Source of the DNA: an uncultured Holophagales bacterium | Lineage (GTDB): Bacteria; Acidobacteriota; Thermoanaerobaculia; UBA2201 | Length of the DNA: 64,000 nt | Assembly: GCA_964603505.1 (NCBI GenBank) | Contig: CAZRVT010000001.1 | Span: forward strand, 52,215 to 116,214 | Direction: 5' to 3' | In this document: positions 1 to 64,000 of the stretch, one piece after another | Position numbering within the stretch: position 1 is the stretch's first letter | Layout of the letters: each line of letters starts with the position of its first letter | Position numbers and translations under genes: made by a program | Notes under the pieces: model-generated | What the model saw: only the letters and a program-made list of their open reading frames with translations | Databases searched by the model: none | Told to the model about the DNA's origin: nothing

Positions 1-75
1 GAGGACGACCGCACCGACCGCACCACCCTCAATCGCACCCTCTTCGTCAAGTTCTCCTACGCCTGGAGGCCGTAG
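1..75 (+). CDS. 3' end of a CDS entering from the left window edge (..LNRTLFVKFSYAWRP*), product unknown
   Basis: Open frame from position 1 to TAG at 73-75. No family recognised. Confidence 0.25.
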   Translation, partial: EDDRTDRTTLNRTLFVKFSYAWRP

Positions 76-188
76 AAGCGGTTCCAAGTCTCCGGTTCCA
101 AGTTTCAAGTTCTACCCCACCAACTTGCGGCATGCGGTTCGCGATCACGGCCGGGTCCGTCCGTGCGCTGCGGCCTCCGGGCCTCTGG

Positions 189-602
189 CTACTGCTCCAT
201 GACTTCCAGGACGAAATCCACCTCCGGATGGGTGGCCTGCAGGACGCGGAGGGTGCGGGCGAGGTCGCCGAGCGGCTTCATGTCGATGTGGTCGGCGTGA
301 AAGACCGCCGACACCGTCGTCCCCGCCCCGGGCGCGCTCTCCAGCGTCAGGCCGCCCCCCGTCTCCTGCGCCGCCTGGGCCAGCAGGGGCAGGCCGAGCC
401 CGAACCGCTTGTTCCCCTTGGAAGTGAAGAATGGACTCAAGGCTCGCTCCCGCTCGGCGGAATCCATTCCGCGGCCGTCGTCTCGAATGGTCAAGAGCAG
501 TCGCCCGTCCCCATGCTGGAGGAGCCGCACCTCCACCCGCCGCGCCCCCGCCCGCAGGGAGTTCTCGACGACGTCGAGGATGTGCAGGGAAAGGTCCTCC
601 AC
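189..602 (-). CDS. GHKL/HATPase_c-domain protein (anti-sigma-factor-type Ser kinase-like ATPase)
   Basis: Motifs LSLHILDVVENSLRAGA (N-box), DDGRGM (G1) and GLGLPL (G2). Start taken as GTG at 602, 2 nt after the PHP gene stop; the upstream part of the 249-aa ORF is Arg/Pro junk overlapping the PHP gene. Confidence 0.55.
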   Translation of the reverse strand: MEDLSLHILDVVENSLRAGARRVEVRLLQHGDGRLLLTIRDDGRGMDSAERERALSPFFTSKGNKRFGLGLPLLAQAAQETGGGLTLESAPGAGTTVSAVFHADHIDMKPLGDLARTLRVLQATHPEVDFVLEVMEQ

Positions 603-604
603 GG

Positions 605-1318
605 TCAGTACTCCAGCCCCCGCCCCCCCTCCCCCCGGAAGGCGAGGCGGATCTCCTCCAGGGTGGGCGATTCGAGGGTGAAGACGGTCACGCGGGTCCC
701 CACCTCGCCGGGGCGGTGGGCGTCGGAAGCGGTGTAAAGGGGCAGGGCGGTCCCTTCGATCCGGCGCACGGCGGGGTCGCGCACCTCCAGGGCGTCCAGG
801 GGGAGGCCCGGGGGGATGAACCCCAATTGTCCGAGGATGCCGAACCCCTCCCGGTCGGCGTGGGCGGCGGCGGCGAGGCCGCCCAGGGCGTGGGCCCGGG
901 CCGCCAGCTCCTCGAGGGAGAGGTCCACGGCGCCCCACAACAATTTATGACAGAAGCCATTCACGCCGTCGGCTTCGTCGGCCACCACCTGCTCGCGGGC
1001 GGTCTGTTCGTCCGCGGTGTCGGGCAGGCGCGCGTGGACGGCCTCCTGGAAGGCGAAGAGGGGGCCGTCGCCGGGGAAGAGGACGATCAGGTGCACCTCT
1101 TCGCGGCTCGTCACCTCCATCCCCCCGAGGACGGCGGGGCCGCCGGCGCACGCCCGCCGGACGGCGGGGACGTTGAGGGCGGCGTTGTGGTCGGTGACCG
1201 CGATCAGGTCGAGCCCCGCCGCCCGCGCGGCCGCGGCGAGGCGGCGCGGGGAATTGTCCAATTCCGCGCAGGGGGAGAGGCAGGTGTGCAGGTGGAGGTC
1301 GGCGCGGAAGGCGCGCAT
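605..1318 (-). CDS. PHP-domain metal-dependent phosphoesterase
   Basis: N-terminal DLHLHTCLSPCA..IAVTDHN PHP signature. 237 aa. Confidence 0.8.
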   Translation of the reverse strand: MRAFRADLHLHTCLSPCAELDNSPRRLAAAARAAGLDLIAVTDHNAALNVPAVRRACAGGPAVLGGMEVTSREEVHLIVLFPGDGPLFAFQEAVHARLPDTADEQTAREQVVADEADGVNGFCHKLLWGAVDLSLEELAARAHALGGLAAAAHADREGFGILGQLGFIPPGLPLDALEVRDPAVRRIEGTALPLYTASDAHRPGEVGTRVTVFTLESPTLEEIRLAFRGEGGRGLEY

Positions 1319-1322
1319 CGGC

Positions 1323-1667
1323 TCACGGCTTGAGGCCGAGTTCGTACAGCCGGCAGGCCGCGGCGTAGGCCCCCAGGGGCGTTCCCAGGACGGGCACGCC
1401 CTCCTCCTCGGCCTTCGTCAGCACCTCCGCGTCGGGGCGCCGGCCGTTGGGCAGGAGGATCCCCGCCAGCTCCTTCATCACCGCCACCGGGATGACGTTG
1501 AGATGGACCTGGATGGTGATCCACAGCTCTCCGGGGCGGGCGCGCGCCAGGACATCGGAGAGCATGTCCCCGGTGTAGACCATCGTCACGGGGCGGTCGA
1601 GCCGTCCCCCGCCCGCGAGCACCTCCAGCGGCATCCGTTCGACCAGGTCGGCCAGGGTCATAGGCAC
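1323..1667 (-). CDS. DRTGG-domain protein
   Basis: 114 aa with TMVYTGDMLSDVL..ITIQVHLNV pattern typical of stand-alone DRTGG proteins. 10-nt overlap with the upstream CBS gene. Confidence 0.7.
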   Translation of the reverse strand: MPMTLADLVERMPLEVLAGGGRLDRPVTMVYTGDMLSDVLARARPGELWITIQVHLNVIPVAVMKELAGILLPNGRRPDAEVLTKAEEEGVPVLGTPLGAYAAACRLYELGLKP

Positions 1668-2572
1668 ACTCCGAATTCCAGGTCGGTGAATTCACCGACT
1701 TTCGAGTCCAGCCGCATCTCGTCGGCCAGCTCCCGGATGTTGGGGAGCCCCATCCCGGCGCCGAAGCCCATGGCCCGCACCCAGTCCGGGGCCGTGGAGT
1801 ACCCGGGCGTGAGGGCCTTCTCGATGTCCGGGATCCCCGGGCCGCGGTCCCGCACCCGCACCGTGACCCGCTCTTTGTCCACCCGCGCCTCCAGGGTGCC
1901 GCCGGGGGTGTAGATGACGAGGTTCATCTCCGCCTCGTAGGTGGCGATGGCCACCCGCCGGACCGTCTCGGGGGGGACGCCCAGCCGGAGGAGGCTGGTC
2001 CGCAGCCGGCTGGAGCACGAGCCCGCCCGCTGGAAATCGCCGCCCGCCACCTGATAGCGAAAGGCAATGGCGACGTCGTCGGCGAGGATGTCCTCGAAGA
2101 TGTGGCTGGCGCGGTAGCGGTGGATCTCCTCCTCCCGGAAGTCCACCTCCATCTGCTTGAGCAGGCACCGCAGGATGTCCCCCTTGGTCAGGATCCCCAC
2201 CAGGCGCCCCGTGGAGGGATCCACCACGGGGAGCCGGCCGTACCCCAGGGCTTGGAACCGCTCCAGGGCCCGCGCCAGGGGGTCGTCGGCGGCAACGGCG
2301 CTCACCTCGCGGCTCATCACGGCCCCCACCGCGGCCTTCGCCTCCCCGTTCATCAGGCATTTGATCAGGTCTTCAACCGTGACGATGCCGGCGAGGCGCC
2401 CCCGCGACACCACCGGGACGCCCGAGATGCGGCGGTCGCGGAGCAGCGTCCGCAGGCGGGCCATGGGGGTCCGCGGGGTGACCGTGACGGGGTCGGGGGT
2501 CATCGCCTGCCCCACTTTCAGACGGTAGGTGAGCTCCTGGAGGATGGAGGCGTCCCGGGGGGGTTGTCTCAC
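1658..2572 (-). CDS. CBS-pair + GHKL ATPase-domain signalling protein
   Basis: Two CBS repeats (ISGVPVV..GIVTVEDL and LPVVD..GILTKGDI) followed by a HATPase-like C-terminus (RDRGPGIPD, GFGAGMGLPN). Confidence 0.8.
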   Translation of the reverse strand: MRQPPRDASILQELTYRLKVGQAMTPDPVTVTPRTPMARLRTLLRDRRISGVPVVSRGRLAGIVTVEDLIKCLMNGEAKAAVGAVMSREVSAVAADDPLARALERFQALGYGRLPVVDPSTGRLVGILTKGDILRCLLKQMEVDFREEEIHRYRASHIFEDILADDVAIAFRYQVAGGDFQRAGSCSSRLRTSLLRLGVPPETVRRVAIATYEAEMNLVIYTPGGTLEARVDKERVTVRVRDRGPGIPDIEKALTPGYSTAPDWVRAMGFGAGMGLPNIRELADEMRLDSKVGEFTDLEFGVCL

Positions 2573-2958
2573 GGCCGTCGGAGTTTCCCGGGCCGGGCCG
2601 TCCCCGGCGGCACCTCGGAACTCCCCCGGAGTCCCGCTTGGTAGAGGCGCCCGCAGCTCTCGAAGAGCGGCAGGTGGGTGGCCAGCAGGACGATGCCGCG
2701 GGCCCGCGCGAGCTCCACGATCTCGGGCGAGGGGCGCTTGCCGCGGACGAAGCAGATGGCCATGATGCCCGACATCTCGGCGGTGTAGACCACCTGGAGG
2801 GTGGTGAGCCCCGAGAGGAGGATGCTATTGGGCTCCATCAGGGCGAGGACGTCGCTCATGAGGTCCGCCCCGCCCCCGCACTGGATTTCCTGATCGATGG
2901 ACTCCGAGCCGCAGAGCACCGAGGCCTCCAGGATCTCGCGGATCTTGATCAGGTTCAT
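2569..2958 (-). CDS. DRTGG-domain protein (second copy)
   Basis: Similar to the 1323-1667 protein (LLSGLTTLQVVYTAEMSGI..). Start placed at the MNLIKIRE Met rather than the ORF's upstream Met. Confidence 0.6.
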   Translation of the reverse strand: MNLIKIREILEASVLCGSESIDQEIQCGGGADLMSDVLALMEPNSILLSGLTTLQVVYTAEMSGIMAICFVRGKRPSPEIVELARARGIVLLATHLPLFESCGRLYQAGLRGSSEVPPGTARPGKLRRP

Positions 2959-3029
2959 GCCGGACGCGCCCCCTTCTTCCCTCGATTCCCCCTTCATCAT
3001 AGCATACCGGCCCGGCGCTCCGCGCGGCA

Positions 3030-3058
3030 TTGACACCGGGGGCGGGAACGGCTACACT
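3030..3058 (+). promoter_or_regulatory. sigma70-type promoter for tRNA-Arg (TTGACA-N17-TACACT)
   Basis: TTGACA at 3030-3035, 17-nt spacer, TACACT at 3053-3058, 12 nt upstream of the mature tRNA 5' end. Confidence 0.45.
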
Positions 3059-3070
3059 GGGGCCTCTTTC

Positions 3071-3144
3071 GGGGTTGTAGCTCAGCAGGATAGAGCAACG
3101 GATTCCTAATCCGTAGGCCGCCGGTTCGACTCCGGCCAGCCCCA
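3071..3144 (+). tRNA. tRNA-Arg (anticodon CCT)
   Basis: Cloverleaf: acceptor GGGGTTG/CAGCCCC, D-arm AGCTCAGCAGGATAGAGC, anticodon loop TTCCTAA, T-arm GGTTCGACTCC, discriminator A. No encoded CCA. Confidence 0.9.
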
Positions 3145-3439
3145 TTCTTCCATCTATCAATGATTCAAAGGCCTTTCAAGCCGTTGCCGGCCTTCCGGCC
3201 CACGGCATGGATGAGCGTCCATAGGCCATGGATGGGCCTCCCAGTGTACCCAAAGTGTACCCGTCCGTTTTTGCTATTTTGAGGACCAGTCTGGCTGAAA
3301 AAGGGACGAGCCCAAAAACTAAAAGATTTCCACCGATGGACGGAATTTCGGAATGTATTGAGCCATCCTCAATTTTTTCACGTCCTGATCTCAAAATCCG
3401 AGGGCAACACTGTGGGGATCATTTCCCAAAGGGGTTGTT

Positions 3440-4080
3440 ATGGGAAATGCCCGATACAAGCATTTGAGTGCGGAAGAACGAGAAGAACTGACGATCGATT
3501 GGGCGTTGGGGATGAGGCTGCGGGCCATGGCCCGCAGCCTCCAGCGCCCCCCTCCGACGGGAGGTGGCTCGCCATGGGCCGTCCGGGCATGACGCCCGGG
3601 CCGCCGACGCCCCGCAGCGGGCCCAGGCCCGGAGCTGGCGTCCCCGGCGGAGGCGAACATGGCTGCATCCTCGGCGCCGGGAGGCCGTCGTGGGACATGG
3701 CCCGCGGATCGCCCGCGCCGATTGTGGCCCGGTTGAAACTGGACGAGGCCCGCCGGGCCTTCGAACGCTGCCTCCGCCCCGTTCCCGAACCCCTCCGCCC
3801 GTCCCTCACCGATAGCCAGGACAAGGCAATGGCCGACCATGAACGCTTGGCCCGGAACCTTCCTATCCGCATCTTCTTCGCCGCCCCCCCACAGCCCATG
3901 GCCGCGGGGCACCATCGAGAACATCAGCGGCCTGCTCCGCCGGTCCCTCCCGAAAGGGATCGACCTCCCCTGTTACTCCCAACGGGGACTCAACGCCATC
4001 GCCGCCAGTCCCCACACCCGCCCTGCCAAGGCTTGGGATGGCCTCCTTTCGACGAAGTCTTTGTGCGGCCCTAACCTAAT
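3440..4080 (+). mobile_element. Decayed IS30-family transposase (multiple frameshifts and internal deletion)
   Basis: Frame 1: MGNARYKHLSAEEREELTIDWALGMRLRAMARSLQRPPPT.. matches the IS30 N-terminal HTH (YxHLTxEER..G.S.R.IAR.L.R..ST). A different frame at 3839-4096 gives ENISGLLRRSLPKGIDLPCYSQRGLNAIAASPHTRPAKAWDGL, matching the IS30 C-terminus (NENTNGLLRQYFPKGTDLS..LD.IA..LN.RPRK.LG). About 640 bp versus about 1 kb for an intact gene. Confidence 0.6.
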
Positions 4081-4223
4081 CCAGTGTTGCACTTGAATCT
4101 TGAAAGCAGTGCGAAGCGACGATTATTGTTCGAGCAGGTTTTGGATGAGGTCATCCGCTCTCTTGATTTCAACCCGTGCCCCGGAATACAATGAAATTCG
4201 CCGTCATCCATAGAGGAGGACAC

Positions 4224-7200
4224 ATGGCCAAACCCCTGAACATTTCCGTAAAGAAAGCCCCCTGGGTGGCCAAGCAGGAGAAGATCAAGAATGTCTTTCC
4301 GGGCCCCCGGGGTGAATTGCTTTTGATCACCAATGCTTCAATCTATCAGGCCTTGCCGATGGGCGACTGGCGCCTCATCGGTCCTTTGCCAGACATAGAT
4401 GATTCGAAGATCCATGCCGGCATGGGAAGGGATATGATCCTTTTATACTACAGGGATCTCGGCCTCGTGCAGGGGTATTCAATGCGCGGGACACTCCTGT
4501 GGACCGAGGCATGGCCGGAGGATCATCGCTGTTTCATGGTCGATGGCGAGGATATATTTTCCTGCGGGCAACACGAATATCTCTTCGCGCACGGCCGCTT
4601 TTCCCCAAAAGGGATCGAACGCATTCGATTCTTCCCGGAGACGATAGTGGTGGATGGGAATCGCATTATTTCTTTCGATCTGGTTTTCCCTTCGGAGGAT
4701 TCCATCATCCTCGTGGATAAAGGCTATTTGCAGACGGTCGTGTCCCTGTCCAAATCCTTTCTGGCAGGCGGACCCGCCGGCGCGCGCCTGCTGGACCGGA
4801 CGGAACGAGACACGGTGTACCCCAACTGCCATGTGCTCGTCATCAAGGGCCAGGTGTTTCTCCTGAACGATCTGGACGACCCGGCGCTTTCCTTCGTTCC
4901 GGGCCCCAACCCGATCCGCCCCCTCCCCGTGCCGGCCAGATTAGCCCAGTTCGGACTTCTGGAACGGTTCCGCCGGGGGACCCCCAGGGACCTGGATGAG
5001 GTCGCGCTGGTGATTGCCCATTTGAGCGCCTTGGCAGCATCCGACCGTTCATCATCCTTCGACGACCAGGAGACCCTGATCTCCATCCGGCCGGATACAA
5101 CCGGTGTGACCGCCTACACCAGCCACCGGACCCACCACTATCCCCCCGGTGCGCGATGGCTTTCTTCCCTAAAGGAAGTGGACCGCCGGGAAATCCGGTC
5201 CGCGGACGATTATGCAGGCGCCATGGCCATGTTCACCCTGCTCCAGAAGGGCGACGCCGGCCTGGCGGCGGCCATGAAGTTTCTGGTAAGGGCCCCAAGT
5301 TCCGTGCAACGGATGATCTGTGGCTATCTCCTGGCGCGGGGCCCCGGCGCAGTGGATCGCATGCTCTCCCTGATCAATCCCACCCTCCTGTCCCTCCCTC
5401 CCCAGGTCCGGGACGAAGCCAACATCTCCGCCCTCATCGGGGCTTTCCCGGACCGCCTCCCCCGGCACGCCCCGCGTGCGCTGAGGGAACGGGCTCTACC
5501 CATCCAAGCCCGATGGGCCTGGCTGGAAGGCCTGGGCCAGTCTGGAGGGTGGCGGAGGGGAACGAATGGAATCGTCTTGTGCTCCACTTCCCATCGCCGG
5601 CCGCCCCTCCCCACCGGCCTGGTCCATCAGCTCCGCAAAGAACTCAAGGGGCCGGCGCCGGTCCAAGCGGCCATGGCCTTGGACCGGCTGGGATTACCGG
5701 ATCGGCTGAACGCGCTGCGCCGGAACTTCGACAAGGAGGACTCCTATGATGCCTCCTCGGCGCTCATGACATTGATCAGCCATGAGACGGACCCGGAGCG
5801 CCTCTCCCGATTGTTCGAGGAGCGCTTCCCCCCCAACGGTCCGGCCCCTCGGATCCGAATGCCCGACCTGGACGATCACCTTCCCGGAAATATGCGGGAG
5901 CTCGCGGCCGGCATCCTGAGCGGCCATCTCTTCGGGCGGGACCCCGCGGCCTATTTCGGTGACTTCATCGAAAGCCAATTGCAATGGCATCTATCCGCCT
6001 TCCTGAAGATCACCCAGGAGAAACAGCTCCCGCTCATTCTGCGATTCCTGCGGGCCGCCCTGGTCGCCCTGAGGGAAGATCAGGACGATCCCTTGGGACG
6101 CGCCCTGGGCGAAGAGACCATGCAGCGGGTCGTCCGGGACACGGTCTCATTTGGCTTCCATCTGCCCATCGCGGACGCCATCGCTTTAGGTGCCCTGATT
6201 CTCACCGGTATGCCCACGATGGCTGATTTCGTTCAGGGGGACAAACTCTCCCGCATTCTTGGCATTCTCCTGGGGCGCCGCGTTGCCGGCCAAGCATCCC
6301 CCTTCTCCGGGCCCAGTGCCCAGTGGACGCAAAGGCATTTTGAACTGGTGCAGCCGATGGTGGAATACCTCAATATCCACCGGCCGGAGGAGGCCTTTCG
6401 GATCCAGGCCATGTTCGCGTTCCGGGGCCTGCCGGTCCATGTCATGGGGCTCGTCTCCACGAAAGGACCGCGCACCCACGCCGACCGTCTGCAGGCCTTC
6501 GGGACCCAGACCGACGGGGCCACCCTGCCGTCGCCGGAGGCGCTGGAGGACCGGGTCCGAGCCGGGATGCGGCATGGAGACCTGCTCGACCGCTTCACCT
6601 GGGCCCAGATCTGGGCGTATCGGGGCTTGGAGGCGTGGGAAGAGGAGATGCCGGACCTGTTGCGCCGTCTGCACCCGCGGTCTCCCTGGACGACGGGCCT
6701 GGCGTTATCGGTCCTCTCCCCCGAGGATCGGCAGGAGGCCGTCCGGAAACATCTCCGGGCGCCCTGGCTCACCGACGCCCACCTTTCGCTCTGGCTCAAG
6801 GGGTGGGACGCCCTGTCGAGCATCGGCTTCATCCGGGACGCGGCGAAGGCCAGGCACTGGGAACCTTCAATGGTTTTGGGCCTGCTGGAGGCCAAGTTCC
6901 ACTCGGCCCGCCCCGAAGTGAGCCAGAACGCGATGGAGGCCTACATGGACCTGTGGTCGGCCTCCCAACCGGACGATGAATCCGGCTTGATGGGCGCCAT
7001 GTATTGCGTCGAGGAGGGTCGTCTGGGTCACTCTCCGGACAAGGCCCTGGACCTTCTGGAAAGAACCATCAAGCGGCTCACCGACTCGGATAGAATGGAC
7101 GCATCCCAGGCCGAGGCATACCGCAAACGGGTGGCGCGCGCGAGAAGGCGGCTGAAAAGCGGCCGCATCGAACCCCCCGAAGAAAGCGGCATCGGCGCCT

Positions 7201-7247
7201 TGAGCTTGCCCGAAAAGGATCCGTCCGGCCGCCCAAGCCAATCTTGA
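4224..7247 (+). CDS. Large (1007 aa) mostly alpha-helical hypothetical protein
   Basis: Long ORF; strong RBS AGAGGAGGA 5 nt before the ATG at 4224 (the track's 4176 start is upstream of the RBS). First ~700 nt are markedly AT-richer than the genome. No Walker A or other catalytic motif recognised. Confidence 0.7.
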   Translation: MAKPLNISVKKAPWVAKQEKIKNVFPGPRGELLLITNASIYQALPMGDWRLIGPLPDIDDSKIHAGMGRDMILLYYRDLGLVQGYSMRGTLLWTEAWPEDHRCFMVDGEDIFSCGQHEYLFAHGRFSPKGIERIRFFPETIVVDGNRIISFDLVFPSEDSIILVDKGYLQTVVSLSKSFLAGGPAGARLLDRTERDTVYPNCHVLVIKGQVFLLNDLDDPALSFVPGPNPIRPLPVPARLAQFGLLERFRRGTPRDLDEVALVIAHLSALAASDRSSSFDDQETLISIRPDTTGVTAYTSHRTHHYPPGARWLSSLKEVDRREIRSADDYAGAMAMFTLLQKGDAGLAAAMKFLVRAPSSVQRMICGYLLARGPGAVDRMLSLINPTLLSLPPQVRDEANISALIGAFPDRLPRHAPRALRERALPIQARWAWLEGLGQSGGWRRGTNGIVLCSTSHRRPPLPTGLVHQLRKELKGPAPVQAAMALDRLGLPDRLNALRRNFDKEDSYDASSALMTLISHETDPERLSRLFEERFPPNGPAPRIRMPDLDDHLPGNMRELAAGILSGHLFGRDPAAYFGDFIESQLQWHLSAFLKITQEKQLPLILRFLRAALVALREDQDDPLGRALGEETMQRVVRDTVSFGFHLPIADAIALGALILTGMPTMADFVQGDKLSRILGILLGRRVAGQASPFSGPSAQWTQRHFELVQPMVEYLNIHRPEEAFRIQAMFAFRGLPVHVMGLVSTKGPRTHADRLQAFGTQTDGATLPSPEALEDRVRAGMRHGDLLDRFTWAQIWAYRGLEAWEEEMPDLLRRLHPRSPWTTGLALSVLSPEDRQEAVRKHLRAPWLTDAHLSLWLKGWDALSSIGFIRDAAKARHWEPSMVLGLLEAKFHSARPEVSQNAMEAYMDLWSASQPDDESGLMGAMYCVEEGRLGHSPDKALDLLERTIKRLTDSDRMDASQAEAYRKRVARARRRLKSGRIEPPEESGIGALSLPEKDPSGRPSQS

Positions 7248-7329
7248 AATAGCCCGGCTTGCCGCGCCCGAAGAGTCATGGGCCGAACGCTTCCCTCGGC
7301 GGCACGGGGGTATCGGCCCTTTTGATATA

Positions 7330-9789
7330 ATGGCTTCAATGGACGAGGCCCGGTTCCACGAACTTGCCCGGCAAGTCAACCGCTATTGGGGGGCGCATCT
7401 CTTTCCTCGCGTTGTGGACCAGGGGCCCGCGCGGATGGATTGGTACTATGTCTCCGTGGCCCGGGACCAACTGCTCAAGGGCGACGACCGGGTTCTACAC
7501 CTTCTCTTGCACGAATGGGGCCACCGAACCATTTCACCCGCCAACATCGAGCAGGGGATCGCGTGGGGCGTTTTTCTTGAACAGGAGGGGATGGGGTCCG
7601 CGGAAGCGCAGGACCTTGTCAACATCGCCGCCGATGTCTGGGTGGACGACCGCTATCTCTCGCTCGATCCGTGGAAAGAGCTCTACGCGCGTTCCATCAC
7701 CCGCCAAGTCGGGGAGATCCGGGAACAGCTCGCCCAGGACCGGCGACGGGGGGATTTCCCTTACGCCGACAAGGTCCTGCGTTTTATGGGCGGAATCTAC
7801 GAAGCCATGCTCGTGGCCCATGGGTACCCTCCGCCGCCGGGGGGAGGCGGCAAGGGAGACGCGCCCGCCAAAGCCGGACGGCGGGCCTACGCGGCCCTGA
7901 CCGATCCCCTATCGCCGGTGGAGGAGCGGCTGAGGGCCCTGGTCCGCGAGGGGGGCCGCTATGTCGCCGACCTTAACCGCCTGAAGCGTCTGGTGGACCT
8001 GTTGGCCCGGTGGGGCCGCTCTTCCATCCTTCCCGAGGACGCCGACCTTCCCTTGGACCTCTCCCGCCTCGCCCGCCTTCTGCGCCAGATGAGGGTCAAG
8101 AGCGAAACGGCCGGCAACTCCAGCCTCGTCCCTGCCCGTCACCGGCGGGCCTTGGCGATGGAAGTGCGCAAATTGGAGCTCTACGAGCTCGTGGTCACCC
8201 CCATGGAGCGGTTGTTGCGGCGGCGCACCCCCCGCGAGCGCTGCGGGTTCCAGATTTGGAACGCCGGAATGCCCATGCGTTGGCTCTTGGTGGAGGAGAC
8301 GATCCAGCGGCACGGCGAGGTCCTGGCCAATGTGACCACCCTCCGACGGGCCCATCGGAACCGGGGTCCGGAATCGTCTGCCGGCTCGGCCGCCCATGTG
8401 TGCTGCGTCATCGACGACAGCGGTTCCACATCGGGGGCCGCCATTCAACGGGAGCAGGAGGCCTCGTTCGCCGTCATCCAGACGGCCCGGCGGAAGCGCG
8501 ACCTCTTTTCCGTCGTCGTTTTCGGGACGCGCGTCACCCATGCGATGGAGCCGGGATTCGATTACCTGGCGGGGGAAGACCTCATTTGTTCGCTCGGAGG
8601 GCTCAGCGGGGGAACCGCCCTTCTGCCCGCCCTGCAGCAGGCCCTGGCCTACTCCGAGCGCGGGACGAGCACCTCCACCCTGGTGTTCACCGACACGGGC
8701 GTGTATGACCTGGAAGATTGCCTGCCGGCCATGGAGGTCCTCGCGCGGCGGGGGCGCCTGGTCCTTTTCTGTTTCGCCTCCTCTGCGGAGGTGGCGGCAT
8801 TCCGACGCAAGATCCCCAGGCGCGCCAACCCGACCTTTTTCAACAGCGTCCTGCCCCTCCTCTCGGAGCGGCGGGTGACCTTCCGAGACAAGGTCTTCGA
8901 AAGCCCCGGCTACATCATGTTTCTGGACCGCAACCCCCATGACGAGGCGAGCAACGAGATCCCGCGCGCGTTCATGGACCGCATCGACTTCGGCTTCGAC
9001 CTTCCGGTCATGCATATCGACGAGACCCTGCGGCTATACGACCGGATCACGGTCCGACAGAAACTGCACTGGGGCTCCCTGGAGCACCTGGCGCCGGCGG
9101 TATTGCGCGTGGAAGAACTGGTCCGAATCTGGGCCGCGGTCCAGGAGGTCGCCATCGATATTCGGCAGCGGGTGTGGGCCTGCATGCTCTCGGACGCCTT
9201 CCGCCTCTGCATCAAGCAGGAGCGCTCGGAGCTCTCCCCGGATTTCGTTCTGAACTGCGCCGACTGCAAGTTCCAGGCGGAGATCTGCGCCCATCTCCAG
9301 CAGATCCCCGGCCACCGGTTCACCCACAGCACCCTGCGGCTGGCCCAGGCCCGGGCCTGGCTCAACGGGCAGGCGCGCGTGTCCGAAGAAGACATCACCT
9401 GGGCCCTCCCCTACACCCTCGCCCATCGCCTCGTCCTCAAGCCGGAGCTCATGCGGCAGACCCCCTCGACGGCCCAATGGCTCCACAAGACCGCTTGCGG
9501 AGAGATCCTGGCCAACAAGGAACCGGTGTGGCGGGCGGCCCTCGACGGGTTCATGGCCGGCGACGCCGCCGCCCTGGAGAGGACCTGGCAGCAGGATTTG
9601 GTCATCCAGACCATGTTCATGTTCATGCGCACCGAGGGTTACCGGGACTTCATCACCCCCTACATCGAGTCGGGTCCCAAGGCCAAGGTCGAGCGCCTCC
9701 GCGCCGCCCCCCCCCGTGGACGGCACCGGAAAGGCCCCGGCCCGGAAGGCCAAGCGCCACCGGTAGGGGCTACGCCATTTCGATCATGA
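7330..9789 (+). CDS. Putative metallopeptidase-like (HExxH) + VWA/MIDAS-domain protein (DUF2201-type), 819 aa
   Basis: N-terminal LLLHEWGHRT (HExxH). Mid-protein VCCVIDDSGSTSGA (DxSxS MIDAS) ..VVVFGT..GGTALLPAL..TSTLVFTDTG (VWA fold). Confidence 0.7.
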   Translation: MASMDEARFHELARQVNRYWGAHLFPRVVDQGPARMDWYYVSVARDQLLKGDDRVLHLLLHEWGHRTISPANIEQGIAWGVFLEQEGMGSAEAQDLVNIAADVWVDDRYLSLDPWKELYARSITRQVGEIREQLAQDRRRGDFPYADKVLRFMGGIYEAMLVAHGYPPPPGGGGKGDAPAKAGRRAYAALTDPLSPVEERLRALVREGGRYVADLNRLKRLVDLLARWGRSSILPEDADLPLDLSRLARLLRQMRVKSETAGNSSLVPARHRRALAMEVRKLELYELVVTPMERLLRRRTPRERCGFQIWNAGMPMRWLLVEETIQRHGEVLANVTTLRRAHRNRGPESSAGSAAHVCCVIDDSGSTSGAAIQREQEASFAVIQTARRKRDLFSVVVFGTRVTHAMEPGFDYLAGEDLICSLGGLSGGTALLPALQQALAYSERGTSTSTLVFTDTGVYDLEDCLPAMEVLARRGRLVLFCFASSAEVAAFRRKIPRRANPTFFNSVLPLLSERRVTFRDKVFESPGYIMFLDRNPHDEASNEIPRAFMDRIDFGFDLPVMHIDETLRLYDRITVRQKLHWGSLEHLAPAVLRVEELVRIWAAVQEVAIDIRQRVWACMLSDAFRLCIKQERSELSPDFVLNCADCKFQAEICAHLQQIPGHRFTHSTLRLAQARAWLNGQARVSEEDITWALPYTLAHRLVLKPELMRQTPSTAQWLHKTACGEILANKEPVWRAALDGFMAGDAAALERTWQQDLVIQTMFMFMRTEGYRDFITPYIESGPKAKVERLRAAPPRGRHRKGPGPEGQAPPVGATPFRS

Positions 9790-9861
9790 TCATGCGCCCC
9801 ATGGGCGCAGTCCCGGCGACGAGGAGGGCGATGATCCGCTCCCACAGGCCGCCGGCGCGCA

Positions 9862-10202
9862 TCACGGGCGCACCCGCTTGAGCCAGCCCCCCAGCATCTT
9901 CCCCACGGGGTCCAGTTCCGTACAGAGGTGGTGGTACTTCTTCCGCCGGAGGTACCCCATCCCCGCCGCCAGGCGCAGGGTGAGGCGGAAGCCGTCAGGG
10001 CGGCCGAGGCCTCGCGCACCGCCCGAGGCGGGTCGAGGCCGTTCAATGCCCGGACGCAGGCGTCGCGGACGGCGAATAATTCGTCCTCCAGCCGCTTCCC
10101 CAGCGTGAAGCGGTGGTCGCGGGGGAACCGGCCGATTGGCGGCAGGAGCCACTCCAGGATGGATTGCATTTTCATCACCACAGGATAGTCGGTGTCGGTC
10201 AT
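9862..10202 (-). pseudogene. avd: avd (DGR accessory variability determinant) homologue with a single-nucleotide frameshift near 9996
   Basis: Frame A gives MTDTDYPVVMKMQSILEWLLPPIGRFPRDHRFTLGKRLEDELFAVRDACVRA..REASAAL (Avd hallmark FPR[DS][HE][KR]F.LG.R[IL]E). Frame B continues DGFRLTLRLAAGMGYLRRKKYHHLCTELDPVGKMLGGWLKRVRP* (Avd C-terminal LRF..RLA......Y..L...L.EIGKMLGGW). The junction gccctg/acggcttc would read ..AALDGFR.. if one G were restored. RBS GGGGGA before the ATG at 10202. Confidence 0.65.
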
Positions 10203-10274
10203 CTTGTCCCCCACCCACCAGGCAGTGGGCAGATAGCCAATGGAAAGGAGCGGGAACAGCGTTCCCCCGGGTGG

Positions 10275-10751
10275 TCACTCCCCCTGTTCCAAGTATTCCT
10301 TTTTCCCGAGAAGAAAGAGAAGATCTTCCTGGTCGCGCGGCCGCACGCCCCGTTTGGTCTCGATCAGCGTGGAAAGGCCGCACAGCGGGATGGTCGAACC
10401 GTCCAGGACCAGTTCCTCCACATCGCCGACCGCGGTCTCGAATGTGACCTCCCCCACCCTACCGATGAGGTCAATGACGACCTCCCCGGATGCCGGAGCG
10501 AACCGGACGACCGCATATTGTGCTACCTCCCCGTCCCCCAGCCCCAGGATCTCCTCCGAGCCATACGCCCGGTGGAGCGCCTCCTTCATCCTCCGGATGT
10601 TTTCGGGATCGGGGTCCACGAGCAGGTCGATGTCCTGCGTCGTCCGGAAGTAACCGTGAAGGGCGATAGCGCAACCGCCGATCACCACATAGCGGACCCC
10701 GGCGCCGTTGAGGGCCCGGCATAGCTTAACGAGTTCGTCCTTGATTTCCAA
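10275..10751 (-). CDS. Nucleotidyltransferase-fold protein (minimal NTase, GG..DxD)
   Basis: LEIKDELVKLCRALNGAGVRYVVIGGCAIALHGYFRTTQDIDLLVD matches the [GS]G-x9-13-DxD NTase core. No in-frame ATG; start assumed TTG at 10751, so boundary uncertain. Overlaps the upstream small ORF by ~25 nt. Confidence 0.5.
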   Translation of the reverse strand: MEIKDELVKLCRALNGAGVRYVVIGGCAIALHGYFRTTQDIDLLVDPDPENIRRMKEALHRAYGSEEILGLGDGEVAQYAVVRFAPASGEVVIDLIGRVGEVTFETAVGDVEELVLDGSTIPLCGLSTLIETKRGVRPRDQEDLLFLLGKKEYLEQGE

Positions 10752-10956
10752 GGCGGATCCGCGCCCGCATGGCCTGCGCCTGGGCCTCGTGAAAGGTTTC
10801 GAAACGGTACAGTCCCGGGGGCATTTGGATCGTGGGGGTGAACGCCAGGGCACTCTCAATATGCGCCCGATCGGGCGTGAAACGCCGGCTGATCCCTTTT
10901 CCCCCGGCCTCGAAACGCTCCGCGTCCTCGAAGCTCTTAAATTTAAAAATGGACAT
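10726..10956 (-). CDS. Small hypothetical protein (76 aa)
   Basis: ATG with good RBS (AAAGGTGA-N4-ATG); MSIFKFKSFEDAERFE.. Local GC lower than genome. No family recognised. Confidence 0.45.
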   Translation of the reverse strand: MSIFKFKSFEDAERFEAGGKGISRRFTPDRAHIESALAFTPTIQMPPGLYRFETFHEAQAQAMRARIRLGNQGRTR

Positions 10957-11120
10957 GGATCACCTTTCTCTATGATGATACCACACGACCTTCCCGTCCA
11001 TTCTCCCGGCAGATGGCCAATGGGATAGGGGGCAACGCCGGCGGCCTGACGGCCGCGATGGGAAAAAACCCCAAGTCCATCCCCCGCCCCCAAACCCCAA
11101 AACCGAAACCAAAAGCAAGG

Positions 11121-12989
11121 TCACCTGTCCTGGGCGCAACGGAAGCCGAGGTAGCAGTCCCCGCGGCCGGGGTCGCCCCCGTTGCGGTTGGAGACGCGCA
11201 GGTCCCCGGGGTGGAAGTACCAGGAACCGCCGCGCAATATCCGAGATTCGCTACCGCCTGTAACCCAAGCCCGGCCATCCATTGGGGCGCCCTGGTAATT
11301 ACCGTTCCCCCGGTCTTCGCACCACTCCCACACATTCCCCGCCAGGTCCAGGTGCCCGAACGGACCCATCCCCTCCGGATACTCGCCCACCGCCGAGGGG
11401 TGGCCGAGAGCTTCATCATAATTGGCCCGGCCCGCGTTCGGCTCCCCGTTCCCCCACGGATATTTCCGCCCATCCTTCCCCTTTGCCGCATACTCCCACT
11501 CCGCCTCGCTCGGCAACCGCAGCCCCGCCCATTTAGCATATGCTTTTGCTTCTTCCCAATTCACGTTTACCACCGGGTGGTCGGGGTAGCCCTCCAGGTA
11601 ATTGCCTTCCAGCTCATCGAATGTGCCATCGTTGCGCTCCATGAATTCCTCCAGGTCCCCGGCCCGGGCGCTCTTAAGATAGGCCAGAAACTGCCGGTTC
11701 GTCACCGGATGCTTGTCAAGCCAGAAGCCCGTTCTGAAGGTCACCTTGTGGACGGGCTTCTCATCGCCATAGGCCTCTTCATCTTCGCTCCCCATCATAA
11801 ACTCCCCGGGCGGCACCCAGACCATGACATGTCCGTTCTTAAGCTCCTTCTCGTAATAGCCCTTTTCGTTCTTCCGGATCCCCTCCCGCTGGTGAGGCGG
11901 CGGCAGATTGGGGTCTTGGGCCGCCACGCGCTCCTCCTCCAGCCCTTCCAGCCGCTTCTTCGCCGCCCCGGCGTCCGGCCGCTTGGAGCCATCCTTGTTC
12001 AGCAGTGTTCCCAAGGCGCCCCACAGCGCATCGTCCGCTTCCTGGGGCCGGCGCGCCTCCACCGTGCAGTGCTGGGAGCGCACCAGCTCCGCGTCCGGAT
12101 CGGTGAACGGGGCCCGCCCCGCCAGCATCTCGTACAACATTATGCCCACCGCGTAGACGTCCACCTTCCCCGTGATCTCCTCCCCCCGGATCCGCTCCGG
12201 CGCCATGTACCACGGCGTCCCCATGAACTTCCGGGCCTCCGACGCCGCCGACACCTGGCTCCGCGTGATATCCACGCTGATGCCGAAGTCGATGATCTTG
12301 GCGTTGCCGGTCTTCTTTTCGATCAGGATGTTCTCCGGCTTGATGTCCAGGTGGTAGATGCCCTCGTGGTGGGCCTCGGCCAGCCCCTCCAGGATCTGGG
12401 CGCAGATCTTGACCGCCTCCGGCTCAGGAAGGGTCTTGCGCTCATTAAGGACCTCCCGCAAACTCTGTCCTTCAACATAGGCCACGACTAGATATTCGTA
12501 CTCCCCATCCCTGCCCAGGTCGAAGACCCTGTTAATGTGGCGGTGGCTGAGACTGCTGAGGCGCCGGTATTCTTTGCGGAGGTTGTCAAGGGAGACGGGA
12601 TCGTATTCCCGCCCGGCCTTCAGGACCTTGAGGACTTTCTTGTCTCCAGTGCGCTCGTCGTGGGCCAGGAGGACATCGCCCTGTCCCCCGCTGGAAAGGG
12701 GCCGCTCCACCTTGTACCGTCCTTCGAGAACAGTGCCGGGACCAAGCATGGGCATGAAGGTGCCAACGGGGGCCGGGGGGATGGGGGACCGGGCCGGAAC
12801 CCCGGCGGGGCGGGGGGGCGGAGGCGGCCCCGACGGCGTGGGCGTCATCCCCCCCAGCGCCGCCCGCTCCTCGGGGGCCAGATCGGCCAGGATCTCCGCC
12901 TTGAGCTCCCGGTACATCTCCTCGCCGATCTCCTTGGCCAGGAAGCGTTCTCTCAGCACCCTCAATTGGCGCCGGGCATCGTCGGTCAT
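11121..12989 (-). CDS. SHOCT-like N-terminus + Ser/Thr protein kinase + C-terminal FGE-sulfatase/C-type-lectin-fold domain; candidate DGR variable protein
   Basis: Kinase motifs: SSGGQGDV (Gly loop), VLKVLK (Lys), YHLDIKPENILI (non-RD catalytic loop), IIDFGIS (DFG), YMAPE. C-terminal domain WLDKHPVTNRQFLAYL..NVNWEEAKAYAKWAG..RLPSEAEWEYAA..GNVWEWCED..RILRGGSWY..LGFRCA is the FGE-sulfatase fold. No signal peptide or TM, so predicted cytoplasmic. Confidence 0.85.
   Translation of the reverse strand: MTDDARRQLRVLRERFLAKEIGEEMYRELKAEILADLAPEERAALGGMTPTPSGPPPPPRPAGVPARSPIPPAPVGTFMPMLGPGTVLEGRYKVERPLSSGGQGDVLLAHDERTGDKKVLKVLKAGREYDPVSLDNLRKEYRRLSSLSHRHINRVFDLGRDGEYEYLVVAYVEGQSLREVLNERKTLPEPEAVKICAQILEGLAEAHHEGIYHLDIKPENILIEKKTGNAKIIDFGISVDITRSQVSAASEARKFMGTPWYMAPERIRGEEITGKVDVYAVGIMLYEMLAGRAPFTDPDAELVRSQHCTVEARRPQEADDALWGALGTLLNKDGSKRPDAGAAKKRLEGLEEERVAAQDPNLPPPHQREGIRKNEKGYYEKELKNGHVMVWVPPGEFMMGSEDEEAYGDEKPVHKVTFRTGFWLDKHPVTNRQFLAYLKSARAGDLEEFMERNDGTFDELEGNYLEGYPDHPVVNVNWEEAKAYAKWAGLRLPSEAEWEYAAKGKDGRKYPWGNGEPNAGRANYDEALGHPSAVGEYPEGMGPFGHLDLAGNVWEWCEDRGNGNYQGAPMDGRAWVTGGSESRILRGGSWYFHPGDLRVSNRNGGDPGRGDCYLGFRCAQDR
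11124..11231 (-). repeat. Putative DGR variable region (VR) at the 3' end of the kinase-FGE gene
   Basis: Coding codons between GGSW and LGFRCA read TAC TTC CAC CCC GGG GAC .. AAC CGC AAC GGG GGC GAC CCC GGC CGC GGG GAC TGC TAC. Almost all are NNC codons reachable from AAC by changes at A positions only, and two AAC are retained. Invariant scaffold (GGSW, LRVS, R, LGFRCA) flanks them. Confidence 0.55.
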
Positions 12990-13246
12990 GCGGTTATTCT
13001 ACCGGGAGATGCCAACGCCTGCAACAATGGTTATAAACGGCCTTCGCCGACAGCGGGTGTGGCTTCCTATTTGCGGGCGGAACGCCACTCCAGGTAATCC
13101 TCCCAGCGGCACCGCCAGCCCACCCCTTCCTCCTGCGTGAAGACGGGGATGCGGCCAGTGAGCCAAGCGCGATTCGGGAGACGCGGGGACTGGCACCACC
13201 CCCTCACCCTGCCCTCCATTCCATTCCCCGTTTTTCTTCCCCACGG

Positions 13247-14707
13247 TCATGATTGATAGATCAGGATCCTCTCCTCCGTCATCTCGTGGATGGCCCACCG
13301 GACGCCCTCCTTGCCCGCGCCCGACTGCTTCACCCCGCCGTAGGGCTGGTGGTCCACCCGGAAACTGGAGGCGTCGTTGACCACCAGGCCGCCGACGTGG
13401 ATCTCCCGGAACGCCTCCTGGATCCAGTCGGCTCGGTTGGTGAAGAGCGCCGCCTGGAGGCCGAACCGGCTGGCGTTGACCAGCTCGATCGCCTCGCGGA
13501 AGTCGGCGAACGGCGTCAGGGTGACGAGCGGGGCGAAGGCCTCCTCGTCCCACACCTTCATCCCCGGCCGGGCCCCCTCGAGCACGACGGGGTGGAGCAC
13601 CTTCCCCTCCCGCCTCCGCGGCGTCAGGAGGTTGCACCCCTTCTCCACCGCCTCGTCCACCCACCCCTCGATCCGCTTGACGGCGCCGGTGTCGATCATG
13701 GGGCCGATGAAGGTCTCCTCGTCGCGGGGGTCGCCCACCTTCAGCTTGACCACGTCGGCCAGCAGCCTCTCGGTGAAGGGGGCATAGACCCGCTCGTGGA
13801 CGAGGATGCGCTGGACCGAGATGCACGACTGCCCGGCGTAGGCCAGGCCCCCGGTGGCGCACTTGACCGCGGCCACGTCCAGGGCGGCGTCGTCGCACAC
13901 GACGACGGCGGCGTTGCCCCCTAATTCCAGGGTGACGAACTTATCATAGGCGCGCCGCTTCACCTCCCAGCCCGTCTCGGCCGAGCCGGTGAAGGAGACG
14001 AAGGCGACCTCGGGGCGGGTGTAGAGTTTCTCGGCGCGGGAGGAGACCATGGGGAGGAACGACACCGCCTCCTCCGGGTAGCCGGCGTCCAGGACCATCT
14101 GCATCAGCTTCCAGGCCGAGAGGGGGGTCTTGGAGGAGGGCTTGAGGAGGAACGGGCACCCGGCCGCCATGGCAGGGGCGAGTTTGTGGGCCACGAGGTT
14201 GAGGGGGAAGTTGAAGGGGGTGATGCCCGCGACGATGCCGCGGGGGAACCGGGCGACGACCCCCACCTTCCCCTCCGCCCACGGGACCCGGTCGAGGGGG
14301 AGCACCTCGCCGCCAATGCGGCGGGCCTCCTCGGCGGCCGTCTCGACGGTGAAGGCGGCCCGCGCCACCTCGGCCCGGGCCTGCCCGAGGGGCTTGCCGG
14401 CCTCCAGGCAGATGGTGGCCGCCAGGTCCTCCTTGTTCTTCTCCACCAGCTCCTTCAGCCGCATCAGGATCTGGTGCTTCATGTAGCCGGAAAGGTTGCG
14501 CGTCTGGTAGAAGCCCCGCTCGGCCTTCTCGACCGCCTTCTGGATGTGCTCCTCCCCCGCCAGGGCGACGAGCCCCACCTCGGAGCCGTCGAAGGGAAAG
14601 GTCACCTTGAGGGGGTCGGGGGTCATGATCCACTCGCCGCCGACCAGCAGGGGGTATTCCGTCACGCGCCATTCCAACTTACCCATCGCCGCCTCCTTGA
14701 ACAACAC
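13247..14707 (-). CDS. NAD(P)-dependent aldehyde dehydrogenase family protein
   Basis: ALDH signatures FTGS.ETG, LELGGNA, catalytic Cys in AGQSCIS, EEAFAP..; 486 aa. Confidence 0.85.
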   Translation of the reverse strand: MLFKEAAMGKLEWRVTEYPLLVGGEWIMTPDPLKVTFPFDGSEVGLVALAGEEHIQKAVEKAERGFYQTRNLSGYMKHQILMRLKELVEKNKEDLAATICLEAGKPLGQARAEVARAAFTVETAAEEARRIGGEVLPLDRVPWAEGKVGVVARFPRGIVAGITPFNFPLNLVAHKLAPAMAAGCPFLLKPSSKTPLSAWKLMQMVLDAGYPEEAVSFLPMVSSRAEKLYTRPEVAFVSFTGSAETGWEVKRRAYDKFVTLELGGNAAVVVCDDAALDVAAVKCATGGLAYAGQSCISVQRILVHERVYAPFTERLLADVVKLKVGDPRDEETFIGPMIDTGAVKRIEGWVDEAVEKGCNLLTPRRREGKVLHPVVLEGARPGMKVWDEEAFAPLVTLTPFADFREAIELVNASRFGLQAALFTNRADWIQEAFREIHVGGLVVNDASSFRVDHQPYGGVKQSGAGKEGVRWAIHEMTEERILIYQS

Positions 14708-14765
14708 AGGGGCACGGCATGCCGTGCCCCTGCTGGATTGCCGATGCCCGAATCAGGGGATCATC

Positions 14766-15590
14766 CTATTTGATCGTGTACTCCGGCGCCTCGGGGATGC
14801 CCTCCCGGCGCCCGGTGGTGCGCTGGCCGTGGACGACGCCGCACGGCTTCTTCGCCTTGAGCAGCTTCAGGTAGTCGAAGACGAGGCGGCGCTTCATGAG
14901 CTGGATGGCCTTGGCCGGGTCCACCCCCTTGGGGCAGGCGGCGGAGCACTCGGAGCCGAAGTGGCACGAGAAGACGCCGCTCTTCCGGTCCACCGCACCG
15001 GCCCTTTCGGCGAAGCCGCCGTCGCGGCTGTCGGCCGAGTAGCGGTAGCCCTGGGCCAGCGGCATGGGGCCGGGATAGTCGCGGTCGGCGGCCATGGTGG
15101 GGCAGGCGGCCATGCAGGCCCCGCAGCGGATGCAGTAGGAGAACTGGAGGTAGGCCTCCAGCTCGTGCGGGGTCTGGTGGAACTCCCCGGAGGGCTTCTC
15201 CATCTCCGCCTTGTCGTCGCGGATGATGAAGGGCTTGACGGCCTGGTGCTTCTCGAACATCGGAGTGAGGTCGGGGACGAGGTCCCGCACGGTGTGGAAG
15301 TTGGGCAGGGCGGCCACGGCGACCGTGGAGCATTTCAGGGCCGCCACCTGGGTGTTGCAGGCCAGGGTGGGGCGGCCGTTGATGAGCATGGCGCAGGAGC
15401 CGCACACGCCCATCCGGCACGAGTAGCGCCACGCCAGGCCGGGGTCGGCGTGCATCTTGATCCAGTGGAGGCCGTCGAGCACCGTCATCCCCTTGGTGTT
15501 GGGAACCTCGAAGGACTTCCAGGCGGGGGCGGCGTCGGTCTCCGGGTTGTACTTGCGGACGCGGAAGGTGATGGTCTTGGATTCGCTCAT
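14766..15590 (-). CDS. sdhB: Succinate dehydrogenase/fumarate reductase iron-sulfur subunit
   Basis: 2Fe-2S (CRMGVCGSC), 4Fe-4S (CIRCGACMAACP) and 3Fe-4S (CHFGSECSAACP) cysteine clusters. Confidence 0.85.
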   Translation of the reverse strand: MSESKTITFRVRKYNPETDAAPAWKSFEVPNTKGMTVLDGLHWIKMHADPGLAWRYSCRMGVCGSCAMLINGRPTLACNTQVAALKCSTVAVAALPNFHTVRDLVPDLTPMFEKHQAVKPFIIRDDKAEMEKPSGEFHQTPHELEAYLQFSYCIRCGACMAACPTMAADRDYPGPMPLAQGYRYSADSRDGGFAERAGAVDRKSGVFSCHFGSECSAACPKGVDPAKAIQLMKRRLVFDYLKLLKAKKPCGVVHGQRTTGRREGIPEAPEYTIK

Positions 15591-15602
15591 GGGGTCCCCT
15601 TA

Positions 15603-15983
15603 TCAGCCCTTCGTCGCCATGGCCCGGGCGGCGATGGCGGCGTAGGTCCCGACGACGAAGAGGGCCACGCCGAGCGTGGCCAGGCATGCCGTGGCGCACC
15701 GCTTGAGGCCGGCCTGCAGGTTCGTCTCGCCGATGACGGTGTTGAGCCCGTAGAGGCCGTGGAAGAGGGCGGCCCCCAGCAGGACGACGTAGGAGACCAT
15801 GAAGAAGCCCATCTTCGCCCGGGCGACGACGTTGTCCCAGTGGATGCCTTCCCCGCCGGCGGGATTGAGGGCGGCGAAAGGCAGGTGGTCGTCCAGGTGC
15901 ATGATGACCATGTGGAGGCCGAGCAGGACCAGGATGACCAGCCCCGCGAGGATGTGCCAGGTCCAGAGGCGCGAATGTTTCAT
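15603..15983 (-). CDS. sdhD: Succinate dehydrogenase hydrophobic membrane anchor subunit
   Basis: 126 aa with three hydrophobic helices, positioned between the cytochrome b subunit and sdhB. Confidence 0.55.
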   Translation of the reverse strand: MKHSRLWTWHILAGLVILVLLGLHMVIMHLDDHLPFAALNPAGGEGIHWDNVVARAKMGFFMVSYVVLLGAALFHGLYGLNTVIGETNLQAGLKRCATACLATLGVALFVVGTYAAIAARAMATKG

Positions 15984-15993
15984 GGGTCCCTCC

Positions 15994-16434
15994 TCAGTGC
16001 TTCAGGAACTCGAGGCCGCCCGTGACGACGAAGGCGGCCGCGGCCAGCATCAGGATGACGGTGACGATCCGGCTGGCGTGCAGGCTGGTCTTGTAGGGGT
16101 AGACGGGCTCGATGGGCTTGCCCACGGCGAACCCCAGCTCCACCAGGACGAGCCGGAGGCCGTTGAAGGCGTGGAACCCGAAGGCCGCCAGGACCAGGAA
16201 CTCGCCGACCACGAAGACGGGGTGGCGGAGGAAGCCGCCGTCCCCCAGGAGGCGGTTCCACGGCCCGGGGCCGAACACCCGCGAGGTGGTGACGAGGATG
16301 TGGAGGAGGAAATAGGAGAGGATCCCCAGCCCGGTGACGCGGTGCAGGGTGTAGAGGTAGCGCTCCGGGCTCCAAGCCCCGCCGAACGCCCAGCCCTTGA
16401 TCCCCAGATGGTTGTCGTGGGTCTTTTGCGCCAT
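15994..16434 (-). CDS. sdhC: Succinate dehydrogenase cytochrome b subunit
   Basis: 146 aa membrane protein with heme-ligand His residues (HRVTG.., HILVT), adjacent to sdhA. Confidence 0.6.
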   Translation of the reverse strand: MAQKTHDNHLGIKGWAFGGAWSPERYLYTLHRVTGLGILSYFLLHILVTTSRVFGPGPWNRLLGDGGFLRHPVFVVGEFLVLAAFGFHAFNGLRLVLVELGFAVGKPIEPVYPYKTSLHASRIVTVILMLAAAAFVVTGGLEFLKH

Positions 16435-16511
16435 GACGGCCTCCTAAGCAGGTCGGCCTGCAGCCTTTTGGCTGCAGGCCGGAACAAAGGTTAGATTCCT
16501 GTCATCGTCAC

Positions 16512-16575
16512 GGCGGGAGAGGGCGATTCCCTCTCCCGCCGGGCGGAGTGAATCCGCCCGGTTCCACCCTCTCCC
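16512..16575. repeat. REP-like structured repeat, copy A (hairpin GGGAGAGGG..CCCTCTCCC + second hairpin + CCACCCTCTCCCC)
   Basis: cgggagagggcgattccctctcccg, then ccgggcggagtgaatccgcccgg, then ttccaccctctcccc. Paralogous to 28326-28389. Lies in the 176-bp sdhA-sdhC spacer, which also contains the hairpin cggcctgcagcc-tttt-ggctgcaggccg at 16462-16489. Confidence 0.55.
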
Positions 16576-16610
16576 CATGCGGAAACCATCCCGGCCACGC
16601 ATGGCCGGCC

Positions 16611-18335
16611 CTAGTATTTCCGCTCCACCGGCTTCCACCGCGTAATGGTCACCGGCTTGTAGTCCAGCTCGGGCCCCTTGGCCCCCTTCTTCACCAGGGT
16701 GTGTTTGAGGAACTTGGCGTCGTCGCGCGCCGGAAAGTCGCGGCGGGCGTGGCCGCCGCGGGACTCCTCCCGCGCCAGGGCCGCGGTGATCATCACCTCG
16801 GCCAGGTCGAGGAGGTTTTCCGTCTCCAGGACATTCACCAGGTTGCTGTTGTACACCTTCCCCTTGTCCGCCACGCCGATGTTGGAGAACCGCTTGCGCA
16901 GAACCGCCAGCTTCTCCAACCCTTCCCGCATCTTCTTCCCTTCGCGGTAGACCCCCATGTGCTGGTCCATCAGGGTCCGCAGCGCCTCGCGGATGGCGTA
17001 GGGGTTCTCGGGGCCGTTCTGGTTGAGCACGGCGCCGAAGACCCGCTTCTCCTCCGCCTCGGCCGCCGCCGTCGGCGCCGGCGGCAGGGCGGGGTTGGTC
17101 TTCATGAACTTCACGATCTCGGTTCCACAGATGTCGCCCCAGACGAGGCACTCGGCGGTGGAGTTGCAGCCCAGCCGGTTGGCCCCGTGCATCGAGACGC
17201 AGGCCACCTCGCCGGCGGCCCACACCCCCTTGGCCTTGCAGGCGCCCCGGAGGTCGCACTCCACACCGCCCATGCTGTAGTGCGCGACGGGACGGACCGG
17301 GATGGGCTCCTTGATGGGGTCCAGGTCGAGGAATTTGATGCACACCTCGCGGATGAGGGGCAGGGCATGGTTGATGCGGTCGGCCCCCAGGTGGCGCAGG
17401 TCCAGGTGGATGTAGTCGAGTCCGTTGGGGCCGGGGAAGCCGCGCCCCTCCAGGATCTCGGTCATCTCGGCGCGGGAGACGATGTCGCGCGGGGCCAGCT
17501 CCATGAACTTGGCGGCATACTTCTCCATGAACCGCTCGCCCTTGTGGTTGACGAGGTAGCCCCCCTCGCCGCGGCACCCCTCGGTCATCAGGATGCCCGA
17601 CGGGACCAGCCCGGTGGGGTGGAACTGCAGGAACTCGGGGTCCTCCAGGTTCAGCCCGGCGCGGTAGGCGTAGGCCTGCCCGTCGCCGGTGACCGTCTGG
17701 GAGTAGGTGGTGAAGCCGTAGAGGTTGCCCAGGCCGCCGCTGGCGATGAGGAGGGCCTTGCCGCGAAGGAGGACGAACTCCCCTTGGGCCAGGTCGTAGG
17801 CCGTGAGCCCCTTGAACTGGCCGTCCTCGATGAGGATGGAGGTGACGAAGACCTCGTCGTATCGCTCGTAATTGGCGTGCCGGAGCATCTCGTCGTAGAG
17901 CGACTGCATCTCGAAGAAGCCCGTCTTGTCGGCCGCCATGGTGGAACGGGGGTAGCTGTGGCCGCCGAAGGGGCGCTGGGCGATGCGGCCGTCCGGGTCG
18001 CGCGACCACGGGAGCCCCCAGTGGTCCAGGAGCAGGATCTCCTTGGGGCTCATCTCGACGAAGAGCTCCACGGCGTCTTGGTCGGCCAGGAAGTCGGAGC
18101 CCTTGACCGTGTCCCAGGCATGGAGCTGGAAGGAGTCCCCCTCCTCCGGCCGCAGGACCGCCCCGGTCCCCCCCTCGGCGCAGACCGAATGGGCGCGCAT
18201 GATCTGCACCTTGGAGACCAGGGCCATGCGGACGGCGTCGCCCAAAGTGCGGGCGATCTCCACGGCCGCCCGCAGGCCCGCCAGCCCCGTTCCGAAAATG
18301 ATCACATCGTGGGTTTTTTCGATCACCGGCGACAC
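16611..18335 (-). CDS. sdhA: Succinate dehydrogenase flavoprotein subunit
   Basis: [19 protein letters not shown] fold, [10 protein letters not shown] with the covalent-FAD His, HYSMGG; 574 aa. Confidence 0.9.
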
Positions 18336-18457
18336 GCTCCTTTATTCACAAAGTGGCGTACCAGGGATTATAAACCAAGTGGACGGCGGGAGCAACTTGG
18401 CGCACCGCGCTTCACCCATCGGACCGGCTCCCTGCCGCCGGGGGGCTCCCCGCCCCT

Positions 18458-18485
18458 TTGACCCCGCCCCCGCAAGCGGTATAAT
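18458..18485 (+). promoter_or_regulatory. sigma70-type promoter for dnaB (TTGACC-N16-TATAAT)
   Basis: TTGACC at 18458-18463 and TATAAT at 18480-18485, ~10 nt before the dnaB ATG at 18495 (near-leaderless). Confidence 0.4.
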
Positions 18486-18494
18486 GGACTTTCC

Positions 18495-19874
18495 ATGAGC
18501 GCCCCCCTTCCCGACGCCGAGCTTCCGAAGTCGCTGGAGGCCGAAACGGCCGTCCTCTCCAGCATCCTGGTCGAGCCCCTCTCCCTCGACCGGGTGACGG
18601 AGTTCCTGCGCCCCGACGACTTCTTCTCCCAGCGGAACCAATTCATCTTCGACGCCATGCTGACCCTCTCCGGGGACGGGCGGCCGGTGGACCTGGTGAC
18701 GCTGTCGGAGGCGCTGAAGGGGAAGGTGACCCCCGAGGAGCTGGGGGCCCTGGCCGACGGGGTCCCCGACTTCGCCCACGTGGAGGAGCACGCCCGCATC
18801 GTCAAGGACAAGGCCATCCTCCGCCGCCTCATCGAGATCGCCTCCATGGCGCAGAAGGAGGCCTTCGGCGTCCCCCCCAAGCCGAAGCGCAAGGGGGATC
18901 CCCCCCCGGCGCCGCTGACCCCGCGCGAGGTGCTGGAGGGGGTGGAGAAGCGCATCTTCGAGCTCGCGGAGTCGGGCCTCCGCACCTCCTTCGTCCCCCT
19001 GAAGACCATCGTGGAGGAGAACCTCAAGACCCTCGAGACGATGGGGATGAACCGCGCCCACATCACCGGCATCGCCTCGGACTTCACCAAACTGGACGAG
19101 TACACCTGCGGCTTCCACGGCGGCGAGCTGGTCTATCTGGCCGGCCGCCCGGGGTCGGGCAAGACCTCCTTCGCCCTCGCCATGGCGGTCAACATGGCCA
19201 AGGCGGGTCGGTCGGTGGGGTTCTTCAGCATCGAGATGGCCCGGGAGCAGCTGGGGATGCGCCTGGTGTGCGCCGAGGCCCAGATCGACATCCAGAAGTA
19301 TCGCCGGGGCTACCTCCGGAAGGACGACTACGGCCCCCTGGCCGAGGCGGTGGAGACCCTGGCGAAGATCCCCATCTATATCGACGACTCCCCCGCCCTC
19401 GACGTGCTGGAGATGCGGACCAAGTGCCGCCGCCTCAAGCGCGAGAAGGGGCTGGACATCGTCTTCGTGGACTACATCGGGCTGATCCGGCCCCACGGCC
19501 GGTTCGAGAACCGCAACCTGGAGCTGGGGGCCATCTCCCGGTCGCTGAAGGCCCTGGCCAAGGAGCTCTCCATCCCGGTCATCGCCCTCTCCCAGCTTTC
19601 CCGCAACCCCGAGCGGCGCCGGGAGCGGGACGCCAAGCCCCAGCTCTCCGATCTTCGCGAGTCGGGCAACCTCGAGCAGGACGCCGACCTGGTCATCCTC
19701 CTCCACCGGGAGAAGGAGGACCCCGCCAAGCCGGAGGCCCACAAGAACCAGGCGGAGATCATCATCGCCAAGCAGCGCAACGGCCCCACCGGCTCGTTCC
19801 ACCTGGCCTTCATCAAGGAGCTGGCCCTTTTCATGAACCGCGACAGCGACGCCTTCGTCGGCGAGGGGAGCTGA
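18495..19874 (+). CDS. dnaB: Replicative DNA helicase
   Basis: N-terminal LP.SLEAE.AVL..IL, Walker A GRPGSGKTSF, IVFVDYIGLI, SQLSR; 459 aa. Confidence 0.9.
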   Translation: MSAPLPDAELPKSLEAETAVLSSILVEPLSLDRVTEFLRPDDFFSQRNQFIFDAMLTLSGDGRPVDLVTLSEALKGKVTPEELGALADGVPDFAHVEEHARIVKDKAILRRLIEIASMAQKEAFGVPPKPKRKGDPPPAPLTPREVLEGVEKRIFELAESGLRTSFVPLKTIVEENLKTLETMGMNRAHITGIASDFTKLDEYTCGFHGGELVYLAGRPGSGKTSFALAMAVNMAKAGRSVGFFSIEMAREQLGMRLVCAEAQIDIQKYRRGYLRKDDYGPLAEAVETLAKIPIYIDDSPALDVLEMRTKCRRLKREKGLDIVFVDYIGLIRPHGRFENRNLELGAISRSLKALAKELSIPVIALSQLSRNPERRRERDAKPQLSDLRESGNLEQDADLVILLHREKEDPAKPEAHKNQAEIIIAKQRNGPTGSFHLAFIKELALFMNRDSDAFVGEGS

Positions 19875-20645
19875 GTGAAGGCGGTCCAGGCCCTCGACCG
19901 CGCCGTCCGCGGCCTCGTGGAGGAGACCGGCCGCTGGGTCACGATGCTCTGGAAGGCCCTCTACTGGACCTTCCGGGGGCCGTGGGACCTCCGCGAGTGG
20001 TTCCGGCAGATGGCCCGCGTGGGGGTGGACTCCGTCCCCGTGGTCTTCCTGGCCGCCTTCTTCACCGGCGCCGTCATCGCCCTCCAGACCTACGAGGGGT
20101 TCCAGCGCTTCCACGCCGAGGGCTACGTGGGCTCGGTGGTCTCCCTCTCGATGCTCCGGGAGCTCGCGCCCGTCCTCTCGGCGCTGATGGTGACGGGGCG
20201 CGTGGGCTCGGCCTACGCGGCCGAGATCGGCACCATGCGGGTGACCGAGCAGATCGACGCCCTCTACGCCCTGGCCGCCAACCCCATCCAGTACCTCGTG
20301 GTGCCCCGCCTGTGGGCCTCCGTCCTCATGATGCCCCTGCTGGTCGTGATGGCCGACGCCACCGGCATTCTGGGCGGCTACCTGGTGGCGGTGGGGCTGC
20401 TCAAGGCCAACGCGGTGGTCTACGAGCAGGCCACCTTCCAGTTCCTCGACCTCAACGACTTTTTCAGCGGCGTCGTGAAGGCGGCCGTCTTCGGCCTCAT
20501 CCTCGCCGTCACCGGCTGCATGAAGGGCTTCCACACCGAGGGCGGGGCGGAGGGGGTGGGAAAGGCCACCACCCGCTCGGTGGTGATGGCCTCCCTCATC
20601 ATCCTCCTCTCCGATTTCTTCCTGACGAAGGTCCTTTTCCGATGA
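19875..20645 (+). CDS. mlaE: Phospholipid ABC transporter permease MlaE
   Basis: GTG start abutting the dnaB stop. Multi-TM protein with the conserved MlaE core (VTEQIDAL, LVVPRL). Confidence 0.85.
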   Translation: MKAVQALDRAVRGLVEETGRWVTMLWKALYWTFRGPWDLREWFRQMARVGVDSVPVVFLAAFFTGAVIALQTYEGFQRFHAEGYVGSVVSLSMLRELAPVLSALMVTGRVGSAYAAEIGTMRVTEQIDALYALAANPIQYLVVPRLWASVLMMPLLVVMADATGILGGYLVAVGLLKANAVVYEQATFQFLDLNDFFSGVVKAAVFGLILAVTGCMKGFHTEGGAEGVGKATTRSVVMASLIILLSDFFLTKVLFR

Positions 20646-21409
20646 ACGGGCGCACGAAGATCTCCCTGCGCGGGCTCCACAAGGCCTTCGGACCCAAGAA
20701 GGTGCTCCAGGGCGTGGACCTGGAGGTGCCGGAGGGCTCCTCGACCGTCATTATGGGCGGGTCGGGGGTGGGGAAGTCGGTCCTCCTCAAGCACGTCATC
20801 GGCCTCCTCCGCCCCGACGCCGGGGAGGTGTGGGTGGACGGCGTGGAGATCGGGACCCTCTCCGAGTCGGCGCTCAACACCCTCCGGAGGCAGTTCGGCA
20901 TGGCGTTCCAGGAGGGGGCGCTGTTCGACTCCATGACGGTGTTCGACAACATCGCGTTCCCCCTGCGCCGGCACTCGGGGCTCGACCGCGACGGCGTGGC
21001 CGAGCGGGTGCGCGAATGCCTGCGCATCGTCAACCTCCACGGCGTGGAGGGGAAGATGCCCGCGGAACTCTCGGGCGGGATGCGGCGCCGCGTCGGGTTC
21101 GCCCGCGCCATCGCGCTGAAGCCCAAGATCCTCCTCTTCGACGAGCCCACCACCGGCCTCGACCCGGTGATGACGGCGCTCATCGCCGACACCATCCGCG
21201 CCCTGACGGCCGACGAAACCGTCACCGCCCTCACCATCACCCACGACCTGCAGGCGGCCTACGCCGTCGCCGACCGCATCGCCATGATCTTCCAGGGGCG
21301 CATCGTCTTCGAGGGCACCCCGGAGGAGTTCCAGGCCAGCGCCGAGCCGGTCGTGGCGCAGTTCCGCACCTCCAACCCCATCGGTCCCCTCACGGAGGCA
21401 GAGTTATGA
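20642..21409 (+). CDS. mlaF: Phospholipid ABC transporter ATP-binding protein MlaF
   Basis: Walker A GGSGVGKS, ABC signature LSGGMRRRV, Walker B ILLFDEPT; ATGA overlap with mlaE. Confidence 0.85.
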   Translation: MNGRTKISLRGLHKAFGPKKVLQGVDLEVPEGSSTVIMGGSGVGKSVLLKHVIGLLRPDAGEVWVDGVEIGTLSESALNTLRRQFGMAFQEGALFDSMTVFDNIAFPLRRHSGLDRDGVAERVRECLRIVNLHGVEGKMPAELSGGMRRRVGFARAIALKPKILLFDEPTTGLDPVMTALIADTIRALTADETVTALTITHDLQAAYAVADRIAMIFQGRIVFEGTPEEFQASAEPVVAQFRTSNPIGPLTEAEL

Positions 21410-22869
21410 GTTCTACTGCGAAGGTAGGCTTGTTCGCCCTCGTCGTCCTCTTCATCGCCGCCCTGTTCATCCTCCGGATCGAGGACATCCCCGTCGGTTC
21501 GGGCAAGGTCCAGCGCATCCGCGTCTCCTTCCCCGACGTCTCGGGCCTGGACGCCAAGGCGGCCGTGCGCGTCTACGGCGTCCGTGTGGGCAAGGTGGAG
21601 TCCATCCTCCTTCAGGAGGGCCACGCCGAGGCGGTGCTGGCCGTGGACGCCTCGCTGAAGCTGGGCAAGGGGGCCACCGCGGCGGTGCGCAACATGGGGC
21701 TCCTGGGCGACAAATACGTCGAGCTCATCCCCGGCGACCCCGCCGCCGGCCCGCCGGAGAACCCCGACCGGCTGGCGGGGACCAGCCCCGTCTCCTACGA
21801 CGAAATCCTGGCCAAACTCTCCTCCATCGGCACCGACGTCAAGGCCCTCACCGCCTCCTTCAGCGCCTCCCTGGCCGGGCCCGAGGCCGAGGCCAAGATG
21901 AAAGCCATCGTCGAGAACATCCGCGCCTTCACCGAGCAGGCCAACCTGCTCGTCGCGGAGAACCGGGGCACGGTGAGGGCGACGGCGGGCCACATCGAGG
22001 CGATCACCGCGCGCCTCCGGCAGGACCTGCCCGAGGTGCTGGCCTCCGCCCGCACCCTTCTCGAAAACCTCGACGGGGTGGTCGCGGACAACCGCGCCAC
22101 CCTGGCCGACACCGTCAAGAACCTCCGGGAATCCACCGCCCGGCTGGAGACCACCATGAAGTCGGTGGATTCCATCATGGTCAAGATCGACCGGGGCGAG
22201 GGGACCATCGGCAAGCTCATCAACTCCCCCGAGACCCACGACAAGCTGGTGGCCGCCATGGACTCGGTCAAGGGGGGGGTGGACACCTTCCAGAACTCCT
22301 TCGGCCGGGTCCAGCGGTGGGGCCTGACCATGGACATGAACAGCGACTACCTGGCGGACAGCGAGGACCTGCTCGCGAGTTTGACCGTCCGCGTCGCCCC
22401 GAGCCCGAGGCGCTTCTACCTCCTCGAAGCGGTGAACGACCCCGTCGGCAAGCGGAGCGAGGAGACGGAGACGATCACCGTCACTCTGCCCGACGGCTCC
22501 ACGACCACGACCACCCGGACGAGCGTCAAATACGAACAGCGGTTCACCTTCAGCGCCCAGCTGGGGTTCCGCTGGCGCGACCTCCTGCTGCGCGGCGGCA
22601 TCAAGGAGGGGACGGGCGGCGTGGGGATGGACGCCCTCCTCTTCCGCGAGCGGATCAAGCTCTCCCTCGACGCCTTCGATTTCGCCGACCCGGAGCGCGA
22701 CTTCCGCCTCCTCGTCCGCGGCAAGTTCTACCTCAACAAGAACCTCTACCTCTCCACCGGCGTCAACGACATCATGAACGACGAGACCCGCTCCTTCTTC
22801 CTTGGCGGGGGCGTCTCCTGGGAGGACGAGGACTTCAAGTACCTCCTCGGGGCGGCCCCGGGCTTCTGA
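21406..22869 (+). CDS. mlaD: MlaD-like MCE-domain protein with a ~330-aa C-terminal extension
   Basis: N-terminal TM plus MCE domain (GLDAKAAVRVYGVRVGKV), then coiled-coil and a Thr-rich beta region; ATGA overlap with mlaF. Confidence 0.8.
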   Translation: MSSTAKVGLFALVVLFIAALFILRIEDIPVGSGKVQRIRVSFPDVSGLDAKAAVRVYGVRVGKVESILLQEGHAEAVLAVDASLKLGKGATAAVRNMGLLGDKYVELIPGDPAAGPPENPDRLAGTSPVSYDEILAKLSSIGTDVKALTASFSASLAGPEAEAKMKAIVENIRAFTEQANLLVAENRGTVRATAGHIEAITARLRQDLPEVLASARTLLENLDGVVADNRATLADTVKNLRESTARLETTMKSVDSIMVKIDRGEGTIGKLINSPETHDKLVAAMDSVKGGVDTFQNSFGRVQRWGLTMDMNSDYLADSEDLLASLTVRVAPSPRRFYLLEAVNDPVGKRSEETETITVTLPDGSTTTTTRTSVKYEQRFTFSAQLGFRWRDLLLRGGIKEGTGGVGMDALLFRERIKLSLDAFDFADPERDFRLLVRGKFYLNKNLYLSTGVNDIMNDETRSFFLGGGVSWEDEDFKYLLGAAPGF

Positions 22870-23077
22870 CGCATCAGGAAGTGCACCGCTGGGAACCGCC
22901 GTCCAGGCCTCCGGGATGGCCGGAGGACCGGGGCGGCGGGGTCTCGGAAGCGGAAGCATCCTTCACCGAAACGGCGGTCGCCGGCCCGGCCGACCGAGCG
23001 GGCCAGGCGAGCGGGCGCCGTGCGGCGAACGGGCGGCCTCGAGCACGGGAACAGCCCGGCCATGAGCCAGCGCCATA

Positions 23078-23106
23078 TTGACAGCAAAAGCACTTTCTGG
23101 TAATAT
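23078..23106 (+). promoter_or_regulatory. sigma70-type promoter for tRNA-Asn (TTGACA-N17-TAATAT)
   Basis: TTGACA at 23078-23083, 17-nt spacer, TAATAT at 23101-23106, 10 nt upstream of the tRNA. Confidence 0.5.
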
Positions 23107-23116
23107 TTTCCCCTCT

Positions 23117-23191
23117 TCCGGCGTAGCTCAATGGTAGAGCAAGTGGCTGTTAACCACGAGGTTGGGGGTTCGAGCCCCTCCGCCGGAGCCA
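23117..23191 (+). tRNA. tRNA-Asn (anticodon GTT), CCA encoded
   Basis: Acceptor TCCGGCG/CGCCGGA (U1-A72 as in E. coli tRNA-Asn), anticodon loop CTGTTAA, T-arm GGTTCGAGCCC, 3' GCCA. Confidence 0.9.
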
Positions 23192-23335
23192 TTCGACCCC
23201 TCCCAATGCCTCCGTCCCCGATGGAGGCGTTTTTTCATTCCACTCCATCATCGCTGGAGGCGATAGCCCCGCGAAAAGGGCGGACGCAGGGGTCCGCCCC
23301 CATCGCCTACGGCGGTCGCCTTCGCTTCCCGGCGC

Positions 23336-24061
23336 TCACCGCACCCACCGGAAGGTGCGCTCCCACCGGGTCTTGGTGAAGAAGTTGGGGAAGACAGAGA
23401 TCATGTCCCAGGCCTTGCCGAGCATGGAGCGGTGGGGGTCGTAGCGGGGCGCCTCGTAGGACCAGTAGATGATCCACCCCCGGCCGGCGATGGAGGAGCG
23501 GGGGACGAACCCCCAGAACCGGCTGTCGTTGGAGCGGTCGCGGTTGTCGCCCATCACAAAGTAATGGCCCTCGGGCACCCGGATCTCCGCCTGGTTGTCC
23601 CGCAGGCGCAGGAGGTCGGGCAGGCCGGGGTCGGGGGGGAAGACGGTGTCGTCGGCAAAGACCGTGTAGGGCTCGTGAAGCTCCCGGCCGTTGACATAGA
23701 CCTTCTTGTTCACGATGGAGACGGTGTCGCCCGGAAGGCCGATGGCGCGCTTGACGAAGAAGAAGGTGGGGTCCTTGGGATACTTGAAGACCACCACGTC
23801 GCCCCGCTGGATGTCGCGGAACGGGAAGATCGCCTTGAACAGGGCGTTGCCGGGGTTCCGGAAGCCGAACTTGTCCACGATGAGGTGGTCCCCCACCAGA
23901 AGGGTGCCCACCATGGACTCGGTGGGGATCTTGTAGGTCTGGAAAATGAAGATTTTGACGAAGGAGGCGAAGATCACCGCCACGAGGATGGCCTCGTAGT
24001 ATTCGCGGAACTTGTCTTTCTTCGGCGGGGCCTGGCCGGCCGGAGGTTCCTTCTTTTTCAT
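23336..24061 (-). CDS. lepB: Signal peptidase I
   Basis: N-terminal TM, catalytic Ser in PTESMVGTL, Lys in VVFKYPKD..KRAIGLPGD, GDNRDRSNDSRFWGFV box. Confidence 0.85.
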   Translation of the reverse strand: MKKKEPPAGQAPPKKDKFREYYEAILVAVIFASFVKIFIFQTYKIPTESMVGTLLVGDHLIVDKFGFRNPGNALFKAIFPFRDIQRGDVVVFKYPKDPTFFFVKRAIGLPGDTVSIVNKKVYVNGRELHEPYTVFADDTVFPPDPGLPDLLRLRDNQAEIRVPEGHYFVMGDNRDRSNDSRFWGFVPRSSIAGRGWIIYWSYEAPRYDPHRSMLGKAWDMISVFPNFFTKTRWERTFRWVR

Positions 24062-24086
24062 GGACGGCTATGATACCATAAACTCA

Positions 24087-24794
24087 ATGATTTCCATCGT
24101 CATCCCCTTTTATAACGAAGAGGCCGCGGCCGGGGGGGTCCTGCAGGAAGTCCTGGACGCCGTCACCCCTCTGGGCCGGCCCTTCGAGGTGGTCGCGGTG
24201 GACGACGGTTCTACGGACGGCACCCCCGCCGTGTTGGCCGCCGTCCGGGCCACCCGCCCCGAGATCCGCGTCCTGCGGGCCAAGGGGCGCGGCGGGCAGT
24301 CGGCGGCGCTGTCGGCCGGCTTCCGGGCCGCCCGGGGGGAGGTGGTCGTCACCCTCGACGGCGACGGGCAGAACGACCCCGCCTCCATTCCGGCCCTGTT
24401 GAAGGCCCTCGAGGGGGCCGATCTGGCCGCCGGGGTGCGGGCCAGCCGGAAAGACACCGGTTGGAAGCGCCTCTCGTCGAAGGTCGCCAACGCCTACCGG
24501 CGGCGAGCCCTCGACGACCCCTTCCGCGACGTCGGCTGCGGCCTCAAGGCCTTCCGCCGCGAGGTCCTGGAGAGCATCCCCTACTTCCAGAACATGCACC
24601 GCTACTTCCCCCTCCTGGCGCTGTGGCAGGGGTTCCGGGTCGTCGAGGTGGAGGTGGGCCACCGCCCCCGGGCGGGGGGGGCCTCGAAATACGGCACCTG
24701 GGACCGCCTCGCCGCCGGCCTGGCCGACCTGCGCGGCGTGAAGTGGCTGAAAAAGCGGCTGATCCGCTACCCCGTGGAGGAGATCAACCCGTGA
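24087..24794 (+). CDS. GT2 polyprenyl-phosphate glycosyltransferase (DPM1/ArnC-like)
   Basis: SIVIPFYNE, VAVDDGSTDGT, TLDGDGQND motifs. Start moved to the MISIVIP Met. Confidence 0.8.
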   Translation: MISIVIPFYNEEAAAGGVLQEVLDAVTPLGRPFEVVAVDDGSTDGTPAVLAAVRATRPEIRVLRAKGRGGQSAALSAGFRAARGEVVVTLDGDGQNDPASIPALLKALEGADLAAGVRASRKDTGWKRLSSKVANAYRRRALDDPFRDVGCGLKAFRREVLESIPYFQNMHRYFPLLALWQGFRVVEVEVGHRPRAGGASKYGTWDRLAAGLADLRGVKWLKKRLIRYPVEEINP

Positions 24795-25075
24795 AGATCG
24801 AGATTCCGACCCTGTGGCTGGTCGTCGGCTTCGCCGGCCAAGCCCTCTTCAGCGCCCGCTTCATCATCCAGTGGATCGCCTCGGAGCGGAGGAAGAAGAG
24901 CGTCATCCCTCTGGCGTTCTGGTGGTTCTCCCTCGCCGGCGGCCTGGTCCTGCTCGTCTACGCCATCCACCGCAAGGACCCGGTCTTCATCCTCGGCCAG
25001 GCGGCCGGCGCGTTCATCTACCTGCGCAACCTGATGCTCATCCACAAGAAGCCGGCGGAGGCCGCCGAGGCCTGA
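24791..25075 (+). CDS. Lipid-A-disaccharide-synthase N-terminal-domain (LAB_N) small membrane protein
   Basis: GQALFSARFIIQWIASERRKKSVIPLAFWWFSLAGGLVLLVYAIHRKDPVFILGQ matches LAB_N. GTG start overlapping the GT2 stop. Confidence 0.6.
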   Translation: MKIEIPTLWLVVGFAGQALFSARFIIQWIASERRKKSVIPLAFWWFSLAGGLVLLVYAIHRKDPVFILGQAAGAFIYLRNLMLIHKKPAEAAEA

Positions 25076-25141
25076 TCCCGGTTTACCCAACGCCCTGGTT
25101 TTGTTATAATTCGCCATCTTTTTCCGTAAGGAGCGTTCCGC

Positions 25142-26758
25142 ATGGAAAGCATCGCCAAAGGGCTGTTTGCCGGTTGCGTCGAGACGGACAGTCTGGTTCC
25201 CTACCCCCAGCTCACGGATGAGGAGCGGGAAACGGTCGCCTTCCTGCTGGACGCGTTCCGCAAGTTCGCCAAGGAGAACATCAACGCCGAGAAGATCGAC
25301 CAGGAGCACCGGATCGACGAGTCCATCATCAAGGGTCTGGGCGAGATGGGGATCCTTGGGATGACCGTCCCGGAGGCCTACGGCGGCTTCGGCTTCACCC
25401 CCAGCCAATACGGCCGCGTCATGGAGGAGATGACCCGCGTCTGCGCCTCCACCGCCATCCTCGTCGGGGCCCACCAGAGCATCGGCTACAAGGGGATCGT
25501 CCTCGGCGGCACCGAGGAGCAGAAGCAGCAGTGGCTCCCTCCCCTGGCCACCGGCGAGCGGCTGGCCGCCTTCGCCCTCACCGAGCCCGAGGCCGGGAGC
25601 GACGCCTCCGGCGTCAAGACCGTGGCGAAATACGACCCGGAGCGCAAGGGCTACGTCCTCAACGGCACCAAGCAGTGGATCACCAACGGCGGCATCGCCC
25701 ACACCGTCACCACCCTGGCCAAGACGGGCGACGAGAGCGCGCTGACGGCCTTCATCGTGGACACCGCCACCCCCGGCTTCTCCGTCGGAAAGACGGAGCG
25801 GAAAATGGGGCTGAAGGGCTCCTCCACCACCCAGCTCATCTACGAGAACATGTTCGTCCCCGAGGCCAACCTGCTGGGGCGCAAGGGGCGCGGCTTCCTC
25901 CTCTTCATGGAGGTCCTCGACACCGGCCGCATGGGCCTCGCCGCCTCCTGCCTCGGCGGGTGCAAGGAGATGATCAAGCAGGCCTACGAGTTCGCCAGCC
26001 GCCGGAAGCAGTTCGACACCATCGTCGGCGAGTATGAGATGATCCGCCACAAGTTCGCCCGGATGGCCGCCTACACCTACGCCGCCGAGAGCATGGTCTA
26101 CTGCTCCACCGGCCTGATCCCCAAGGGGCTGAAGGACTACTCCACCGAGTCGTGCCTTTGCAAGTTCTACGTCACCGAGGTGCTCTGGAGCGTCATCAAC
26201 GACGCCCTGCAGTGCGCGGGCGGCAACGGCTACATGGAAGAGTATCCCTTCGAGCGGTTCCTGCGCGACGCGCGCATCAATCTGATCTTCGAGGGGACCA
26301 ACGAAATCACCCGCATGTTCGGCGCCAACCTGGGTCTGCGGCACGCCCAGAAGGCGGCCCGCGGCGGCGCCCCGCACGGCGACCTGGCTTGGGCCCCCGC
26401 GGAGTTGAAGGAGGAGTGCGACGATCTCCTCCGGCTCATCCGGAGGTTCGGCGAGTTCAACAAGGGGCTCCTGGAGAAGTACGGCACGGGGCTGAAGGAC
26501 CGCGAGTACCACCTGGAACGGGTGGCCGACATCGCCGCCGGCCTCTACGCCGCGGTGGCGACCCTGTCGCGCACCGTGGAAGAGGTCAAGCAGAAGCCCG
26601 AGGCCGTCACCTACTGCCGCGCGTTCCTGCACTTCGAGATGCCCCGCCTGCGGCAGCTCCTGGAGACCGATTTCACCGTTGTGGACAACCTCCGGACGGC
26701 GGTTTCGGATCACCTGTATTCCAAGGGCGGCTACCCGTTCGACCGCTGGGAACTCTAA
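25142..26758 (+). CDS. Acyl-CoA dehydrogenase family protein (long N-terminal type)
   Basis: GSDASGVKT, QWITNGG, catalytic region FEGTNEI; 538 aa. Confidence 0.85.
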   Translation: MESIAKGLFAGCVETDSLVPYPQLTDEERETVAFLLDAFRKFAKENINAEKIDQEHRIDESIIKGLGEMGILGMTVPEAYGGFGFTPSQYGRVMEEMTRVCASTAILVGAHQSIGYKGIVLGGTEEQKQQWLPPLATGERLAAFALTEPEAGSDASGVKTVAKYDPERKGYVLNGTKQWITNGGIAHTVTTLAKTGDESALTAFIVDTATPGFSVGKTERKMGLKGSSTTQLIYENMFVPEANLLGRKGRGFLLFMEVLDTGRMGLAASCLGGCKEMIKQAYEFASRRKQFDTIVGEYEMIRHKFARMAAYTYAAESMVYCSTGLIPKGLKDYSTESCLCKFYVTEVLWSVINDALQCAGGNGYMEEYPFERFLRDARINLIFEGTNEITRMFGANLGLRHAQKAARGGAPHGDLAWAPAELKEECDDLLRLIRRFGEFNKGLLEKYGTGLKDREYHLERVADIAAGLYAAVATLSRTVEEVKQKPEAVTYCRAFLHFEMPRLRQLLETDFTVVDNLRTAVSDHLYSKGGYPFDRWEL

Positions 26759-26887
26759 GGCGGAGCAGCCGCCCCCGATGAACCCGCAACCCGGCCCGGA
26801 CCGTTCCAGGCCGGGCTGTTCGCCTCGGGGAACCCCCTCAGCCCCGAGGGGAACCCTCCCGGCCCGCCGGTAACGCAGGCCGGCATC

Positions 26888-28282
26888 ATGCTTCCTGATC
26901 CCGGCGCATCCATGACCCGATCGCTGCTGAAATGGTTCCTCGTGCTCGCCGGCCTCGGCCTCCCGGCCGCCCTCCTCCCCCTCTCCGGGGACGAGGCCTA
27001 CTACTGGGAGTGCGGCCAGAACCTGGACTGGTCCTATTTCGACCAGCCCCCCCTGGTCATCTGGATGGCGCGGGGGTTCACGGAGATCCTGGGCAACACC
27101 GCCCTGGCGGTGCGGGCCCCCGCCCTCGTCTTCACGGGGCTCACGGGCCTGCTCCTGTGGGCCTGGCTGGGGGAGGCGGGCTTAGGGCTCTTCCTCGGCC
27201 TGCGGCTCCTGCCCATCGTGTTTTTCGGCTCGTTCTATCTCTCCACCGACGCGGGGCTGGTCTTCTTCTATCTCCTGTCCACCTACGCCTTCGTCCGCAT
27301 CCGCGAGGCCTCGCGGTGGCGGTGGTGGCTCCTCCTGGGGGCCGCCGGGGGACTGGGATTCCTGGCCAAGTTCCCCATCGTCCTGGCCGGGTTCCTCCTC
27401 CTCTTCATCCCCTGGAGGGGCGTGCGGCTGGCCCCGGTGCTGGCGGCCGCGGCCCTGGCGTCGGCGCTCACCGCCCCGGTGTGGGTCTACGCCCTCCGCC
27501 ACGACTGGGCCAACATCGTCTTCCAGCTCGTGGGGCGCCACCCGCGGTTGCACACCCTGGCCGGAGACCTCGCCGGCTACTGGCTCCCCCAGTTCGCCTT
27601 CGTCGGCCCCCTCCTGCTGCCGCTCGGGGCCGCGGCCGTATGGCGGGCCCGGCGCGACGACCGGCTCCTCCTCGCCGCCGGTCTCATCCCCGCGGCATTC
27701 TTCGGGCTTCTCGCCTTCCGGTCCCCCATGGCGCCCCATTGGGCGCTGCCCGGCCTCATCCCGCTGGCCGTCCTGGCCCGGCCCCGCCTCGACCGGCGGT
27801 GGCTGCGGGCCGCGCTGGCCGTCAACGCCCTCCTCATCGCGTTCCTGCTGACCCTCGTCGTCGTCCCCCACCCGTTCATCCCCCTCGCCCCCAAAGCGGC
27901 GGGGAACCTGCTGGGCCCCGACCGGCTGTGGGAGGTCCTGGTCCGCACCCGCCAGCCCGGGGAGACGCTTGCGACCGAAAGTTACAGCACGGCCGCCCTG
28001 ATGAACTTCCGCTCCGGCCGGACCGGGACGGTCCTCCTGGCGAACGCGGACCGAGGGGTGCACGGCCTCTCCTACCTGTACTGGCAGGAGGGGCTGGCCC
28101 TGGCCGGCCGCGATGTCCTCTTCGTCACCGCAAAGCCGGCGGTGCTCCGGACCCTGCCCCTGCGCTTCGAGCGGGTGGAGAGCGTGGTGGAACTGCCGGT
28201 GCGGGAGTGGGAGCGGACGATCCGAACCTATTACATCGCCCGATGCCGGGGGCTGCGGGACGAGGGGATGTTCAAGCCCTGA
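26888..28282 (+). CDS. ArnT/PMT-family (GT39/GT83) polyprenyl-phosphate-sugar-dependent glycosyltransferase
   Basis: Multi-TM protein with DEAYYWE motif in the first loop, typical of ArnT/dolichyl-P-mannose mannosyltransferase-like enzymes. Alternative start at 26912. Confidence 0.75.
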   Translation: MLPDPGASMTRSLLKWFLVLAGLGLPAALLPLSGDEAYYWECGQNLDWSYFDQPPLVIWMARGFTEILGNTALAVRAPALVFTGLTGLLLWAWLGEAGLGLFLGLRLLPIVFFGSFYLSTDAGLVFFYLLSTYAFVRIREASRWRWWLLLGAAGGLGFLAKFPIVLAGFLLLFIPWRGVRLAPVLAAAALASALTAPVWVYALRHDWANIVFQLVGRHPRLHTLAGDLAGYWLPQFAFVGPLLLPLGAAAVWRARRDDRLLLAAGLIPAAFFGLLAFRSPMAPHWALPGLIPLAVLARPRLDRRWLRAALAVNALLIAFLLTLVVVPHPFIPLAPKAAGNLLGPDRLWEVLVRTRQPGETLATESYSTAALMNFRSGRTGTVLLANADRGVHGLSYLYWQEGLALAGRDVLFVTAKPAVLRTLPLRFERVESVVELPVREWERTIRTYYIARCRGLRDEGMFKP

Positions 28283-28325
28283 CCGGCCCCCTCCCATTTC
28301 CCCCCTGCACGATCTCCCATTGAAA

Positions 28326-28389
28326 GCGGGAGAGGGGGGTTCCCATTCCCGCCCCGAGAGCGAAGCTCTCGGGGGTCCACCCTCTCCCC
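28326..28389. repeat. REP-like structured repeat, copy B
   Basis: gcgggagaggggggttcccattcccgcc, then cccgagagcgaagctctcggg, then gtccaccctctcccc. Same architecture as 16512-16575 but the middle hairpin has a different sequence with preserved pairing. Followed by hairpin ggcctgc-aatctgc-gcaggcc (28405-28425). Confidence 0.55.
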
Positions 28390-28600
28390 GCATGGAGCCC
28401 CCCTCGGCCTGCAATCTGCGCAGGCCGACCCGACAATCGGACCCCGGCCGGATAAGATCTCCAGCGGCAAAACCCGGCTTTCGGCTTCTTTCTTCCGGCT
28501 CCCGTCTACTTCTTGATCTCGATGCCGAGTTCCGTTGTCCGCCTTCCGCAGTTGACGGTTGGCGGTGAGCGGTGGACGGATTGCGGAGAGCGGCTTGCGG

Positions 28601-29998
28601 TCACTTCTTTACTTCGATCTTGAGCCGCTTGAGGATCTTGCGCAGGCCGAAGGGAGAGAGTCCCATCAGCTGGGCCGCCCGGGTGATGTTCCCGTCGGTC
28701 ATCCGCAAAACATGCTGGACCAGCCGTTCGGAGACGTCGTCCAGGATTTCGCGGTAGTTGAACCGCCCCTTGGAGATCCGGTGCGCGAGGGCTTCCTGGG
28801 CGTCGCCCGTCACCGGCGAGGCGAGCACCTTCTGCGGAAGGTGGCGCAGGTCCAGCACCTCGCCGGGATGGGCCAGGATGACGAGGGTCCGGAGAATGTT
28901 CTGCAGCTCCCGCAGGTTGCCGGGGTAGGCGTACTCCCGCAGATGGACAAGCGCCCGCCGCGCGATTCCCTCCACCGCCTTCTGCTCCTGGGCGCAGATC
29001 CGCTCGAGGAAGGCCAGGACGAACGGCTCGAGGTCGTCCCGCCGATCGCGCAGGGGGGGGATCCGCAGTTCGATGGCGGCGAGGCGGTGGTAGAGGTCCT
29101 CGCGCAGGGCCCCGGAGCGCACCAGCGCCTCCGGCTCCACCGAGGAGGCGGCCACGAGGCGGAAGTCGGTGGGGATGGAGGTGGCGGTCCCGACGGGGGT
29201 CACCGCCCGCTCCTCCAGGACCCGGAGGATCTTGGGTTGGAGGGCGGGGGAGAAGGCGTTGAGCTCGTCGAGGAACAGGGTCCCGCCGTCGGCCAGCGCC
29301 ATCTTGCCCGCCCGCTCGTCCACGCTGGTGGCCACCCGCTTCCCGATCCCGAACAGTTCCGACTCCAGGAGCTCCTGGGGCAGGGCGGCGCAGTTGACCG
29401 CCACGAGGGGGCCCGCGGAGCGCTTCCCCGAAAGGTGCAGGGTGCGGGCGAACATCTCCTTGCCGGTCCCCGTCTCCCCCACGAGCAGGACCGGGGCCGA
29501 CGACCGGGCGACGGCGTCCATCAGCTGGTACACCTCCAGGATCCGGGCCGAGCGGCCGAGGATCATCCCCTCGGGGAAGGTGAGGTTGGGAAAAAAGAAG
29601 AAGTCCTCGCGGGCCCCCACGGGCAGGGCGCCCACCGTTTCCGTGTCGATGGGGGCGACGGGCTTCAGGGGCGGCCGCCGGACGGAGACGAACTCCGCCT
29701 GGCCCTCGGGCGCCTCCCGCACCACCAGCTCCACCACCCCCACCCCCACGCGGTCGCCGGCCCGGAGGGGCGCCTCCGCCACCCGGTCCCCGTTCACGCG
29801 CGTCCCGTTGCGGCTTTCCAGGTCCTTGAGGACCCACGCGCCGTCCCGGCGGGCAAGGGTGAAGTGGTACCGGGAGACCCCCCGGAACGGGAGGACGATG
29901 TGGTTGTCGGGGTGGGCGCCCGCATGGAGGGGACGGGAACCGTCCCCAAAGGGGAAGGTCACGGTCCGCCCGGGGAGTTGCAGATCGAAAAACAGCAT
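28601..29998 (-). CDS. FHA-domain sigma54-dependent transcriptional activator
   Basis: N-terminal FHA (GR..HFTLARRDG..LKDLESRNGTRVNG), AAA+ sigma54 module (GETGTGKE, GAFTGA-like, ESELFG), C-terminal Fis-type HTH. Confidence 0.85.
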   Translation of the reverse strand: MLFFDLQLPGRTVTFPFGDGSRPLHAGAHPDNHIVLPFRGVSRYHFTLARRDGAWVLKDLESRNGTRVNGDRVAEAPLRAGDRVGVGVVELVVREAPEGQAEFVSVRRPPLKPVAPIDTETVGALPVGAREDFFFFPNLTFPEGMILGRSARILEVYQLMDAVARSSAPVLLVGETGTGKEMFARTLHLSGKRSAGPLVAVNCAALPQELLESELFGIGKRVATSVDERAGKMALADGGTLFLDELNAFSPALQPKILRVLEERAVTPVGTATSIPTDFRLVAASSVEPEALVRSGALREDLYHRLAAIELRIPPLRDRRDDLEPFVLAFLERICAQEQKAVEGIARRALVHLREYAYPGNLRELQNILRTLVILAHPGEVLDLRHLPQKVLASPVTGDAQEALAHRISKGRFNYREILDDVSERLVQHVLRMTDGNITRAAQLMGLSPFGLRKILKRLKIEVKK

Positions 29999-30007
29999 CG
30001 GGGCCGC

Positions 30008-31504
<1,497 letters not shown>

Positions 31505-31591
31505 TCAAGAATGAAGAAACGTAAATGGTCAAGAGTAAAGAATAAATGGGCAAAACGGATCAGGAGATTGGTACTGATATTGGCGATCGGA

Positions 31592-31619
31592 CATTTACTA
31601 TTTACCATTTACTATTTAC
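31592..31619. repeat. Perfect 14-nt tandem duplication (CATTTACTATTTAC x2; 4x GTAAATR heptamers on the minus strand) in an AT-rich spacer
   Basis: Read directly: acatttactatttaccatttactatttacg. Lies ~100 nt upstream of the guaB start and just past the secA stop. Additional GTAAATG copies occur at 31521-31550. Confidence 0.6.
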
Positions 31620-31624
31620 GCTTT

Positions 31625-34252
<2,628 letters not shown>

Positions 34253-34350
34253 AAGGATTGGCCGCTATTCTACTCTATTTTAGAGCGGGCGGCAACTTAA
34301 TTGCTGTTCGTCCCTCGGCCGGCTTGCGGTGTTCTCCCCCGGCTGCAGTT

Positions 34351-37300
34351 TCATTGCTTGACGAATCGCACCGCGTCGGCGATGACGACCTGAGAGCCCG
34401 AGCCGGGGGTGCCGATGCGGACGCGGGCGGAATCGGGATGCAGGTCGAAGGTCCCGAGGAGAAACCACTGGCGCCCGTTGGTCTGCTGGTTGACGGAAAC
34501 GACCGTGTCGCCGGCTGCGGTGGTGATCGTGTAGGGAACCGCCGTGGAGCGGTTGGTCCCCTCGCGGTACCAGGTGTAGATGGCGTAGGGGCCGGGAACC
34601 TCCAGGACCGGGCGATACTCGGCGCCGGCGGCGGCCGATTCGCTGATGTACAGGTAATCCTCCTCCCACCCCCCCGTGGAGCCGCCCCAGTTCCAGTTCC
34701 CCGTCCTCGCGCTCTGCTGTTCATCGAGGAGGAATTCCGTTTTCGGCACGGGCGCAAACCGGAAAGCGTCGGCGATGACCACGGTGCCGCCGGAGGCGGC
34801 GTCGGAGATCCGCGCCGACGCCGCCCCCGGGACGACGTCGAACTCCCCGCGCACCGTCCATTTCCCTCCGTCGGCCGTCTGATCCACGCTCAACGCGGAG
34901 GGCCCCGAGGCGGTCTGCACCGTCACCGGCACGGCGGGGGAACGGTCGGGCGCGGCCGGGTGCCAGGAATAGACCCGGTGGGGCCGGGCGCAGGTGAGGG
35001 CCGGCGTGAAGATGGCGGTCGTGGAGCCGCTGCCGTTGGAGGCGGCGGTGCGGTGGGAGGGGCCGTACTGGTCCGGTTGGGCGGAGGCGGCCGACCAGGA
35101 ACCGGTGAAGGCGGCCTGCGGATCGTCCACCACGGCGGAGCGACACGGTGCGGCGCCGTTCCCCCAAGCATCCACGGCCTGCACGCGATAGAACCAGTTC
35201 AGCCCGTCGGCCAGGACCGCATCCAGATGGGAGGTGTCGGGAATGGAGGCGATCGGGGGCAGGACGTCGGGCGTGGCGCCGCGCAGGATACGATAGTGGT
35301 CCGCGGCTTGGGGCTGGCCGGCGATGTCGCGGGCGACAGCCGACCAAGCCAGGAGGACGCTCCCGCCGCTCTTGGAAAGGCGCAGGTCGTCCACCGCTTC
35401 GGGCGGGAGGGTGTCCCCGGCGGCGAAGGCGAGGTTCAGCGTGTAGGTCCCGGCCGTTCCGGCGGTGTCCACCACGACGAAGTAGGTGCCGGGGGGGAGG
35501 TTGTCGCGGGTGAAACCGGTGTCGCCCCACGCCTCGCAGTCATAGGTTCCGCACGCCCGCAGGAGGAGGACGTCCAAATCCTCCCTACTGGAGAGGGAGG
35601 CCGAGAGGGTCCCCGGCTGGAGGGTAGTGAAGCGGTAGACCCGCTCCGGCCCCGTCAGCGAGCGGGTGGACCGGCAATTCGTGGCGGAGAGGACGGCCGC
35701 CCCGCCGACGGTGGTCCGGGTGTCGGTGTAGGGGAAAGCCCCCACGGGATAGGGGTCGGCGCAGGTCCCCCCGGAGGGGGCCGTGACGGTCACGGCGCCG
35801 GCATCGGTGCGGCTGGTCAGCATGAGGTCGGCCGCGGTGATGGCGCCATCCTCGTCGGTGTCCAGCCACAGCGCGGTGATGAGGTCGTAGCCGCCGGCGG
35901 AGGTCCCCGAAGGGACCATGAAGAGGCGTGAAACGGCGTTGCTCCCGGGATGGAGGGTCACCTTGGCGTCGTGGGCAGGGTCGGAGATGTAACCGGAGGA
36001 GGGCGAATAGAGCGAGGCGCCGATCATGGCATGGGCATGGTCGGTCTCGGCGTAGTTCAGCGCGGATAGGTTGATCGTGAAGGTCTCCCCGGCCGCGACG
36101 GTGGAGGGGGAGGGGGAGGCGGCCGCGAGGGCAAGGGGCGAGGTCATGGTGCCCGTCCGGTAGCCCGAACCCGCGCCGTTGTCATTATAGTAGTGGTTGA
36201 CGATCCAGTTCCATAACTTGCCCTGGGTGGAGGCCCACCGCTGGGTCCCCCACTGGCACATTCCCCGGCCGTGGCCGAAACAGCCGTGACCCGCGCAGAC
36301 CGGATCCGACAGGCAGGGCCAGGAGGTGGACGGCGAACCCGCCTCCCCGTCGCCGCAGGAGAGGTCGGCATTGGTGCAGGGGAACCCGTCGTCGGGGTCG
36401 TCCCAAGCGTTGTTCTCGGCGCTGTATTCGGAGCGCAGAATGGCGCCGCTCCGCTGCAGGAGGATCCCGGCGGTGCGGTCCACGGCGGTGTTGGTGGCGG
36501 TCGCGGTGTCGGCGTCGTTGACCTGACAGCAGGCGGTGGAGCAGATGTCGTAGTTGGCGTTGAGGGGATGGAGCACATAGTAGCTGCCATAGGAGCGGTA
36601 GGCCACGGCCCCCGAGCGGAGGGCGTGCTGGCCCCAGGAGGCGATCCACTCGTCGTTGAGGCCGCGCTTGACATAGGTCTCCAAGGAGACCACGTCCACC
36701 GACGAACAGGTGGTGCAGGAGCAGGACATGCCGACCTTCACGGTGTCAGGCGGGTCGATGACGGCGGCCAGCGGGACCGGCAGGCCCTCCAGCGTGCTCG
36801 GCACCAGGACGGCCGGCGCCCCATCGTCCCCTTCCAGGGCCTCCCCGTCCACCCCCTCCTGGGGCAGGAGGAATCGGTGGAGGTCTTGCGCCCGCCGTGT
36901 CCCCTCCCCGGGCTCCATCTCCAGCCGCAGGACCACCGTCCCCTCCCGAAGCAGGATCCCGTCCACGGAGAGGTCGGCGTAGCCGGGCTTCCGAAAAAGG
37001 ACGGAGGCGGTGGGCAGGGCCTCCTCGTCCCACGGCCTGGGGACGGGGAGGCAGAAGCGGAACCGGCCGTCGGGCCCGCTCGCCCCTGCCTCGGTATCCA
37101 CCCCTTCCAGCGGCCGCAGGGTGCCGGCGTCCACTACCCATCCGGCGATGCAGAGTTGGCCCGGGAGGGCGGGTTCCGGCGCGGGGGCGCCGATGGGGTC
37201 GAGCCAGAAGGTGACGGCGAGATCCTGCCCCTCCCCCGGGTCGAACGAGGCCGCCAGCGGCAGGCGGCCGGGGGCGGACACGGAGATCCGGACGGGCCCG

Positions 37301-37482
37301 CCGGGAGCGGGCAGGCGCCCTCGGCCGTCCACGGCAAGGTCGGACGGAGCGTCGCCGGCGGCCTTCAGGGCCACGGTGGCCTGGAGCCCGACCCCGGTCA
37401 CCGCGTCCCGGACGCTCAGAACGATGTCGGCGCCGGCCGGGAACGCCAGGGAAACGGTCAGAAGGACGAGGGCGGCCTTCAC
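34351..37482 (-). CDS. Large secreted multidomain protein: SpoIID/LytB domain + FN3 + PPC-like + two golvesin-C-like repeats
   Basis: Signal peptide. SpoIID/LytB core ETYVKRGLNDEWIASW..YDICSTACCQV..AVDRTAG. PPC-like block VYRFT..GTYFVVVDTAGTAGTYTLN. Two C-terminal ~130-aa repeats ending VVIADA[FV]RF. Confidence 0.8.
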   Translation of the reverse strand: MKAALVLLTVSLAFPAGADIVLSVRDAVTGVGLQATVALKAAGDAPSDLAVDGRGRLPAPGGPVRISVSAPGRLPLAASFDPGEGQDLAVTFWLDPIGAPAPEPALPGQLCIAGWVVDAGTLRPLEGVDTEAGASGPDGRFRFCLPVPRPWDEEALPTASVLFRKPGYADLSVDGILLREGTVVLRLEMEPGEGTRRAQDLHRFLLPQEGVDGEALEGDDGAPAVLVPSTLEGLPVPLAAVIDPPDTVKVGMSCSCTTCSSVDVVSLETYVKRGLNDEWIASWGQHALRSGAVAYRSYGSYYVLHPLNANYDICSTACCQVNDADTATATNTAVDRTAGILLQRSGAILRSEYSAENNAWDDPDDGFPCTNADLSCGDGEAGSPSTSWPCLSDPVCAGHGCFGHGRGMCQWGTQRWASTQGKLWNWIVNHYYNDNGAGSGYRTGTMTSPLALAAASPSPSTVAAGETFTINLSALNYAETDHAHAMIGASLYSPSSGYISDPAHDAKVTLHPGSNAVSRLFMVPSGTSAGGYDLITALWLDTDEDGAITAADLMLTSRTDAGAVTVTAPSGGTCADPYPVGAFPYTDTRTTVGGAAVLSATNCRSTRSLTGPERVYRFTTLQPGTLSASLSSREDLDVLLLRACGTYDCEAWGDTGFTRDNLPPGTYFVVVDTAGTAGTYTLNLAFAAGDTLPPEAVDDLRLSKSGGSVLLAWSAVARDIAGQPQAADHYRILRGATPDVLPPIASIPDTSHLDAVLADGLNWFYRVQAVDAWGNGAAPCRSAVVDDPQAAFTGSWSAASAQPDQYGPSHRTAASNGSGSTTAIFTPALTCARPHRVYSWHPAAPDRSPAVPVTVQTASGPSALSVDQTADGGKWTVRGEFDVVPGAASARISDAASGGTVVIADAFRFAPVPKTEFLLDEQQSARTGNWNWGGSTGGWEEDYLYISESAAAGAEYRPVLEVPGPYAIYTWYREGTNRSTAVPYTITTAAGDTVVSVNQQTNGRQWFLLGTFDLHPDSARVRIGTPGSGSQVVIADAVRFVKQ

Positions 37483-37548
37483 GGATCCATTGTATCATTG
37501 GCGGCCCCCGGAAACCGAAGCGCCCTTCGAAGCGTATAATTAAAGATC

Positions 37549-39306
37549 ATGCCCCGGAAATGGATTGCCCTCCTCCTGATGCCGGGCCTGTTGGGGGCCC
37601 AGGCGCCGCCCGAGAGTTCCAAAGAACTCAAGGAGAGCGTCACCTTTGTGGTGGAACTGGCGAAGCACTACGAAATCCTGGAGGACCACCCCGACCTGGA
37701 GCGGGTGACCCGCATCGGCTACACCCTGGTGAAGGCCATCGACCGCCCGAAGGGGACCTACAGCTTCCAGATCGTCAAGATGCCGGAGCCCAACGCCTTC
37801 GCCCTGCCGGCGGGGTTCATCTTCCTCACCACGGGCCTGCTGGAATTGGGGCTCTCCGACGACGCCGTCGCGGCCGTTCTCGGCCATGAGATCATCCACG
37901 CGCAGAACGAGCACTCGCGCGAAATGCAGCGCAAGCAGACTCTCCTGGGCATCCTGGGCAACGCCCTGGTGCTGGGGGCGCTCTTCGGGGCCTCCCGGAG
38001 CGGGCCCAGCCGGCCCGCCCCGGGCCAGCCCGACCCCTTCACCACCCCCGACAGCGTCTGGTCGCAGGGGCAGAACCGGCACCAGAGCGAGGCGGCCAGC
38101 ATCGTCCAGGCCTCCCTCGCCTTCTCGGTCGTCATGCAGGCCCTCCTGATGCAGGGCTACAGCCGGGACAACGAGATGGAGTCGGACCGCGAGGGCACCT
38201 ACCTGATGGCCCAGGCCGGGTTCGACCCGAAGGGGGTGCTGGAACTGCTGGAGGCCATGCGCAAGCGGACCTACGAGGCCCCGGGATACGGCTACTGGCG
38301 CAGCCATCCGTATTTGGAGGAGCGGGCCCGCACGGCGGAGGCGCGCGCCGGGCGGCTCAAGGCCGCCAGCGAGCGGCCCGACCCCTCGGGGACGCAACGG
38401 GCGGCCCAGGAGACCCTGTTCCGGCTGGCGCAGGCGGAAAAGGACCCCGCCCGGGCCGGCGCCCTGGAGCGGCTCGCGGTCAGCGCCTCCCCCACGGGGC
38501 TCACCAGCTTCCTCCTCCGGCGCAAGGCGCTCGACCAGATGGAGGATCGCCTGCGCGCCGCCCCCTTCCCGGAGCGGGACTACGGCGTCCTGCTCCAGGG
38601 CTACCGCCGCCTGCTCGACCGGTTCAGGGACGACCCCGAGACCGCGGCATCCCTGCAGCGGGCGCAGGCGGATTACGACCGGCTGCGGGAGGAGAACGAG
38701 GGGTGCCGCCCCGCCTTCGTCGGCATCCTCGATTTCGGGGTCCCCTCCGTCGCGTTCCTCAAGGCGTTCGCCTCCAACTACCCCGACGACCCCCGGGCCC
38801 CCTACGCCGCCCTGCTCCAGTCGCGCAACCAGTTCCAGCTCGGCGAGGAGGAGGAGGCCGTGGAAGCCCTGGAGCGGGCCTGGGCCTCCCCCGACCCGAT
38901 GGTCCGCGACTGGGCGGAGGCCTCCGTCCTGGCCCGCCTCCACCAGGTGCGCTCGCTGACCGCCTGCCAGCGCCTGGCCGACGCGGTGGCCGGCTCCGCC
39001 TTGGAGCCGTTGGTGCGCCAGCGGTTCGAGACCGTCCTTCCGCTGCTCGACTCGCTCAAGGCGGGCCGCGCGTTCCTGGACGCCTACCCCGCCTCCCCCA
39101 CGGCCGGCCGGGTGAGGGCCCGGATGGAGACGCTGGCCGAGGCGGAGTGGGTCAAGGCGCGGGTATACCAGAAAATGGGCGACGAGCAGCGGGCCCTCAA
39201 CGCCCTCAACGCGGTCCTGGAGAACGCCCCGGAAACCGCGGCCGCGGAGCGGATCCGCGCCGACATTCTGAAGCAAGCCAATCTCGAAGGAGGTTCCCCC
39301 TCATGA
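37549..39306 (+). CDS. M48-family zinc metallopeptidase with C-terminal TPR-like region (BepA-like)
   Basis: Signal peptide, HEIIHAQNEH (HExxH), downstream E ligand, long helical C-terminus. Confidence 0.8.
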   Translation: MPRKWIALLLMPGLLGAQAPPESSKELKESVTFVVELAKHYEILEDHPDLERVTRIGYTLVKAIDRPKGTYSFQIVKMPEPNAFALPAGFIFLTTGLLELGLSDDAVAAVLGHEIIHAQNEHSREMQRKQTLLGILGNALVLGALFGASRSGPSRPAPGQPDPFTTPDSVWSQGQNRHQSEAASIVQASLAFSVVMQALLMQGYSRDNEMESDREGTYLMAQAGFDPKGVLELLEAMRKRTYEAPGYGYWRSHPYLEERARTAEARAGRLKAASERPDPSGTQRAAQETLFRLAQAEKDPARAGALERLAVSASPTGLTSFLLRRKALDQMEDRLRAAPFPERDYGVLLQGYRRLLDRFRDDPETAASLQRAQADYDRLREENEGCRPAFVGILDFGVPSVAFLKAFASNYPDDPRAPYAALLQSRNQFQLGEEEEAVEALERAWASPDPMVRDWAEASVLARLHQVRSLTACQRLADAVAGSALEPLVRQRFETVLPLLDSLKAGRAFLDAYPASPTAGRVRARMETLAEAEWVKARVYQKMGDEQRALNALNAVLENAPETAAAERIRADILKQANLEGGSPS

Positions 39307-41333
39307 AGAAGTTCGCTTTCGCGTGCCTGCTGATCGCGGGCGCCCTCTGGGCCCAGGACTGGGACCAGACCCTCCAAAATCTCGCCGCCCCGACCGTCCA
39401 AGGCACCCTGGAGGCCAAAGACTGGAAGCAGGCATGGGGCAACGCCGCGTTCACCTTCAACGGCACCTGCGCCCGGGTGGCGGCCGGCCCCCACACCATC
39501 GGGTTCCTCTTCTCCGGCACGGGCACGATGGCCCTGGCCGTCCCCGACCGCATCGCCCTTTCGGCGGCCAAGGTCAACCTCAAGGAAGCGGGTTCCTACG
39601 CGCTGGACGCCTCCAACACCCTCCACGAAACCTTCACCGAGGGGTTCTTCATCGTCTTCCCGTTCCTCGATGGCGCCCTCTTCCAAGGCGACGGCGCCCC
39701 CGGGGCCGACCGGCTCAAGGAATACCAGGAAATCACCAAGTGGATGGGACAGCCCACCCTGGACTTCATCCTGGCCCCCGCCCTGTTCAACGGCTACAAG
39801 GGCCCCCAGGTGATGGCGTTCATCAAGGGGAGTCAGGAAAAGAACCTGCTGTATTACCTCGACGCCAACGAGGAGATGAAGGAGTACCTGTTCACCTACA
39901 AGAAGTCGCGCTACCAGCCCGAATTTTACCAGCTCAACCGGCTGGTGACCTCCCCTACCGGCTGGGACTGGAACAAGCGGAGGATCTGGCCCGTCTACCA
40001 GACCGGGGTGGACATGGAGTTCGTTTCCAAGGACAACGTGAGCGCCACCCAGAAGGCGGCCATCGAGTTCACCCCCACGGTGGACGGGGTGCGGGTCCTT
40101 TCGCTCTCCATGTCCAGCGGCCAGTCCAAGGAGTACAAGCTCTGGGACGACCGGGCCGACCCCATCGCCGTCAAGAGGATCACCGGCCCCAAGGGGGAAA
40201 ACATCCCCTTCGCCCACAAGTTCGACGCCATCATCCTCCTGCTCCCCGCCCCGACGAAAAAGGGCCAGCCCGTTGTCCTGACCTTCGAGTCGGAGGGGGC
40301 CTTCCTCAAGAACTACTATGGCGACTCCTACATGGTCCTGGGCAACTGGGACTGGTATCCCACCCTCGATTTCTACGCCCAGGCCAGCCGGTTCCACACC
40401 GTCGTCAAGGTCAAGGCCCCCTGGGTGCCCATTGCGTGCGGGAAGCTGGTCAAGGAGTGGAAGGAGGGGGACCTCAACTGCCTGGAGTCCGACGAGAAGG
40501 AGCCCATGAGCTTCCCCTTCGTCATCGTGGGGGAGTACACGAGCCAGGAGTTCAAAGAAGGGCCTTACCTGCTCCGGTTGCATTCGTATGTCAAATCCAA
40601 GGATAAAGGCGCCGCTAAAATGGCAAAGAACGGATTGGCGGCTCTTGATTTTTACAGCAATGGGATGGTTCCCTTCCCATACAACGAGCTGGATGCAGTT
40701 GAGATCCCCTACTACCGGCACGGCTTCTGGCAAGCCCCGGCTGGCATCGTGGAATTCACTTCTGAAGGAACGAATCCGTGGGGAAACAGCATCCCTGAGG
40801 AGGGAGAAATTCAATTTGAACGATTCGCGGCTTTAGGCCTCAATGCTCGCTTTGCCCACGAATTAGCCCACCAGTGGTGGGGCAACCTGGTTTCCTGGTC
40901 TTCCGACCTCGACAGCTGGCTCTCCGAGTCATGGGCCGAGTATACCTCCTTCCTGTTCATGTCGAAATTTGACAAGAAAAAAGCTAAGGAGCAATTCAGC
41001 GGGAAATACGGATGGATTAACAACACCGCATCGATCAAAGGACGAGGCACGGTAGTCAACAGTGCCTTGCTCGATTTTGACGAAGCCGATGAAGTTTCGA
41101 TGAACCTGCTTTACAGCAAGGGCCCTCTCGTCCTCCACGCCCTCCGCAAGGAGATGGGCGACCAGGCCTTCTTTACCCTCTACAAGAAGTTTCCCGAGGC
41201 GTGCCAGAAGATGAAGATAAAGGCCACCACCGAGGACCTGATCCAGTTCGTCAACGCCATCACCAAAAAGGACTACCGCCCCTTCTTCGACAAATACATC
41301 TACGGCACCGAGGTCCCCGAGGTCAAGGAATAG
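39303..41333 (+). CDS. M1-family (aminopeptidase N-like) zinc metallopeptidase, secreted
   Basis: Signal peptide MKKFAFACLLIAGALWA; HELAHQWWGN..E gluzincin motif. ATGA overlap with the M48 gene. Confidence 0.8.
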   Translation: MKKFAFACLLIAGALWAQDWDQTLQNLAAPTVQGTLEAKDWKQAWGNAAFTFNGTCARVAAGPHTIGFLFSGTGTMALAVPDRIALSAAKVNLKEAGSYALDASNTLHETFTEGFFIVFPFLDGALFQGDGAPGADRLKEYQEITKWMGQPTLDFILAPALFNGYKGPQVMAFIKGSQEKNLLYYLDANEEMKEYLFTYKKSRYQPEFYQLNRLVTSPTGWDWNKRRIWPVYQTGVDMEFVSKDNVSATQKAAIEFTPTVDGVRVLSLSMSSGQSKEYKLWDDRADPIAVKRITGPKGENIPFAHKFDAIILLLPAPTKKGQPVVLTFESEGAFLKNYYGDSYMVLGNWDWYPTLDFYAQASRFHTVVKVKAPWVPIACGKLVKEWKEGDLNCLESDEKEPMSFPFVIVGEYTSQEFKEGPYLLRLHSYVKSKDKGAAKMAKNGLAALDFYSNGMVPFPYNELDAVEIPYYRHGFWQAPAGIVEFTSEGTNPWGNSIPEEGEIQFERFAALGLNARFAHELAHQWWGNLVSWSSDLDSWLSESWAEYTSFLFMSKFDKKKAKEQFSGKYGWINNTASIKGRGTVVNSALLDFDEADEVSMNLLYSKGPLVLHALRKEMGDQAFFTLYKKFPEACQKMKIKATTEDLIQFVNAITKKDYRPFFDKYIYGTEVPEVKE

Positions 41334-41356
41334 CCCCCGGCGCCCCGTCCTCCCAC

Positions 41357-41389
41357 GCCCCGCGGCCCTCTTCGGGCCGCGGGGTTTTC
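41357..41389 (+). terminator. Rho-independent terminator after the M1 peptidase gene
   Basis: gccccgcggccc-tctt-cgggccgcgggg followed by TTTTC. Confidence 0.6.
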
Positions 41390-41466
41390 GGATCCGCCGG
41401 AAATCCACATATCACTCAATACGGATAGGCTTATGACCCCGCGCTTCCCCCCGCCATGGGGGCAAC

Positions 41467-41495
41467 TTGTCATAGGAGGGGAATTGTGTCATAAT
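41467..41495 (+). promoter_or_regulatory. sigma70-type promoter for zapA (TTGTCA-N17-CATAAT)
   Basis: TTGTCA at 41467-41472 and CATAAT at 41490-41495, ~25 nt upstream of the zapA ATG. Confidence 0.4.
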
Positions 41496-41520
41496 CGCCG
41501 TTGGAGTGAAAGGGACGACC

Positions 41521-41811
41521 ATGCACACCGTCGAAGTGACCATCCTGGGGCAGACCTATCGCTTAAAGAGCGATAAGGACCCCGCCTACATGGAGTCCCT
41601 GGCCTCCAAACTCAATTCCCGAATTTCCGAAGTGGCCTCCCACGCCCCCACCGTGGACGCCGTCAAGCTGTTGACGCTCACCGCGCTCAACCTGGTGGAC
41701 CGTCTGGAGGAGCTGGAGGCCCAACGGGGAGACGACCTCCGTCGGACGGAGGAACGGGCGAACAAGCTTTTGGACCGCCTCAACGACGTGTTGGAGGCGA
41801 AGGTTGAGTAG
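41521..41811 (+). CDS. zapA: Cell division protein ZapA
   Basis: MHTVEVTILGQTYRLKSD.. typical ZapA N-terminus with coiled-coil C-terminus. RBS AAAGGGA before the ATG at 41521; the track's 41506 start is GTG. Confidence 0.7.
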   Translation: MHTVEVTILGQTYRLKSDKDPAYMESLASKLNSRISEVASHAPTVDAVKLLTLTALNLVDRLEELEAQRGDDLRRTEERANKLLDRLNDVLEAKVE

Positions 41812-42077
41812 CATCCTGATCCCCCTGCTTCGCGCGCTTTTAGCCGTATTCCCCTGCTTGGTGCGTGTAGAGCTCCGTGCTCCTGAACCAACACTTCCGC
41901 CCCGGGATCGTTCGTGGACGACCGGGCCCGGTGATCCCCGCGGGGAACTGATGGGCCCGGCCCGAGGATCCCACCTGGCTCTGCCAGGTTCAGAGCCACC
42001 GCTCTTACGGCCGAAGCGGGGGATTTTGACCCTCTCGCCCGCTCCATAGACGGGGTCGCCTCCGCCAGGAGGTGACC

Positions 42078-43649
<1,572 letters not shown>

Positions 43650-43653
43650 GGTG

Positions 43654-43720
43654 GAAGGCAGAAGGCAGAAGGCTGAAGGCCGCCCCTCCCTGGCTGCCAG
43701 CTGCCGGCTACCGGCTACGG
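43654..43720. repeat. Two adjacent heptamer tandem arrays: (GAAGGCN)x4 then (GCTRCSG)x4
   Basis: ggaaggcagaaggcagaaggctgaaggcc ..11 nt.. gctgccagctgccggctaccggctacgg. Fills the rny-ymdB spacer. Confidence 0.55.
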
Positions 43721-43730
43721 GGGAGGGCGG

Positions 43731-44519
43731 GTGGTGAGCTTGCGCGTCCTGGGCATCGGCGACGTGGTGGGCAAGCCGGGCCGCAAGGCCCTGGCGGAGC
43801 ACCTCGGCCCGCTGATCCGGGAGCACGGGGTCCACCTGGTGGTGGCCAACATCGAGAACGCGGCCGGGGGGTTCGGGCCGGACCTCAAGACCATGCAGGA
43901 GCTGCTGGAGCTCCCCATCCATGTCTTCACCGCCGGCAGCCACGTGTGGGACAAGAAGGAGTTCGCCGCCGCCCTCGACCTCTACCCCATGGTCCTGCGC
44001 CCCGCCAACTACCCCCCCGGCAACCCCGGCCGGGGGCACATCGTCTGGCCCCTCCCCGACGGCCGGAAGGTGGCGGTGGTCCAGCTGGAGGGGCGCGTCT
44101 TCATGGACGCCCTCGACTGCCCCTTCCGCGCCCTCGACGCCCTCCTGGCCGAGCTCCCGCCGGAGGTCCCGCTCCTGGTGGACTTCCACGGCGAGGCCAC
44201 CTCGGAAAAGCAGGCCTTCGGCCACTACGCCGACGGCCGCGTCGCCGCCGTCTGGGGCACCCACACCCATGTCCCGACGGCCGATGCCCGCATCCTCCCC
44301 GGCGGCACCGCCTTCCTCACCGATGTCGGGATGTGCGGCGCCTACGACTCCGTCATCGGCTTCGACAAGGAGGTCATCGTCGGCAAGTTCCTGCGGCAGG
44401 CCCCCGTGCGGTTCGAGGTGGCCCGGGGAACGGGTCATCTCGCCGGCGTCCTCATCGACATCGACTACGCGACGAAAAAAGCCACCGCCATCCGTCCCCT
44501 GATGGTGCCGGCGCTGTAG
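43731..44519 (+). CDS. ymdB: YmdB-family metallophosphoesterase (2',3'-cNMP phosphodiesterase)
   Basis: LGIGDVVGKPGR, GHIVWPLPDG, DFHGEATSEK, GTHTHVPTAD calcineurin-like motifs. Conserved rny-ymdB linkage. Confidence 0.85.
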   Translation: MVSLRVLGIGDVVGKPGRKALAEHLGPLIREHGVHLVVANIENAAGGFGPDLKTMQELLELPIHVFTAGSHVWDKKEFAAALDLYPMVLRPANYPPGNPGRGHIVWPLPDGRKVAVVQLEGRVFMDALDCPFRALDALLAELPPEVPLLVDFHGEATSEKQAFGHYADGRVAAVWGTHTHVPTADARILPGGTAFLTDVGMCGAYDSVIGFDKEVIVGKFLRQAPVRFEVARGTGHLAGVLIDIDYATKKATAIRPLMVPAL

Positions 44520-44597
44520 CGGTGCCATGTCCCTCGGCGCTGCCGTTATCGTTTGCCGACTTCCCCCTTAAGGGCCGCCGAAACGCAGGGCCCCCTT

Positions 44598-44630
44598 TTC
44601 CTGATCCAAAGGCCGCCGGTTCGATGCCGG
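44598..44630 (+). other. tRNA-Arg 3'-end-like fragment (T-arm + acceptor 3' strand), not a complete tRNA
   Basis: aaaggccgccggttcgatgccggtcagcccccc versus the intact tRNA-Arg 3' part at 3114-3144 (aggccgccggttcgactccggccagcccca): about 25 of 28 identical, same orientation. No cloverleaf found upstream. Confidence 0.5.
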
Positions 44631-44734
44631 TCAGCCCCCCTCCCCTTCCTCCGCCCGGCCGCAAAAAAGCCCCCCGTGCGGAGGGCAAAGCATAGCAGGG
44701 TGTTCAACCCTGGCGTCGGGCCAGGAGGCGTTCG

Positions 44735-45976
44735 TCAGTTCACCGTCTGGCGGAGGGTCTTGCGGGCGACGCCGTAGAGCTCCTCGGGGGTGAAGGGCTT
44801 GGCCATGTAGTCGTCCGCGCCGCGCTTGATCGCGTCCACGGCCGTGTCCACGGAGGCGTAGCCGGTGACCATGACCACGGGGAGGTCGGGGTTGCCTTTC
44901 TTAATGGTGGACAGCAGATCCAGGCCGTTCTCGCTCCCCAGCTTCATGTCGAGAAGGACGAGATCGAAGGGTTCGGCGGCGAGCCGCTCCAGGGCCTCGC
45001 GGCCGTTGAAGGCCTCGGCGATGTCGTAGCCGCGGCGGGCGAGGGTCCGTCGGATGGAGTTGGCCACCACGGCCTCGTCGTCCACCACCAGGACCCGGGG
45101 GGCCTTCACCGAGGCCTTGGCCTCGCGGTAGTGGCTGACCACGGGGATGCCGGAGGGGCCGACGGAGGCGGCGTAGGCCTCGCCGGCGGCGGCGGAGAGC
45201 TCGGCGTAGGAGAAGGGCATGTCCACGTCCACCGGGTCCTCGATCTTGTCGTGCAGGGTCTGGTGCTGGGCGGCCTTCCGGCGCTCGGCGACCACCAGGG
45301 GGCACTCCTTCCCGGGGCAGACCCCCTTGCTGACGAACTTCTTGCACGAGCGCTGGCCGAGGGCGCAGAAGTCGGCGGCGACGGCGGGGCGCTTGGCCGG
45401 GGCCTGCACGACGGGGACGTCGGAGCGGGTGAGGTGTTCCACGTAGGCGGCGGAGGTGGCGTGGGCGACCTCGAGGGCGTCGAAGGGCAGATCGGCGTCG
45501 ATGGTCCCCCTCTCCGCGGGGACGGCGGGGACCTCGGCGAGGGCGCGCTTGACGGCGGCCTCCAGCTCCTCGGGGGTGAAGGGCTTGGGGAGAAAACCGG
45601 CGGCCCCGAGGCGGGTCGCCTCGACGGCGGTGGGGATGGTGGGGAACCCGGTGATCATCAGGAACGGCAGAGCCGGGGAGTTCTCCTTGACCATCTTGAG
45701 GAGTTCGAGGCCGCCCACCTGGGGCATCATCAGGTCGGCGATGATCATGTCCACCGACTCCTCGCGCTTGAGGACATCCAGGGCGTTGTGGACGCTCTGG
45801 GCCTGGGTGACGGCGAACCCGCGGCGCGTGAGGATCTTGTCGACGCTTTGGCAGATGCCGTTCTCGTCGTCCACGACGAGGATCCGGGTCTTCTTGGCGG
45901 TGGCGGCGCTTTCCATGTTCGGCTCCTTCGGTTCAGATTGGCTTCGGGCTTCCCCTCGGCGCTGAACCTTTTGCAT
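44735..45976 (-). CDS. Response regulator with two receiver (REC) domains joined by a Cys-rich linker
   Basis: REC1 (ILVVDDE..D..MP..GLELL..PFLMITGF..KP) and REC2 (VLVVDDE..DLVLLDMKLG..PVVMVTGY..KPF). Linker FCALGQRSCKKFVSKGVCPGKECP (C-x6-C-x8-C-x4-C). Possible alternative start at 45916. Confidence 0.8.
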   Translation of the reverse strand: MQKVQRRGEARSQSEPKEPNMESAATAKKTRILVVDDENGICQSVDKILTRRGFAVTQAQSVHNALDVLKREESVDMIIADLMMPQVGGLELLKMVKENSPALPFLMITGFPTIPTAVEATRLGAAGFLPKPFTPEELEAAVKRALAEVPAVPAERGTIDADLPFDALEVAHATSAAYVEHLTRSDVPVVQAPAKRPAVAADFCALGQRSCKKFVSKGVCPGKECPLVVAERRKAAQHQTLHDKIEDPVDVDMPFSYAELSAAAGEAYAASVGPSGIPVVSHYREAKASVKAPRVLVVDDEAVVANSIRRTLARRGYDIAEAFNGREALERLAAEPFDLVLLDMKLGSENGLDLLSTIKKGNPDLPVVMVTGYASVDTAVDAIKRGADDYMAKPFTPEELYGVARKTLRQTVN

Positions 45977-46223
45977 CGGTCATGCCAGATTTTCCCAGAG
46001 AGGGGATGAGCATGGCGCGCGATGGCCTGTATGCCTGATAATATTGATAGTTGCCTAATCTACGCCAAGGCGGCAGACACGACGATCCCACCCCGATGGT
46101 GCATGTTTTCACCATGCAGGGCTTGACGGCGACGGGAAGCCGATTGTTCGATTAGAGCTTATGGACCAGGCACTTACGATGGTGCATGCAGCCCCGATGC
46201 ACCCCCGGCCCGATTCTATGCAT

Positions 46224-47630
46224 TTACTCCGGGCGGTGCCCCTTGAGGCCGTGCTTGCGCATCAGCGCCTGGAAGTTCTGCCGCTGCATCCCCACGTCCC
46301 GGGCGGCGTGGCTGACGTTCCAGCCGTTCCGCTCCAGGGCCTCGTGCACGAAGATCCGCTCGAGGTCGTCCACCACCTGCTCCCGCTGCTTGCGCTTCAT
46401 CTCCAGGAACTCCTCGTTGGTGCGGGGGACGACGAAGGCGCCGGGCTGGCCTTGCGTGTAGACGGTGGTGGGGAGGTGGCGGGGCTCGAGGACGCCGCCG
46501 TCGAGGGTGATGAGGGCCCCCTCGAGGACGTGCTCGAGCTGGCGGACGTTGCCCGGCCAGTCGTAGTTCTCGAGCGTCAGGAGGGTGGCCTCGGAAAGGG
46601 TGGGGACGGGGCGCCCCGCCCGACCGGCGAGCTTCCGTATGAAATGATAGGCCAGGAGGGGGATGTCCTCCCTGCGCTCGCGCAGCGGGGGGAGGAGGAT
46701 CGGGAACACATGGAGGCGGTAGTAGAGGTCCTCCCGGAAGGTCCCCTCGCCCACCATCTTCGCGAGGTCGCGGTTGGTGGCGAAGACGAGGCGGGTGTCC
46801 ACCTTTCGCACCTGGGTGTCCCCCAGCGGGAGGAACTCCCGCTCCTGGATGAAGCGCAGGAGCTTCCCTTGCACCTCCAGGTCCACGTTGCAGATCTCGT
46901 CGAGGAAAACGGTCCCCCGATCGGCCGCCTCCATGATCCCCCGCTTGTGGGCCACGGCCCCCGTGAAGGCTCCCTTGACGTGCCCGAAGAGATCGCTCTG
47001 GAGCAGCTCCGCCGACAGGGTGCCGCAGTCAACGGCGAAGAAGGGTTTCTCCCGCCGCGGGCTGAGGGCGTGGACCGCCCGGGCGACCAGCTCCTTGCCC
47101 GTGCCGCTCTCCCCCACGATGAGGACGGTGGAGGGGGTGGGGGCCACCTGGCGGATCATCCGGTACACCTCCTGCATCCGGTGCGACCGGCCCACGAGCC
47201 CCTGGAACTCGACGGCGGGGGTCCCCTCGGCCAGGGCCCGCTGGTCGAGGATGCGCCGGCGCCGCTCCCACGCCTTGTCGGCCACGGCCAGGAGCTCCTC
47301 GGCGGTGAACGGCTTGGGGAGGTAGTCGAAGGCCCCCACCTTCATCGTCTCCACCACGGAGGCGATGGTGGCGTAGCCGGTGATGACCACGGCGACGATG
47401 TCGGGGTGCCGGGTGCGCAGGGCGTCCAGCAGCTCCATTCCCCCCATCTCCACCATCTTCAGGTCGGTGAACACGAGGTCGAAGGGCTCCTGCTCCAGCA
47501 ACGCCAGCGCCTGCTTCCCGGAGAGGGCGGTGCGCACGGCGAAGCCCCCCCGGACGAGGACCTTTTCGCAGCTCTTGCCGATGGTCATCTCGTCGTCGAC
47601 GACGAGGACGCGGGGGACGTTCGCCTCCAT
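46224..47630 (-). CDS. Sigma54-dependent response regulator (NtrC family)
   Basis: REC (VLVVDDE..DLVFTDLKM), AAA+ sigma54 module (GESGTGKE, GAFTGA, ESELFG-like QSDLFG), C-terminal HTH. Start ATG at 47630 shares one nt with the HK stop. Confidence 0.9.
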   Translation of the reverse strand: MEANVPRVLVVDDEMTIGKSCEKVLVRGGFAVRTALSGKQALALLEQEPFDLVFTDLKMVEMGGMELLDALRTRHPDIVAVVITGYATIASVVETMKVGAFDYLPKPFTAEELLAVADKAWERRRRILDQRALAEGTPAVEFQGLVGRSHRMQEVYRMIRQVAPTPSTVLIVGESGTGKELVARAVHALSPRREKPFFAVDCGTLSAELLQSDLFGHVKGAFTGAVAHKRGIMEAADRGTVFLDEICNVDLEVQGKLLRFIQEREFLPLGDTQVRKVDTRLVFATNRDLAKMVGEGTFREDLYYRLHVFPILLPPLRERREDIPLLAYHFIRKLAGRAGRPVPTLSEATLLTLENYDWPGNVRQLEHVLEGALITLDGGVLEPRHLPTTVYTQGQPGAFVVPRTNEEFLEMKRKQREQVVDDLERIFVHEALERNGWNVSHAARDVGMQRQNFQALMRKHGLKGHRPE

Positions 47631-49609
47631 CAGACCGGCCCCTCGGGCAGGGACAGGGTGATGGTGGTGCCATGCCCCACGCGGCTTTCCACCCGGATCT
47701 CGCCCCCGTGCCGCTCCAGGATGCCGTAGGCGATGGCCAGTCCCAGCCCCGTCCCGGTGGCCTTGGTGGTGAAGAAGGGCTCGAAGAGCTTGTCCTTGAT
47801 GTCGTCGGGGATGCCGGGCCCGGTGTCGCGGAAGGCCACCTCGATCCGGCCGCGGGCGGGGTCCCGCCGGGAGCCGATGTGGAGCGCCCCCCCCTGGGCC
47901 ATGGCCTCGGAGGCGTTGAGGACGATGTTCAGGACCACCTGCCGCATCTGGTCCTGGTCGGTCATCAGGGTCGGGAGGGCGGGGTCCAGGGCGGTGGTGA
48001 TCGCGATGTTCCGAAACGAGGCCTGGTTCCGCACCAGGGCCAGGACGTCCTCCACCACCCGGTTGAGCGAGGTGGCCGTCTTCTGCGGCGGGGTCTGCCG
48101 GGCGAAGTCGAGAAGCCCCTTGACGATCTTGCGGCACCGGAGGGTCTCGTCGACGATGGTCTGGAGGTCGGGGCGCCGGGGGTCGTCGGCCGGGAGGTCC
48201 TCGAGCATCAGGGAGGCGTTGGTGAGGATGCCGGTGAGGGGGTTGTTGATCTCGTGGGCCACGCCGGCGGCCAGCTTGCCGACGGCGGCCAGCTTCTCGG
48301 TCTGGAAGAGCTGGGCTTGCATGGCTTTCAGCTCGGCGGTGCGCTGCTCCACCTTCTGCTCCAGGGTCTCGGTCCACCCCTTGAGGGCCTGGTGGGTGTC
48401 CTGCAGTTCGGCCACCATCCGGTTGAACGCGTGGGCCAGGTGGGCGATCTCGTCGGTCCCCCGCACCGGCACCCGCTGGGCGTAGTCCCCCGTCGCCACC
48501 TCGTCGGCGGCCCGCGCCATCGCGGCGACGGGCCGGGCGATCTTCTGGGCCACGCGCGTAGCGACGATGATCAGGAGGACCACCCCCAGGGCGGCGATCC
48601 CCAGGAAGAGCGCCAGGGAGCGATGGAGGCCGTCCCGGTAGGGCTTCTCCAGGAGCCCGACGTAGAGCATCCCCACGGTCCGGTCCTCGAGGTTCTTGAG
48701 GGGGGCGTACGCGGAGAGGTACCAGTCGTTGACGACGAAGGCGCGCCCCCGCCAGGTCTCCCCCCGATCCAGGACCGCCTCCGCCACCTCCGCCGAGACG
48801 CGGGTGGCGATGGCCCGGGCCCCGTCGGCCCCCTTGACGTTGGTGCTGACGCGGACGTCCCCCTGGAAGATGGTGACGGTGCCGGTCTCGCGCCCCCGGT
48901 AGAGGGCGTCCTTAAAGACCACGGTGCGCACCTTGTCCACAAGGGTGTAGTTGCGGTTGAGGAGGTTCCCCCCGACGAGGGCCCCCAGAAACCGCTTGGA
49001 GGGGGTGAAAACGGGGGCGCCCCCCTTGAGCATCAGCCCCGCCGTGAGGCGCTTCTGGTCCGTGGGCCGGGCATGGGGGGTGGGGGCCAGGTCCATGGCG
49101 GCCTGCATCGCCAGGGCCTCCGAGGCGCGCCGCAACTCCTCCTCGCCGATGACCTCGGTGCTGGCCACGGGGCTCCGGCGCGCCAGGACCTCCTGGACCG
49201 TGGGGTCGGCCCGGACGTCGTCGCCGGAAAGCTCCGGGTTGGCCGCCCGGAAGACCACCGTCCCCTGGGCGTCCACCAGGGTGAGCACGTCCAAGCCCTC
49301 CTCGGCCCGGATGCGCTCCAGCTCCGGCCCCAGGTCCGCCCGATCCCCCTCGGAGAGGGCCCGGTAGAGGACCATGCGCGTGGCGTGGATCCGCAGGGTG
49401 TCCTTGAGCCGGTCGAGGGCGTTGGCGTAAATCTCCTTGGCCGATTCCAGATCGGAGTTGATCTTGGACTGGGCCTGGCCGTAGACGTGCTTCTTGATGG
49501 TCTGCACCCCCACGATGGTGGTGATGAGGGCGGGGACCAGGATGGCGACCGCGAAGGAGAGGATGAGGCGGGCCCGGAGGCTGCTCCGGATGAGCGACTG
49601 GAGGGTCAC
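47630..49609 (-). CDS. Sensor histidine kinase (periplasmic Cache-like sensor, HAMP, HisKA, HATPase_c)
   Basis: Two TM segments flanking a ~300-aa sensor domain. H-box AAGVAHEINNPL, N-box LNIVLNASEA, DTGPGIP, GTGLGLAI. ATGA overlap with the upstream hydrogenase maturation protease gene. Confidence 0.85.
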   Translation of the reverse strand: MTLQSLIRSSLRARLILSFAVAILVPALITTIVGVQTIKKHVYGQAQSKINSDLESAKEIYANALDRLKDTLRIHATRMVLYRALSEGDRADLGPELERIRAEEGLDVLTLVDAQGTVVFRAANPELSGDDVRADPTVQEVLARRSPVASTEVIGEEELRRASEALAMQAAMDLAPTPHARPTDQKRLTAGLMLKGGAPVFTPSKRFLGALVGGNLLNRNYTLVDKVRTVVFKDALYRGRETGTVTIFQGDVRVSTNVKGADGARAIATRVSAEVAEAVLDRGETWRGRAFVVNDWYLSAYAPLKNLEDRTVGMLYVGLLEKPYRDGLHRSLALFLGIAALGVVLLIIVATRVAQKIARPVAAMARAADEVATGDYAQRVPVRGTDEIAHLAHAFNRMVAELQDTHQALKGWTETLEQKVEQRTAELKAMQAQLFQTEKLAAVGKLAAGVAHEINNPLTGILTNASLMLEDLPADDPRRPDLQTIVDETLRCRKIVKGLLDFARQTPPQKTATSLNRVVEDVLALVRNQASFRNIAITTALDPALPTLMTDQDQMRQVVLNIVLNASEAMAQGGALHIGSRRDPARGRIEVAFRDTGPGIPDDIKDKLFEPFFTTKATGTGLGLAIAYGILERHGGEIRVESRVGHGTTITLSLPEGPV

Positions 49610-50097
49610 TCGCCCATCCCGGGGGCCCCGAGCCAGCGGTCGACGACGCGCCGGCCGCGGTCCACGTACGCCGGCAGGGCCCGGGCCACCTTTTCCGTCA
49701 ACCCTTCCTCGATGAGGAAGGGGTCCTCCACCTCCATGGCCAGAATCACCAGCTCGTCCGGAATGGGCAGGCCCATCCGCCGCGCGATCTCCATGGCCAT
49801 GGGGAGGCCGATGTAGTGGGGGGAGGGGGACGGGACCGGGGCCAGCGACGCGATGCCGAACTCCTTGATGGTGCCCGGCTCCTCCCCCTGCTGGATGGCG
49901 TCGAGGACGAGGACCCGGCGGTAGGGCACGAGGTGGTCGAGCAGGCCGAGGCTGGACTCCGGGGCCTCCACGACGTCCACCCGGCCGCGATAGTGCGCGT
50001 CCAGGGCGCGGCCGGCGTAGAGGCCGAGGCCGTCGTCCTTCAACTGCTCGTTGCCGAGGGCGAGAACCAATATATCCTTGCGGTCGTCGGTCGTCAT
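49606..50097 (-). CDS. Hydrogenase maturation endopeptidase (HyaD/HybD/FrhD family)
   Basis: VLALGNEQLKDDGLG motif with conserved Asp and His ligands; 163 aa. Confidence 0.85.
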   Translation of the reverse strand: MTTDDRKDILVLALGNEQLKDDGLGLYAGRALDAHYRGRVDVVEAPESSLGLLDHLVPYRRVLVLDAIQQGEEPGTIKEFGIASLAPVPSPSPHYIGLPMAMEIARRMGLPIPDELVILAMEVEDPFLIEEGLTEKVARALPAYVDRGRRVVDRWLGAPGMGE

Positions 50098-50152
50098 GAA
50101 AAGACCGTCTTGGGTCTTCTTCGGCCTTCCGCCTGCGGCCTTTAGCCCGTGC

Positions 50153-51613
50153 CTACGTGTTGAACTCCCGCACCTTTTCCCCGCGGTGGTCGTAGATCCG
50201 AACCGAGAGCGGATAGTGCCCCGGCAGGGTGTGGGTGCCGCAGCCGTGGCAGGGGTCGTAGGCGCGGTAGGTCATCTCCACCATGTTGAGGATCCCGTCG
50301 TCCGCCTTGCCCCCCTTGATGAAGGCCTTGGCGGAGCGCTGAAGCCCCAGGTTCATGGCGGCGGAGTTGTGCTGGGTGGCCACGATGATGTTGGCCTTCT
50401 CGATGATGCCGTTGGGGTCGGTTGTGTAGTGGTGGATGAGCAGGCCGCGCGGCGCCTCCACGATGCCGACGCCCTCCTCGGGGGTCCGGGACGGGATGGC
50501 GCGCACCTTGGGGTCCAGGATCTCGGGGTCGTGGGCCAGCTCTTTGATATGCTCGGCCGCGTAGAGGGCTTCGATGAGGCGAGCCCAATGGTAGGCCAGG
50601 GTGAAGTGGACCGGCCTGCCGCCCAGCGTCGCGTACATCTTCTCGTATTCGGCCTGGGCCAGCGGGGTGGCCATGCCGTCGGAGGCGTTGAGCCGGGCGA
50701 GGGGGGCGGTGCGGTAGACGCCGCTCTCCTCGCCGTCCTTCCACCCCTGCCAGCCGACCTTCTTGAGGAACGGGAACTTGATGTAGCTCCAGGGTTCCAC
50801 GTGCTCCCCGATGTGCTCGGTGTACTCGGGGCTGCGGAACTTGTTGAACTCCTTCCCCGCGGGGGTGACCGTGCGGATCATCCCGTCGTAGAAGTTGACC
50901 TTGTTGGCCCCGTCCACCATGCCGATGTAGTAGGTCTTGTTGATGTAGGCGTCGCCGGTGATCAAACCGACGTAGTCCTTGTTCTTGAGGACGATGTCGT
51001 TGAAGGCCTGGAGGGAGAAGAGGGCGAAGTCCACGCCGGCGGCGGCGACCGCCTGCAGGTTGGCCAGGTCGTCCTTCTTGAAGGGCTTGGTCACGCCGCC
51101 GGGAAGTCCGAGGACGGGATGCACCGCCTTGCCTCCCATCCGGGTCATGATGTCGCGCAGTTCGCGGCGGATCTTGATCACCTTGCCGCCGATCTCCAGC
51201 CCCACCTTCCCCAGCACCCCGACGATGTTGCGCTCGGCCCGGGGGGCCGCGGGGCCCACGATGAAGTCGGGGCCGCCGAGGTAGTAGAAGTGGAGGGTGT
51301 GGTCCTCGAGCATGAAGATGGAGTAGAAGAGGTCGCGGAGCTTCTGGGCGGCCGGGGGCGGGTCCACCTTGAAGAGGGCGTCGAGCGCCTTGGTGGAGGC
51401 CATGTGGTGGGCCGTGGGGCAGACGCCGCAGATGCGCTGGGTGATGCGCGGCATCTCTTCGGCGGCCCGCCCGACGCAGAACTGCTCGAATCCCCGCAGC
51501 TCGGGGATCTGCAGGTAGGCGTTTGCCACGTCGCCCTTATCGTCGAGGAAGATCTCGATCTTGCCGTGGCCCTCGAGGCGGGTGATGGGGTCGATGGTGA
51601 TGCGCTTTTCCAT
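50153..51613 (-). CDS. mvhA: [NiFe]-hydrogenase large subunit, group 3 (MvhA-like)
   Basis: N-terminal RxEGHG, L1 CGVC, C-terminal DPCHGCGTH followed by a short extension (protease substrate). Confidence 0.9.
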   Translation of the reverse strand: MEKRITIDPITRLEGHGKIEIFLDDKGDVANAYLQIPELRGFEQFCVGRAAEEMPRITQRICGVCPTAHHMASTKALDALFKVDPPPAAQKLRDLFYSIFMLEDHTLHFYYLGGPDFIVGPAAPRAERNIVGVLGKVGLEIGGKVIKIRRELRDIMTRMGGKAVHPVLGLPGGVTKPFKKDDLANLQAVAAAGVDFALFSLQAFNDIVLKNKDYVGLITGDAYINKTYYIGMVDGANKVNFYDGMIRTVTPAGKEFNKFRSPEYTEHIGEHVEPWSYIKFPFLKKVGWQGWKDGEESGVYRTAPLARLNASDGMATPLAQAEYEKMYATLGGRPVHFTLAYHWARLIEALYAAEHIKELAHDPEILDPKVRAIPSRTPEEGVGIVEAPRGLLIHHYTTDPNGIIEKANIIVATQHNSAAMNLGLQRSAKAFIKGGKADDGILNMVEMTYRAYDPCHGCGTHTLPGHYPLSVRIYDHRGEKVREFNT

Positions 51614-51628
51614 GGGCGTTCTCCTCGG

Positions 51629-52588
51629 TCAGACCTTGCGCTTGAGGTACGATTTGGACATCGAGTAGCGGTAGAAGGTGCCGGCGGGATCGGGGATGGA
51701 CTCGACGAGCTTGGCGATGGCCTCGTCCTCCTTGGCGTCGAACAGGGAGGCGAGGGCCGAGACGAACTTGGCCCCCTGGTCCGTGACGCCGTCGATGGGA
51801 CCCATGCAGCCCCGGCAGGGGCTGTTGCCGTGGATGCAACGCTCGTCGCATCCGCCCCGGGTGACGGGGCCCATGCAGATGACCCCTTGGGCCAGGAAGC
51901 ACTTCTCCTCGTCCAGCTCGATCTCGTGGGGCCGGTAGAACTTGGTGATGGAGAGCTTCTCCGGCTTGGTCTTGTTCCGCTCGCAGGTGTCGCAATTGGT
52001 GCGGTTGGGGGCCAGCACCGCCCCCTTGGGGGGGAGCTTGCCCTCCAGCAGGGCCTGGACGGCCGCCATGAAGAGGGCCGGCGGGACGGTGCAGCCGGGC
52101 AGGTAGTAGTCCACGTCGATGACCTGGTCGAGGGCGTACACCTGCTCCCACAGTTTCGGAAGGGTGAGCGTCCCCTCGGCGACCTTCGTCTCCTCCTGGG
52201 GGTACACCTTCGCGGGGTTGACGGAAGAGACGGTGTCCACGTAGGCGGTCTTCATGATCTCGGCCTTGGTGGTGAAGTTGGCCAGGGCCGGGATGCCGCC
52301 CAGGTGGGCGCAGGAGCCGAACGCCACCACGACCTGCGACTTCCTCCGGAGGAGGTGGACCATCTCCTCCTGCTCGGAGGAGCGGATGGCCCCGTTGATG
52401 AACGCCACGGTGATGGCCCCGTCGGCCATCGCCTCCAGGTCCTCCCGCTTGAAGTCCATGGCGCAAGGCCAGAAGACGATGTCCACGGCCGCGACGACCT
52501 TGAGGACCTCCTCGGCCAGGTCCACGACGGTCTCCTCGCACCCCCCGCAGGAGGCGCACCAGTAAAAGGCGACCTTCGGCTTAGCCAT
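51629..52588 (-). CDS. mvhG: [NiFe]-hydrogenase small subunit, group 3c (MvhG-like)
   Basis: CASCGGCEE proximal-cluster motif, further Cys clusters (CDTCERN, CMGPVTRGGCDERC, CRGCMGP). Confidence 0.85.
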   Translation of the reverse strand: MAKPKVAFYWCASCGGCEETVVDLAEEVLKVVAAVDIVFWPCAMDFKREDLEAMADGAITVAFINGAIRSSEQEEMVHLLRRKSQVVVAFGSCAHLGGIPALANFTTKAEIMKTAYVDTVSSVNPAKVYPQEETKVAEGTLTLPKLWEQVYALDQVIDVDYYLPGCTVPPALFMAAVQALLEGKLPPKGAVLAPNRTNCDTCERNKTKPEKLSITKFYRPHEIELDEEKCFLAQGVICMGPVTRGGCDERCIHGNSPCRGCMGPIDGVTDQGAKFVSALASLFDAKEDEAIAKLVESIPDPAGTFYRYSMSKSYLKRKV

Positions 52589-53030
52589 GCACGACCTCCT
52601 TCCGGACCTTCGAGGGCCCGAGGGCGCGGATCTGCTCGGTGAACTCGTTGACGACGTGCTGGAACTTGTCCCCCTCGGCCGCCGAGATCCACTCGAGGCG
52701 GAACCGCTCGGGCTCGATGCCGAACTGGGGGAGCATCCTCTTCAGGAGGTGGTAGCGCCGCAGGGCCTTGAAGTTCCCCTCCTGGTAGTGGCAGTCGGAG
52801 GGGGTGTGGCAGCCGGCCACCAGGACGGCGTCGGCCCCCTCGGCGAAGGCCTTCATGACGAACTGGCTGTCCACCCGCCCGGAGCACATGACGCGGATGG
52901 GCCGCACGTTGGGCAGGTATTTCATGCGGGCGGTCCCGGCCAGATCGGCGCCGGTGTACGAGCACCAGTTGCACAGGAACGCCACGATGCGGGGCTCGAA
53001 CGCATGGGCTTGGGATGTCGCGCTCATCAC
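52581..53030 (-). CDS. mvhD: MvhD/FlpD-type hydrogenase iron-sulfur subunit
   Basis: RIVAFLCNWCSY..VMCSGRVD..VLVAGCH MvhD signature; 149 aa. Confidence 0.85.
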   Translation of the reverse strand: MMSATSQAHAFEPRIVAFLCNWCSYTGADLAGTARMKYLPNVRPIRVMCSGRVDSQFVMKAFAEGADAVLVAGCHTPSDCHYQEGNFKALRRYHLLKRMLPQFGIEPERFRLEWISAAEGDKFQHVVNEFTEQIRALGPSKVRKEVVHG

Positions 53031-53039
53031 ATATCCCTC

Positions 53040-54791
53040 CTATACCGCCAGGATCCCTTCGATCTCGGCGAAGATCTGCTCGTCGCGGAAGTGCTTCTGG
53101 AAGGCCGCGGCCGAGGGGCAGGCGGCCACGCAGGTGCCGCACCCCTTGCAGAGGGCCTCGTTGATGACCGAGCGGTTCTTCTCCTTGTCGTAGGCGATCG
53201 CCGTGTAGGGACAGAGGCCGACGCAGATCTGGCAGCCGGAACAGAGCTCCTCGACGATCTCGGCCGTCACCGCCTCGGTCTCCACCTCGCCGCGCTGGAT
53301 CAGGGAGAGCGCCGCCGAGGCGGCCGCGCCGGCCTGGGCCACCGTGTCCGGGATGTCCTTGGGGCCCTGGCAGGCGCCGGCGATGAAGATGCCGTCGGCC
53401 GCCGTGGAGACGGGAGCCAGCTTGGGGTGCTTCTCGGTGAAGAAGCCGTCCTTGCCCGTGCTGCAGGTGAAGAGGTGGGAGAGTTCCCGCGCCTCGGGCT
53501 TGGCCTCGATGGCGAGGCAGAGGACCACCAGGTCCACGGGGATGCGGCGGACGACGCCGATCATCGTGTCCTCCGCCCGCATGACGAGGCGCCCCTCTTC
53601 CGAGGGGTCCAGGGCGGCGTCGTTGATCTCCGCCACCTTCCCCCGGACGAAGTTGACCCCCTCCTTCAGCAGGCGGTTGTAGAACTCTTCGTACCCCTTC
53701 CCGAAGCACCGCATGTCGATATAGAAGTTGTAGACCTCGCAGTCGTGGATCTTCTCCTTGATCAGATGGGCGAACTTCAGGGCGTACATGCAGCAGACGC
53801 GGGAGCAGTATTCGTGGTATTTCTGGTCGCGGCTCCCCACGCAGTGGACGATCCCGATGCTCTTGGGAACCTTTCCGTCGGCGGTCAGGATCTTGCCCCC
53901 CGTGGGGCCGCCGGCGTTGTTGAGGACCTCGAAATCGAGGCTGGTCATCACGTTCTTGTACTTGCCGTACCCGTATTCCTTCAGCCCGCGGGGGTCCTGC
54001 AGCTGGAACCCGGTGGTGAGGAGGATGGAGCCCACCTCCACCTCCTCCACCCGATCCTGCTGGGCGTGGTCGATGGCCCGGGCCTCGCAGACGTCGACGC
54101 ACACTTGGCACTTGCCCGTCTTGAAGTGGATGCAGGAGTCCCGGTCGATGACGGCCTTGCGGGGGACCGCCTGCATGAAGTCGATGTGGATGGAGGTCAG
54201 GGGCCCCATCGGCATGGCGGCGTAGATCCCCTCCTGGTCGTCCTTGATCTTGATGGCGCCGGTGGGGCAGACGGAGGCGCAGGCGCCGCAGGCGATGCAC
54301 TGCTCGCTGGTGCGGTCGTAGGCGGTGGAGACGGTGCGGTGCGGACCCCGGTCGAAGAAGCCGAGGACGTGGGCCCCCACCACGTCGCTGCAGACCTTGA
54401 CGCAAAGACCGCAGAGGATGCAGTCGTCGTCGCCGCGTCCGAAGCGGCCGGTGGCGCCGTACTCCTCCGCCAGCGCGTTGATCACGGGAACGTTGCCGCA
54501 CCGGGCGAGCATCCACTCCAGGATCATCCGGCGGCTGCGGAGGACCCGCTCGGATCGGGTGAACACCTCGATCCCGTTGCTGACGGGGTAGTTGCAGGCG
54601 GTCACCATCCGGACGCGGTTCCGCAAGTGCACCTCCACGGTGCAGATGCGGCAGACGCCGTAGGCCTCCACCAGCGGGTGGTGGCACAGCGTGGGGATTT
54701 TGACGCCCGCCTTCTCCGCCGCCTGGAGCAGGGGCGTCCGGTCCGCGACCTCAAGCTCGATGCCGTCGATCTTGATCTTGGCCATGTTCAT
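53040..54791 (-). CDS. hdrA: Fusion protein: NuoG/HndD-N-terminal-like Fe-S domain (2Fe-2S + 4Fe-4S clusters) joined to the C-terminal ~two-thirds of heterodisulfide reductase subunit A
   Basis: N-terminal: 2Fe-2S (CHHPLVEAYGVCRIC), CILCGLCVKVC, CIACGACASVCP, C..C..C...C. C-terminal: SILLTTGFQ..YGYGKY..SLDFE..GGPTGGKI..IVHCVGSRD..YCSRVCCMY, GIFIAGACQGPKDIPDTV and C-terminal ferredoxin CSGCQICVGLCPY../CKGCGTCVAACP, colinear with HdrA residues ~300-650. Confidence 0.75.
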   Translation of the reverse strand: MNMAKIKIDGIELEVADRTPLLQAAEKAGVKIPTLCHHPLVEAYGVCRICTVEVHLRNRVRMVTACNYPVSNGIEVFTRSERVLRSRRMILEWMLARCGNVPVINALAEEYGATGRFGRGDDDCILCGLCVKVCSDVVGAHVLGFFDRGPHRTVSTAYDRTSEQCIACGACASVCPTGAIKIKDDQEGIYAAMPMGPLTSIHIDFMQAVPRKAVIDRDSCIHFKTGKCQVCVDVCEARAIDHAQQDRVEEVEVGSILLTTGFQLQDPRGLKEYGYGKYKNVMTSLDFEVLNNAGGPTGGKILTADGKVPKSIGIVHCVGSRDQKYHEYCSRVCCMYALKFAHLIKEKIHDCEVYNFYIDMRCFGKGYEEFYNRLLKEGVNFVRGKVAEINDAALDPSEEGRLVMRAEDTMIGVVRRIPVDLVVLCLAIEAKPEARELSHLFTCSTGKDGFFTEKHPKLAPVSTAADGIFIAGACQGPKDIPDTVAQAGAAASAALSLIQRGEVETEAVTAEIVEELCSGCQICVGLCPYTAIAYDKEKNRSVINEALCKGCGTCVAACPSAAAFQKHFRDEQIFAEIEGILAV

Positions 54792-54809
54792 CGTCGTCCT
54801 CCTCCCGCC

Positions 54810-56708
54810 TTAGACCCGCCGGATGGCGTCGCGCTTGCACACTTCGATGCAGGCGCCGCACTTGATGCACTTGTGGATGTCGATGGAGTGGACCCGCTTC
54901 ACGTCGCCGTAGATAGCCGCCGCGGAGCAGGGCCGGACGCAGGCGTGGCAGCCGTCGCACTTGGCGGGGTCGATGGAGTAGGTGATGAGCTCTTTGCACA
55001 CCCCGCCGGGGCACTTGCGGTCCTTGATATGGGCTTCGTACTCGTGCTTGAAGTACTGCCGGGTGGAAAGGACCGGGTTCGGGGCCGAGGTGCCGAGGGC
55101 GCAGAGGCAGCAGTCCTGCATCACCGCCCCCATCTCGTCCAGGAGCGCCAGGTCGTCCATCGTCCCCTTCCCCTCGCTGATGCGGGTGAGGGTGTCGAGC
55201 ATCGTCTTGAGCCCCTCGCGGCAGGGGGTGCACTTGCCGCACGACTCCTCGGTGAGGAACGCGATGAAGTAGCGGGCCACGTCCACCATGCAGGTCTGCT
55301 CGTCCATGACGATCATCCCGCCGGAGCCCATCATGGAGCCGGCCTCGGTGAGGGAGTCAAAGTCCACCGGCATGTCGAGCTTGTCCTCGGGGAGGCATCC
55401 CCCCGAGGGGCCGCCGGTCTGGACGGCCTTGAACTTCTTCCCCCCGGGAATGCCGCCCCCGATGTCGAAGATGATCTCCCGCAGGGTGATCCCCATGGGG
55501 ACCTCGATGAGGCCGGTGTTGTTGATCTTGCCCACCAGGGAGAACACCTTGGTGCCGGAGGATCCGTTCCAGGGGTTCTCCTTCACGTCGCCGGTCCCCA
55601 TGGAGGCGAACCACTCGGCGCCCCGCTGGATGATGACGGGAACGTTGGCGTAGGTCTCCACGTTGTTGAGATTGCTGGGACGGTCCTGGTAGCCGTGCTC
55701 CACCGTGTGGATGTACTTGGCCCGCGGCTCCCCGACCTTCCCCTCGAGGGAGGCCATGAGCGCGGTGCTCTCGCCGCAGACGAAGGCGCCCGCCCCCTCG
55801 CGGATCTCGATGTCGAAGTCCATTCCGGTCCCCAGGATGTTCTTCCCGAGCAGGCCGAGTTCCCGCGCCTGGTCGAGGGCGCGCTGCAGGCGCTGGCGCG
55901 CCAGGGGATACTCGTGGCGGATGTAGACGAACCCCTCCCGGGCTCCGATGGCGCGGGCGGCGATGACCATCCCCTCGATGACCGAGTGGGGGTCGCTCTC
56001 GATGATGGAGCGGTCCATGAAGGCCCCGGGGTCGCCCTCGTCGGCGTTGCAGATGATGACGGGCTCGCGGGCGGGGAGCCGCGACGACGAGGCCCCCCGG
56101 TCCGCCCCCCTCGGGTCCATGGTCATCCGCTGGCCGGAGGTGTCGGCGGCGTGCAGAGCCGCCTTCCGGCAGGTCTCCCACTTGATTCCGGTCGGGAACC
56201 CCCCGCCGCCCCGCCCCCGGAGCCCGCTCTTCTTGATCTCGAGAATGATGCCCTCGGGGGTCATCTGGGTGAGGGCCTTCGCCAGGGCCTGATAGCCGTC
56301 CACGGCGATGTAGTCCTCGATGCGGTCGGGATCGATGAGCCCGCGGTTGCGCAGGACGACGAGCTTCTGCTTGGCGAAGAAGGGGATGTCCTTGAGGGCG
56401 GGAATGGGGTCTTTCTCTGTCGGCGGGGTGTAGAGGAGCTTCTTGACCGGGCGCCCTTTGAGGAGGTGCTCCTCCACGATCTGCGGCACCTCCCGCTCGC
56501 CCACGCGGCAGTAGAAGACGCCGTCGGGCTGGACGATCATGATGGGGCCCTCGGCGCAGAAGCCCTGGCAGCCGGTGGTGATCACCTGGACCTCGGCGGC
56601 CAGGTTGCGCTTCGCGATCTCCGCCTCGAGGGTCTTCCTCAGGTTGAAGGAGCCCCCGGCGACGCAGCCGGTGCCGGTGCAGATGAGGCAATGGGTGCGG
56701 TAGGCCAT
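54810..56708 (-). CDS. NuoF/HoxF/HndC-like NAD(P)H-binding flavoprotein subunit with N-terminal thioredoxin-like 2Fe-2S domain and C-terminal 2x[4Fe-4S]
   Basis: GRGGGGFPTG (FMN/NADH), ESCGKCTPCREG (N3 cluster), C-terminal CDGCHAC..C and CIKCGACIEVC. Confidence 0.9.
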   Translation of the reverse strand: MAYRTHCLICTGTGCVAGGSFNLRKTLEAEIAKRNLAAEVQVITTGCQGFCAEGPIMIVQPDGVFYCRVGEREVPQIVEEHLLKGRPVKKLLYTPPTEKDPIPALKDIPFFAKQKLVVLRNRGLIDPDRIEDYIAVDGYQALAKALTQMTPEGIILEIKKSGLRGRGGGGFPTGIKWETCRKAALHAADTSGQRMTMDPRGADRGASSSRLPAREPVIICNADEGDPGAFMDRSIIESDPHSVIEGMVIAARAIGAREGFVYIRHEYPLARQRLQRALDQARELGLLGKNILGTGMDFDIEIREGAGAFVCGESTALMASLEGKVGEPRAKYIHTVEHGYQDRPSNLNNVETYANVPVIIQRGAEWFASMGTGDVKENPWNGSSGTKVFSLVGKINNTGLIEVPMGITLREIIFDIGGGIPGGKKFKAVQTGGPSGGCLPEDKLDMPVDFDSLTEAGSMMGSGGMIVMDEQTCMVDVARYFIAFLTEESCGKCTPCREGLKTMLDTLTRISEGKGTMDDLALLDEMGAVMQDCCLCALGTSAPNPVLSTRQYFKHEYEAHIKDRKCPGGVCKELITYSIDPAKCDGCHACVRPCSAAAIYGDVKRVHSIDIHKCIKCGACIEVCKRDAIRRV

Positions 56709-56724
56709 CGTGCGCTCCCTTCCC

Positions 56725-57108
56725 TTAGCTCGCGGTCTCGCAGCCGGCGGCGAGGGCGTACTCCTTCACCACCGCGCCGCCCACGACGTGCTCGGCCAGG
56801 ACGCGCTGGGCCTTGGCCGGGTTGAGGTCCACGTATTTGACGGGGGGCCGGCCGGCGATCTCCACGGTGGCCATCGGCTCCCGGCTGCACAGCCCCGCGC
56901 ACGAGGAGGTGGCGATCAGGACGTCGGCGAGTTTTCTGGCCTCCACCTCCTTCAGAAACGCGTCCAGCACCTCCCGCGCCCCCGCGGCGATGCCGCAGGT
57001 GCTCATGTGCACCGTCACGCGGACCCGGGCCTCGCCGGCCCGCAGGACCATCCGGTGGCGGGCCTCTTCCTTGATCTTCTTCAGGTCGTCGATGGTGATC
57101 CGGGGCAT
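56725..57108 (-). CDS. Thioredoxin-like [2Fe-2S] ferredoxin (HndB-like)
   Basis: 127 aa with C..C pattern (STCGIAAG..SSCAGLC) typical of the small Fd subunit of NADH-dependent bifurcating enzymes. Confidence 0.65.
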   Translation of the reverse strand: MPRITIDDLKKIKEEARHRMVLRAGEARVRVTVHMSTCGIAAGAREVLDAFLKEVEARKLADVLIATSSCAGLCSREPMATVEIAGRPPVKYVDLNPAKAQRVLAEHVVGGAVVKEYALAAGCETAS

Positions 57109-57109
57109 C

Positions 57110-57580
57110 TCACGCCTCCTTGGGCCGGTACTTCTTCAGGATGCGGGGCACGTCGGCCTGCTTCAGCTTGCCGTGCACGTCCTTCCCGACGGTTACGGCC
57201 GGCGCGAGACCGCAGCAGCCGAGGCAGTTGACGGTGTTGACGGAGAACATCAGATCGTCGGTGGTCTGGCCCCGGAGCACGCCGAGCTCCCGCTCGAACG
57301 CCTCGAGCAGGCGCGGGGCCCCCTTCACGTGGCAGGCGGTCCCCATGCAGACGTGGATGGGGTACCGCCCCACCGGCTTGAGGCTGAAGGCCCGGAAGAA
57401 GGTGGCGATCCCGAGGACGCTGGGGAGCGGGACGTCCAGCTGCTCGGCGACCCGCTGGAGGACCGGCTCGGGGAGATGGGTGAACTCCTCCTGGCACTCC
57501 AGAAGCATCCCGATCAGGTGCTCCTTCTTCCGTCCGTGGCGTTGGATGATGGCGTCGGCTTTGGCGATGTCGATGGACAT
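57110..57580 (-). CDS. NuoE/HoxE-like [2Fe-2S] subunit
   Basis: CMGTACHVKG..CLGCCGLAP NuoE cluster motif; 156 aa. Confidence 0.85.
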   Translation of the reverse strand: MSIDIAKADAIIQRHGRKKEHLIGMLLECQEEFTHLPEPVLQRVAEQLDVPLPSVLGIATFFRAFSLKPVGRYPIHVCMGTACHVKGAPRLLEAFERELGVLRGQTTDDLMFSVNTVNCLGCCGLAPAVTVGKDVHGKLKQADVPRILKKYRPKEA

Positions 57581-57590
57581 GGCGGTCTCC

Positions 57591-58502
57591 CTAGTTCATC
57601 TTCTCGCCGGCGGGAGCGAGGGCGGCTGGCCGGGCCTCGGGGGCCGACTGGCCGCGGTTGTCCCCGATGACGAGCTGGCCCTTGACGATGGTGCGCGCCG
57701 CGGGGATGCGGCGGCCGGGGCACTTCTCCCAGCAGACGCCGCACCCGGTGCACTTGTCGGTGTCCACGTAGCGCGCCTTGCGCTGGATCTTGACCTTGAA
57801 GTTCCCCACGAACCCGCTCACCTCCTTGATCTCGGCAAGGGTCAGGAGGTCGATGTTCTTGTTCTGCGCCACGGAGACCGTCTTGGGCGTCAGGATGCAG
57901 GCGGCGCAGTCGAGGGTGGGAAAGGTCTTGTCGAACCGCGACATGTGGCCGCCGATGTAGGACTTCTGCTCCACGAGGGTGACCTTGTTGCCGGCGTGGG
58001 CGATATCGAGAGCGGCGTGGATACCCGCGATGCCGGCCCCGACCACGAGGACGCGGGGGTTGACCGGCACCGTCTTGGCCTCCAGCGGCTGGTGGTGCGC
58101 CACGCGGTGGATGGCCGCCAGCAGGAGCGCCTTGGCCTTGCCGGTGGCGTCGTCCGGGTCCTCCGTGACCCACGAGCAGTGCTCGCGGATGTTGGCCATC
58201 TGGAAAAAGTAAGGGTTGATCCCCCCCTCCTCCGCGGCCCGGCGGAAAGTGAGCTCGTGCATCAGCGGGGAGCACGAGGCGACGACGATGCGGTTGAGGT
58301 GGTGGTCCTGGATGTCCTTTTTAATCAGCTCCTGCCCGGGGTCCGAGCACATGTACTTGTACTCGCGGGCCACCGCCACGTGCGGGCCGTGGTCGCGGGC
58401 GAACCGCATCACCTCGTCCACCCGCACCTTTCCGGCGATGTTGGATCCGCAGTGGCAGACATAGACGCCGATGCGGAGGGTGCCGTTCGTTCCGTTCGTC
58501 AT
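57591..58502 (-). CDS. hdrA: Heterodisulfide reductase subunit A, N-terminal part only (Cys4 cluster + FAD fold + first ferredoxin Cys motif)
   Basis: IGVYVCHCGSNIAG..VASCSP (HdrA N-terminal cluster), VLVVGAGIAGIHAALD (FAD), KCTGCGVCWEKCP. Ends ~40 aa later, where canonical HdrA would continue. Start ATG at 58502 after the junk N-terminus of the track ORF. Confidence 0.7.
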   Translation of the reverse strand: MTNGTNGTLRIGVYVCHCGSNIAGKVRVDEVMRFARDHGPHVAVAREYKYMCSDPGQELIKKDIQDHHLNRIVVASCSPLMHELTFRRAAEEGGINPYFFQMANIREHCSWVTEDPDDATGKAKALLLAAIHRVAHHQPLEAKTVPVNPRVLVVGAGIAGIHAALDIAHAGNKVTLVEQKSYIGGHMSRFDKTFPTLDCAACILTPKTVSVAQNKNIDLLTLAEIKEVSGFVGNFKVKIQRKARYVDTDKCTGCGVCWEKCPGRRIPAARTIVKGQLVIGDNRGQSAPEARPAALAPAGEKMN

Positions 58503-58513
58503 GGAAGGCCTCC

Positions 58514-59407
58514 TTACGACGCCGCGACCAGCCGCGCGGGCGGCGGGGTCATCAGGTCCGCAAACCCCAGCTGCTTCGGCTCCACCCCCAGGGCGTAGCC
58601 GAGGATCTGCGTGAAGTGGAGGATGGGGAGGGGCCGCAGCGTCCGGCCCCGCGCCTGGTCGAACCCGGCGTCGAACCGGGCGATGACCTTGGCCTGGTAG
58701 GCGTCCAGGTTGAAGTGGCAGAGGGGGCAGGCGGTGGCGACGGCGTTGGCGCCGCGCTTCTCCATCTCGCTGAGGAGCATGTAGACCAGCCGCTGGCCCA
58801 CGTCTTCCACGGTCCCCGTGAGCGACCCGCCGCAGCAGCGCGTCTTGTACGGGTAGGGCACGGGCTCGGCGCCGGCCGCCGCCATCAGGCGGTCCATCCG
58901 CTGGGGGTCGTAGGGATCGTCCATGTCCGCGTAGGGGCGGACGAGCTGGCATCCGTAGTACGAGGCCACCTTCCATCCCTTCAGGGGTCGCTTCACCGCC
59001 GCGGCGACGGCCTTCACCCCCTCGTCGGTGGCGAGCAGCTCCAGGGGGTGCTGGACCTTGACCTTGCCCCCGTAGTGCAGGTCTACCCGGTCCATGGCCT
59101 TGTTGATGGGGTCGCCCGGGTGGCCCTGAAGGTACTCGTTGGCCTTCCGGAGCGTGAGGTAGCACCCCGCGCACGGGGCCACCAGTTCGTCGACCTTCTG
59201 CCGCTCGGCCAAGGCGAGATTGCGGCCCGAGACGGCCATGGCCATGTCCTTGTCCACGCCAAAGTAAGCCGTGGCGCCGCAGCAGTTCCAGTCGTCCAGC
59301 TCCTTGAGCTCCATCCCGAGGGCCTTGAAGACGCCCAGCAGCGACCGCTCGTAGGCCTTGGAGGTGGAGCGGACGGAGCACCCGGGGTAATAGCCGTAGG
59401 TCTTCAT
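58514..59407 (-). CDS. hdrB: Heterodisulfide reductase subunit B
   Basis: Two CCG domains (CCG..C..C, YYGCQ..; CCGGS..CPLCHFN). RBS AAGGAGAAGG. Confidence 0.85.
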   Translation of the reverse strand: MKTYGYYPGCSVRSTSKAYERSLLGVFKALGMELKELDDWNCCGATAYFGVDKDMAMAVSGRNLALAERQKVDELVAPCAGCYLTLRKANEYLQGHPGDPINKAMDRVDLHYGGKVKVQHPLELLATDEGVKAVAAAVKRPLKGWKVASYYGCQLVRPYADMDDPYDPQRMDRLMAAAGAEPVPYPYKTRCCGGSLTGTVEDVGQRLVYMLLSEMEKRGANAVATACPLCHFNLDAYQAKVIARFDAGFDQARGRTLRPLPILHFTQILGYALGVEPKQLGFADLMTPPPARLVAAS

Positions 59408-59994
59408 TGCGCCTTCTCCTTGACCGCCTTCACCAGGTTCGCCAGCTGCGCCCGGTTTTTAATCTTGTCGCGGTGATAGAAGTCCTTGACGGCCATCCGG
59501 CCCCTGCGCAGGAGGGCCAGCCCCATCGGGGCCATCTTCATCAGCCCCGCAGGGTTCGTCTTAAGGAGCATCTCCATCACCACCGCCATCTCGGAGTTGC
59601 GGCCGTTCTTCGCGATGATGTCGGCCATCGCCTGCGCCAGCGCCGGGGCGGGGGCGTTCTTGGGGTAGATCCCCTCCTCGATGGCCATCCGCTTGAGGGA
59701 GTACATCACCTCGGTGATCTTGATCTGGGCGGGGCACATTACCGTGCAGGAATAGCACGAGGAGCAGAGCCAGATGGTGTGGCTCCGCAGGGCCTCGTCT
59801 TTGAACCCCGCCTTGACCATGGCCATCAATTTGCGGGGGGTGAAATCCATGTAAAGGGAGACGGGGCAGGTGGAGGAGCAGGTGCCGCATTGAATGCACT
59901 CGGAGATTTTGGAGCACCCGGAGTGTTGCGCCACCCGTTGCGCGAAACCCTTGTCCAACTCCGATTCGTATTTCACGGTCCGTACACTTTCCAT
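59404..59994 (-). CDS. hdrC: Heterodisulfide reductase subunit C
   Basis: CIQCGTCSSTCP and CSSCYSCTVMCP ferredoxin motifs. Start moved to the ATG at 59994, preceded by AAGGAGGG. Confidence 0.8.
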   Translation of the reverse strand: MESVRTVKYESELDKGFAQRVAQHSGCSKISECIQCGTCSSTCPVSLYMDFTPRKLMAMVKAGFKDEALRSHTIWLCSSCYSCTVMCPAQIKITEVMYSLKRMAIEEGIYPKNAPAPALAQAMADIIAKNGRNSEMAVVMEMLLKTNPAGLMKMAPMGLALLRRGRMAVKDFYHRDKIKNRAQLANLVKAVKEKAQ

Positions 59995-60066
59995 GGTCCC
60001 TCCTTTACCATTCGGTCTCGCAGAACTCTTTGACAATCAAAGCATGTGAAATGTGTCACTTGGGCG

Positions 60067-60112
60067 CAAGGCATTGTGAAGATTATCACATGTATATTAT
60101 CTCGTTAAGCCC
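60067..60112. promoter_or_regulatory. Two CRP/FNR/Rex-type palindromic operators (TGTGA-N6-TCAC[TA]) in the hdr operon leader
   Basis: tgtgaaatgtgtcact (60067-60082) and tgtgaagattatcaca (60097-60112). A further inverted repeat CTTTGA-CAA-TCAAAG sits at ~60049-60063. Confidence 0.4.
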
Positions 60113-60206
60113 ACCGGCCATGGCTTGAATACGCCTCCCCCGCGACTTTACGGCCTCAAGCGCAAACTCCCTTCCCCTTGTTGGAGGTGCATATCAAAAC
60201 GATTCA

Positions 60207-60222
60207 TGCAAGTTTCGCGCCA
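60207..60222 (-). promoter_or_regulatory. Predicted sigma54 (-24/-12) promoter for the hdr-nuo-mvh-HK-RR operon
   Basis: Minus-strand reading TGGCGCG-aaac-TTGCAtg versus consensus TGGCACG-N4-TTGCW. Located ~210 nt upstream of hdrC ATG. Two sigma54 activators are encoded in the window. Confidence 0.5.
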
Positions 60223-60443
60223 TGCATCGAAGGCCTCTTCAGGGGGTATGGTGTTGGGAAATGCGATTTTAGTGTTGTATTTTCCTACAATCGAGGCCGC
60301 CGCCAAACGGGATAGCCCCATTGCTCTACAACAGCAAGTTCCACGCGACCGCTTTCTTTTCGGTTCGGTCCCGTCACATGTTCTCGCACAATTTAGTACA
60401 ATAGGGTGTCCATGACTCCCGTGCTCGAAACAAGGGGCGTCTC

Positions 60444-61643
60444 ATGTTGAGCAACATCCCCGTTGAAGAGGCCCTTCGCCTGGTCTTGGGTGCCGTTCGA
60501 CCGGTGGGGGTCGAAAATGTTTCCCTCTGCGAATCGCTGGGAAGGGTTCTGGCGGAATCTGTTCGGGCCAGCGAGGCCAACCCTCCCTACGACAATTCAG
60601 CCATGGACGGTTACGGGCTGGCAGGCTCCCGCCTGGCAGCGCTCCCGGCCCGGCTGAAGATCGTAGGCACGGTTTTCGCAGGCAGCGCTTTTCGCGCCGC
60701 GCTGGGGCCCGGCGAGGTCGTCAAGATCATGACGGGCGCCCCCATCCCCCGGGGCGTGGATCGGGTCATCCCGTTCGAGGAGGCCTCGGAACAGGATGGC
60801 TGCGTCGTCATCACCCGCCTGCCCCCCTCCGGGATACACATCCGCCGCAAGGGGGAGGATTTCCCAAAAGGCGCCGTTCTGATCCCCAAAGGGAGAACCA
60901 TCCGACCCGCCGAAACAGCCATTCTGGCCGCCGTGGGGCGGCTTCGCGTGAGGGTTTTCCGGCGGCCCCGCGTGGCCATCCTCGCCACCGGGAACGAACT
61001 GGTCCCCGTCGGAACGCCACGGAAGCGTGGAACCATCCATGACTCCAACTCCCCGGCCCTCGCCGCCGCGGTGCTGGCCAGCGGGGGCCGCCCCGTCCTG
61101 CTGGGGATTGGACGCGATGCGGTGGCAGATCTCCAAAAAAAGATGGCCCGCGGTTTGGCCTCCGATGTCTTGATCGTGGCCGGCGGGGTCTCGGCGGGCG
61201 AGGCCGATTATTGCCTGGAGGCCCTGCGTTCCCTCGGGGGCCGGCTGATTTTCTACAAGGTCCGCCAGCGGCCCGGTCATCCCCTGGCGTTCGGCCGGGC
61301 GAGACGGAAACCCGTGTTCGTCCTGCCGGGGAACCCCGTTTCCGCCCTAATGGCCTTCTATCTTTACGTCCGGCCGGCCCTTCGCATCATGGGCGGAGCG
61401 GCGGAGGGAGACAACCGACCGGTGGCGGCCGAATTGGGGGAGGCCGTGAAGGGCAAGGCGGGAAGGACCGAATTTTACCGCGTCCGGCTGGAGGACTGGG
61501 ACGGGCGGACCCTGGCATTCCTCACCGGACCGCAGGGTTCCGGCATCCTCACCTCCCTGGCCGACGCCCACGGCTATATCGCGGTGCCCGAGCGGCTCGA
61601 AGGCCTGCCCAAGGGGGCGCGCGTGGAGGTGTATCCGCTGTGA
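60444..61643 (+). CDS. moeA: Molybdopterin molybdotransferase
   Basis: 399 aa; MoeA N-terminal and MoCF-biosynthesis domains (GNELVPVG..IHDSN, GGVSAGEAD). Confidence 0.9.
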   Translation: MLSNIPVEEALRLVLGAVRPVGVENVSLCESLGRVLAESVRASEANPPYDNSAMDGYGLAGSRLAALPARLKIVGTVFAGSAFRAALGPGEVVKIMTGAPIPRGVDRVIPFEEASEQDGCVVITRLPPSGIHIRRKGEDFPKGAVLIPKGRTIRPAETAILAAVGRLRVRVFRRPRVAILATGNELVPVGTPRKRGTIHDSNSPALAAAVLASGGRPVLLGIGRDAVADLQKKMARGLASDVLIVAGGVSAGEADYCLEALRSLGGRLIFYKVRQRPGHPLAFGRARRKPVFVLPGNPVSALMAFYLYVRPALRIMGGAAEGDNRPVAAELGEAVKGKAGRTEFYRVRLEDWDGRTLAFLTGPQGSGILTSLADAHGYIAVPERLEGLPKGARVEVYPL

Positions 61644-62458
61644 TGCAGGACCCCTTCGGCCGTTCGATCACCTACCTTCGGATCTCCGTCACCGACCGGT
61701 GCAACCTGCGGTGCCACTACTGCGTCCCCCCGGGAGAGATCCGGTGGGTTCCCCGCAGGGATCGCCTCGATTTCGAAGAGATCCGGGATTTCACGGCGGA
61801 GGCCGCCGCCGCCGGCATCACGAAAGTGCGGATCACGGGCGGGGAGCCCCTGGTGCGGCGGGACATCGTCCGCCTGGTGGAGATGCTCGCCGCCATCCCG
61901 GGGCTGGTGGAGCGGGCGATGACCACCAACGGCACTCGGTTGGCCCCTCTCGCGCGGGCGTTGAAGCGGGCCGGGCTCGACCGGGTCAACATTAGTTTGG
62001 ACACCCTCGACCCCGACCGCTACGCCCGCATCACCGGAGGCGGCGCGCTGGACGAGGCGCTGGCCGGGATCGCGGCCGCGCAGGAGGCGGACCTCCACCC
62101 GGTCAAAATCAATTTCGTCGTCCTTCCCGGCATCAACACGGACGAGGTGGAGCCCATGGCCGTCTTCTGCCGCGAACGCGGCCTGACGCTCCAGATCATC
62201 GAAGCGATGGACCTGCACCGCCGGCGCAATCCGGCCGAGCGCTTTCGCATGGCCCACCGCCCCGGCCCGTGCGAGGAGTGCAACAAGCTGCGCCTGACCT
62301 GCGACGGACGGTTGATCCCGTGCCTCTTTTCGGACCGCTTCATCCCTATCAGGGATTATCGTGGTCGCTACCGGGAGGCCATCGCCGAATGCGTGGCGAT
62401 CAAGCCCCGGCAGGGCGGATCGTTTGCCCACGGCGCCATGTGCCGGATCGGAGGCTGA
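61642..62458 (+). CDS. moaA: GTP 3',8-cyclase (radical SAM)
   Basis: LRISVTDRCNLRCHYC radical-SAM motif; ATGA overlap with moeA. Confidence 0.9.
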
Positions 62459-62459
62459 G

Positions 62460-62933
62460 ATGAGCCGGTTGACGCACTTGGACGGCCAGGGGAGGGTTCG
62501 GATGGTGGACGTGGGCGGAAAGGCCCCCACCCTCCGCACGGCCACGGCCCGCGGAAGGGTGCGGATCGGAGCGCAGGTGATCGGCCTGCTCGCCACCACG
62601 GGCCTTTCCAAGGGAGACCTCTTCGCGACCGCCCAGATCGCGGGGATCCAGGCGGCCAAGCGGACGCCCGACCTCATTCCACTGTGCCACCCGCTGAAGA
62701 TCACCCATGTGGACGTGCAGGTCCGGGTCCGGGGCCGGGACGCCATTGAAGTCATCGCCGAAGTCCGGGCCGACGACAAGACCGGGGTCGAGATGGAGGC
62801 CCTGACCGCGGCCGCCGTCGCATGCCTGACCGTTTACGACATGTGCAAGGCCGTGGACAAGGGCATCACCATCGAGGAGATCTGCCTGCTCAACAAAACC
62901 GGAGGGAAGAGTGGAACCTATAGGCGTCGTTAA
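62460..62933 (+). CDS. moaC: Cyclic pyranopterin monophosphate synthase
   Basis: LTHLD..GRVRMVDV..KGD..AGI.AAKRTP.LIPLCHPL signature; 157 aa. Confidence 0.9.
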   Translation: MSRLTHLDGQGRVRMVDVGGKAPTLRTATARGRVRIGAQVIGLLATTGLSKGDLFATAQIAGIQAAKRTPDLIPLCHPLKITHVDVQVRVRGRDAIEVIAEVRADDKTGVEMEALTAAAVACLTVYDMCKAVDKGITIEEICLLNKTGGKSGTYRRR

Positions 62934-62993
62934 TCCGATCTGCCCCCGTTTGAGGGTGCAGGGTTCAAATGCCTTGGAGCCGGGAGGCGGGCG

Positions 62994-63431
62994 GTGAGCG
63001 GCACCGTGGCGGCGGTGTGCATCAGCCCGACCAAGCACGACAAGAAGACGAGCGTGGGGAGGGGCCGGTTGAAGGCCGATTGGGGGATCGAGGGGGACGC
63101 CCACGCCGGAGAACCCCTGCGGCAGGTGAGCCTGCTGGCCGTGGAATCGGTGCAAAAGATGGAAGGAAAAGGCATGGACCTGGGGCCCGGGATCTTCGCC
63201 GAAAACCTCACCACGAAGGGGATCGATCTGACGGCCTTGAGGGTCGGCGACCGCCTCCGGATCGGTCCGGAGGCCCTCTGCGAAGTCACCCAGAAGGGGA
63301 AGGAGTGCCTCCACCCCTGCGCCGTCTCGGCGCGGGTCGGCTTCTGCGTCATGCCCATCGAGGGGGTGTTCGTCCGCGTCCTGGTAGGAGGCGAGGTCCA
63401 AGAAGGAGACCCCATCGAGGTGGTGGAATGA
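62994..63431 (+). CDS. MOSC-domain protein
   Basis: 145 aa beta-barrel-like protein (GDRLRIGPEALCEVTQKGKEC) typical of YiiM/MOSC proteins in Moco clusters. Confidence 0.7.
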   Translation: MSGTVAAVCISPTKHDKKTSVGRGRLKADWGIEGDAHAGEPLRQVSLLAVESVQKMEGKGMDLGPGIFAENLTTKGIDLTALRVGDRLRIGPEALCEVTQKGKECLHPCAVSARVGFCVMPIEGVFVRVLVGGEVQEGDPIEVVE

Positions 63432-63931
63432 AGATCGGGATCCTGACGGTGAGCGACCGGTCCTCCCGCGGAGAACGGCGGGACGAGGGCGGCCCCGCCC
63501 TCGAACAGCGGGTGCGGGAGGCCTGGAGGGAGGCGGACGTGCTTCGCGCCGTCGTCCCGGACGAGATCGCGGTCATTGGACGGACCCTTTCGGACTGGGC
63601 GGACCGGGAAGAATGCCAGCTCATTCTCACCACCGGCGGCACGGGCCTCGCCGCCCGGGATGTGACCCCGGAGGCCACCCGGGCGGTCCTGGATCGGGAA
63701 CTGCCCGGGTTCGGCGAAGCCATGCGCCTGCGGACCCTGGCCAACACCCCCCTCTCGATCTTGTCCCGGGCCACGGCCGGGACGCGGGGCCGGACGCTGA
63801 TCATCAACCTGCCGGGCAGTCCGAAGGGGGCGGTGGAGTGCCTGGAGGCGGTCCTCCCCGCCGTCGGGCATGCCGTCGAGATCCTGCGCGGAACCCTCGC
63901 CGACTGTGCCGGTCATCACGCCGCCCGCTGA
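63428..63931 (+). CDS. mogA: Molybdenum cofactor biosynthesis protein MogA/MoaB family
   Basis: KIGILTVSDR..ILTTGGTGLAARDVTPEAT..GSPKGAVE MoCF-biosynthesis fold; ATGA overlap with the MOSC gene. Confidence 0.85.
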   Translation: MKIGILTVSDRSSRGERRDEGGPALEQRVREAWREADVLRAVVPDEIAVIGRTLSDWADREECQLILTTGGTGLAARDVTPEATRAVLDRELPGFGEAMRLRTLANTPLSILSRATAGTRGRTLIINLPGSPKGAVECLEAVLPAVGHAVEILRGTLADCAGHHAAR

Positions 63932-64000
63932 GGCCTTTCTCCTCGCCGGGGGAGGGGGGCGCCGTCTGGGGGAAGACAAGCGCTTCCTCCCCTTCCGCGG
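63906..64000 (+). CDS. mobA: 5' end of molybdenum cofactor guanylyltransferase-like gene (runs off the window)
   Basis: GTG start overlapping the mogA end; AFLLAGGGGRRLGEDKRFLPF matches the MobA N-terminal LAGG.S.RMG.DK motif. Confidence 0.4.
   Translation, partial: MPVITPPAEAFLLAGGGGRRLGEDKRFLPFR

What the first reader, a model, noticed from the sequence alone, without database searches (positions are those of the whole stretch)
3071..13246. tRNA-Arg-flanked accessory segment with decayed IS30 transposase: likely genomic island carrying the DGR cassette and two giant genes
Immediately downstream of tRNA-Arg(CCT) is a ~1-kb stretch with lower GC containing a multiply frameshifted IS30-family transposase, followed by genes with no housekeeping flavour (1007-aa unknown, 819-aa HExxH+VWA, avd, NTase, DGR-type kinase). 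Core metabolism (ALDH, sdh) resumes at ~13.25 kb. A weak tRNA-3'-like match (ccgccagcccacccc) lies at ~13150.
Basis: partly seen in the sequence, partly recalled or inferred. Interest (0 to 1): 0.5.

Follow-up and report, generated by a model that had tools for sequence, protein, structure and literature searches.

The report
Decayed defence-gene islet beside tRNA-Arg
The 10-kb stretch after tRNA-Arg is a strain-specific, compositionally foreign patch holding the broken remains of three known kinds of element (an IS30 insertion sequence, a MoxR-vWA "conflict" system and a diversity-generating retroelement), so it is a gene graveyard rather than a working island or a working DGR.

Summary
These are tRNA-Arg(CCT) at 3071-3144, an IS30 relic at 3385-4109, lower GC, five non-housekeeping ORFs, and core genes resuming at 13247.

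The interpretation needs correcting in four ways.
- The DGR is a fossil. The reverse transcriptase is cut to about 12 codons, avd carries a frameshift, and no template repeat exists in the 64 kb. Only the kinase-FGE target gene is intact.
- The "819-aa HExxH+VWA giant gene" is a deletion fusion. A 497-bp microhomology deletion joined a vWA gene to a bpMoxR AAA+ gene and removed Walker A and B. A relative (L106) still has both genes separate.
- The 1007-aa gene codes convincingly but has no homologue among 1.84 billion cluster representatives.
- No integrase and no att-type repeat exist.

Foreign or accessory status is supported. GC3 is 0.69-0.82 in the segment against 0.92±0.05 for core ORFs. 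Synteny with Holophagales UBA2201 stops exactly at the aldehyde dehydrogenase (ALDH) stop codon. However, that genome continues with mdh and icd rather than tRNA-Arg, so a simple tRNA-targeted insertion is not shown.

Closest known are the DGR-linked MoxR-vWA ternary conflict systems (Kaur 2020; Doré 2024). Verdict: an ordinary, decayed accessory islet of modest interest.

The parts
3071..3144 (+). tRNA-Arg(CCT), intact; left border of the segment
   Evidence: ARAGORN; Rfam RF00005 at 71.8 bits. A sigma-70-like promoter lies at 3030-3058.
3145..3384 (.). 240-bp lower-GC spacer with no recognisable gene
   Evidence: Window 3001-3500 has GC 0.54. This part of the query gave no match in the plasmid blastn search.
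3385..4109 (+). IS30-family insertion sequence relic: imperfect 28-nt terminal inverted repeats, and a transposase broken by two or more frameshifts and a ~0.4-kb internal deletion
   Evidence: IR 3385-3412 / 4082-4109 (I7). blastn to IS30/IS1086 transposase genes at 71-72% identity, E 1e-11. tblastn with the IS1086 transposase places aa 1-40 at 3440-3559, aa 179-274 at 3640-3909 and aa 267-314 at 3887-4030; aa 41-178 are absent.
4224..7247 (+). 1007-aa ORFan with an N-terminal beta-rich region and a long alpha-helical region. It sits where related loci carry a large HEAT-like protein next to the vWA-MoxR pair.
   Evidence: GGAGG lies a few bases upstream of the ATG, and GC3>GC1>GC2 holds in every 300-nt block. 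Only a self-hit in 5.8e9 and 1.84e9 proteins. No Pfam, NCBIfam, PADLOC, PHROG or PDB match. AF2 pLDDT 41. hhalign against the HEAT-like family A2 is negative.
7339..8829 (+). vWA-protein part of the 816-aa fusion ORF: a helical N-domain with the invariant LLHEWGHR motif, then a vWA domain with an intact MIDAS motif (DDSGST...SGGT...TD). The last ~21 codons are lost.
8812..8829 (+). Deletion junction (…KIPRRAN|PTFF…) between the vWA gene and the MoxR gene. It is 497 bp shorter than the intact relative L106 and lies at a short microhomology.
8830..9789 (+). C-terminal two-thirds of a bpMoxR-type AAA+ ATPase (sensor and lid region), lacking Walker A and Walker B, followed by a ~50-aa non-homologous tail
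   Evidence: 42% identity to residues 131-397 of the 404-aa bpMoxR of L104. 93% identity to L106 MoxR from 'QRANPTFF' onward. AAA_lid_2 hit. L106 and L104 N-termini carry GTYGTGKT and FLNE and hit PF20030/AAA_5.
9770..9862 (-). Stub of the DGR reverse transcriptase gene. The start codon overlaps the avd stop. The first ~12 codons (MRAGGLWERII, 9862-9827) resemble DGR RT N-termini; the rest is unrelated and stops after 30 codons.
   Evidence: Sequence read. Compared with the BalMu-1 RT 'MKRLGNLYEQII' and phage Bise RT 'MKRHGNLFEQTF'. No open YxDD-containing RT frame anywhere in the window.
9862..10202 (-). avd (DGR accessory variability determinant) pseudogene with one frameshift near 9985-10010
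   Evidence: The N-terminal half alone hits NF033474 at E 1.4e-7. After repairing one frameshift, the 113-aa product matches model positions 2-104 of 104, E 3.5e-21, 75.5 bits against an 80-bit cutoff. It also hits phage Avd proteins.
10275..10751 (-). 158-aa minimal nucleotidyltransferase-like ORF (GG...HG...DIDLLV motif)
   Evidence: Sub-threshold Pfam hits to NTP_transf_5, DUF6036, AbiEii and DUF2204. Gene call in L022.
10726..10956 (-). 76-aa ORF overlapping the NTase start. Possible partner of the NTase; no homologues.
   Evidence: Gene call. No family hit.
11121..12989 (-). Intact 622-aa Ser/Thr kinase fused to an FGE-sulfatase (C-type-lectin-fold) domain. It is the former DGR target, with a VR-like C-terminus (…GGSWYFHPGDLRVSNRNGGDPGRGDCYLGFRCAQDR, about 11121-11265).
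   Evidence: Pfam Pkinase 4.7e-53 and FGE-sulfatase 2e-59, positions 4-254 of 255. No TR-like repeat in the window.
12990..13246 (.). Right border: a 257-bp intergenic stretch before the ALDH stop codon. Synteny with UBA2201 starts at 13247-13250.

Best explanation
Positions 3145-13246 form a lineage-specific accessory islet of probably foreign origin in a Holophagales-like acidobacterium. It once held two convergently oriented 'conflict/sensing' modules.

(a) A MoxR-vWA type system read on the + strand. It comprised a large variable protein (now the 1007-aa ORFan), a vWA protein with an HExxH helical N-domain, and a bpMoxR AAA+ ATPase.

(b) A diversity-generating retroelement read on the - strand. 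It comprised a kinase-CLec/FGE target with a C-terminal VR, a small NTase pair, avd and an RT, with a TR presumably beyond the RT.

An IS30 element sits at the tRNA-proximal end.

All three mobile or enzymatic engines have since been inactivated.
- A 497-bp deletion at a microhomology fused vWA to MoxR and removed the P-loop and Walker B, so ATP-driven remodelling is lost.
- A deletion removed all but 12 codons of the RT, together with the TR, and avd acquired a frameshift. Mutagenic retrohoming can therefore no longer occur from this locus, and the VR of the kinase is frozen.
- The IS30 transposase lost ~140 codons and is frameshifted.

The parts that remain intact as reading frames are the ORFan, the kinase-FGE and the NTase pair.

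Shown: the anatomy, the deletions, the frameshifts, the atypical composition and the synteny break.
Inferred: horizontal origin, the former functional link between the two modules, and the order of events.
For: Anatomy and decay:
- IS30 relic.
- The 816-aa ORF equals vWA (aligned to residues 4-481 of the 514-aa P0007) plus bpMoxR (131-397 of 404).
- The intact two-gene arrangement survives in the 63%/93%-identical relative L106. Its MoxR has GTYGTGKT and FLNE upstream of the junction. The deletion measures 497 bp at the motif GATCC…GCCAAC.
- The same vWA-then-bpMoxR order occurs in L104, L112-114 and L115, and the reverse order in the locus of P0009. All four have separate genes.
- avd becomes a full-length match to the DGR Avd model only after one frameshift is repaired.
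- The avd stop overlaps an ATG that opens 'MRAGGLWERII', like DGR RT N-termini, and similarity then breaks off.
- No RT motif and no TR exist in the 64 kb.
- The sequence is identical in a JGI assembly and a Logan assembly.

Accessory status:
- GC3 is 0.69-0.82 against 0.919±0.052.
- Tetranucleotide distance reaches z 4.5.
- The synteny break falls at the ALDH stop.
- The ORFan has no homologue in 1.84e9 representatives.

Link between module types:
- MoxR-vWA ternary systems are frequently coupled to DGRs that diversify FGS/CLec domains. About 80% of cyanobacterial and gammaproteobacterial VMAP systems show this (PMC7159879). DGR targets have been proposed as sensors of such systems, and kinase domains occur among the domains annotated in targets (10.1101/2023.09.22.558884).
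Against: - The RT identification rests on 12 codons.
- A second DGR elsewhere in the genome could still supply RT and TR in trans (Kaur et al. note TRs located elsewhere). Only 64 kb of sequence, plus gene calls for a further ~10 kb to the left, were examined.
- Homologous vWA-bpMoxR loci (L104, L112-115) show no DGR nearby. The adjacency here may therefore be coincidental clustering rather than a former functional unit.
- The closest kinase-FGE homologues examined (P0011, P0012) have no RT within 6 kb.
- Horizontal origin is inferred from composition and from a single related genome.
- The fusion protein keeps an open frame of 816 codons with coding-type GC3, so some residual function is not excluded.
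- The JGI and Logan assemblies may derive from the same reads, so population heterogeneity is untested.
Confidence: 0.7

Rival explanations
1. A classical tRNA-targeted genomic island. A tyrosine-integrase element inserted into the 3' end of tRNA-Arg(CCT), ending just before ALDH, and it brought a working DGR and two large cargo genes.
For: The segment begins at the 3' end of the tRNA. Composition is atypical. A mobile-element relic lies next to the tRNA. Synteny breaks at the other end.
Against: No integrase gene or relic was found. No direct repeat of the tRNA end lies at the far border. The related genome has mdh and icd, not tRNA-Arg, beyond ALDH. The DGR is non-functional.
Confidence: 0.15
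2. The locus is still functional. The vWA::MoxR fusion is a genuine single-chain variant working without ATP hydrolysis, or with a MoxR supplied in trans. The kinase VR is still diversified by a DGR RT/TR encoded elsewhere.
For: The fusion is in frame and open for 816 codons with coding-like GC3 (0.82-0.90). The MIDAS motif is intact. The kinase-FGE and the ORFan are intact. Trans-acting TRs are documented (PMC7159879).
Against: Every homologous locus examined keeps vWA and MoxR as separate genes with Walker motifs. avd, which retrohoming requires, is frameshifted. No TR lies in the 64 kb.
Confidence: 0.1
3. The segment is not foreign. It is an old, lineage-specific region sitting at a chromosomal rearrangement breakpoint, and its lower GC3 reflects relaxed selection on decaying genes.
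For: The nearest genome differs on both sides of the breakpoint. Several genes are visibly decaying. GC of the MoxR part is near native (GC3 0.90).
Against: The intact, clearly coding ORFs (ORFan GC3 0.77, kinase 0.82) are also atypical. The region contains an IS and systems known to travel horizontally. No homologues occur in the related genome or elsewhere.
Confidence: 0.1
4. The true element is a ~41.5-kb block (3145-44597) bounded by the tRNA and by the 41-nt copy of its 3' half at 44598-44638.
For: A direct repeat matches 35 of 41 nt, running from the anticodon loop to the acceptor end. This is the form expected of a displaced att half-site.
Against: The intervening 31 kb carries sdhABCD, dnaB, mla, tRNA-Asn, 6S RNA, rny and ymdB with native GC3 of 0.91-0.95. 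Positions 13-23 kb are collinear with UBA2201.
Confidence: 0.03

Closest known systems
MoxR-vWA-centric ternary conflict systems (Kaur, Burroughs, Iyer & Aravind 2020, eLife, PMC7159879), nearest the beta-propeller class whose ATPase defines Pfam PF20030 bpMoxR
   Same: A vWA protein with an intact MIDAS motif is encoded immediately upstream of a MoxR-clade AAA+ gene. Intact relatives (L104, L106, L112, L115) hit PF20030/AAA_5/AAA_lid_2. A large, fast-evolving third protein lies adjacent. The location is a variable region, next to a DGR with an FGE/CLec target, as in many VMAP-type systems.
   Different: The ATPase core is deleted here. The vWA protein has an N-terminal helical HExxH domain and no C-terminal beta-propeller. 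The third component is not VMAP, iSTAND or FtsH by Pfam: it is a HEAT-like family in relatives and an ORFan here. No effector domain is recognisable.
Diversity-generating retroelements with kinase-FGE/CLec targets (Wu et al. 2018, PMC5758913, lists a target composition with a kinase domain; Doré et al. 2024, PMC10907252)
   Same: The order target(VR at the C-terminus of an FGE-sulfatase fold)-avd-RT is kept, with avd and RT translationally coupled. The Avd matches the DGR Avd model along its full length after repair.
   Different: No RT beyond 12 codons, no TR, and avd is frameshifted. An NTase-like pair is intercalated between target and avd. It is a fossil rather than an element.
tRNA-associated genomic islands / integrative elements (general knowledge, e.g. 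Williams 2002 on tRNA sublocations; recalled, not read here)
   Same: The segment starts at the 3' end of a tRNA gene, has atypical composition, holds accessory 'defence-like' cargo, and contains an IS relic.
   Different: No integrase, no att direct repeat at the distal end, and the empty site is not observed in any relative.
IS30 family (IS1086 of Cupriavidus metallidurans used as the reference)
   Same: The N-terminal HTH segment and the C-terminal DDE-region segment are recognisable (65% identity over 48 aa). There are terminal inverted repeats of ~28 nt.
   Different: The relic is 725 bp instead of ~1.1 kb. About 140 codons are missing and there are at least two frameshifts, so it cannot transpose on its own.

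Membership tests
Diversity-generating retroelement (DGR) | Reverse transcriptase gene of the DGR clade | tested here: not met
   Only a 12-codon N-terminal stub (9862-9827) remains. No open frame with a YxDD motif other than dnaB. No RT family hit among the precomputed Pfam annotations of genes called across 1121-22989.
Diversity-generating retroelement (DGR) | TR/VR repeat pair differing at adenines of the TR | tested here: not met
   No repeat of 11100-11330 in the 64 kb. The only 62-nt, 71% match lies inside ymdB and its mismatches are not adenine-specific. The rest of the genome was not searched.
Diversity-generating retroelement (DGR) | Avd accessory protein | tested here: inconclusive
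   Present as a pseudogene. There is a full-length match to NF033474 (75.5 bits, cutoff 80) only after one frameshift is repaired.
Diversity-generating retroelement (DGR) | Target protein with a C-terminal C-type-lectin / FGE-sulfatase fold carrying the VR | tested here: met
   FGE-sulfatase matches positions 4-254 of 255 and ends 3 residues before the stop codon.
MoxR-vWA ternary conflict system | MoxR-clade AAA+ ATPase with Walker A/B | tested here: not met
   Residues 1-145, including GTYGTGKT and FLNE, are deleted. Only the region from 'RANPTFF' to the lid remains.
MoxR-vWA ternary conflict system | vWA co-chaperone protein with a MIDAS motif, encoded next to MoxR | tested here: met
MoxR-vWA ternary conflict system | Third conserved component (VMAP, iSTAND, FtsH, or a beta-propeller fused to vWA) | tested here: not met
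   The 1007-aa neighbour has no Pfam hit and no homologue. The vWA protein is too short for, and lacks, a C-terminal propeller. Relatives carry HEAT-like proteins instead.
tRNA-integrated genomic island | Site-specific recombinase (integrase) gene | tested here: not met
   No integrase family among the precomputed Pfam annotations of called genes from ~9.4 kb left of the window to 22989. No hit in the direct scans. The 240-bp spacer 3145-3384 was not profile-searched, because one search failed.
tRNA-integrated genomic island | Direct repeat of the tRNA 3' part at the distal end | tested here: not met
Best direct match scores 8.5 against a null of 8.8±1.0.
tRNA-integrated genomic island | Atypical composition and absence from related genomes, with the empty site conserved | tested here: inconclusive
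   Composition is atypical and the genes are absent from UBA2201 at this locus. However, the empty site 'tRNA-Arg|ALDH' is not seen: UBA2201 has mdh and icd there. The metagenome scan gave only distant loci without a tRNA.
IS30 family insertion sequence | Single DDE transposase ORF flanked by terminal inverted repeats | tested here: inconclusive
   The IRs are present. The transposase is recognisable but fragmented and internally deleted, so it is a relic of a member.

The most novel reading that the evidence does not exclude
The vWA(HExxH)-bpMoxR pair plus a large alpha-solenoid neighbour (a HEAT-like family in L104, L112 and L115, and the homologue-free 1007-aa protein here) may represent a fifth, undescribed class of MoxR-vWA ternary conflict system. 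In this lineage it would have been wired to a DGR-diversified kinase sensor. The ORFan would be a newly evolved, hyper-divergent sensor or effector component that survives as the only working part.
Probability: 0.15. Interest if true: 0.5.

Novelty: new member of a known kind. Interest (0 to 1): 0.3.

Why it matters
The main value is as a correction. Automatic or by-eye annotation would list this locus as a DGR and as a "MoxR-like ATPase/VWA" giant protein, whereas both are inactivated.

The locus is a clean natural example of how conflict and defence modules die.
- A microhomology deletion fuses a co-chaperone to its ATPase.
- The RT and TR of a DGR are lost while the diversified target gene is retained with a frozen variable region.

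It also adds an acidobacterial case to the reported physical association of DGRs with MoxR-vWA systems. It flags a vWA-bpMoxR subfamily with HEAT-like partners that does not fit the four published classes. None of this bears on a long-standing open question.

Tried and rejected
- Candidate TR at 43978-44039 (62 nt, 71% complementary to the VR). Rejected: it lies inside ymdB and its mismatches are not at adenines.
Rejected as chance.
- Metagenome scan with the CBS-HATPase flank to find relatives of the tRNA locus. It returned only ≤63%-identical loci, and none of the 41 scanned had a tRNA, so it was uninformative.
- Exact look-ups of the ALDH and of the 819-aa start variant failed because the start codons were wrong.
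- The two exact-protein look-ups that returned contigs long enough to span the islet (L022, L023) were 100% identical to the window, so there is no variation to exploit.
- Single-sequence AF2 of the ORFan gave pLDDT 41 and was unusable, so no fold search was run on it.
- PDB sequence search, hhalign against the HEAT-like family, PADLOC and PHROGs for the ORFan were all negative.
- The closest kinase-FGE homologues (P0011, P0012) were inspected for intact DGRs, and none lay within 6 kb.
- Exact searches of the tRNA half-copy and of the tRNA 3' half in viral contigs found nothing.
- A Pfam scan of raw frames of the IS and spacer failed on stop codons and was replaced by tblastn with IS1086.
- Extending 10 kb left of the window found no integrase and no mdh or icd.

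Full report
**Observation**

The window is GC-rich (0.675±0.024 in 2-kb windows). It is 100% identical to part of a 179-kb JGI metagenome contig (3300037501, Ga0394875_0000085) and to two Logan contigs. tRNA-Arg(CCT) lies at 3071-3144. Downstream, GC falls to 0.53-0.60 up to ~4750 and stays at 0.60-0.68 until ~13 kb. Tetranucleotide distance from the rest of the window reaches z = 4.5.

- A 1007-aa ORF at 4224-7247.
- An 816/819-aa ORF at 7339/7330-9789 with HEWGH, VWA_2 and AAA_lid_2.
- On the minus strand, a Pkinase+FGE-sulfatase protein at 12989-11121, a 76-aa ORF, an NTase-like 158-aa ORF and avd.
- ALDH (14686-13247) and sdhBDCA follow.

**IS30 relic**

Positions 3385-4109 are bounded by 28-nt imperfect inverted repeats. 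blastn finds IS30/IS1086 transposase genes at 71-72% identity. tblastn with the 339-aa IS1086 transposase places aa 1-40, 179-274 and 267-314 in alternating reading frames, with aa 41-178 missing. It is a dead IS of 725 bp.

**The "819-aa giant gene" is two genes fused by a deletion**

A search of 5.8e9 proteins returned homologues of only 486-532 aa, covering the first 57-59% of the protein. In their contigs each is followed, or in one case preceded, by a separate ~400-aa MoxR-clade AAA+ gene (AAA_5/AAA_lid_2). That gene also hits PF20030 bpMoxR in all but the P0009 locus.

The window protein aligns to residues 4-481 of the 514-aa vWA protein P0007. From residue 492 on, it aligns to residues 131-397 of the 404-aa bpMoxR of L104. 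The closest relative is a 2.2-kb ENA contig, L106, with 63% aa identity in vWA and 93% in MoxR. It has both genes intact and overlapping by 4 nt. Its MoxR N-terminus carries GTYGTGKT (Walker A) and FLNE (Walker B).

**The 1007-aa gene**

It has a GGAGG a few bases upstream of the ATG and coding-type periodicity (GC3>GC1>GC2) in all ten 300-nt blocks. Yet it has no relative other than itself in the word-indexed search or in a full phmmer scan of 1.84e9 cluster representatives. It has no Pfam, NCBIfam, PADLOC, PHROG or PDB match either. Single-sequence AF2 was unusable for fold comparison (pLDDT 41). It suggests a beta-rich N-terminus and ~750 residues of helices.

In L112-114, a 1071-aa HEAT-like protein occupies the same position upstream of vWA-bpMoxR. 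L104 and L115 carry members of the same family downstream. hhalign finds no similarity between that family and the ORFan. The analogy is therefore positional only.

**The DGR is a fossil**

- The avd reading frame breaks near 9985-10010. Joining the two frames gives a 113-aa protein that matches the NCBIfam DGR Avd model from position 2 to 104 of 104 (E 3.5e-21, 75.5 bits against an 80-bit cutoff). The unrepaired N-terminal half gave only 1.4e-7.
- The avd stop overlaps an ATG at 9862 that opens MRAGGLWERII…. This resembles the N-termini of the DGR RTs of phages BalMu-1 (MKRLGNLYEQII) and Bise (MKRHGNLFEQTF). The similarity ends after ~12 codons and the frame stops after 30.
- No other RT-like frame exists in the window.
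- A sensitive search with the VR region finds no template repeat. The one 62-nt, 71% match is inside ymdB, with mismatches at all bases.
- The kinase-FGE target itself is full length, with its FGE domain ending 3 residues before the stop codon.

The RT stub and the non-homologous 3' tail of the MoxR ORF abut within ~190 bp (9640-9827). One deletion may therefore have removed the RT, the TR and the original MoxR end. This is inference.

**Is it an island?**

In favour:
- All four ORFs of the segment have GC3 0.69-0.82, against 0.919±0.052 for 29 core-like ORFs.
- In the only reasonably close genome of the GTDB species set (Holophagales bacterium UBA2201; ALDH 85%, sdhA 91% aa identity), collinearity runs from window 13250 to ~22900 and ends exactly at the ALDH stop.
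- None of the segment's genes has a close homologue in any public genome.

Against a simple tRNA-targeted insertion:
- No integrase family is among the annotated Pfam hits in the segment or in the 10 kb to its left.
- No att-type repeat is present. The best direct match between the two borders scores 8.5 against 8.8±1.0 in shuffles.
- UBA2201 continues beyond ALDH with an epimerase, mdh, icd and SpoIIE, has no tRNA within 10 kb, and shares nothing with window 1-13246.

At least one rearrangement therefore coincides with this border. The IS relic is a plausible agent, though that is inference.

**Comparison with known systems**

Kaur et al. (PMC7159879) defined MoxR-vWA-centric ternary conflict systems in four classes: VMAP, iSTAND, FtsH and beta-propeller. 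They reported that ~80% of cyanobacterial and gammaproteobacterial VMAP systems are linked to DGRs that diversify FGS/CLec domains. Doré et al. (10.1101/2023.09.22.558884, PMC10907252) proposed DGR targets as sensors of such systems, and their annotated target domains include a protein kinase. Wu et al. (PMC5758913) list one DGR target composition with a kinase domain.

The present locus juxtaposes both module types, convergently oriented. Both are inactivated, and its vWA/MoxR subfamily fits none of the four classes. It has an HExxH helical N-domain, no propeller, and a HEAT-like or ORFan partner. The homologous vWA-bpMoxR loci seen here have no DGR nearby, so the functional coupling is not established.

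**Verdict**

This is a real, accessory, compositionally foreign 10-kb islet next to tRNA-Arg. It is made of decayed members of known families, plus one intact ORFan and one intact kinase-lectin gene. The island idea is partly supported, and the "DGR cassette" and "two giant genes" readings are corrected. Interest is modest.

Noticed in passing
window 44598-44638 (+): A 41-nt direct copy (35/41) of the 3' half of tRNA-Arg(CCT), running from the anticodon loop (anticodon CCT kept, position 37 A>G) to the acceptor end. It lies in the 215-bp spacer between ymdB and a double-receiver response regulator. ARAGORN and Rfam do not call it. It looks like a displaced att half-site or tRNA pseudogene, but 31 kb of native core genes separate it from the islet, and there is no exact match in viral contigs.
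   Followed up: partly
L104 (10959-17545), L112/L113 (4273-7488, 13361-16519), L115 (11504-15972): Homologous vWA(HExxH)-bpMoxR pairs are accompanied by a family of 800-1070-aa HEAT-like proteins (23-34% identity, with conserved GFWPFG…W.WW motifs). In L104 there are also Tubulin_2 and a DEAD-like 1279-aa protein. This combination does not match the four published MoxR-vWA classes.
   Followed up: partly
window 39500-42500 and 59000-61000: Two further stretches have low GC (0.59-0.61, z about -3) and deviant tetranucleotide usage. The first covers a secreted M1-type peptidase ORF (HELAHQWWGN, within 38703-41333), zapA and the 6S RNA gene (41848-42026).
   Followed up: no
window 10275-10956 (-): A 76-aa ORF overlaps the start of a 158-aa minimal nucleotidyltransferase (sub-threshold DUF6036/AbiEii/NTP_transf_5 hits). 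The pair is wedged between the DGR target and avd and may be a toxin-antitoxin-like pair. It has no homologues in the family libraries.
   Followed up: partly
L001 11440-21437 (Holophagales bacterium UBA2201): In the related genome the sdh-ALDH cluster is directly followed by further TCA-cycle genes (mdh, and icd within a 1627-aa ORF) and a SpoIIE phosphatase. None of these are present in the 64-kb window or in the 10 kb to its left.
   Followed up: partly
window 11157-11218 vs 43978-44039: A 62-nt, 71% inverted match between the kinase VR region and ymdB could be mistaken for a TR/VR pair. Its mismatches are not adenine-specific, so it is a chance match.
   Followed up: yes

Follow-up and report, generated by a model that had tools for sequence, protein, structure and literature searches.

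The two large, co-oriented genes ORF1 and ORF2 of the 64-kb stretch of DNA analysed here (the window) are best read as the relics of a rare MoxR-vWA module with three parts that was disabled when a deletion fused its vWA gene to its MoxR gene, an interpretation to which we assign a probability of roughly three in four. The 819-aa product of ORF2 is a chimera, in which a zincin-like domain and a complete VWA domain run into the back part of a MoxR ATPase devoid of its ATP-binding motifs, and the two genes joined in it are separate in every relative with available genomic context. The MoxR-vWA subfamily revealed by these relatives is very rare and undescribed, combining a conserved HExxH motif on the co-chaperone with a variable repeat-protein partner, and our verdict is that the window copy is a disabled member of it. 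The direct importance of this copy is limited, since it is probably not functional, but it carries a lesson for annotation: an apparent giant novel multidomain protein can be the deletion chimera of two adjacent genes.

Domain organization of ORF2

ORF2 (7330..9789, plus strand) is a real ORF, and its unusual length, already remarked upon in the initial annotation, is accounted for by its C-terminal part, which is a truncated MoxR. Its first 190 residues (7330..7899, plus strand) form a zincin-like domain. The HEWGH motif previously noticed near the N-terminus occupies aa 61-65 (nt 7510-7524) and is followed by the invariant N98/D102/D106 helix (nt 7621-7647), with H61, E62, W63, G64, H65, R66, P70, N98 and D102 unchanged in 10/10 family members. 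The structural model of this domain (pLDDT 60-80) places three beta-strands ahead of the HExxH helix and, judging by its motif, the HEWGH domain may have peptidase activity. No Pfam zincin model matches it, and a PDB profile search with the 10 N-terminal domains of the family returned mS29 as the sole match, a motif-level resemblance to the trypanosomatid 'CEWGHR' (E 0.0015) that we judged to be due to chance. The VWA domain (aa ~351-497; 8380..8820, plus strand; AF2 pLDDT 60-80) had likewise been proposed before and is complete, with the VWA fold and intact MIDAS (DxSxS...T...D) of MoxR/VWA pairs, composed of DDSGS (nt 8413-8427), SGGT (nt 8605-8616) and TD (nt 8689-8694).

The remaining residues (aa 498-819; 8821..9789, plus strand) overturn the earlier claim that no MoxR-type AAA+ protein is present, for they correspond to the C-terminal two-thirds of a MoxR, with neither of the two Walker motifs (A and B). 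Identity to the full-length MoxR genes found in relatives is 41-45%, and AAA_lid_2 matches the remnant at nt 9331-9465 (38.3 bits, cut-off 22.7). With motif names assigned from standard AAA+ knowledge, it retains what we take to be the lid, sensor 1 (LDRNP, nt 8923-8937) and Arg finger (AFMDRID, nt 8968-8988) of the MoxR/chelatase type, as well as a Cys4 insert, with its last three cysteines at nt 9256-9294. A GxxxxGK[ST] (P-loop) motif is absent from ORF2, the alignment to MoxR begins exactly after Walker B, and the invariant residues of the family MoxR are distributed accordingly: 0/19 have a counterpart in ORF2 upstream of the vWA-to-MoxR transition, and 49/57 are kept downstream of it, including the Arg finger, sensor 1, all four cysteines and the lid. 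The bpMoxR model (PF20030) does not match ORF2, because the region that it covers is mostly deleted. JGI labels the gene 'MoxR-like ATPase', despite the absent ATP-binding site.

Gene arrangement in relatives and the deletion junction

The family comprises about 10 loci, and those that carry a taxonomic label all come from Acidobacteriota MAGs (Thermoanaerobaculia, Holophagales). In 6/6 relatives with context (L001, L003, L007, L008, L010 and L011) the HEWGH-vWA protein and a full-length MoxR, the latter with both Walker A and Walker B, are encoded by separate, adjacent genes, in either gene order, which bears out the earlier expectation that such HExxH/VWA proteins pair with MoxR ATPases. The vWA proteins of these relatives stop 20-40 aa past the VWA domain, and ORF2 is the sole fused example among the about 10 loci. 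A profile built from the MoxR proteins of relatives hits 2r44, a solved MoxR structure, at 6.5e-9; Walker B of the family MoxR reads N-E in place of D-E, and a Cys4 insert precedes the lid. Beside the pair there is a slot for a further partner, filled by HEAT proteins in L006, L009 and L001 and by FG-GAP propeller proteins in L008 and L010; the contig of L003 is too short to include the neighbourhood upstream of the vWA gene. The comparison of gene neighbourhoods that the initial annotation had proposed as a check yielded the constant vWA-MoxR adjacency and no counterpart of ORF1 in the related loci.

The junction was defined by DNA and protein comparison with L003, the closest relative (63% identical), and falls at KIPR|RANP (8809..8832, plus strand), with the vWA gene on its upstream side and the MoxR gene, just past Walker B, on its downstream side. 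The L003 proteins read ...KIPRHAN|IKIY... in the vWA and ...FLNEIQRAN|PTFFNS... in the MoxR, and the window reads KIPRRANPTFFNS. The corresponding DNA is AAGATCCCCAGGCGCGCCAACCCG in the window, AAGATCCCCCGTCATGCCAACATC in the L003 vWA gene and GAGATCCAGCGCGCCAACCCT in the L003 MoxR gene, and the two parental sites are 500 nt apart in L003. There, the vWA gene ends in ...FREKIPRHANIKIY...EVV* and the MoxR is a separate, overlapping gene with GTYGTGKT and LKFLNEIQRANPTFFNS. Across the junction the window has FRRKIPRRANPTFFNS, its DNA being of vWA type up to AAGATCCCC and of MoxR type from CGCGCCAACCC on.

Judged from these aligned sequences, a ~0.5-kb deletion has fused the vWA gene in frame to the back two-thirds of the MoxR gene, at the cost of ~22 codons from the end of the vWA gene and of ~140 from the beginning of the MoxR gene, the latter including both Walker motifs. 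The deletion probably took place between two short similar sequences (AGATCC..GCCAAC), through a mechanism that may have been microhomology-mediated, and would have joined both reading frames into the 819-aa chimera.

Probable loss of function and alternative interpretations

The intact module would have had three parts: a co-chaperone of ~500 aa, in which a helical linker lies between the zincin-like HEWGH domain and a VWA domain with MIDAS; an AAA+ ATPase of the MoxR clade, ~400 aa long and the product of a separate gene directly adjoining the vWA gene; and a variable repeat-scaffold partner, either a HEAT-repeat or an FG-GAP propeller protein. The expectation for such a system is that a client is captured by one of its acidic residues at the VWA/MIDAS, and is remodelled or released by the MoxR hexamer using ATP. 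Having lost both Walker motifs and three of its five core strands, the chimera should be unable to bind or hydrolyse ATP, and hence the capture-and-remodel mechanism expected of a MoxR would be disabled in the window copy. An active module is unlikely, given the missing Walker motifs and the other decayed genes around it; we infer a loss of function, and the window copy is most likely a recently disabled member of a very rare MoxR-vWA system.

The retention of 49 of the 57 invariant positions means that the remnant shows no visible decay, and therefore that the deletion is recent or that the remnant is still constrained. Its departures from the family-invariant residues are in 5/8 cases common to the intact L003 gene, and over 56 codons shared with L003 it shows no excess divergence (dN 0.023, dS 1.13). 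Dating the deletion by dN/dS was uninformative, because dS against this nearest relative is saturated. The 322 codons that remain open beyond the junction and the low divergence speak against a disabling deletion, and fit a very recent deletion and a selected fusion equally well.

A functional new protein, in which the MoxR lid, Arg finger and Cys4 module serve as a docking or regulatory domain, is an unlikely outcome of this fusion. Such a protein might dock on a MoxR hexamer whose gene lies at another locus of the genome, or poison that hexamer; alternatively, it might serve ORF1 as a MIDAS adaptor that needs no ATP. The in-frame join, the normal-looking C-terminus to which the ORF stays open, the conserved positions and the low dN would all suit it, and there are natural proteins in which an inactive AAA+ module is fused to a VWA domain. 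Established knowledge offers the precedent of BchD/ChlD, the magnesium-chelatase D subunit, where a catalytically dead AAA+ part of the MoxR/chelatase clade and a MIDAS VWA are likewise found in one chain. Nonetheless, the domain order is opposite, the AAA+ part being N-terminal in BchD; BchD moreover has its AAA+ fold in full, with the first three core strands that are missing from ORF2; the chelatase models TIGR02031 and TIGR02442 match ORF2 weakly and in the lid region only, at 20-28 bits against cut-offs of 500-779; and the architecture of BchD/ChlD is conserved, as opposed to the one-off deletion product seen here. The deletion took beta1-beta3 of a five-stranded AAA+ core, and the beta4 and beta5 left behind cannot make a normal fold, while AF2 confidence drops to pLDDT 22-38 over aa 506-727, compared with 60-80 in the VWA domain. 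Furthermore, a tblastn search of the 64-kb window with the N-terminal 140 aa of MoxR, for a second MoxR or for the lost N-terminal half, found nothing significant beyond the ORF2 remnant; the fusion is a single case in the family; neighbouring genes are decaying; and a recent deletion explains the conservation equally well.

The initial annotation had favoured a stand-alone, over-long DUF2201-type HExxH-VWA protein working without a MoxR, in a conflict module with the 1007-aa protein, and this we regard as very improbable. The domain logic of DUF2201_N plus DUF2201 proteins (PF13203/PF09967) is indeed alike, with an N-terminal HExxH followed by a VWA-like domain; the HEWGH and MIDAS motifs are present and conserved, and the gene sits in an island beside DGR parts. 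The DUF2201 assignment is nonetheless without HMM support: none of the 10 family members has a DUF2201_N match at E <= 10, and for DUF2201 there are weak matches in 2/10 (best E 0.014), with VWA_2 and VWA_CoxE scoring better. The family also differs from the DUF2201 type in its distinct ~160-aa central helical linker and in its motifs LLHEWGHR and NxxxDxxVD. DUF2201-type putative metallopeptidase-VWA proteins themselves usually have a MoxR encoded nearby. The surplus length is truncated MoxR, as is clear from aligning ORF2 with the unfused vWA and MoxR genes of relatives, every relative with context has a dedicated MoxR gene adjacent, and there is no PADLOC match. Lastly, an assembly or sequencing artefact that collapsed two short similar sequences of separate, intact genes is scarcely credible, for although the junction does fall in a short stretch of similarity and metagenome assemblies can be mis-joined, the 6-9 nt that the two sites have in common fall far short of what would make an assembler graph collapse, and the identical 819-aa ORF recurs in a 179-kb JGI contig, in the independently built Logan assembly of SRR12686701 (samples possibly shared) and in the NCBI record.

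Relationship to known MoxR-vWA systems

Compared with the established MoxR/VWA pairs (NorQ/NorD, RavA/ViaA, CbbQ/CbbO and CoxD/CoxE), ORF2 stands apart in that the ATPase is truncated and fused. The family as a whole also departs from NorQ/NorD-like pairs, in the N-terminal HEWGH zincin-like domain of its vWA protein and in the N-E Walker B and Cys4 insert of its MoxR, and no metalloenzyme client operon (nor, cbb or cox) is found near ORF1 and ORF2.

A closer parallel is offered by the MoxR-vWA-centric ternary conflict systems that Kaur, Burroughs, Iyer and Aravind reportedly described in 2020, with VMAP, iSTAND, FtsH and beta-propeller types (PF20030 bpMoxR). These share with the family a MoxR plus vWA core and a variable, repeat-built third component, for which the FG-GAP propeller or HEAT partners adjoining the pair in relatives would be the counterparts. 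The bpMoxR scores of the relatives (34.4 bits in L001, 28.5 in L007 and 21.1 in L008, cut-off 27) exceed the gathering score in L001 and L007, but are always lower than those of AAA_5. Unlike the ternary systems, the vWA protein of the family bears no C-terminal four-bladed propeller or effector domain; the C-terminal extension of ORF2, where that feature of the beta-propeller system was sought, is the MoxR remnant. The N-terminal HExxH domain, in turn, is undescribed for the ternary types. No VMAP-C, iSTAND or adjacent FtsH-type (double-AAA) component was detected in the window by Pfam/NCBIfam, VMAP-C being judged on Pfam content alone; among the relatives, an FtsH-like 1117-aa gene occurs in L001 only, ~9.4 kb off and on the opposite strand. 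Ternary MoxR-vWA systems have a known association with DGRs (PMC7159879; bioRxiv 10.1101/2023.09.22.558884), which is paralleled by the DGR remnant lying 73 nt downstream of ORF2. By analogy with these systems (PMC7159879; 10.1101/2023.09.22.558884), the conflict-related role suggested in the initial annotation is plausible for the module, even if the window copy is unlikely to be active.

More tentatively, and as a possibility that we consider less probable than not, the about ten loci might constitute an undescribed fifth MoxR-vWA ternary type, defined by a zincin-like LLHEWGHR...NxxxD protease domain-VWA protein, an N-E/Cys4 MoxR and a third, exchangeable part of HEAT, FG-GAP or FHA type. 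In this genome, a kinase-FGE sensor diversified by a DGR would formerly have been coupled to a system of this type, and the in-frame vWA::MoxR remnant would perhaps persist as a regulatory protein and not as a pseudogene. The Cys4 insert of such a type could have a zinc or redox role.

ORF1, a putative partner

Returning to the deletion-disabled module that we favour, its third part may be represented by ORF1 (1007 aa; 4224..7247, plus strand), a real ORF with a Shine-Dalgarno sequence, a codon-position GC of 0.66/0.47/0.77 and no detectable relatives. It returned only itself both from a word-indexed 5.8-billion-cluster collection and from phmmer run in full against 1.84 billion representatives, and it has no match in Pfam, NCBIfam or PADLOC. 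Neither BLAST nor phmmer revealed similarity to any partner protein among all the neighbour proteins of the related loci, hhalign against the HEAT-partner profile gave nothing, and self-comparison found no internal repeats. Its AF2 single-sequence model has a pLDDT of 41 and was used for secondary structure alone. At this low confidence, the helical nature ascribed to the protein in the initial annotation holds for aa ~235-980 and fails for the first ~215 aa, which are predicted to be beta-rich. The third component of the beta-propeller system, by comparison, combines a variable N-terminus with TPR and a beta-propeller, and the partners encoded beside the pair in relatives are HEAT (L006, L009, L001) or FG-GAP propeller (L008, L010) proteins.

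ORF1 precedes ORF2 on the same strand with a gap of 82 nt, and would sit in the slot that the variable third partner takes in relatives. This adjacency and the analogy of position suggest a tie to the MoxR-vWA module, of which ORF1 would most likely be a lineage-specific client or sensor scaffold.

Genomic context

The pair does lie within an accessory island next to DGR parts, as had been noted from the start, although those parts are themselves degraded. The left edge of this low-GC3 island is marked by a tRNA-Arg (CCT) gene (3071..3144, plus strand; ARAGORN, Rfam tRNA 71.8 bits), and a direct repeat of its 3' end, as expected of an att site, was sought elsewhere in the 64-kb window and not found. 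Between the tRNA and ORF1, three-frame translation shows a degraded IS30-type transposase remnant (3441..4070, plus strand) with an HTH_38 N-terminus (Pfam 26.9 bits, marginally below the 27-bit cut-off), a frame-shifted C-terminus and no DDE core; its C-terminal motif, read by eye, appears to be of IS30 type. A phage origin was rejected, viral contigs containing no relatives.

Downstream of ORF2, and convergent with it, lies a frameshifted pseudogene of the DGR accessory protein bAvd (9862..10210, minus strand), which as an uncorrected ORF gives a partial match only (26.5 bits) and after frame correction a full-length one (48.5 bits, cut-off 40). The 73-nt gap between ORF2 and bAvd holds no RT ORF, neither a TR nor an RT follows bAvd, and a search of the window for a TR-like copy of the kinase-FGE 3' end found none, so that a complete DGR cassette (RT, TR/VR pair and Avd) is lacking. 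A weak TR candidate for that gene sits within a YmdB gene and was attributed to chance. Together with the IS30 remnant, the frameshifted bAvd and the absent RT and TR make the locus a snapshot of accessory-island decay.

According to JGI gene calls and translations, bAvd is separated from the kinase-FGE gene by a nucleotidyltransferase-like gene and a small ORF upstream of it (10275..10956, minus strand), the former with weak NTP_transf_5/AbiEii-type Pfam matches below the gathering cut-off. The right part of the island is marked by the kinase-FGE gene itself (11121..12989, minus strand), which is intact and encodes a Ser/Thr kinase (Pfam Pkinase, 4.7e-53; PADLOC kinase models mad6 and PD-T4-6) with a C-terminal FGE-sulfatase domain of CLec type (2e-59), an architecture typical of DGR targets. 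The physical linkage of the subfamily to DGR remnants in the window is one further instance bearing on the link proposed between MoxR-vWA ternary conflict systems and DGR-diversified sensors.

A derived fusion of vWA and MoxR genes

The initial annotation described ORF2 (7330-9789, + strand; 819 aa) as a DUF2201-type protein with no MoxR ATPase beside it. HMM searches do not support membership of DUF2201_N or DUF2201, the latter matching marginally in two of ten family members, and the MoxR component lies within ORF2 itself, which carries an AAA_lid_2 domain (aa 668-712; 38.3 bits, Pfam cut-off 22.7), in a region also reached by chelatase TIGRFAM models, together with the C-terminal part of a MoxR protein. 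Aligned with five full-length MoxR proteins, ORF2 retains 49 of the 57 invariant residues 3' of the vWA-to-MoxR transition and none of the 19 upstream of it. A search of ORF2 for a P-loop motif found none, and the 64-kb window contains neither a second MoxR nor a trace of the lost half.

Only four homologues, ORF2 included, were found among 5.8 billion protein clusters; six further loci came from genome and metagenome contigs. In every locus with enough context, a HEWGH-vWA protein of ~490-530 aa is directly adjoined by a separate MoxR-clade AAA+ gene (~400-450 aa), either with vWA first and overlapping stop and start codons (L001 and the closest relative, L003) or with MoxR first (L007, L008, L010 and L011). 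These MoxR proteins match AAA_5, AAA_3, AAA_lid_2 and, weakly, bpMoxR, and a profile built from them hits 2r44, a solved structure of MoxR, at 6.5e-9. Their Walker B motif reads h-h-h-N-E, not D-E.

ORF2 and L003 share 63% identity over the vWA part and 95% over 56 shared MoxR codons. In L003, the vWA gene terminates in ...FREKIPRHANIKIYAHPQGAQFLELTLQEVV (stop) and the MoxR gene bears GTYGTGKT (Walker A) and LKFLNEIQRANPTFFNSLLPLL (Walker B region); ORF2 reads ...FRRKIPRRANPTFFNSVLPLL... across the junction. At the DNA level, the window resembles the L003 vWA gene as far as AAGATCCCC and the MoxR gene from CGCGCCAACCC on. Since these parental sites, which have the pattern AGATCC-N6-GCCAAC in common, lie 500 nt apart in L003, a deletion of ~0.5 kb cost the vWA gene its last ~22 codons and the MoxR gene its first ~140, joining both frames. 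The fusion is the derived state, because separate genes occur in six loci, in both orders and in the nearest relative. Such a deletion accounts for what had seemed puzzling, namely that so large a protein should lack an ATPase partner; what remains is a very rare, uncharacterised MoxR-vWA subfamily and one true orphan, ORF1.

In the standard AAA+ topology, the core has five strands, with the P-loop on beta1 and Walker B on beta3. The deletion took the first three of these strands and both motifs with them; the part still present comprises sensor 1 and the Arg finger, a Cys4 insert specific to the family, and the lid. Judging from its sequence, the remnant can neither bind ATP nor hydrolyse it, and an AAA+ fold is unlikely; AF2 confidence is 22-38 over aa 506-727, as against 60-80 for the VWA domain. 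The Cys4 insert, located by alignment with all relatives at aa ~623-655 (window ~9196-9294, +), follows the pattern C-x16-17-C-x2-C-x6-C, usually then His, between AAA+ core and lid; its four cysteines are invariant in the family's MoxR proteins and could serve zinc binding or redox sensing.

The remnant shows no visible degradation. It departs from invariant MoxR residues at eight positions, and at five of these the intact L003 gene shares the change; the 56 shared codons give dN 0.023 and dS 1.13 (saturated). Because invariant residues are kept and dN is low, the deletion would be either recent or tolerated under ongoing constraint, and on these data the two readings fare equally. We favour a recent disabling event, since the fused form is found at one locus among ~10 and the rest of the island decays.

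Functional class and known systems

The NorQ/NorD system depends on ATP hydrolysis as well as on an intact VWA domain, which acts as a plug in the MoxR ring (PMC9976466). By analogy with such characterised pairs, the MIDAS of the intact system would hold on to a partner protein through one of its acidic residues, and remodelling or release of that partner would fall to the MoxR hexamer. In function, the MoxR-vWA pair is a member of the MoxR/VWA chaperone class. The copy in the window lacks the working ATPase that defines this class, and we consider it a disabled member of its family with a probability of roughly 0.75.

In combining a MoxR-vWA core with a variable repeat partner, the arrangement resembles the ternary conflict systems centred on MoxR and vWA that Kaur et al. 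described (PMC7159879), which are known to neighbour DGRs (10.1101/2023.09.22.558884). It differs in that Pfam and NCBIfam show no VMAP-C, iSTAND or FtsH third component in ORF1 or its neighbours, and the vWA protein carries no fused propeller. The window copy does not have the beta-propeller type's architecture, although the bpMoxR cut-off is passed by the MoxR proteins of two relatives. The gene beside the pair differs between loci. It encodes a HEAT-repeat protein in L006 and L009 (44% identity to one another), and L001 likewise has HEAT-repeat proteins there. L008 and L010 carry an FG-GAP propeller protein in this position, L011 has an FHA/FhaA cluster, and L012 an unknown 898-aa protein. 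In L001, Metallophos, Pkinase and VWA_4 genes lie upstream of the pair.

The N-terminal domain of ORF2 carries an invariant LLHEWGHR...N98xxxD102 motif. Because this motif lies on a predicted strand-strand-strand-helix unit, the model suggests a zincin-like metal site that might process the client or even the co-chaperone of which it is part; no HMM or fold match to such a site was obtained. A marginal PDB match of the N-terminal domain profile to the trypanosomatid mitoribosomal protein mS29 (E 0.0015), via 'EWGHR.i.P.s..R' with Cys replacing the first His, was judged to be chance. Within 7320-7341 (+), the ATG at 7330 is overlapped by a perfect TATAAT that the consensus promoter scan did not list; 8 nt further on comes a second ATG, at 7339, which JGI uses as the start (816 aa). 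The ORF2 start has no evident Shine-Dalgarno, and the transcript could be leaderless.

A decaying island

An IS30-type transposase remnant (3441-4070, +) directly follows tRNA-Arg; an HTH_38 N-terminus survives, the C-terminal motif can be read only by switching frames, and the DDE core is missing. The window contains no att-like repeat of the tRNA-Arg 3' end. Downstream of ORF2, a bAvd-like DGR accessory gene (9862-10210, -; PF22296) is frameshifted and matches Pfam at full length only once corrected (48.5 bits vs 26.5). Template repeat and reverse transcriptase normally follow avd; both are missing here, since 73 nt alone separate bAvd from the ORF2 stop codon. An intact Ser/Thr kinase with a C-terminal FGE-sulfatase/CLec domain (11121-12989, -), an architecture typical of DGR targets, matches the PADLOC kinase models mad6 and PD-T4-6. 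No reverse transcriptase was found for it and, because the 64-kb window holds no template repeat, it is an orphaned DGR target. Wedged between this gene and bAvd are a nucleotidyltransferase-like gene (10275-10956, -; weak NTP_transf_5, AbiEii, DUF6036 and DUF2204 matches, all under cut-offs) and a 76-aa ORF overlapping its start, which could be a toxin-antitoxin-like insertion.

ORF1

ORF1 (4224-7247, +; 1007 aa) has no relatives by word-indexed search or by exhaustive phmmer of 1.84 billion representatives, no Pfam, NCBIfam or PADLOC match, no detected internal repeats, and no similarity by BLAST, phmmer or hhalign to neighbour proteins of the related loci. A poor single-sequence model (pLDDT 41) suggests ~215 beta-rich residues followed by ~750 aa of helices, so that its initial description as helical would hold for the latter part only. 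Lying 82 nt upstream of ORF2 on the same strand, ORF1 fills the slot of the relatives' variable partner gene and, by position alone, is likely a client or sensor scaffold of the MoxR-vWA module. Its first ~600 nt (4224-4830, +) have a GC3 of 0.63-0.68, against ~0.8 in the rest of the gene, and coincide with the predicted beta-rich domain; ORF1 could be a mosaic of two origins.

Among the relatives, the L011 pair sits inside its FHA/FhaA-rich cluster (2675-16972 of that locus), with a TPR protein before and PBP transpeptidase and FtsW/RodA genes after, an arrangement resembling the actinobacterial FhaA-PbpA-RodA Ser/Thr-phosphosignalling locus.

What the first reader, a model, noticed from the sequence alone, without database searches (positions are those of the whole stretch)
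9862..12989. DGR-like cassette: cytoplasmic Ser/Thr kinase with a hypervariable-looking FGE-sulfatase (C-type lectin fold) tip, plus avd; RT and TR not in the window
The 622-aa protein is SHOCT-like N-terminus / Pro-rich linker / catalytically competent non-RD Ser-Thr kinase / FGE-sulfatase domain. Its last ~35 codons read GGSW-YFHPGD-LRVSNRN-GGDPGRGDCY-LGFRCA. Apart from scaffold residues, nearly every codon (TAC, TTC, CAC, CCC, GAC, GGC, TGC..) is an NNC codon reachable from AAC by changes at A positions only, and two AAC are still present. This is what adenine-specific DGR mutagenesis of an AAC-rich template leaves behind, and the FGE/CLec fold with terminal LGFRxA is the commonest DGR target scaffold. 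0.9 kb downstream on the same strand is a clear avd homologue. Kinase-type DGR targets have been described mainly in cyanobacteria; here the context is a high-GC non-cyanobacterial genome and the protein has no signal peptide or TM, implying an intracellular diversified sensor kinase. Caveat: in a 70% GC genome C-ending codons are favoured anyway, so the codon pattern is suggestive, not proof.
Basis: partly seen in the sequence, partly recalled or inferred. Interest (0 to 1): 0.8.

Follow-up and report, generated by a model that had tools for sequence, protein, structure and literature searches.

The report
Decayed DGR cassette beside sensor kinase
An intact cytoplasmic Ser/Thr kinase with a lectin-like C-terminal sensor domain sits next to the wreck of a diversity-generating retroelement (frameshifted avd, reverse transcriptase cut to about 12 codons, no template repeat), so the sensor tip is most likely a frozen ex-hypervariable region, a state already described for other bacteria.

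Summary
The 622-aa gene (11121-12989, minus strand) is real. It has a Hanks-type non-RD kinase domain and a non-enzymatic FGE-sulfatase/C-type-lectin domain, and no transmembrane helix. The avd 0.9 kb downstream is a genuine DGR Avd, but it is split over two reading frames by a 1-nt deletion near 9995/9996. One nucleotide into its stop codon begins a 30-codon ORF. The first 12 codons of that ORF (MRAGGLWERIIA) are the best match in the whole window to DGR reverse-transcriptase N-termini, and the rest of the RT is gone. No template repeat or RT exists in the 64-kb window or in 10 kb beyond it. In related avd-RT-TR cassettes the TR lies just after the RT, so it was probably lost with it.

The NNC-codon signature is real (19/23 codons against 35% gene-wide), but it is not diagnostic. 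Two of four related kinase-FGE genes with no DGR nearby show it equally, and one of those has a conserved tip among orthologues.

The locus lies in a non-syntenic island of a Holophagales relative, next to a MoxR-vWA conflict system that is also broken. My verdict is a degenerate DGR locus, a new member of a known kind. Diversification in trans by a complete DGR elsewhere cannot be excluded, because the rest of the genome could not be reached.

The parts
11121..12989 (-). Intact 622-aa gene. It encodes an N-terminal helical region (aa 1-45), a Pro-rich disordered linker (aa 47-78), a Hanks-type non-RD Ser/Thr kinase domain and a C-terminal FGE-sulfatase (C-type lectin fold) domain. There is no TM helix.
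11961..12716 (-). Kinase domain (aa 92-343) with the catalytic residues intact (K121, E140, HLD213-215, N220, DFG234-236).
   Evidence: Pfam Pkinase 4.7e-53; invariant columns; the model superposes on PknA/PknB/Stk1 with TM 0.82-0.88
11133..11828 (-). FGE-sulfatase / CLec-fold domain (aa 388-619). It lacks the two catalytic cysteines of true formylglycine-generating enzymes, so it is a binding domain, not an enzyme.
   Evidence: Pfam 2e-59; PDB sequence matches include FGEs and the DGR target TvpA 2y3c (8.6e-12); the alignment to 6muj shows the C..C motif deleted
11151..11219 (-). VR-like segment (aa 591-613, YFHPGDLRVSNRNGGDPGRGDCY), the putative former variable region. It has 19/23 NNC codons and no K/E/Q/M/W.
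   Evidence: It is co-linear codon by codon with the verified VRs of pPAES01.
11041..11056 (-). GC hairpin GCGGCC-GTCA-GGCCGC, about 65-80 nt after the stop codon. It sits at a distance comparable to the hairpins downstream of VRs in related DGR loci. Its function is not shown.
10726..10956 (-). 76-aa ORF with no family match. Together with the next gene it occupies the slot that holds an HRDC accessory gene in related DGRs.
10275..10751 (-). 158-aa nucleotidyltransferase-like ORF with weak matches to NTP_transf_5, DUF6036 and AbiEii.
11008..11023 (.). One copy of a 16-nt direct repeat (15/16 identical) that flanks the two-gene insert. The partner copy is at 10228-10243.
10228..10243 (.). Second copy of the 16-nt direct repeat, just upstream of avd.
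9862..10202 (-). avd pseudogene: a DGR accessory variability determinant split over two frames by a 1-nt deletion near 9995/9996. Both halves still carry the family's invariant residues.
9770..9862 (-). Stub of the DGR reverse transcriptase gene. The ATG overlaps the avd stop by 1 nt. The first 12 codons (9827-9862) match DGR RT N-termini, and the ORF then ends after 30 codons.
7339..9789 (+). Convergent neighbour: an 816-aa in-frame fusion of a vWA protein (homologues are 514-517 aa) with a bpMoxR ATPase that lacks its first 70-126 residues, including Walker A. This is a broken MoxR-vWA ternary conflict system.

Best explanation
This is a degenerate diversity-generating retroelement locus in a genomic island of a Holophagales-related acidobacterium.

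The ancestral cassette had the order target (kinase-FGE) - accessory slot - avd - RT - TR, all on the minus strand. The RT would have copied the TR with adenine-specific errors and written the cDNA into the last ~70-130 nt of the FGE/CLec domain. That would have varied three surface clusters (YFH, NGGD, DCY) of a cytoplasmic ligand-binding tip that gates a non-RD Ser/Thr kinase.

Since then the RT has been deleted after about codon 12. The TR, which lies directly downstream of the RT in this avd clade, went with it, and avd acquired a 1-nt deletion. The kinase-FGE gene stayed intact, so the cell keeps a fixed-specificity sensor kinase whose tip is a frozen former VR.

Shown: the domain architecture; the avd frameshift; the RT stub; the absence of RT and TR within about 74 kb; non-synteny with the nearest relative; decay of the neighbouring MoxR-vWA system.

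Inferred: that the kinase was the DGR's target; that the TR was downstream of the RT; that diversification has stopped.
For: - **The avd is real but split.** The Avd HMM hits two frames (E 6e-8 and 1e-8). The repaired protein matches Pfam bAvd at 55.1 bits (cut-off 40) over positions 5-107 of 107, NCBIfam DivGenRetAVD at 75.5 bits, and annotated Avds by tblastn (best pPAES01, 35%, 6e-14).
- **RT stub.** Profiles of 5 and then 19 independent DGR RT N-termini both rank RAGGLWERIIA (9859-9827) first among 1,315 six-frame segments of the window. It sits exactly at the avd stop. In 16 of 18 related loci the RT start overlaps or abuts the avd stop.
- **No RT elsewhere.** A motif scan and tblastn with 5 RTs found nothing in the window or in the 10-kb extension.
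- **No TR in the window.** A blastn search found none. The same kind of low-stringency blastn search recovers the TR-VR pairs with A-specific mismatches in pPAES01 and in 9 metagenomic relatives.
- **Architecture fits.** The TR lies 8-90 nt after the RT stop in 9 of 9 relatives, and the VR-to-avd gap there is 690-975 nt against about 916 nt here.
- **Same sequence in every assembly.** The sequence is identical in two independent assemblies. The protein cluster has a single member, and the 179-kb contig assembles straight through the VR.
- **Island context.** Synteny with Holophagales UBA2201 ends at the aldehyde dehydrogenase stop. An IS30-like fragment and tRNA-Arg lie on the far side. The adjacent MoxR is truncated.
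- **Precedent.** Degenerate DGR loci and loss of the diversification machinery are documented (PMC10907252, PMC7517822).
Against: - That the kinase was the target rests on adjacency, strand, spacing and fold, not on a TR-VR alignment.
- Its FGE domain is closer (42-45%) to kinase-FGE proteins with no DGR nearby than to verified targets of the avd clade (30-36%).
- The conserved post-VR element of that clade is not detectable here.
- The HRDC accessory gene is replaced by unrelated ORFs.
- The NNC signature also occurs in non-DGR controls.
- The two assemblies probably derive from the same reads, so the avd frameshift could in principle be a shared assembly error, although the site is not a homopolymer.
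- The RT stub match is short (E about 0.1-0.6 on its own).
- The rest of the genome could not be searched. The source contig is absent from both scanned collections.
Confidence: 0.62

Rival explanations
1. The locus is a 'remote' or 'degenerate' target that is still diversified in trans. A complete DGR (RT, Avd, TR) elsewhere in the same genome has a TR that matches this VR and keeps rewriting it. The local avd and RT copies are redundant and have decayed.
For: Exactly this arrangement is described for Thiohalocapsa, where each class has one complete locus plus degenerate loci (PMC10907252), and for cyanobacterial remote variable proteins (PMC7517822). The kinase ORF and a GC hairpin downstream of the VR are intact. 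NNC enrichment is as strong as in verified VRs. Only about 74 kb of the genome could be examined.
Against: No TR or RT was found in the 74 kb examined. The VR is identical in every assembly and sample that holds it, and the cluster is a singleton. The long contig assembled through the VR without a break. The clade's conserved post-VR element is not recognisable.
Confidence: 0.17
2. The kinase-FGE gene is an ordinary, never-diversified sensor kinase that merely lies beside a DGR wreck. The real target of that DGR was lost in the same rearrangements that inserted the 76-aa/NTase pair and deleted the RT.
For: Kinase+FGE is a very common architecture (4,926 hits). The four nearest relatives checked have no avd or RT nearby. 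Their C-terminal segment has the same length and pattern. Two of them are equally NNC-rich, and the P0034/P0036/P0047 orthologues conserve it. The region between the kinase and avd holds foreign genes flanked by a 16-nt repeat. The post-VR element is missing.
Against: A CLec-fold C-terminus on the same strand, at the clade-typical distance upstream of avd, is what a DGR target looks like. Unlike its relatives this kinase has no TM segment and lies in the non-syntenic island, not in the FHA/PP2C/FtsW context. Only one FGE domain exists in the window, so chance adjacency is improbable.
Confidence: 0.2

Closest known systems
Degenerate DGR loci and STK-CLec variable proteins (Thiohalocapsa PB-PSB1, PMC10907252; cyanobacteria, PMC7517822)
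   Same: The target is a multidomain signalling protein: a Ser/Thr kinase with a C-terminal CLec/FGE domain, predicted cytosolic. The local RT and accessory genes are missing or pseudogenised. The neighbourhood holds MoxR-vWA conflict-system genes and transposase remnants.
   Different: No matching TR or complete partner locus could be shown. The host is a Holophagales-like acidobacterium, not a cyanobacterium or a purple sulfur bacterium. The neighbouring MoxR-vWA system is itself broken, and its intact homologues (L020, L022) carry no DGR.
avd-RT-TR cassettes with an HRDC accessory gene (architectures B2/C of Wu et al., PMC5758913), e.g. Prosthecochloris aestuarii pPAES01
   Same: This is the closest annotated Avd (35%). 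The order is the same: FGE-type target, about 0.7-1 kb accessory slot, avd, then an RT whose start overlaps the avd stop. The RT N-terminus is similar (MKRVGLLFERVVAF against MRAGGLWERIIA). The VR is co-linear from W to GFR.
   Different: Here the RT is a 12-codon stub, there is no TR, avd is frameshifted, the HRDC gene is replaced by a 76-aa ORF plus a nucleotidyltransferase, the conserved post-VR element was not found, and the target carries an N-terminal kinase.
Bifunctional Ser/Thr kinase / FGE-family proteins (PknB-like membrane sensor kinases with an FGE ectodomain)
   Same: These are the best sequence relatives of both domains (41-45%). They share the C-terminal pattern RGGSW-x6-LRxSxR-x4-PGxx-x3-LGFRCA.
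   Different: Those proteins have a TM segment between the domains and sit in FHA/PP2C/FtsW/PBP operons. This one has no TM segment and sits beside DGR remnants in an island.

Membership tests
Diversity-generating retroelement (functional cassette) | A DGR-clade reverse transcriptase gene | tested here: not met
   Only a 12-codon N-terminal stub remains at 9827-9862. No RT motifs or tblastn hits were found in the window or in 10 kb beyond it.
Diversity-generating retroelement (functional cassette) | A template repeat matching the VR, with differences at TR adenines | tested here: not met
   No repeat of 11051-11500 exists in the window. The same kind of search finds the TRs in pPAES01 and 9 other loci. 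Degenerate-pattern scans of the public collections were uninformative because the source contig is not in them.
Diversity-generating retroelement (functional cassette) | An Avd accessory protein | tested here: inconclusive
   The homology is clear, but the gene is split by a frameshift, so an intact product is not encoded as assembled.
Diversity-generating retroelement (functional cassette) | A VR at the 3' end of a target gene in a CLec/FGE fold, with cis elements (IMH, hairpin) | tested here: inconclusive
   The fold and position fit, and a GC hairpin is present. The clade's post-VR element is not detected, and the NNC signature is non-specific.
Diversity-generating retroelement (functional cassette) | Population-level hypervariation confined to the VR | not testable with these tools
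All the assemblies are identical and the protein cluster has a single member.
Hanks-type Ser/Thr protein kinase | Gly-rich loop, VAIK Lys, alphaC Glu, HxD catalytic loop, DFG, APE | tested here: met
   Pfam Pkinase 4.7e-53. K121, E140, H213/D215, N220 and D234-G236 lie in invariant columns. The fold matches PknA/PknB. The catalytic loop reads HLD, so the kinase is non-RD.
Formylglycine-generating enzyme (catalytic) | The pair of catalytic cysteines after the GGS[YW] motif | tested here: not met
   The alignment to 6muj/2q17 shows the C-H-x-S-Y-C segment replaced by FHPG with a 3-residue gap. The domain shares the fold but is not the enzyme.
MoxR-vWA ternary conflict system (neighbouring genes) | An active MoxR AAA+ ATPase (Walker A/B) with a partner vWA protein | tested here: not met
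   The vWA part is present, but the MoxR part starts at residue 71-127 of about 400 and has no Walker A. The homologues have GTYGTGKT.

The most novel reading that the evidence does not exclude
A Holophagales-like acidobacterium, which is not multicellular or cyanobacterial, keeps a cytoplasmic Ser/Thr kinase whose lectin-fold tip is still being rewritten in trans by a complete DGR elsewhere in the genome. The kinase would act as an intracellular antigen sensor of a defence island, and the local avd and RT copies would be redundant leftovers of a duplication.
Probability: 0.15. Interest if true: 0.5.

Novelty: new member of a known kind. Interest (0 to 1): 0.3.

Why it matters
It is a clean natural example of a DGR being switched off while its target is kept. 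The kinase gene is intact, but avd, RT and TR are broken or gone, and the neighbouring MoxR-vWA system is broken as well. This supports the published idea that diversification machinery is discarded once a useful variant is fixed. It extends kinase-CLec DGR targets to Acidobacteriota.

It also gives a practical caution. NNC-codon richness at the tip of FGE domains is not evidence of DGR activity in GC-rich genomes, because non-DGR controls show it too.

Tried and rejected
- **TR search in the window.** I used blastn at word size 7. The only weak hit (43978-44039) lies inside a YmdB-like phosphoesterase gene and is chance.
- **TR search in public collections.** I used 'VR base or A' degenerate patterns in metagenome contigs and genome contigs. 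There were no hits, not even the VR itself, so the source is not in those collections and the test is uninformative.
- **Close homologues to compare VRs.** The kinase is a singleton cluster and the next hit is 41% identical. The avd has no word-sharing relatives.
- **Synteny to recover the ancestral state.** The nearest genome (Holophagales UBA2201) diverges exactly at the island border.
- **Shared 15-mer.** CTTGGGGTTTTTWCC lies downstream of the VR here and in pPAES01 and looked promising. It is not conserved in the near-identical locus L026. A profile of the clade's real post-VR element does not hit this window, and there was no hit in viral contigs. I rejected it as probably chance.
- **HRDC remnant.** The only hit is a spurious low-complexity match on the wrong strand.
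- **att-site repeat of tRNA-Arg at the island border.** None was found.
- **SHOCT domain at the N-terminus.** Not detected.
- **Fold search with the full-length model.** It returned only kinases and added nothing on the FGE tip.
Full report
**The gene.** The ORF 11121-12989 on the minus strand encodes 622 aa. Pfam finds a protein kinase domain (aa 92-343, 4.7e-53) and an FGE-sulfatase domain (aa 388-619, 2e-59). In a 20-sequence alignment the kinase keeps every invariant catalytic residue: K121, E140, H213, D215, K217, N220 and D234-F235-G236. The catalytic loop reads HLD, so 'non-RD' is correct. An AlphaFold model (mean pLDDT 80) gives a confident kinase domain that superposes on PknA, PknB and Stk1 (TM 0.82-0.88). 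It also gives a confident FGE domain and a disordered Pro-rich linker at aa 47-78. The highest 19-residue hydropathy mean is 1.14, so there is no membrane helix. Most homologues, by contrast, have one between the two domains. The FGE domain aligns with true formylglycine-generating enzymes and with the DGR target TvpA (2y3c, 8.6e-12). It lacks the two catalytic cysteines, so it is a binding module. The proposed SHOCT motif was not detected; there is only a sub-threshold GvpG-like match.

**The codon signature.** Between GGSW and LGFR, 19 of 23 codons end in C, against 35% in the rest of the gene (binomial p 3.7e-6). No K, E, Q, M or W occurs in the segment. Two controls weaken the argument:
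- 0.56% of all 23-codon windows in 30 long ORFs of this window reach 19 NNC, and 8 of the 30 ORFs contain such a window.
- I compared verified VRs with related kinase-FGE genes. All nine verified DGR VRs of the related clade are NNC-enriched (p 1e-2 to 1e-5). So are two of four kinase-FGE genes that have no DGR within 8 kb: P0032 with 19/23 and P0034 with 20/23. The P0034, P0036 and P0047 orthologues have almost the same tip sequence, so that tip is not hypervariable.

The signature is therefore compatible with a VR but not diagnostic of one.

**The avd.** The avd is real but broken. An HMM built from five annotated Avd proteins, excluding this one, hits the minus strand twice in different frames. 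Positions 3-50 match at 10190-10047 (E 6e-8) and positions 68-109 match at 9996-9871 (E 1e-8). Reading the DNA, the sequence gccgccctg-acggcttc needs one extra base near 9995/9996 to give ...SAALDGFRLTLRL... The repaired 113-aa protein scores as follows:
- Pfam bAvd at 55.1 bits, above the cut-off of 40, over positions 5-107 of 107.
- NCBIfam DivGenRetAVD at 75.5 bits, just under the cut-off of 80.
- tblastn matches to annotated Avd genes, the best being Prosthecochloris aestuarii pPAES01 (35%, 6e-14).

It aligns without internal gaps and keeps all the invariant columns on both sides of the shift. The lesion is therefore recent, or it is an assembly error. The JGI and Logan assemblies are both 100% identical to the window, and the site is not a homopolymer. 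Both gene callers split the region into 30-32-aa ORFs.

**The RT stub.** The A of the avd TGA stop is the first base of an ATG (9862). That ATG opens a 30-codon ORF, MRAGGLWERIIALLVAGTAPMGRMIMIEMA. In pPAES01 the RT overlaps the avd stop by 4 nt and begins MKRVGLLFERVVAFENLL. In 16 of 18 metagenomic relatives of this avd the RT start lies within -22 to +4 nt of the avd stop and begins MKR.G.LFE[RK]IV.FENLL. Profiles built from 5 and then 19 such N-termini, none from this window, both rank RAGGLWERIIA (9859-9827) first among all 1,315 six-frame segments of the window, aligned to model positions 3-13. The E-values are weak on their own (0.1-0.6). The top hit falling exactly where an RT must start makes chance very unlikely. 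Nothing else resembling an RT exists in the window (motif scan, tblastn with five RTs) or in the next 10 kb of the contig.

**The TR.** No repeat of the VR region exists in the window. The same kind of low-stringency blastn search recovers the TR in pPAES01, with mismatches at TR adenines, and in nine metagenomic relatives. In all nine the TR starts 8-90 nt after the RT stop, and the VR ends 690-975 nt before avd. Here the VR-to-avd distance is about 916 nt. The architecture is therefore target - accessory slot - avd - RT - TR (architectures B2/C of PMC5758913). A deletion that removed the RT body would have taken the TR with it. The homology of the opposite-strand MoxR gene ends near 9637, and the RT homology ends near 9827, so the junction lies between those points.

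**What does not fit a simple 'kinase was the target' story.**
- In the relatives the accessory slot holds an HRDC gene. Here it holds an unrelated 76-aa ORF and a 158-aa nucleotidyltransferase-like ORF, flanked by a 15/16 direct repeat.
- The relatives share a conserved element just after the VR (GTAGCCCTTGGCTCTTTTACC.TTTTACCCTTGG). A profile of it does not find this window. A 15-mer shared with pPAES01 is probably chance.
- The FGE domain is closer to kinase-FGE proteins in FHA/PP2C/FtsW/PBP operons (42-45%) than to verified targets of the clade (30-36%).

In its favour are the same strand, the clade-typical spacing, the CLec fold, co-linearity of the VR with verified VRs, a GC hairpin 65-80 nt after the stop, the loss of the TM segment, and the fact that it is the only FGE domain in the window.

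**Context.** The aldehyde dehydrogenase next to the kinase is 85% identical to that of Holophagales bacterium UBA2201. DNA synteny with that genome runs from window 22863 to 13254 and stops at the end of that gene. On the other side lie tRNA-Arg(CCT) at 3071-3144 and an IS30-like transposase fragment. There is also a 1007-aa protein with no family match, and the 816-aa ORF 7339-9789. That ORF is a vWA protein fused in frame to a bpMoxR ATPase lacking its first 70-126 residues, including Walker A. Intact homologous systems are HEAT-repeat protein - vWA (514-517 aa) - MoxR (400-404 aa). The island therefore carries two decayed conflict-type systems side by side.

**Comparison with the literature.**
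- Ser/Thr kinases with C-terminal CLec domains are the commonest multidomain DGR targets in cyanobacteria. Most are predicted cytosolic, remote targets and loss of the diversification components are discussed, and transposases are common nearby (PMC7517822).
- Thiohalocapsa has complete and 'degenerate' DGR loci, cytoplasmic targets that include a kinase domain, and links to MoxR-vWA ternary systems (PMC10907252, PMC7159879).
- A MAG survey lists Pkn1- and PknD-annotated CLec proteins among frequent DGR targets (PMC11661182).

The present locus is a further, decayed, example in a new host lineage.

**Limits.** The source contig (IMG 3300037501 Ga0394875_0000085, 179 kb) and its genome are not in the scannable collections. 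No reads are available and the protein has no close relatives. Diversification in trans cannot be excluded.

Noticed in passing
window 7339-9789 (+): The 816-aa ORF is an in-frame fusion of a vWA protein with a bpMoxR ATPase that lacks its N-terminal 70-126 residues (no Walker A). It also has a 50-aa non-homologous C-terminal tail. Intact homologues are separate 515-aa and 400-aa genes preceded by a HEAT-repeat protein of about 1,050 aa.
   Followed up: yes
window 4224-7247 (+): A 1007-aa protein has no Pfam, NCBIfam or PADLOC match. It sits where the large HEAT-repeat partner lies in homologous MoxR-vWA systems, but shows no BLAST similarity to it. Local GC drops to 0.61.
   Followed up: partly
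window 3071-3144 and 3412-4074 (+): tRNA-Arg(CCT) is followed by a 220-aa ORF with a partial IS30-family transposase match (E 8e-5). This may be the far border of the island. No att-like repeat of the tRNA end was found.
   Followed up: partly
window 10228-10243 and 11008-11023: A 16-nt direct repeat (GGCAGATrGCCAATGG, 15/16) brackets the 76-aa ORF and the nucleotidyltransferase ORF, each copy lying 40-65 nt upstream of a start codon. It could be an insertion scar or a shared regulatory site.
   Followed up: no
L005, L026, L031, L032, L036, L041, L043, L046, L059 (0-45 nt after each VR): HRDC-type avd-RT-TR DGRs share a conserved element immediately after the target stop codon (about GTAGCCCTTGGCTCTTTTACC.TTTTACCCTTGG), followed by a GC hairpin. 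It is VR-specific and absent after the TR in pPAES01. I do not know whether it has been described.
   Followed up: partly
L105 3350-5323 (P0032) and L106 8001-9878 (P0034): Kinase-FGE genes in PP2C/FHA/FtsW operons have 19-20 of 23 NNC codons in the VR-equivalent segment although no DGR is within 8 kb. The P0034, P0036 and P0047 orthologues keep nearly the same tip.
   Followed up: partly
L004 7325-12843: Three kinase-FGE paralogues lie in tandem in one 12.8-kb contig (GCA_020051655.1) beside FHA, FtsW and PBP genes. Their tips differ at many positions, including non-NNC codons.
   Followed up: partly
window 41848-42026 (+): 6S RNA (Rfam RF00013, 60.7 bits) lies just upstream of the RNase Y gene, in a locally low-GC stretch.
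   Followed up: no
window 9617-9638 and 9784-9805: A 22-nt direct repeat (18/22) links the end of the MoxR-homologous region to the RT-stub ORF. It is borderline for chance, and could be microhomology at the deletion junction.
   Followed up: no

Follow-up and report, generated by a model that had tools for sequence, protein, structure and literature searches.

Two intergenic sites in the window, by which we mean the whole 64-kb stretch of DNA that was analysed, are best explained as copies of a non-coding, hairpin-rich repeat of about 125-190 bp, which probably belongs to Holophagae-like Acidobacteriota and has spread there by insertion. We regard this repeat as a new family of the REP/BIME/MITE-like kind and not as a conserved regulatory RNA, and we infer its mode of movement; no earlier description of the family was found in Rfam or in the literature searched. 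The nearest named homologues of the window proteins are found in Acidobacteriota, Thermoanaerobaculia and Holophagae. For annotation, this means that both window sites are repeat insertions and not candidate riboswitches or small RNAs. The finding is of relevance to bacterial repeats and non-B DNA, and does not represent a new kind of system.

The core of the repeat is 64 nt long, and the two window copies, copy A (16513-16576) and copy B (28326-28389), have 36 fixed bases in common at identical spacing. A purine block, GGGAGAGGG, is followed after 5 nt by its complement, CCCTCTCCC, with which it forms hairpin H1; then come a hairpin of variable sequence, H2, and the tail, in which CCA precedes a second CCCTCTCCC. 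Copy A reads GCGGGAGAGGG-CGATT-CCCTCTCCCGC-CGGGCGGA-GTGAA-TCCGCCCG-GT-TCCACCCTCTCCCC, and copy B reads GCGGGAGAGGG-GGGTT-CCCATTCCCGC-CCCCGAGAGC-GAA-GCTCTCGGGG-G-TCCACCCTCTCCCC. The blocks of copy A are GGGAGAGGG, CCCTCTCCC and CCCTCTCCC; the middle block of copy B is CCCATTCCC, a degenerate 3' arm of H1, as the first-pass annotation had written. Both copies have the same geometry, with a 5-nt loop and 29 nt separating the second and third blocks. The features of the two sites are as follows.

16443-16446, + strand: CCTA, left direct repeat of the insert; read on the - strand, it supplies TAGG to the sdhC ribosome-binding site, TAGGAGG
16447-16609, + strand: copy A, the entire 163-nt insert between sdhA and sdhC, from alignment against four empty sites
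16455-16480, + strand: copy A hairpin H0, GGCCTGCAGCC, loop TTTT, GGCTGCAGGCC, near one insert end
16513-16539, + strand: copy A hairpin H1, GCGGGAGAGGG, loop CGATT, CCCTCTCCCGC, perfect pairing
16539-16561, + strand: copy A hairpin H2, CCGGGCGGA, loop GTGAA, TCCGCCCGG, pairing kept
16563-16576, + strand: copy A tail, TCCACCCTCTCCCC, the third GGGAGAGGG/CCCTCTCCC block
16591-16608, + strand: copy A hairpin H3, CCGGCCA, loop CGCA, TGGCCGG, at the other insert end
16610-16613, + strand: CCTA, right direct repeat of the insert; on the - strand it includes the sdhA stop codon TAG
28283-28466 (approximate boundaries), + strand: extra DNA in the spacer between the PMT_2 and sigma54-FHA genes relative to two relatives, from alignment
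28316-28325, + strand: copy B conserved 5' flank, CCCATTGAAA, from alignments; its counterpart in five Holophagales UBA2201 copies is CATTGAAAGC
28326-28352, + strand: copy B hairpin H1, GCGGGAGAGGG, loop GGGTT, CCCATTCCCGC; the degenerate 3' arm includes a single G-T pair and a single A-A mismatch
28352-28374, + strand: copy B hairpin H2, CCCCGAGAGC, loop GAA, GCTCTCGGGG; sequence unrelated to H2 of copy A, pairing kept
28376-28389, + strand: copy B tail, TCCACCCTCTCCCC, a second perfect complement of GGGAGAGGG
28390-28404, + strand: copy B linker, GCATGGAGCCCCCCT, homologous to CAT.NGGA..CCATC(C/T) of copy A, L128 and L159 (the latter two being homologous loci described below)
28405-28427, + strand: copy B hairpin H3, CGGCCTGC, loop AATCTGC, GCAGGCCG, the GGCCTGCA..GCAGGCC hairpin of the first-pass annotation; compared with L159
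28428-28440, + strand: copy B 3' extension, ACCCGACAATCGG, comparable to the CGTCCCGA(C/T)TACC that follows H3 in both L159 units

The earlier annotation had placed two copies of a structured element at these positions and had described a middle hairpin that differs in sequence and still pairs, and both descriptions hold, the second for H2 as listed. The pattern GCGGGAGAGGG-N4-TCCC-NN-TCCCGCC-N22-TCCACCCTCTCCCC matches the window exactly twice, both times on the + strand, and was absent from 100 shuffles. By itself, GGGAGAGGG is mildly but not significantly enriched in the window (7 vs 3.3 expected; 6 of 100 shuffles reach 7). When the whole window was scanned with a covariance model with filters off, copies A and B scored 104.5 and 88.8 bits, the next match scored 15.9 bits, and no further member was found in the 64 kb. 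A third candidate, which a repeat search had placed at 26828-26864, is not a member, with a model score of only 13.7 bits at 26780-26868. On either strand, both copies are predicted to fold much more stably than their shuffled controls (z -2.9 to -5.0). The predicted fold of copy A contains H1 as a local hairpin; in the minimum-free-energy fold of copy B, where the 3' arm of H1 is degenerate, the 5' block pairs with the distal tail and H2 is enclosed.

The core is surrounded by variable modules, namely H3 and H0 in the window copies and a 60-nt long hairpin in UBA2201. The homology of copy B with other copies extends beyond the 64-nt core, from about 28316 to 28440. Hairpins of the form GGCCTGC..GCAGGCC occur in the window only at 16455-16480 and 28406-28426 (2 vs 0.05 expected). 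A GGCCTGCA hairpin had been said to accompany both copies; it is indeed present at both, but on opposite sides of the core, and the two are not positional homologues. In copy B it occupies the H3 position, 3' of the tail; in copy A, where another hairpin (CCGGCCA/TGGCCGG) stands at the H3 position, the GGCCTGCAGCC hairpin is found at the extreme 5' end of the insert. Comparison with other copies identifies the GGCCTGCA hairpin of copy B as H3, and the element extends to about 28440.

A genome scan with the pattern GGGAGAGGG N3-8 CCCNNTCCC N15-45 CCCTCTCCC returned at least 113 loci from many phyla. Among the matches listed, seven are clear homologues, recognised by common flanks and H2: L151, L159, L161, L162, L170 and L225, all from the Holophagales MAG UBA2201, and L128, on a 7-kb contig binned as Phycisphaerales. 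From nine sequences, the two window copies and these seven homologues, a covariance model was made, and it revealed an eighth further copy, a degenerate one that scores 52 bits and forms a tandem with the L159 copy, about 170 nt upstream of it. There are thus at least eight further copies, at least seven of them in UBA2201 (six 8-kb loci) and at least one in another MAG, with model scores of 52-114 bits and conserved flanks. The wider motif search and covariance model proposed in the first-pass annotation have in this way yielded further copies as well as support for covariation in H2.

Several near-identical copies are present per genome, in one case in tandem, and in both orientations relative to genes. 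Five UBA2201 copies have in common a unit of about 190 bp (84-98% identity), which adds a different 3' hairpin and the 60-nt long hairpin. A different 3' extension is common to the window copies, L128 and the two units of L159: the tail is followed by CAT.NGGA..CCATC(C/T)CG, then by H3 and then by CG.CCCGA. The upper stem of H3 is different in every copy and the hairpin is retained: CCGGCCA/TGGCCGG in copy A, CGGCCTGC/GCAGGCCG in copy B, CCGGCGTGC/GCGCGCCGG in L128, GTCCCGAC/GTCGGGAC in the downstream unit of L159 and TCCTGC/GCAGG in its upstream unit.

The hairpins are maintained by compensatory substitutions. In a ten-copy alignment guided by and fitted to the covariance model, 93% of cells are paired; for H2 the figure is 92%, with both-sided changes in six of the eight pairs. 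None of 500 shuffles reached the observed covariation score, and sliding the pairing partners lowers pairing to 45-59%. One type of H2 shows stepwise variants, with CCGGGCGGA/TCCGCCCGG in copy A, CCAGGCGGA/TCCGCCTGG in L170 and L225, CCAAGCGGA/TCCGCTTGG in L128 and an A-C intermediate in L151 and L162, and three other stem sequences stand at the H2 position in copy B, L161 and the upstream L159 unit. The three blocks were demanded by the search pattern, and therefore their invariance in the recovered copies is partly an artefact and carries little information. The stem mismatches on the + strand include both G-T and A-C, and hence give no pointer to one transcribed strand.

With flanking genes called from the codon-position GC pattern, all ten copies are apparently intergenic, L162 being an ambiguous case at one start codon. 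Relative to the transcription unit beside them, copy A, L162, L161, L170 and probably L159 run antisense, and L225 and L128 run in the sense direction, as copy B does with respect to the PMT_2 gene. The flanking genes of the copies are unrelated to one another. A possible common location, based on orthology of the gene upstream of L225 with the sigma54 activator of the window, was rejected, the two proteins being unrelated. In addition, no orthologues of window proteins were found by tblastn in the sampled 8-kb UBA2201 loci.

Both window copies lie in DNA that is missing from close relatives, and the element entered pre-existing short spacers by insertion. Copy A is located between sdhA (16611-18335, - strand) and sdhC (15994-16434, - strand), within the operon sdhA-sdhC-sdhD-sdhB. 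Because both genes are on the - strand, the G-rich complement of copy A is the transcribed strand and the + strand element is antisense to the operon. Four relatives were traced from SdhC homologues that are 90, 86, 76 and 73% identical (BLASTP). The gene order is identical in all four, and the sdhA-sdhC spacer is 9 nt long in each of them vs 176 nt in the window. The empty site of the relatives reads ...GGAAATAYTAGGAGGCCnnnATG, with a single TAGG, and the window junctions read ...GGAAATACTAGG / 163 nt / TAGGAGGCCGTCATG on the - strand. The insert (16447-16609) is bounded by the 4-bp direct repeat CCTA, an apparent target-site duplication read at this one junction pair only; on the - strand TAGG is duplicated at both junctions, one copy keeping the sdhA stop codon and the other the sdhC Shine-Dalgarno sequence. 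A very stable 163-nt hairpin cluster has in this manner entered an essential operon precisely where two translationally adjacent genes meet, 9 nt apart, with the stop codon and the ribosome-binding site regenerated. The insert ends, AGCAGGTCGGCC... and ...CATGGCCGGC, are not mutually inverted, and each has its own hairpin (H3 and H0). The whole insert is predicted to fold much more stably than shuffled versions on both strands (z = -6.9 as RNA, -7.7 as DNA).

In a matrix of pairwise identities the 90% and 86% relatives cluster with the window, and the empty site is found in them and also in the more distant members of the clade; this nested position of the window makes the insertion of copy A the derived state. 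The window lies on a 179-kb metagenome contig (JGI 3300037501), and the identical insert is found at the same sdh locus in a second metagenome sample. Nothing similar to the 163-nt insert was found in plasmid and phage collections.

Copy B is located in a 318-nt spacer between the gene for a PMT_2/ArnT-like glycosyltransferase (26888-28282, + strand) and that for a sigma54 activator with FHA (28601-29998, - strand), and the gene context confirms that the two are convergent, as annotated at first. In two syntenic relatives, with PMT_2 proteins 80% and 73% identical, the corresponding spacers are 79 nt (L243) and 180 nt (L244) long and the element is missing; the covariance model had no match in about 75 kb of the relatives' DNA. 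The spacer of copy B has diverged from those of the relatives, so that its exact junctions and any target duplication are not readable.

The blocks are those of BoxC, a 'triplex motif' repeat also known as PIT or TM_ECO, which is attributed to Bergler 1992 and Hoyne et al. 2000 (cited in Holder et al. 2015, PMC4666352). Its pattern, 5'-CCCTCNCCC N3-6 GGGNGAGGG N3 GGGNGAGGG-3', belongs to class II, with loops of at most 6 nt, and 3610 occurrences are known in 262 proteobacterial genomes; BoxC/PIT elements are always intergenic, without strand bias and without promoter or terminator activity, and TM_ECO is associated with local variability between strains (PMC4666352). The window element is likewise composed of the 9-nt blocks GGGNGAGGG / CCCTCNCCC, three per unit. 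Both kinds of repeat are intergenic, show no preference for strand or gene class, lack a promoter or terminator consensus and vary in presence among close relatives. However, the window element is arranged as R-Y-...-Y (class III; class I on the complement) and BoxC as Y-R-R (class II). The second spacer of the window element is 29 nt long with a hairpin of its own, in contrast to 3 nt in TM_ECO, its unit is mosaic and 125-190 bp long instead of about 36 bp, and its host is an acidobacterium and not a proteobacterium. A metagenome scan with GGGAGAGGG-N30-60-CCACCCTCTCCCC returned at least 120 loci, and among the matches listed most are CCCTCTCCC-N4-GGGAGAGGG-NN-GGGGTGAGGGG units, which are BoxC-like and often form inverted pairs. 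The canonical TM_ECO pattern was found in 68 of 251 other fetched loci, and neither in the window nor in the loci of the Holophagales subfamily. Repeats built of BoxC-type purine/pyrimidine blocks are thereby extended to Acidobacteriota in a new arrangement.

It is possible, though we consider it doubtful, that the element acts as an intrastrand triplex-forming DNA of the BoxC/PIT type, a reading that is compatible with a mobile repeat. On the G-rich strand the order GGGAGAGGG(TGG), hairpin, GGGAGAGGG, 5 nt, CCCTCTCCC would be that of a class I purine-motif triplex, and the C-rich strand would belong to class III. As GGGAGAGGG is mirror-symmetric, nine perfect triads are possible (G.G-C + A.A-T, or C+.G-C + T.A-T). 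H2 would then serve as a folded bridge that returns the third block to the base of H1, and transient triplexes during replication would give local instability. The three blocks and their order are read straight from the sequence, the geometry (5-nt loop, 29 nt between blocks 2 and 3) is the same in both copies, and the loci with the element are variable among relatives. TM_ECO is made from the same blocks; its isolated single strand adopts a stable triplex in vitro, and it is linked to strain variation; however, Holder et al. detected none in duplex DNA or in vivo, and the ITxF search rules allow loops of 1-6 nt (PMC4666352), far from the 29 nt of the second loop here. The lack of canonical TM_ECO matches in the window and subfamily loci, and the degenerate middle pyrimidine block of copy B and L159, also argue against a triplex.

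The first-pass annotation had taken the preserved pairing as a sign of a functional RNA or REP family. The additional copies, the compensatory changes in H2 and the intergenic positions favour the REP-like half of this proposal, and the other half is opposed by the absence from the relatives' orthologous spacers, the mixed orientation, the near-identical copies and the lack of an Rfam match. A functional structured RNA, either a small RNA or a cis-acting element that stabilises an mRNA, directs its processing or regulates translation of the downstream gene, with stems that covary under selection for the RNA fold, is in our view unlikely. The covariation of H2 and the very stable folds are what such an RNA would show. 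Conserved unpaired linkers combined with variable stems would also fit an RNA. Copy A is necessarily transcribed in the sdh operon, and in the predicted fold of the sdh transcript the sdhC ribosome-binding site pairs with a linker of the insert. However, a cis-regulatory RNA would occupy an orthologous position in a fixed orientation, and the element is missing at the orthologous positions of relatives with up to 90% (SdhC) and 80% (PMT_2) identity and runs antisense at copy A and at four or more of the others. Its neighbouring genes are unrelated, its copies are highly similar multi-copy repeats, and its stem mismatches show no strand preference (G-T and A-C both on the + strand). At the gathering threshold, Rfam recognised only two tRNAs and 6S RNA in the window and left the element unmatched; permissive E-value scans of copies A, B and L151 gave generic hairpins, the best of which, at 19-27 bits, fell far short of the family thresholds of 58-90.

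A rho-independent terminator or attenuator at operon ends is very unlikely. GC-rich hairpins do lie between convergent genes at copy B, and clustering at operon ends had been put forward for checking on first reading, but no T-run follows any hairpin on either strand, and consensus scans found neither a T-run terminator (both strands) nor a sigma70-like promoter in or beside either copy. Moreover, copy A is situated inside sdhA-sdhC-sdhD-sdhB, where termination would lose three essential subunits, and BoxC/PIT elements have no terminator activity (PMC4666352). Chance similarity of GC-rich, low-complexity sequence, to which the mild enrichment of GGGAGAGGG alone might point, has a negligible probability given the composite pattern seen twice and in none of 100 shuffles and the homologous copies with conserved flanks elsewhere (52-114 bits): the two look-alike sequences are genuine copies of one small hairpin-rich repeat.

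REP, BIME and REPIN elements are mobilised by RAYT transposases, which are IS200/IS605-like Y1 HUH enzymes, and neither IS200/IS605-type elements nor REPs normally make target duplications. The mobile repeat that we favour resembles them in several ways. It is composed of short, imperfect palindromes that lie outside genes and recur within a genome, its hairpin modules are mixed, mosaic and, in L159, tandem, its stems change by compensation, and it is found within operons and between convergent genes, with either orientation tolerated. According to Di Nocera et al. 2013 (PMC3733652), REPs carry a GTAG or CGTC tag at one palindrome end, and RAYT-like ("TIRYT") tyrosine transposase genes, of which a sharply delimited group is acidobacterial, stand between inverted repeats with the common motif GGGGWSAS. 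This motif is matched by the complement of the tail (GGGGAGAG; block GGGGAGAGGGTGG), a further likeness to the repeats that flank RAYT-like genes. In contrast to REPs, the element has no conserved GTAG or CGTC tag: CGTC is found only in copy A, 1 nt 5' of H1, and the other nine copies have ATTGAAAGC or TTTTTTC. The 4-bp direct repeat at its one well-defined insertion is also unusual for RAYT/IS200-type chemistry, and could stem from microhomology-mediated insertion instead. With MITEs, the element has in common that it is shorter than 200 bp, non-coding, multi-copy and strongly folded, and that its insertion is polymorphic, the short direct repeat CCTA marking the junctions. However, the 163-nt insert lacks terminal inverted repeats and carries a separate hairpin at each end, and therefore it is not a classical DDE-type MITE.

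We suppose that the repeat spreads as a non-autonomous element whose hairpins would be recognised on single-stranded DNA, the likeliest recogniser being a HUH tyrosine transposase of the RAYT/TIRYT type, as for REP/REPIN sequences. The strong conservation of GGGAGAGGG and GGGGAGAGGGTGG may then reflect recognition by the transposase, the capacity to form an intrastrand triplex, or both. Effects on the host would be secondary; when transcribed, the stable hairpins could change mRNA processing or stability, or the translation of sdhC.

All ORFs of the window and of about 250 loci were searched for RAYTs, with E. coli RayT as tblastn query and with jackhmmer from two seeds. No Y1_Tnp gene was found in the window or beside any Holophagales copy (jackhmmer, two seeds), so that no RAYT in this sample is linked to the subfamily. 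From the protein database, a profile search retrieved RAYTs of enterobacteria and Prevotella and none of Acidobacteriota. The window and the roughly 250 loci contain one Y1_Tnp gene, at L152:6653-7249 (- strand) in a Prevotella MAG (Pfam Y1_Tnp E = 3.5e-10), and it has GGG(A/C)GAGGG/CCCTCTCCC repeat arrays on both sides (44 blocks in 8 kb vs 0.41 expected). This shows that genuine RAYT-associated REP sequences, here those of Prevotella, can contain GGGAGAGGG. The link from this RAYT to the Holophagales element is suggestive only. Because the Prevotella repeats have only the 9-nt block in common with that element, and because no RAYT was found in the window and no acidobacterial RAYT was returned, we infer its mobilisation.

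A wider view is that the GGGAGAGGG/CCCTCTCCC blocks of E. coli BoxC, soil Acidobacteriota, Chloroflexota and Bacteroidota are one shared recognition module of a very widespread superfamily mobilised as single-stranded DNA by RAYT/TIRYT transposases, which at present seems rather unlikely to us. If it were true, the Holophagales element would represent a new class I/III architecture in which the third strand is brought in by a hairpin bridge, BoxC/PIT, unexplained in origin and function since the 1990s, would be REP-type mobile DNA, and its ability to form triplexes would be part of presenting the substrate to the transposase. The Prevotella RAYT with its GGGAGAGGG-containing flanks, together with the Holophagales element, offers a testable lead on the mobiliser of BoxC-type repeats. 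Orthologues of the Prevotella RAYT (72-73%) are present in two other assemblies, in the gene order ackA-RAYT-hsp20, and there they are bracketed by the REPIN-like sequences AACTGGGAGAGGGGGCGTCCCGCCCCCGA and TCGGGGGCGAGACGCCCCCTCTCCCAGTT.

In the Holophagales MAG UBA2201, the core of the hairpin-rich intergenic element is part of a roughly 190-bp composite unit (L151:4567-4760, with equivalent stretches at L161, L162, L170 and L225). Each copy of this unit starts with TACCGCAGC and ends with GCATA, and the unit carries a terminal 60-nt hairpin, AT-richer than the remainder, with a 12-bp stem (TATGCTATTCCTG...CAGGAATAGCATA). A further copy, L128 (PMBX01000248.1), shares 88% identity with copy A of the window over 84 nt of the core and its 3' extension. 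Its contig, 7 kb long and with the copy at one end, was binned as Phycisphaerales, which reflects either a binning error or the presence of the same element in another phylum.

Copy A lies in an insert between sdhA and sdhC. Structure prediction for the sdh transcript (window 16435-16613, - strand) pairs the sdhC ribosome-binding site (UAGGAGGCCGUC) with the insert linker GGGAUGGUUUCC, and this predicted pairing could lower sdhC translation.

The spacer that holds copy B, between the PMT_2 gene and the sigma54-FHA activator gene, is a hotspot occupied by different repeats in different lineages. The orthologous spacer of a syntenic relative (L244:4372-4551; PMT_2 73%) contains a tandem heptamer array, (CTGTACG)n. 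On the other side of the PMT_2 gene, several short palindromes (GGGGAACCCC, CCCCGAGGGG and CCGGCCCGG..CCAGGCCGGG) were found in a GC-rich spacer; with a score of 13.7 bits against the covariance model of the element, it was ruled out as a family member. This spacer and the RNA genes of the window are as follows.

26760-26887: GC-rich spacer, 129 nt, separating the acyl-CoA dehydrogenase and PMT_2 genes
41848-42026: 6S RNA gene, 60.7 bits
3071-3144 and 23117-23188: two tRNA genes

Other repeats also occur. A second repeat family, distinct and abundant in Thermoanaerobaculia and Holophagales MAGs, consists of ccGGGAGAGGGGCGCCCCCTCCC, a variable 20-40 nt, CCCCCTCTCCCGG, about 15 nt and GGGAGAGGGGG, with numerous copies per MAG, e.g. 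in SMAG_U1597. Elsewhere, GGGAGAGGG-loop-CCCTCTCCC hairpin units of 27-28 nt each form head-to-tail tandem arrays, some of them adjoined by canonical BoxC-like units, and in one Gemmatimonadales MAG CCCTCTCCCCTCTCCCC runs (microsatellite-like C/T repeats) lie beside GGGAGAGGG blocks at many loci. Among the matches listed, these are:

At least L133, L136, L139, L168, L188, L191, L194, L208, L220 and L222: second family
L125, L153, L172, L174 and L233: 27-28-nt hairpin-unit arrays, Chloroflexi MAG JACQUR01
L186 and L200: 27-28-nt hairpin-unit arrays, Sphingomonas
L132, L147, L155, L164, L190, L205 and L227: CCCTCTCCCCTCTCCCC runs with GGGAGAGGG blocks, Gemmatimonadales MAG

In Prevotella-like MAGs, a RAYT-like gene (Pfam Y1_Tnp) is situated between ackA and hsp20 (region with flanking repeats, L152:6100-7500, L248:1461-3400 and L250:1689-2923). 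Arrays of REPIN-like units with GGGAGAGGG / CCCTCTCCC lie on either side of this gene, some units being preceded by GTAG or CGTC, and 8 kb of L152 contains 44 GGGAGAGGG / CCCTCTCCC blocks.
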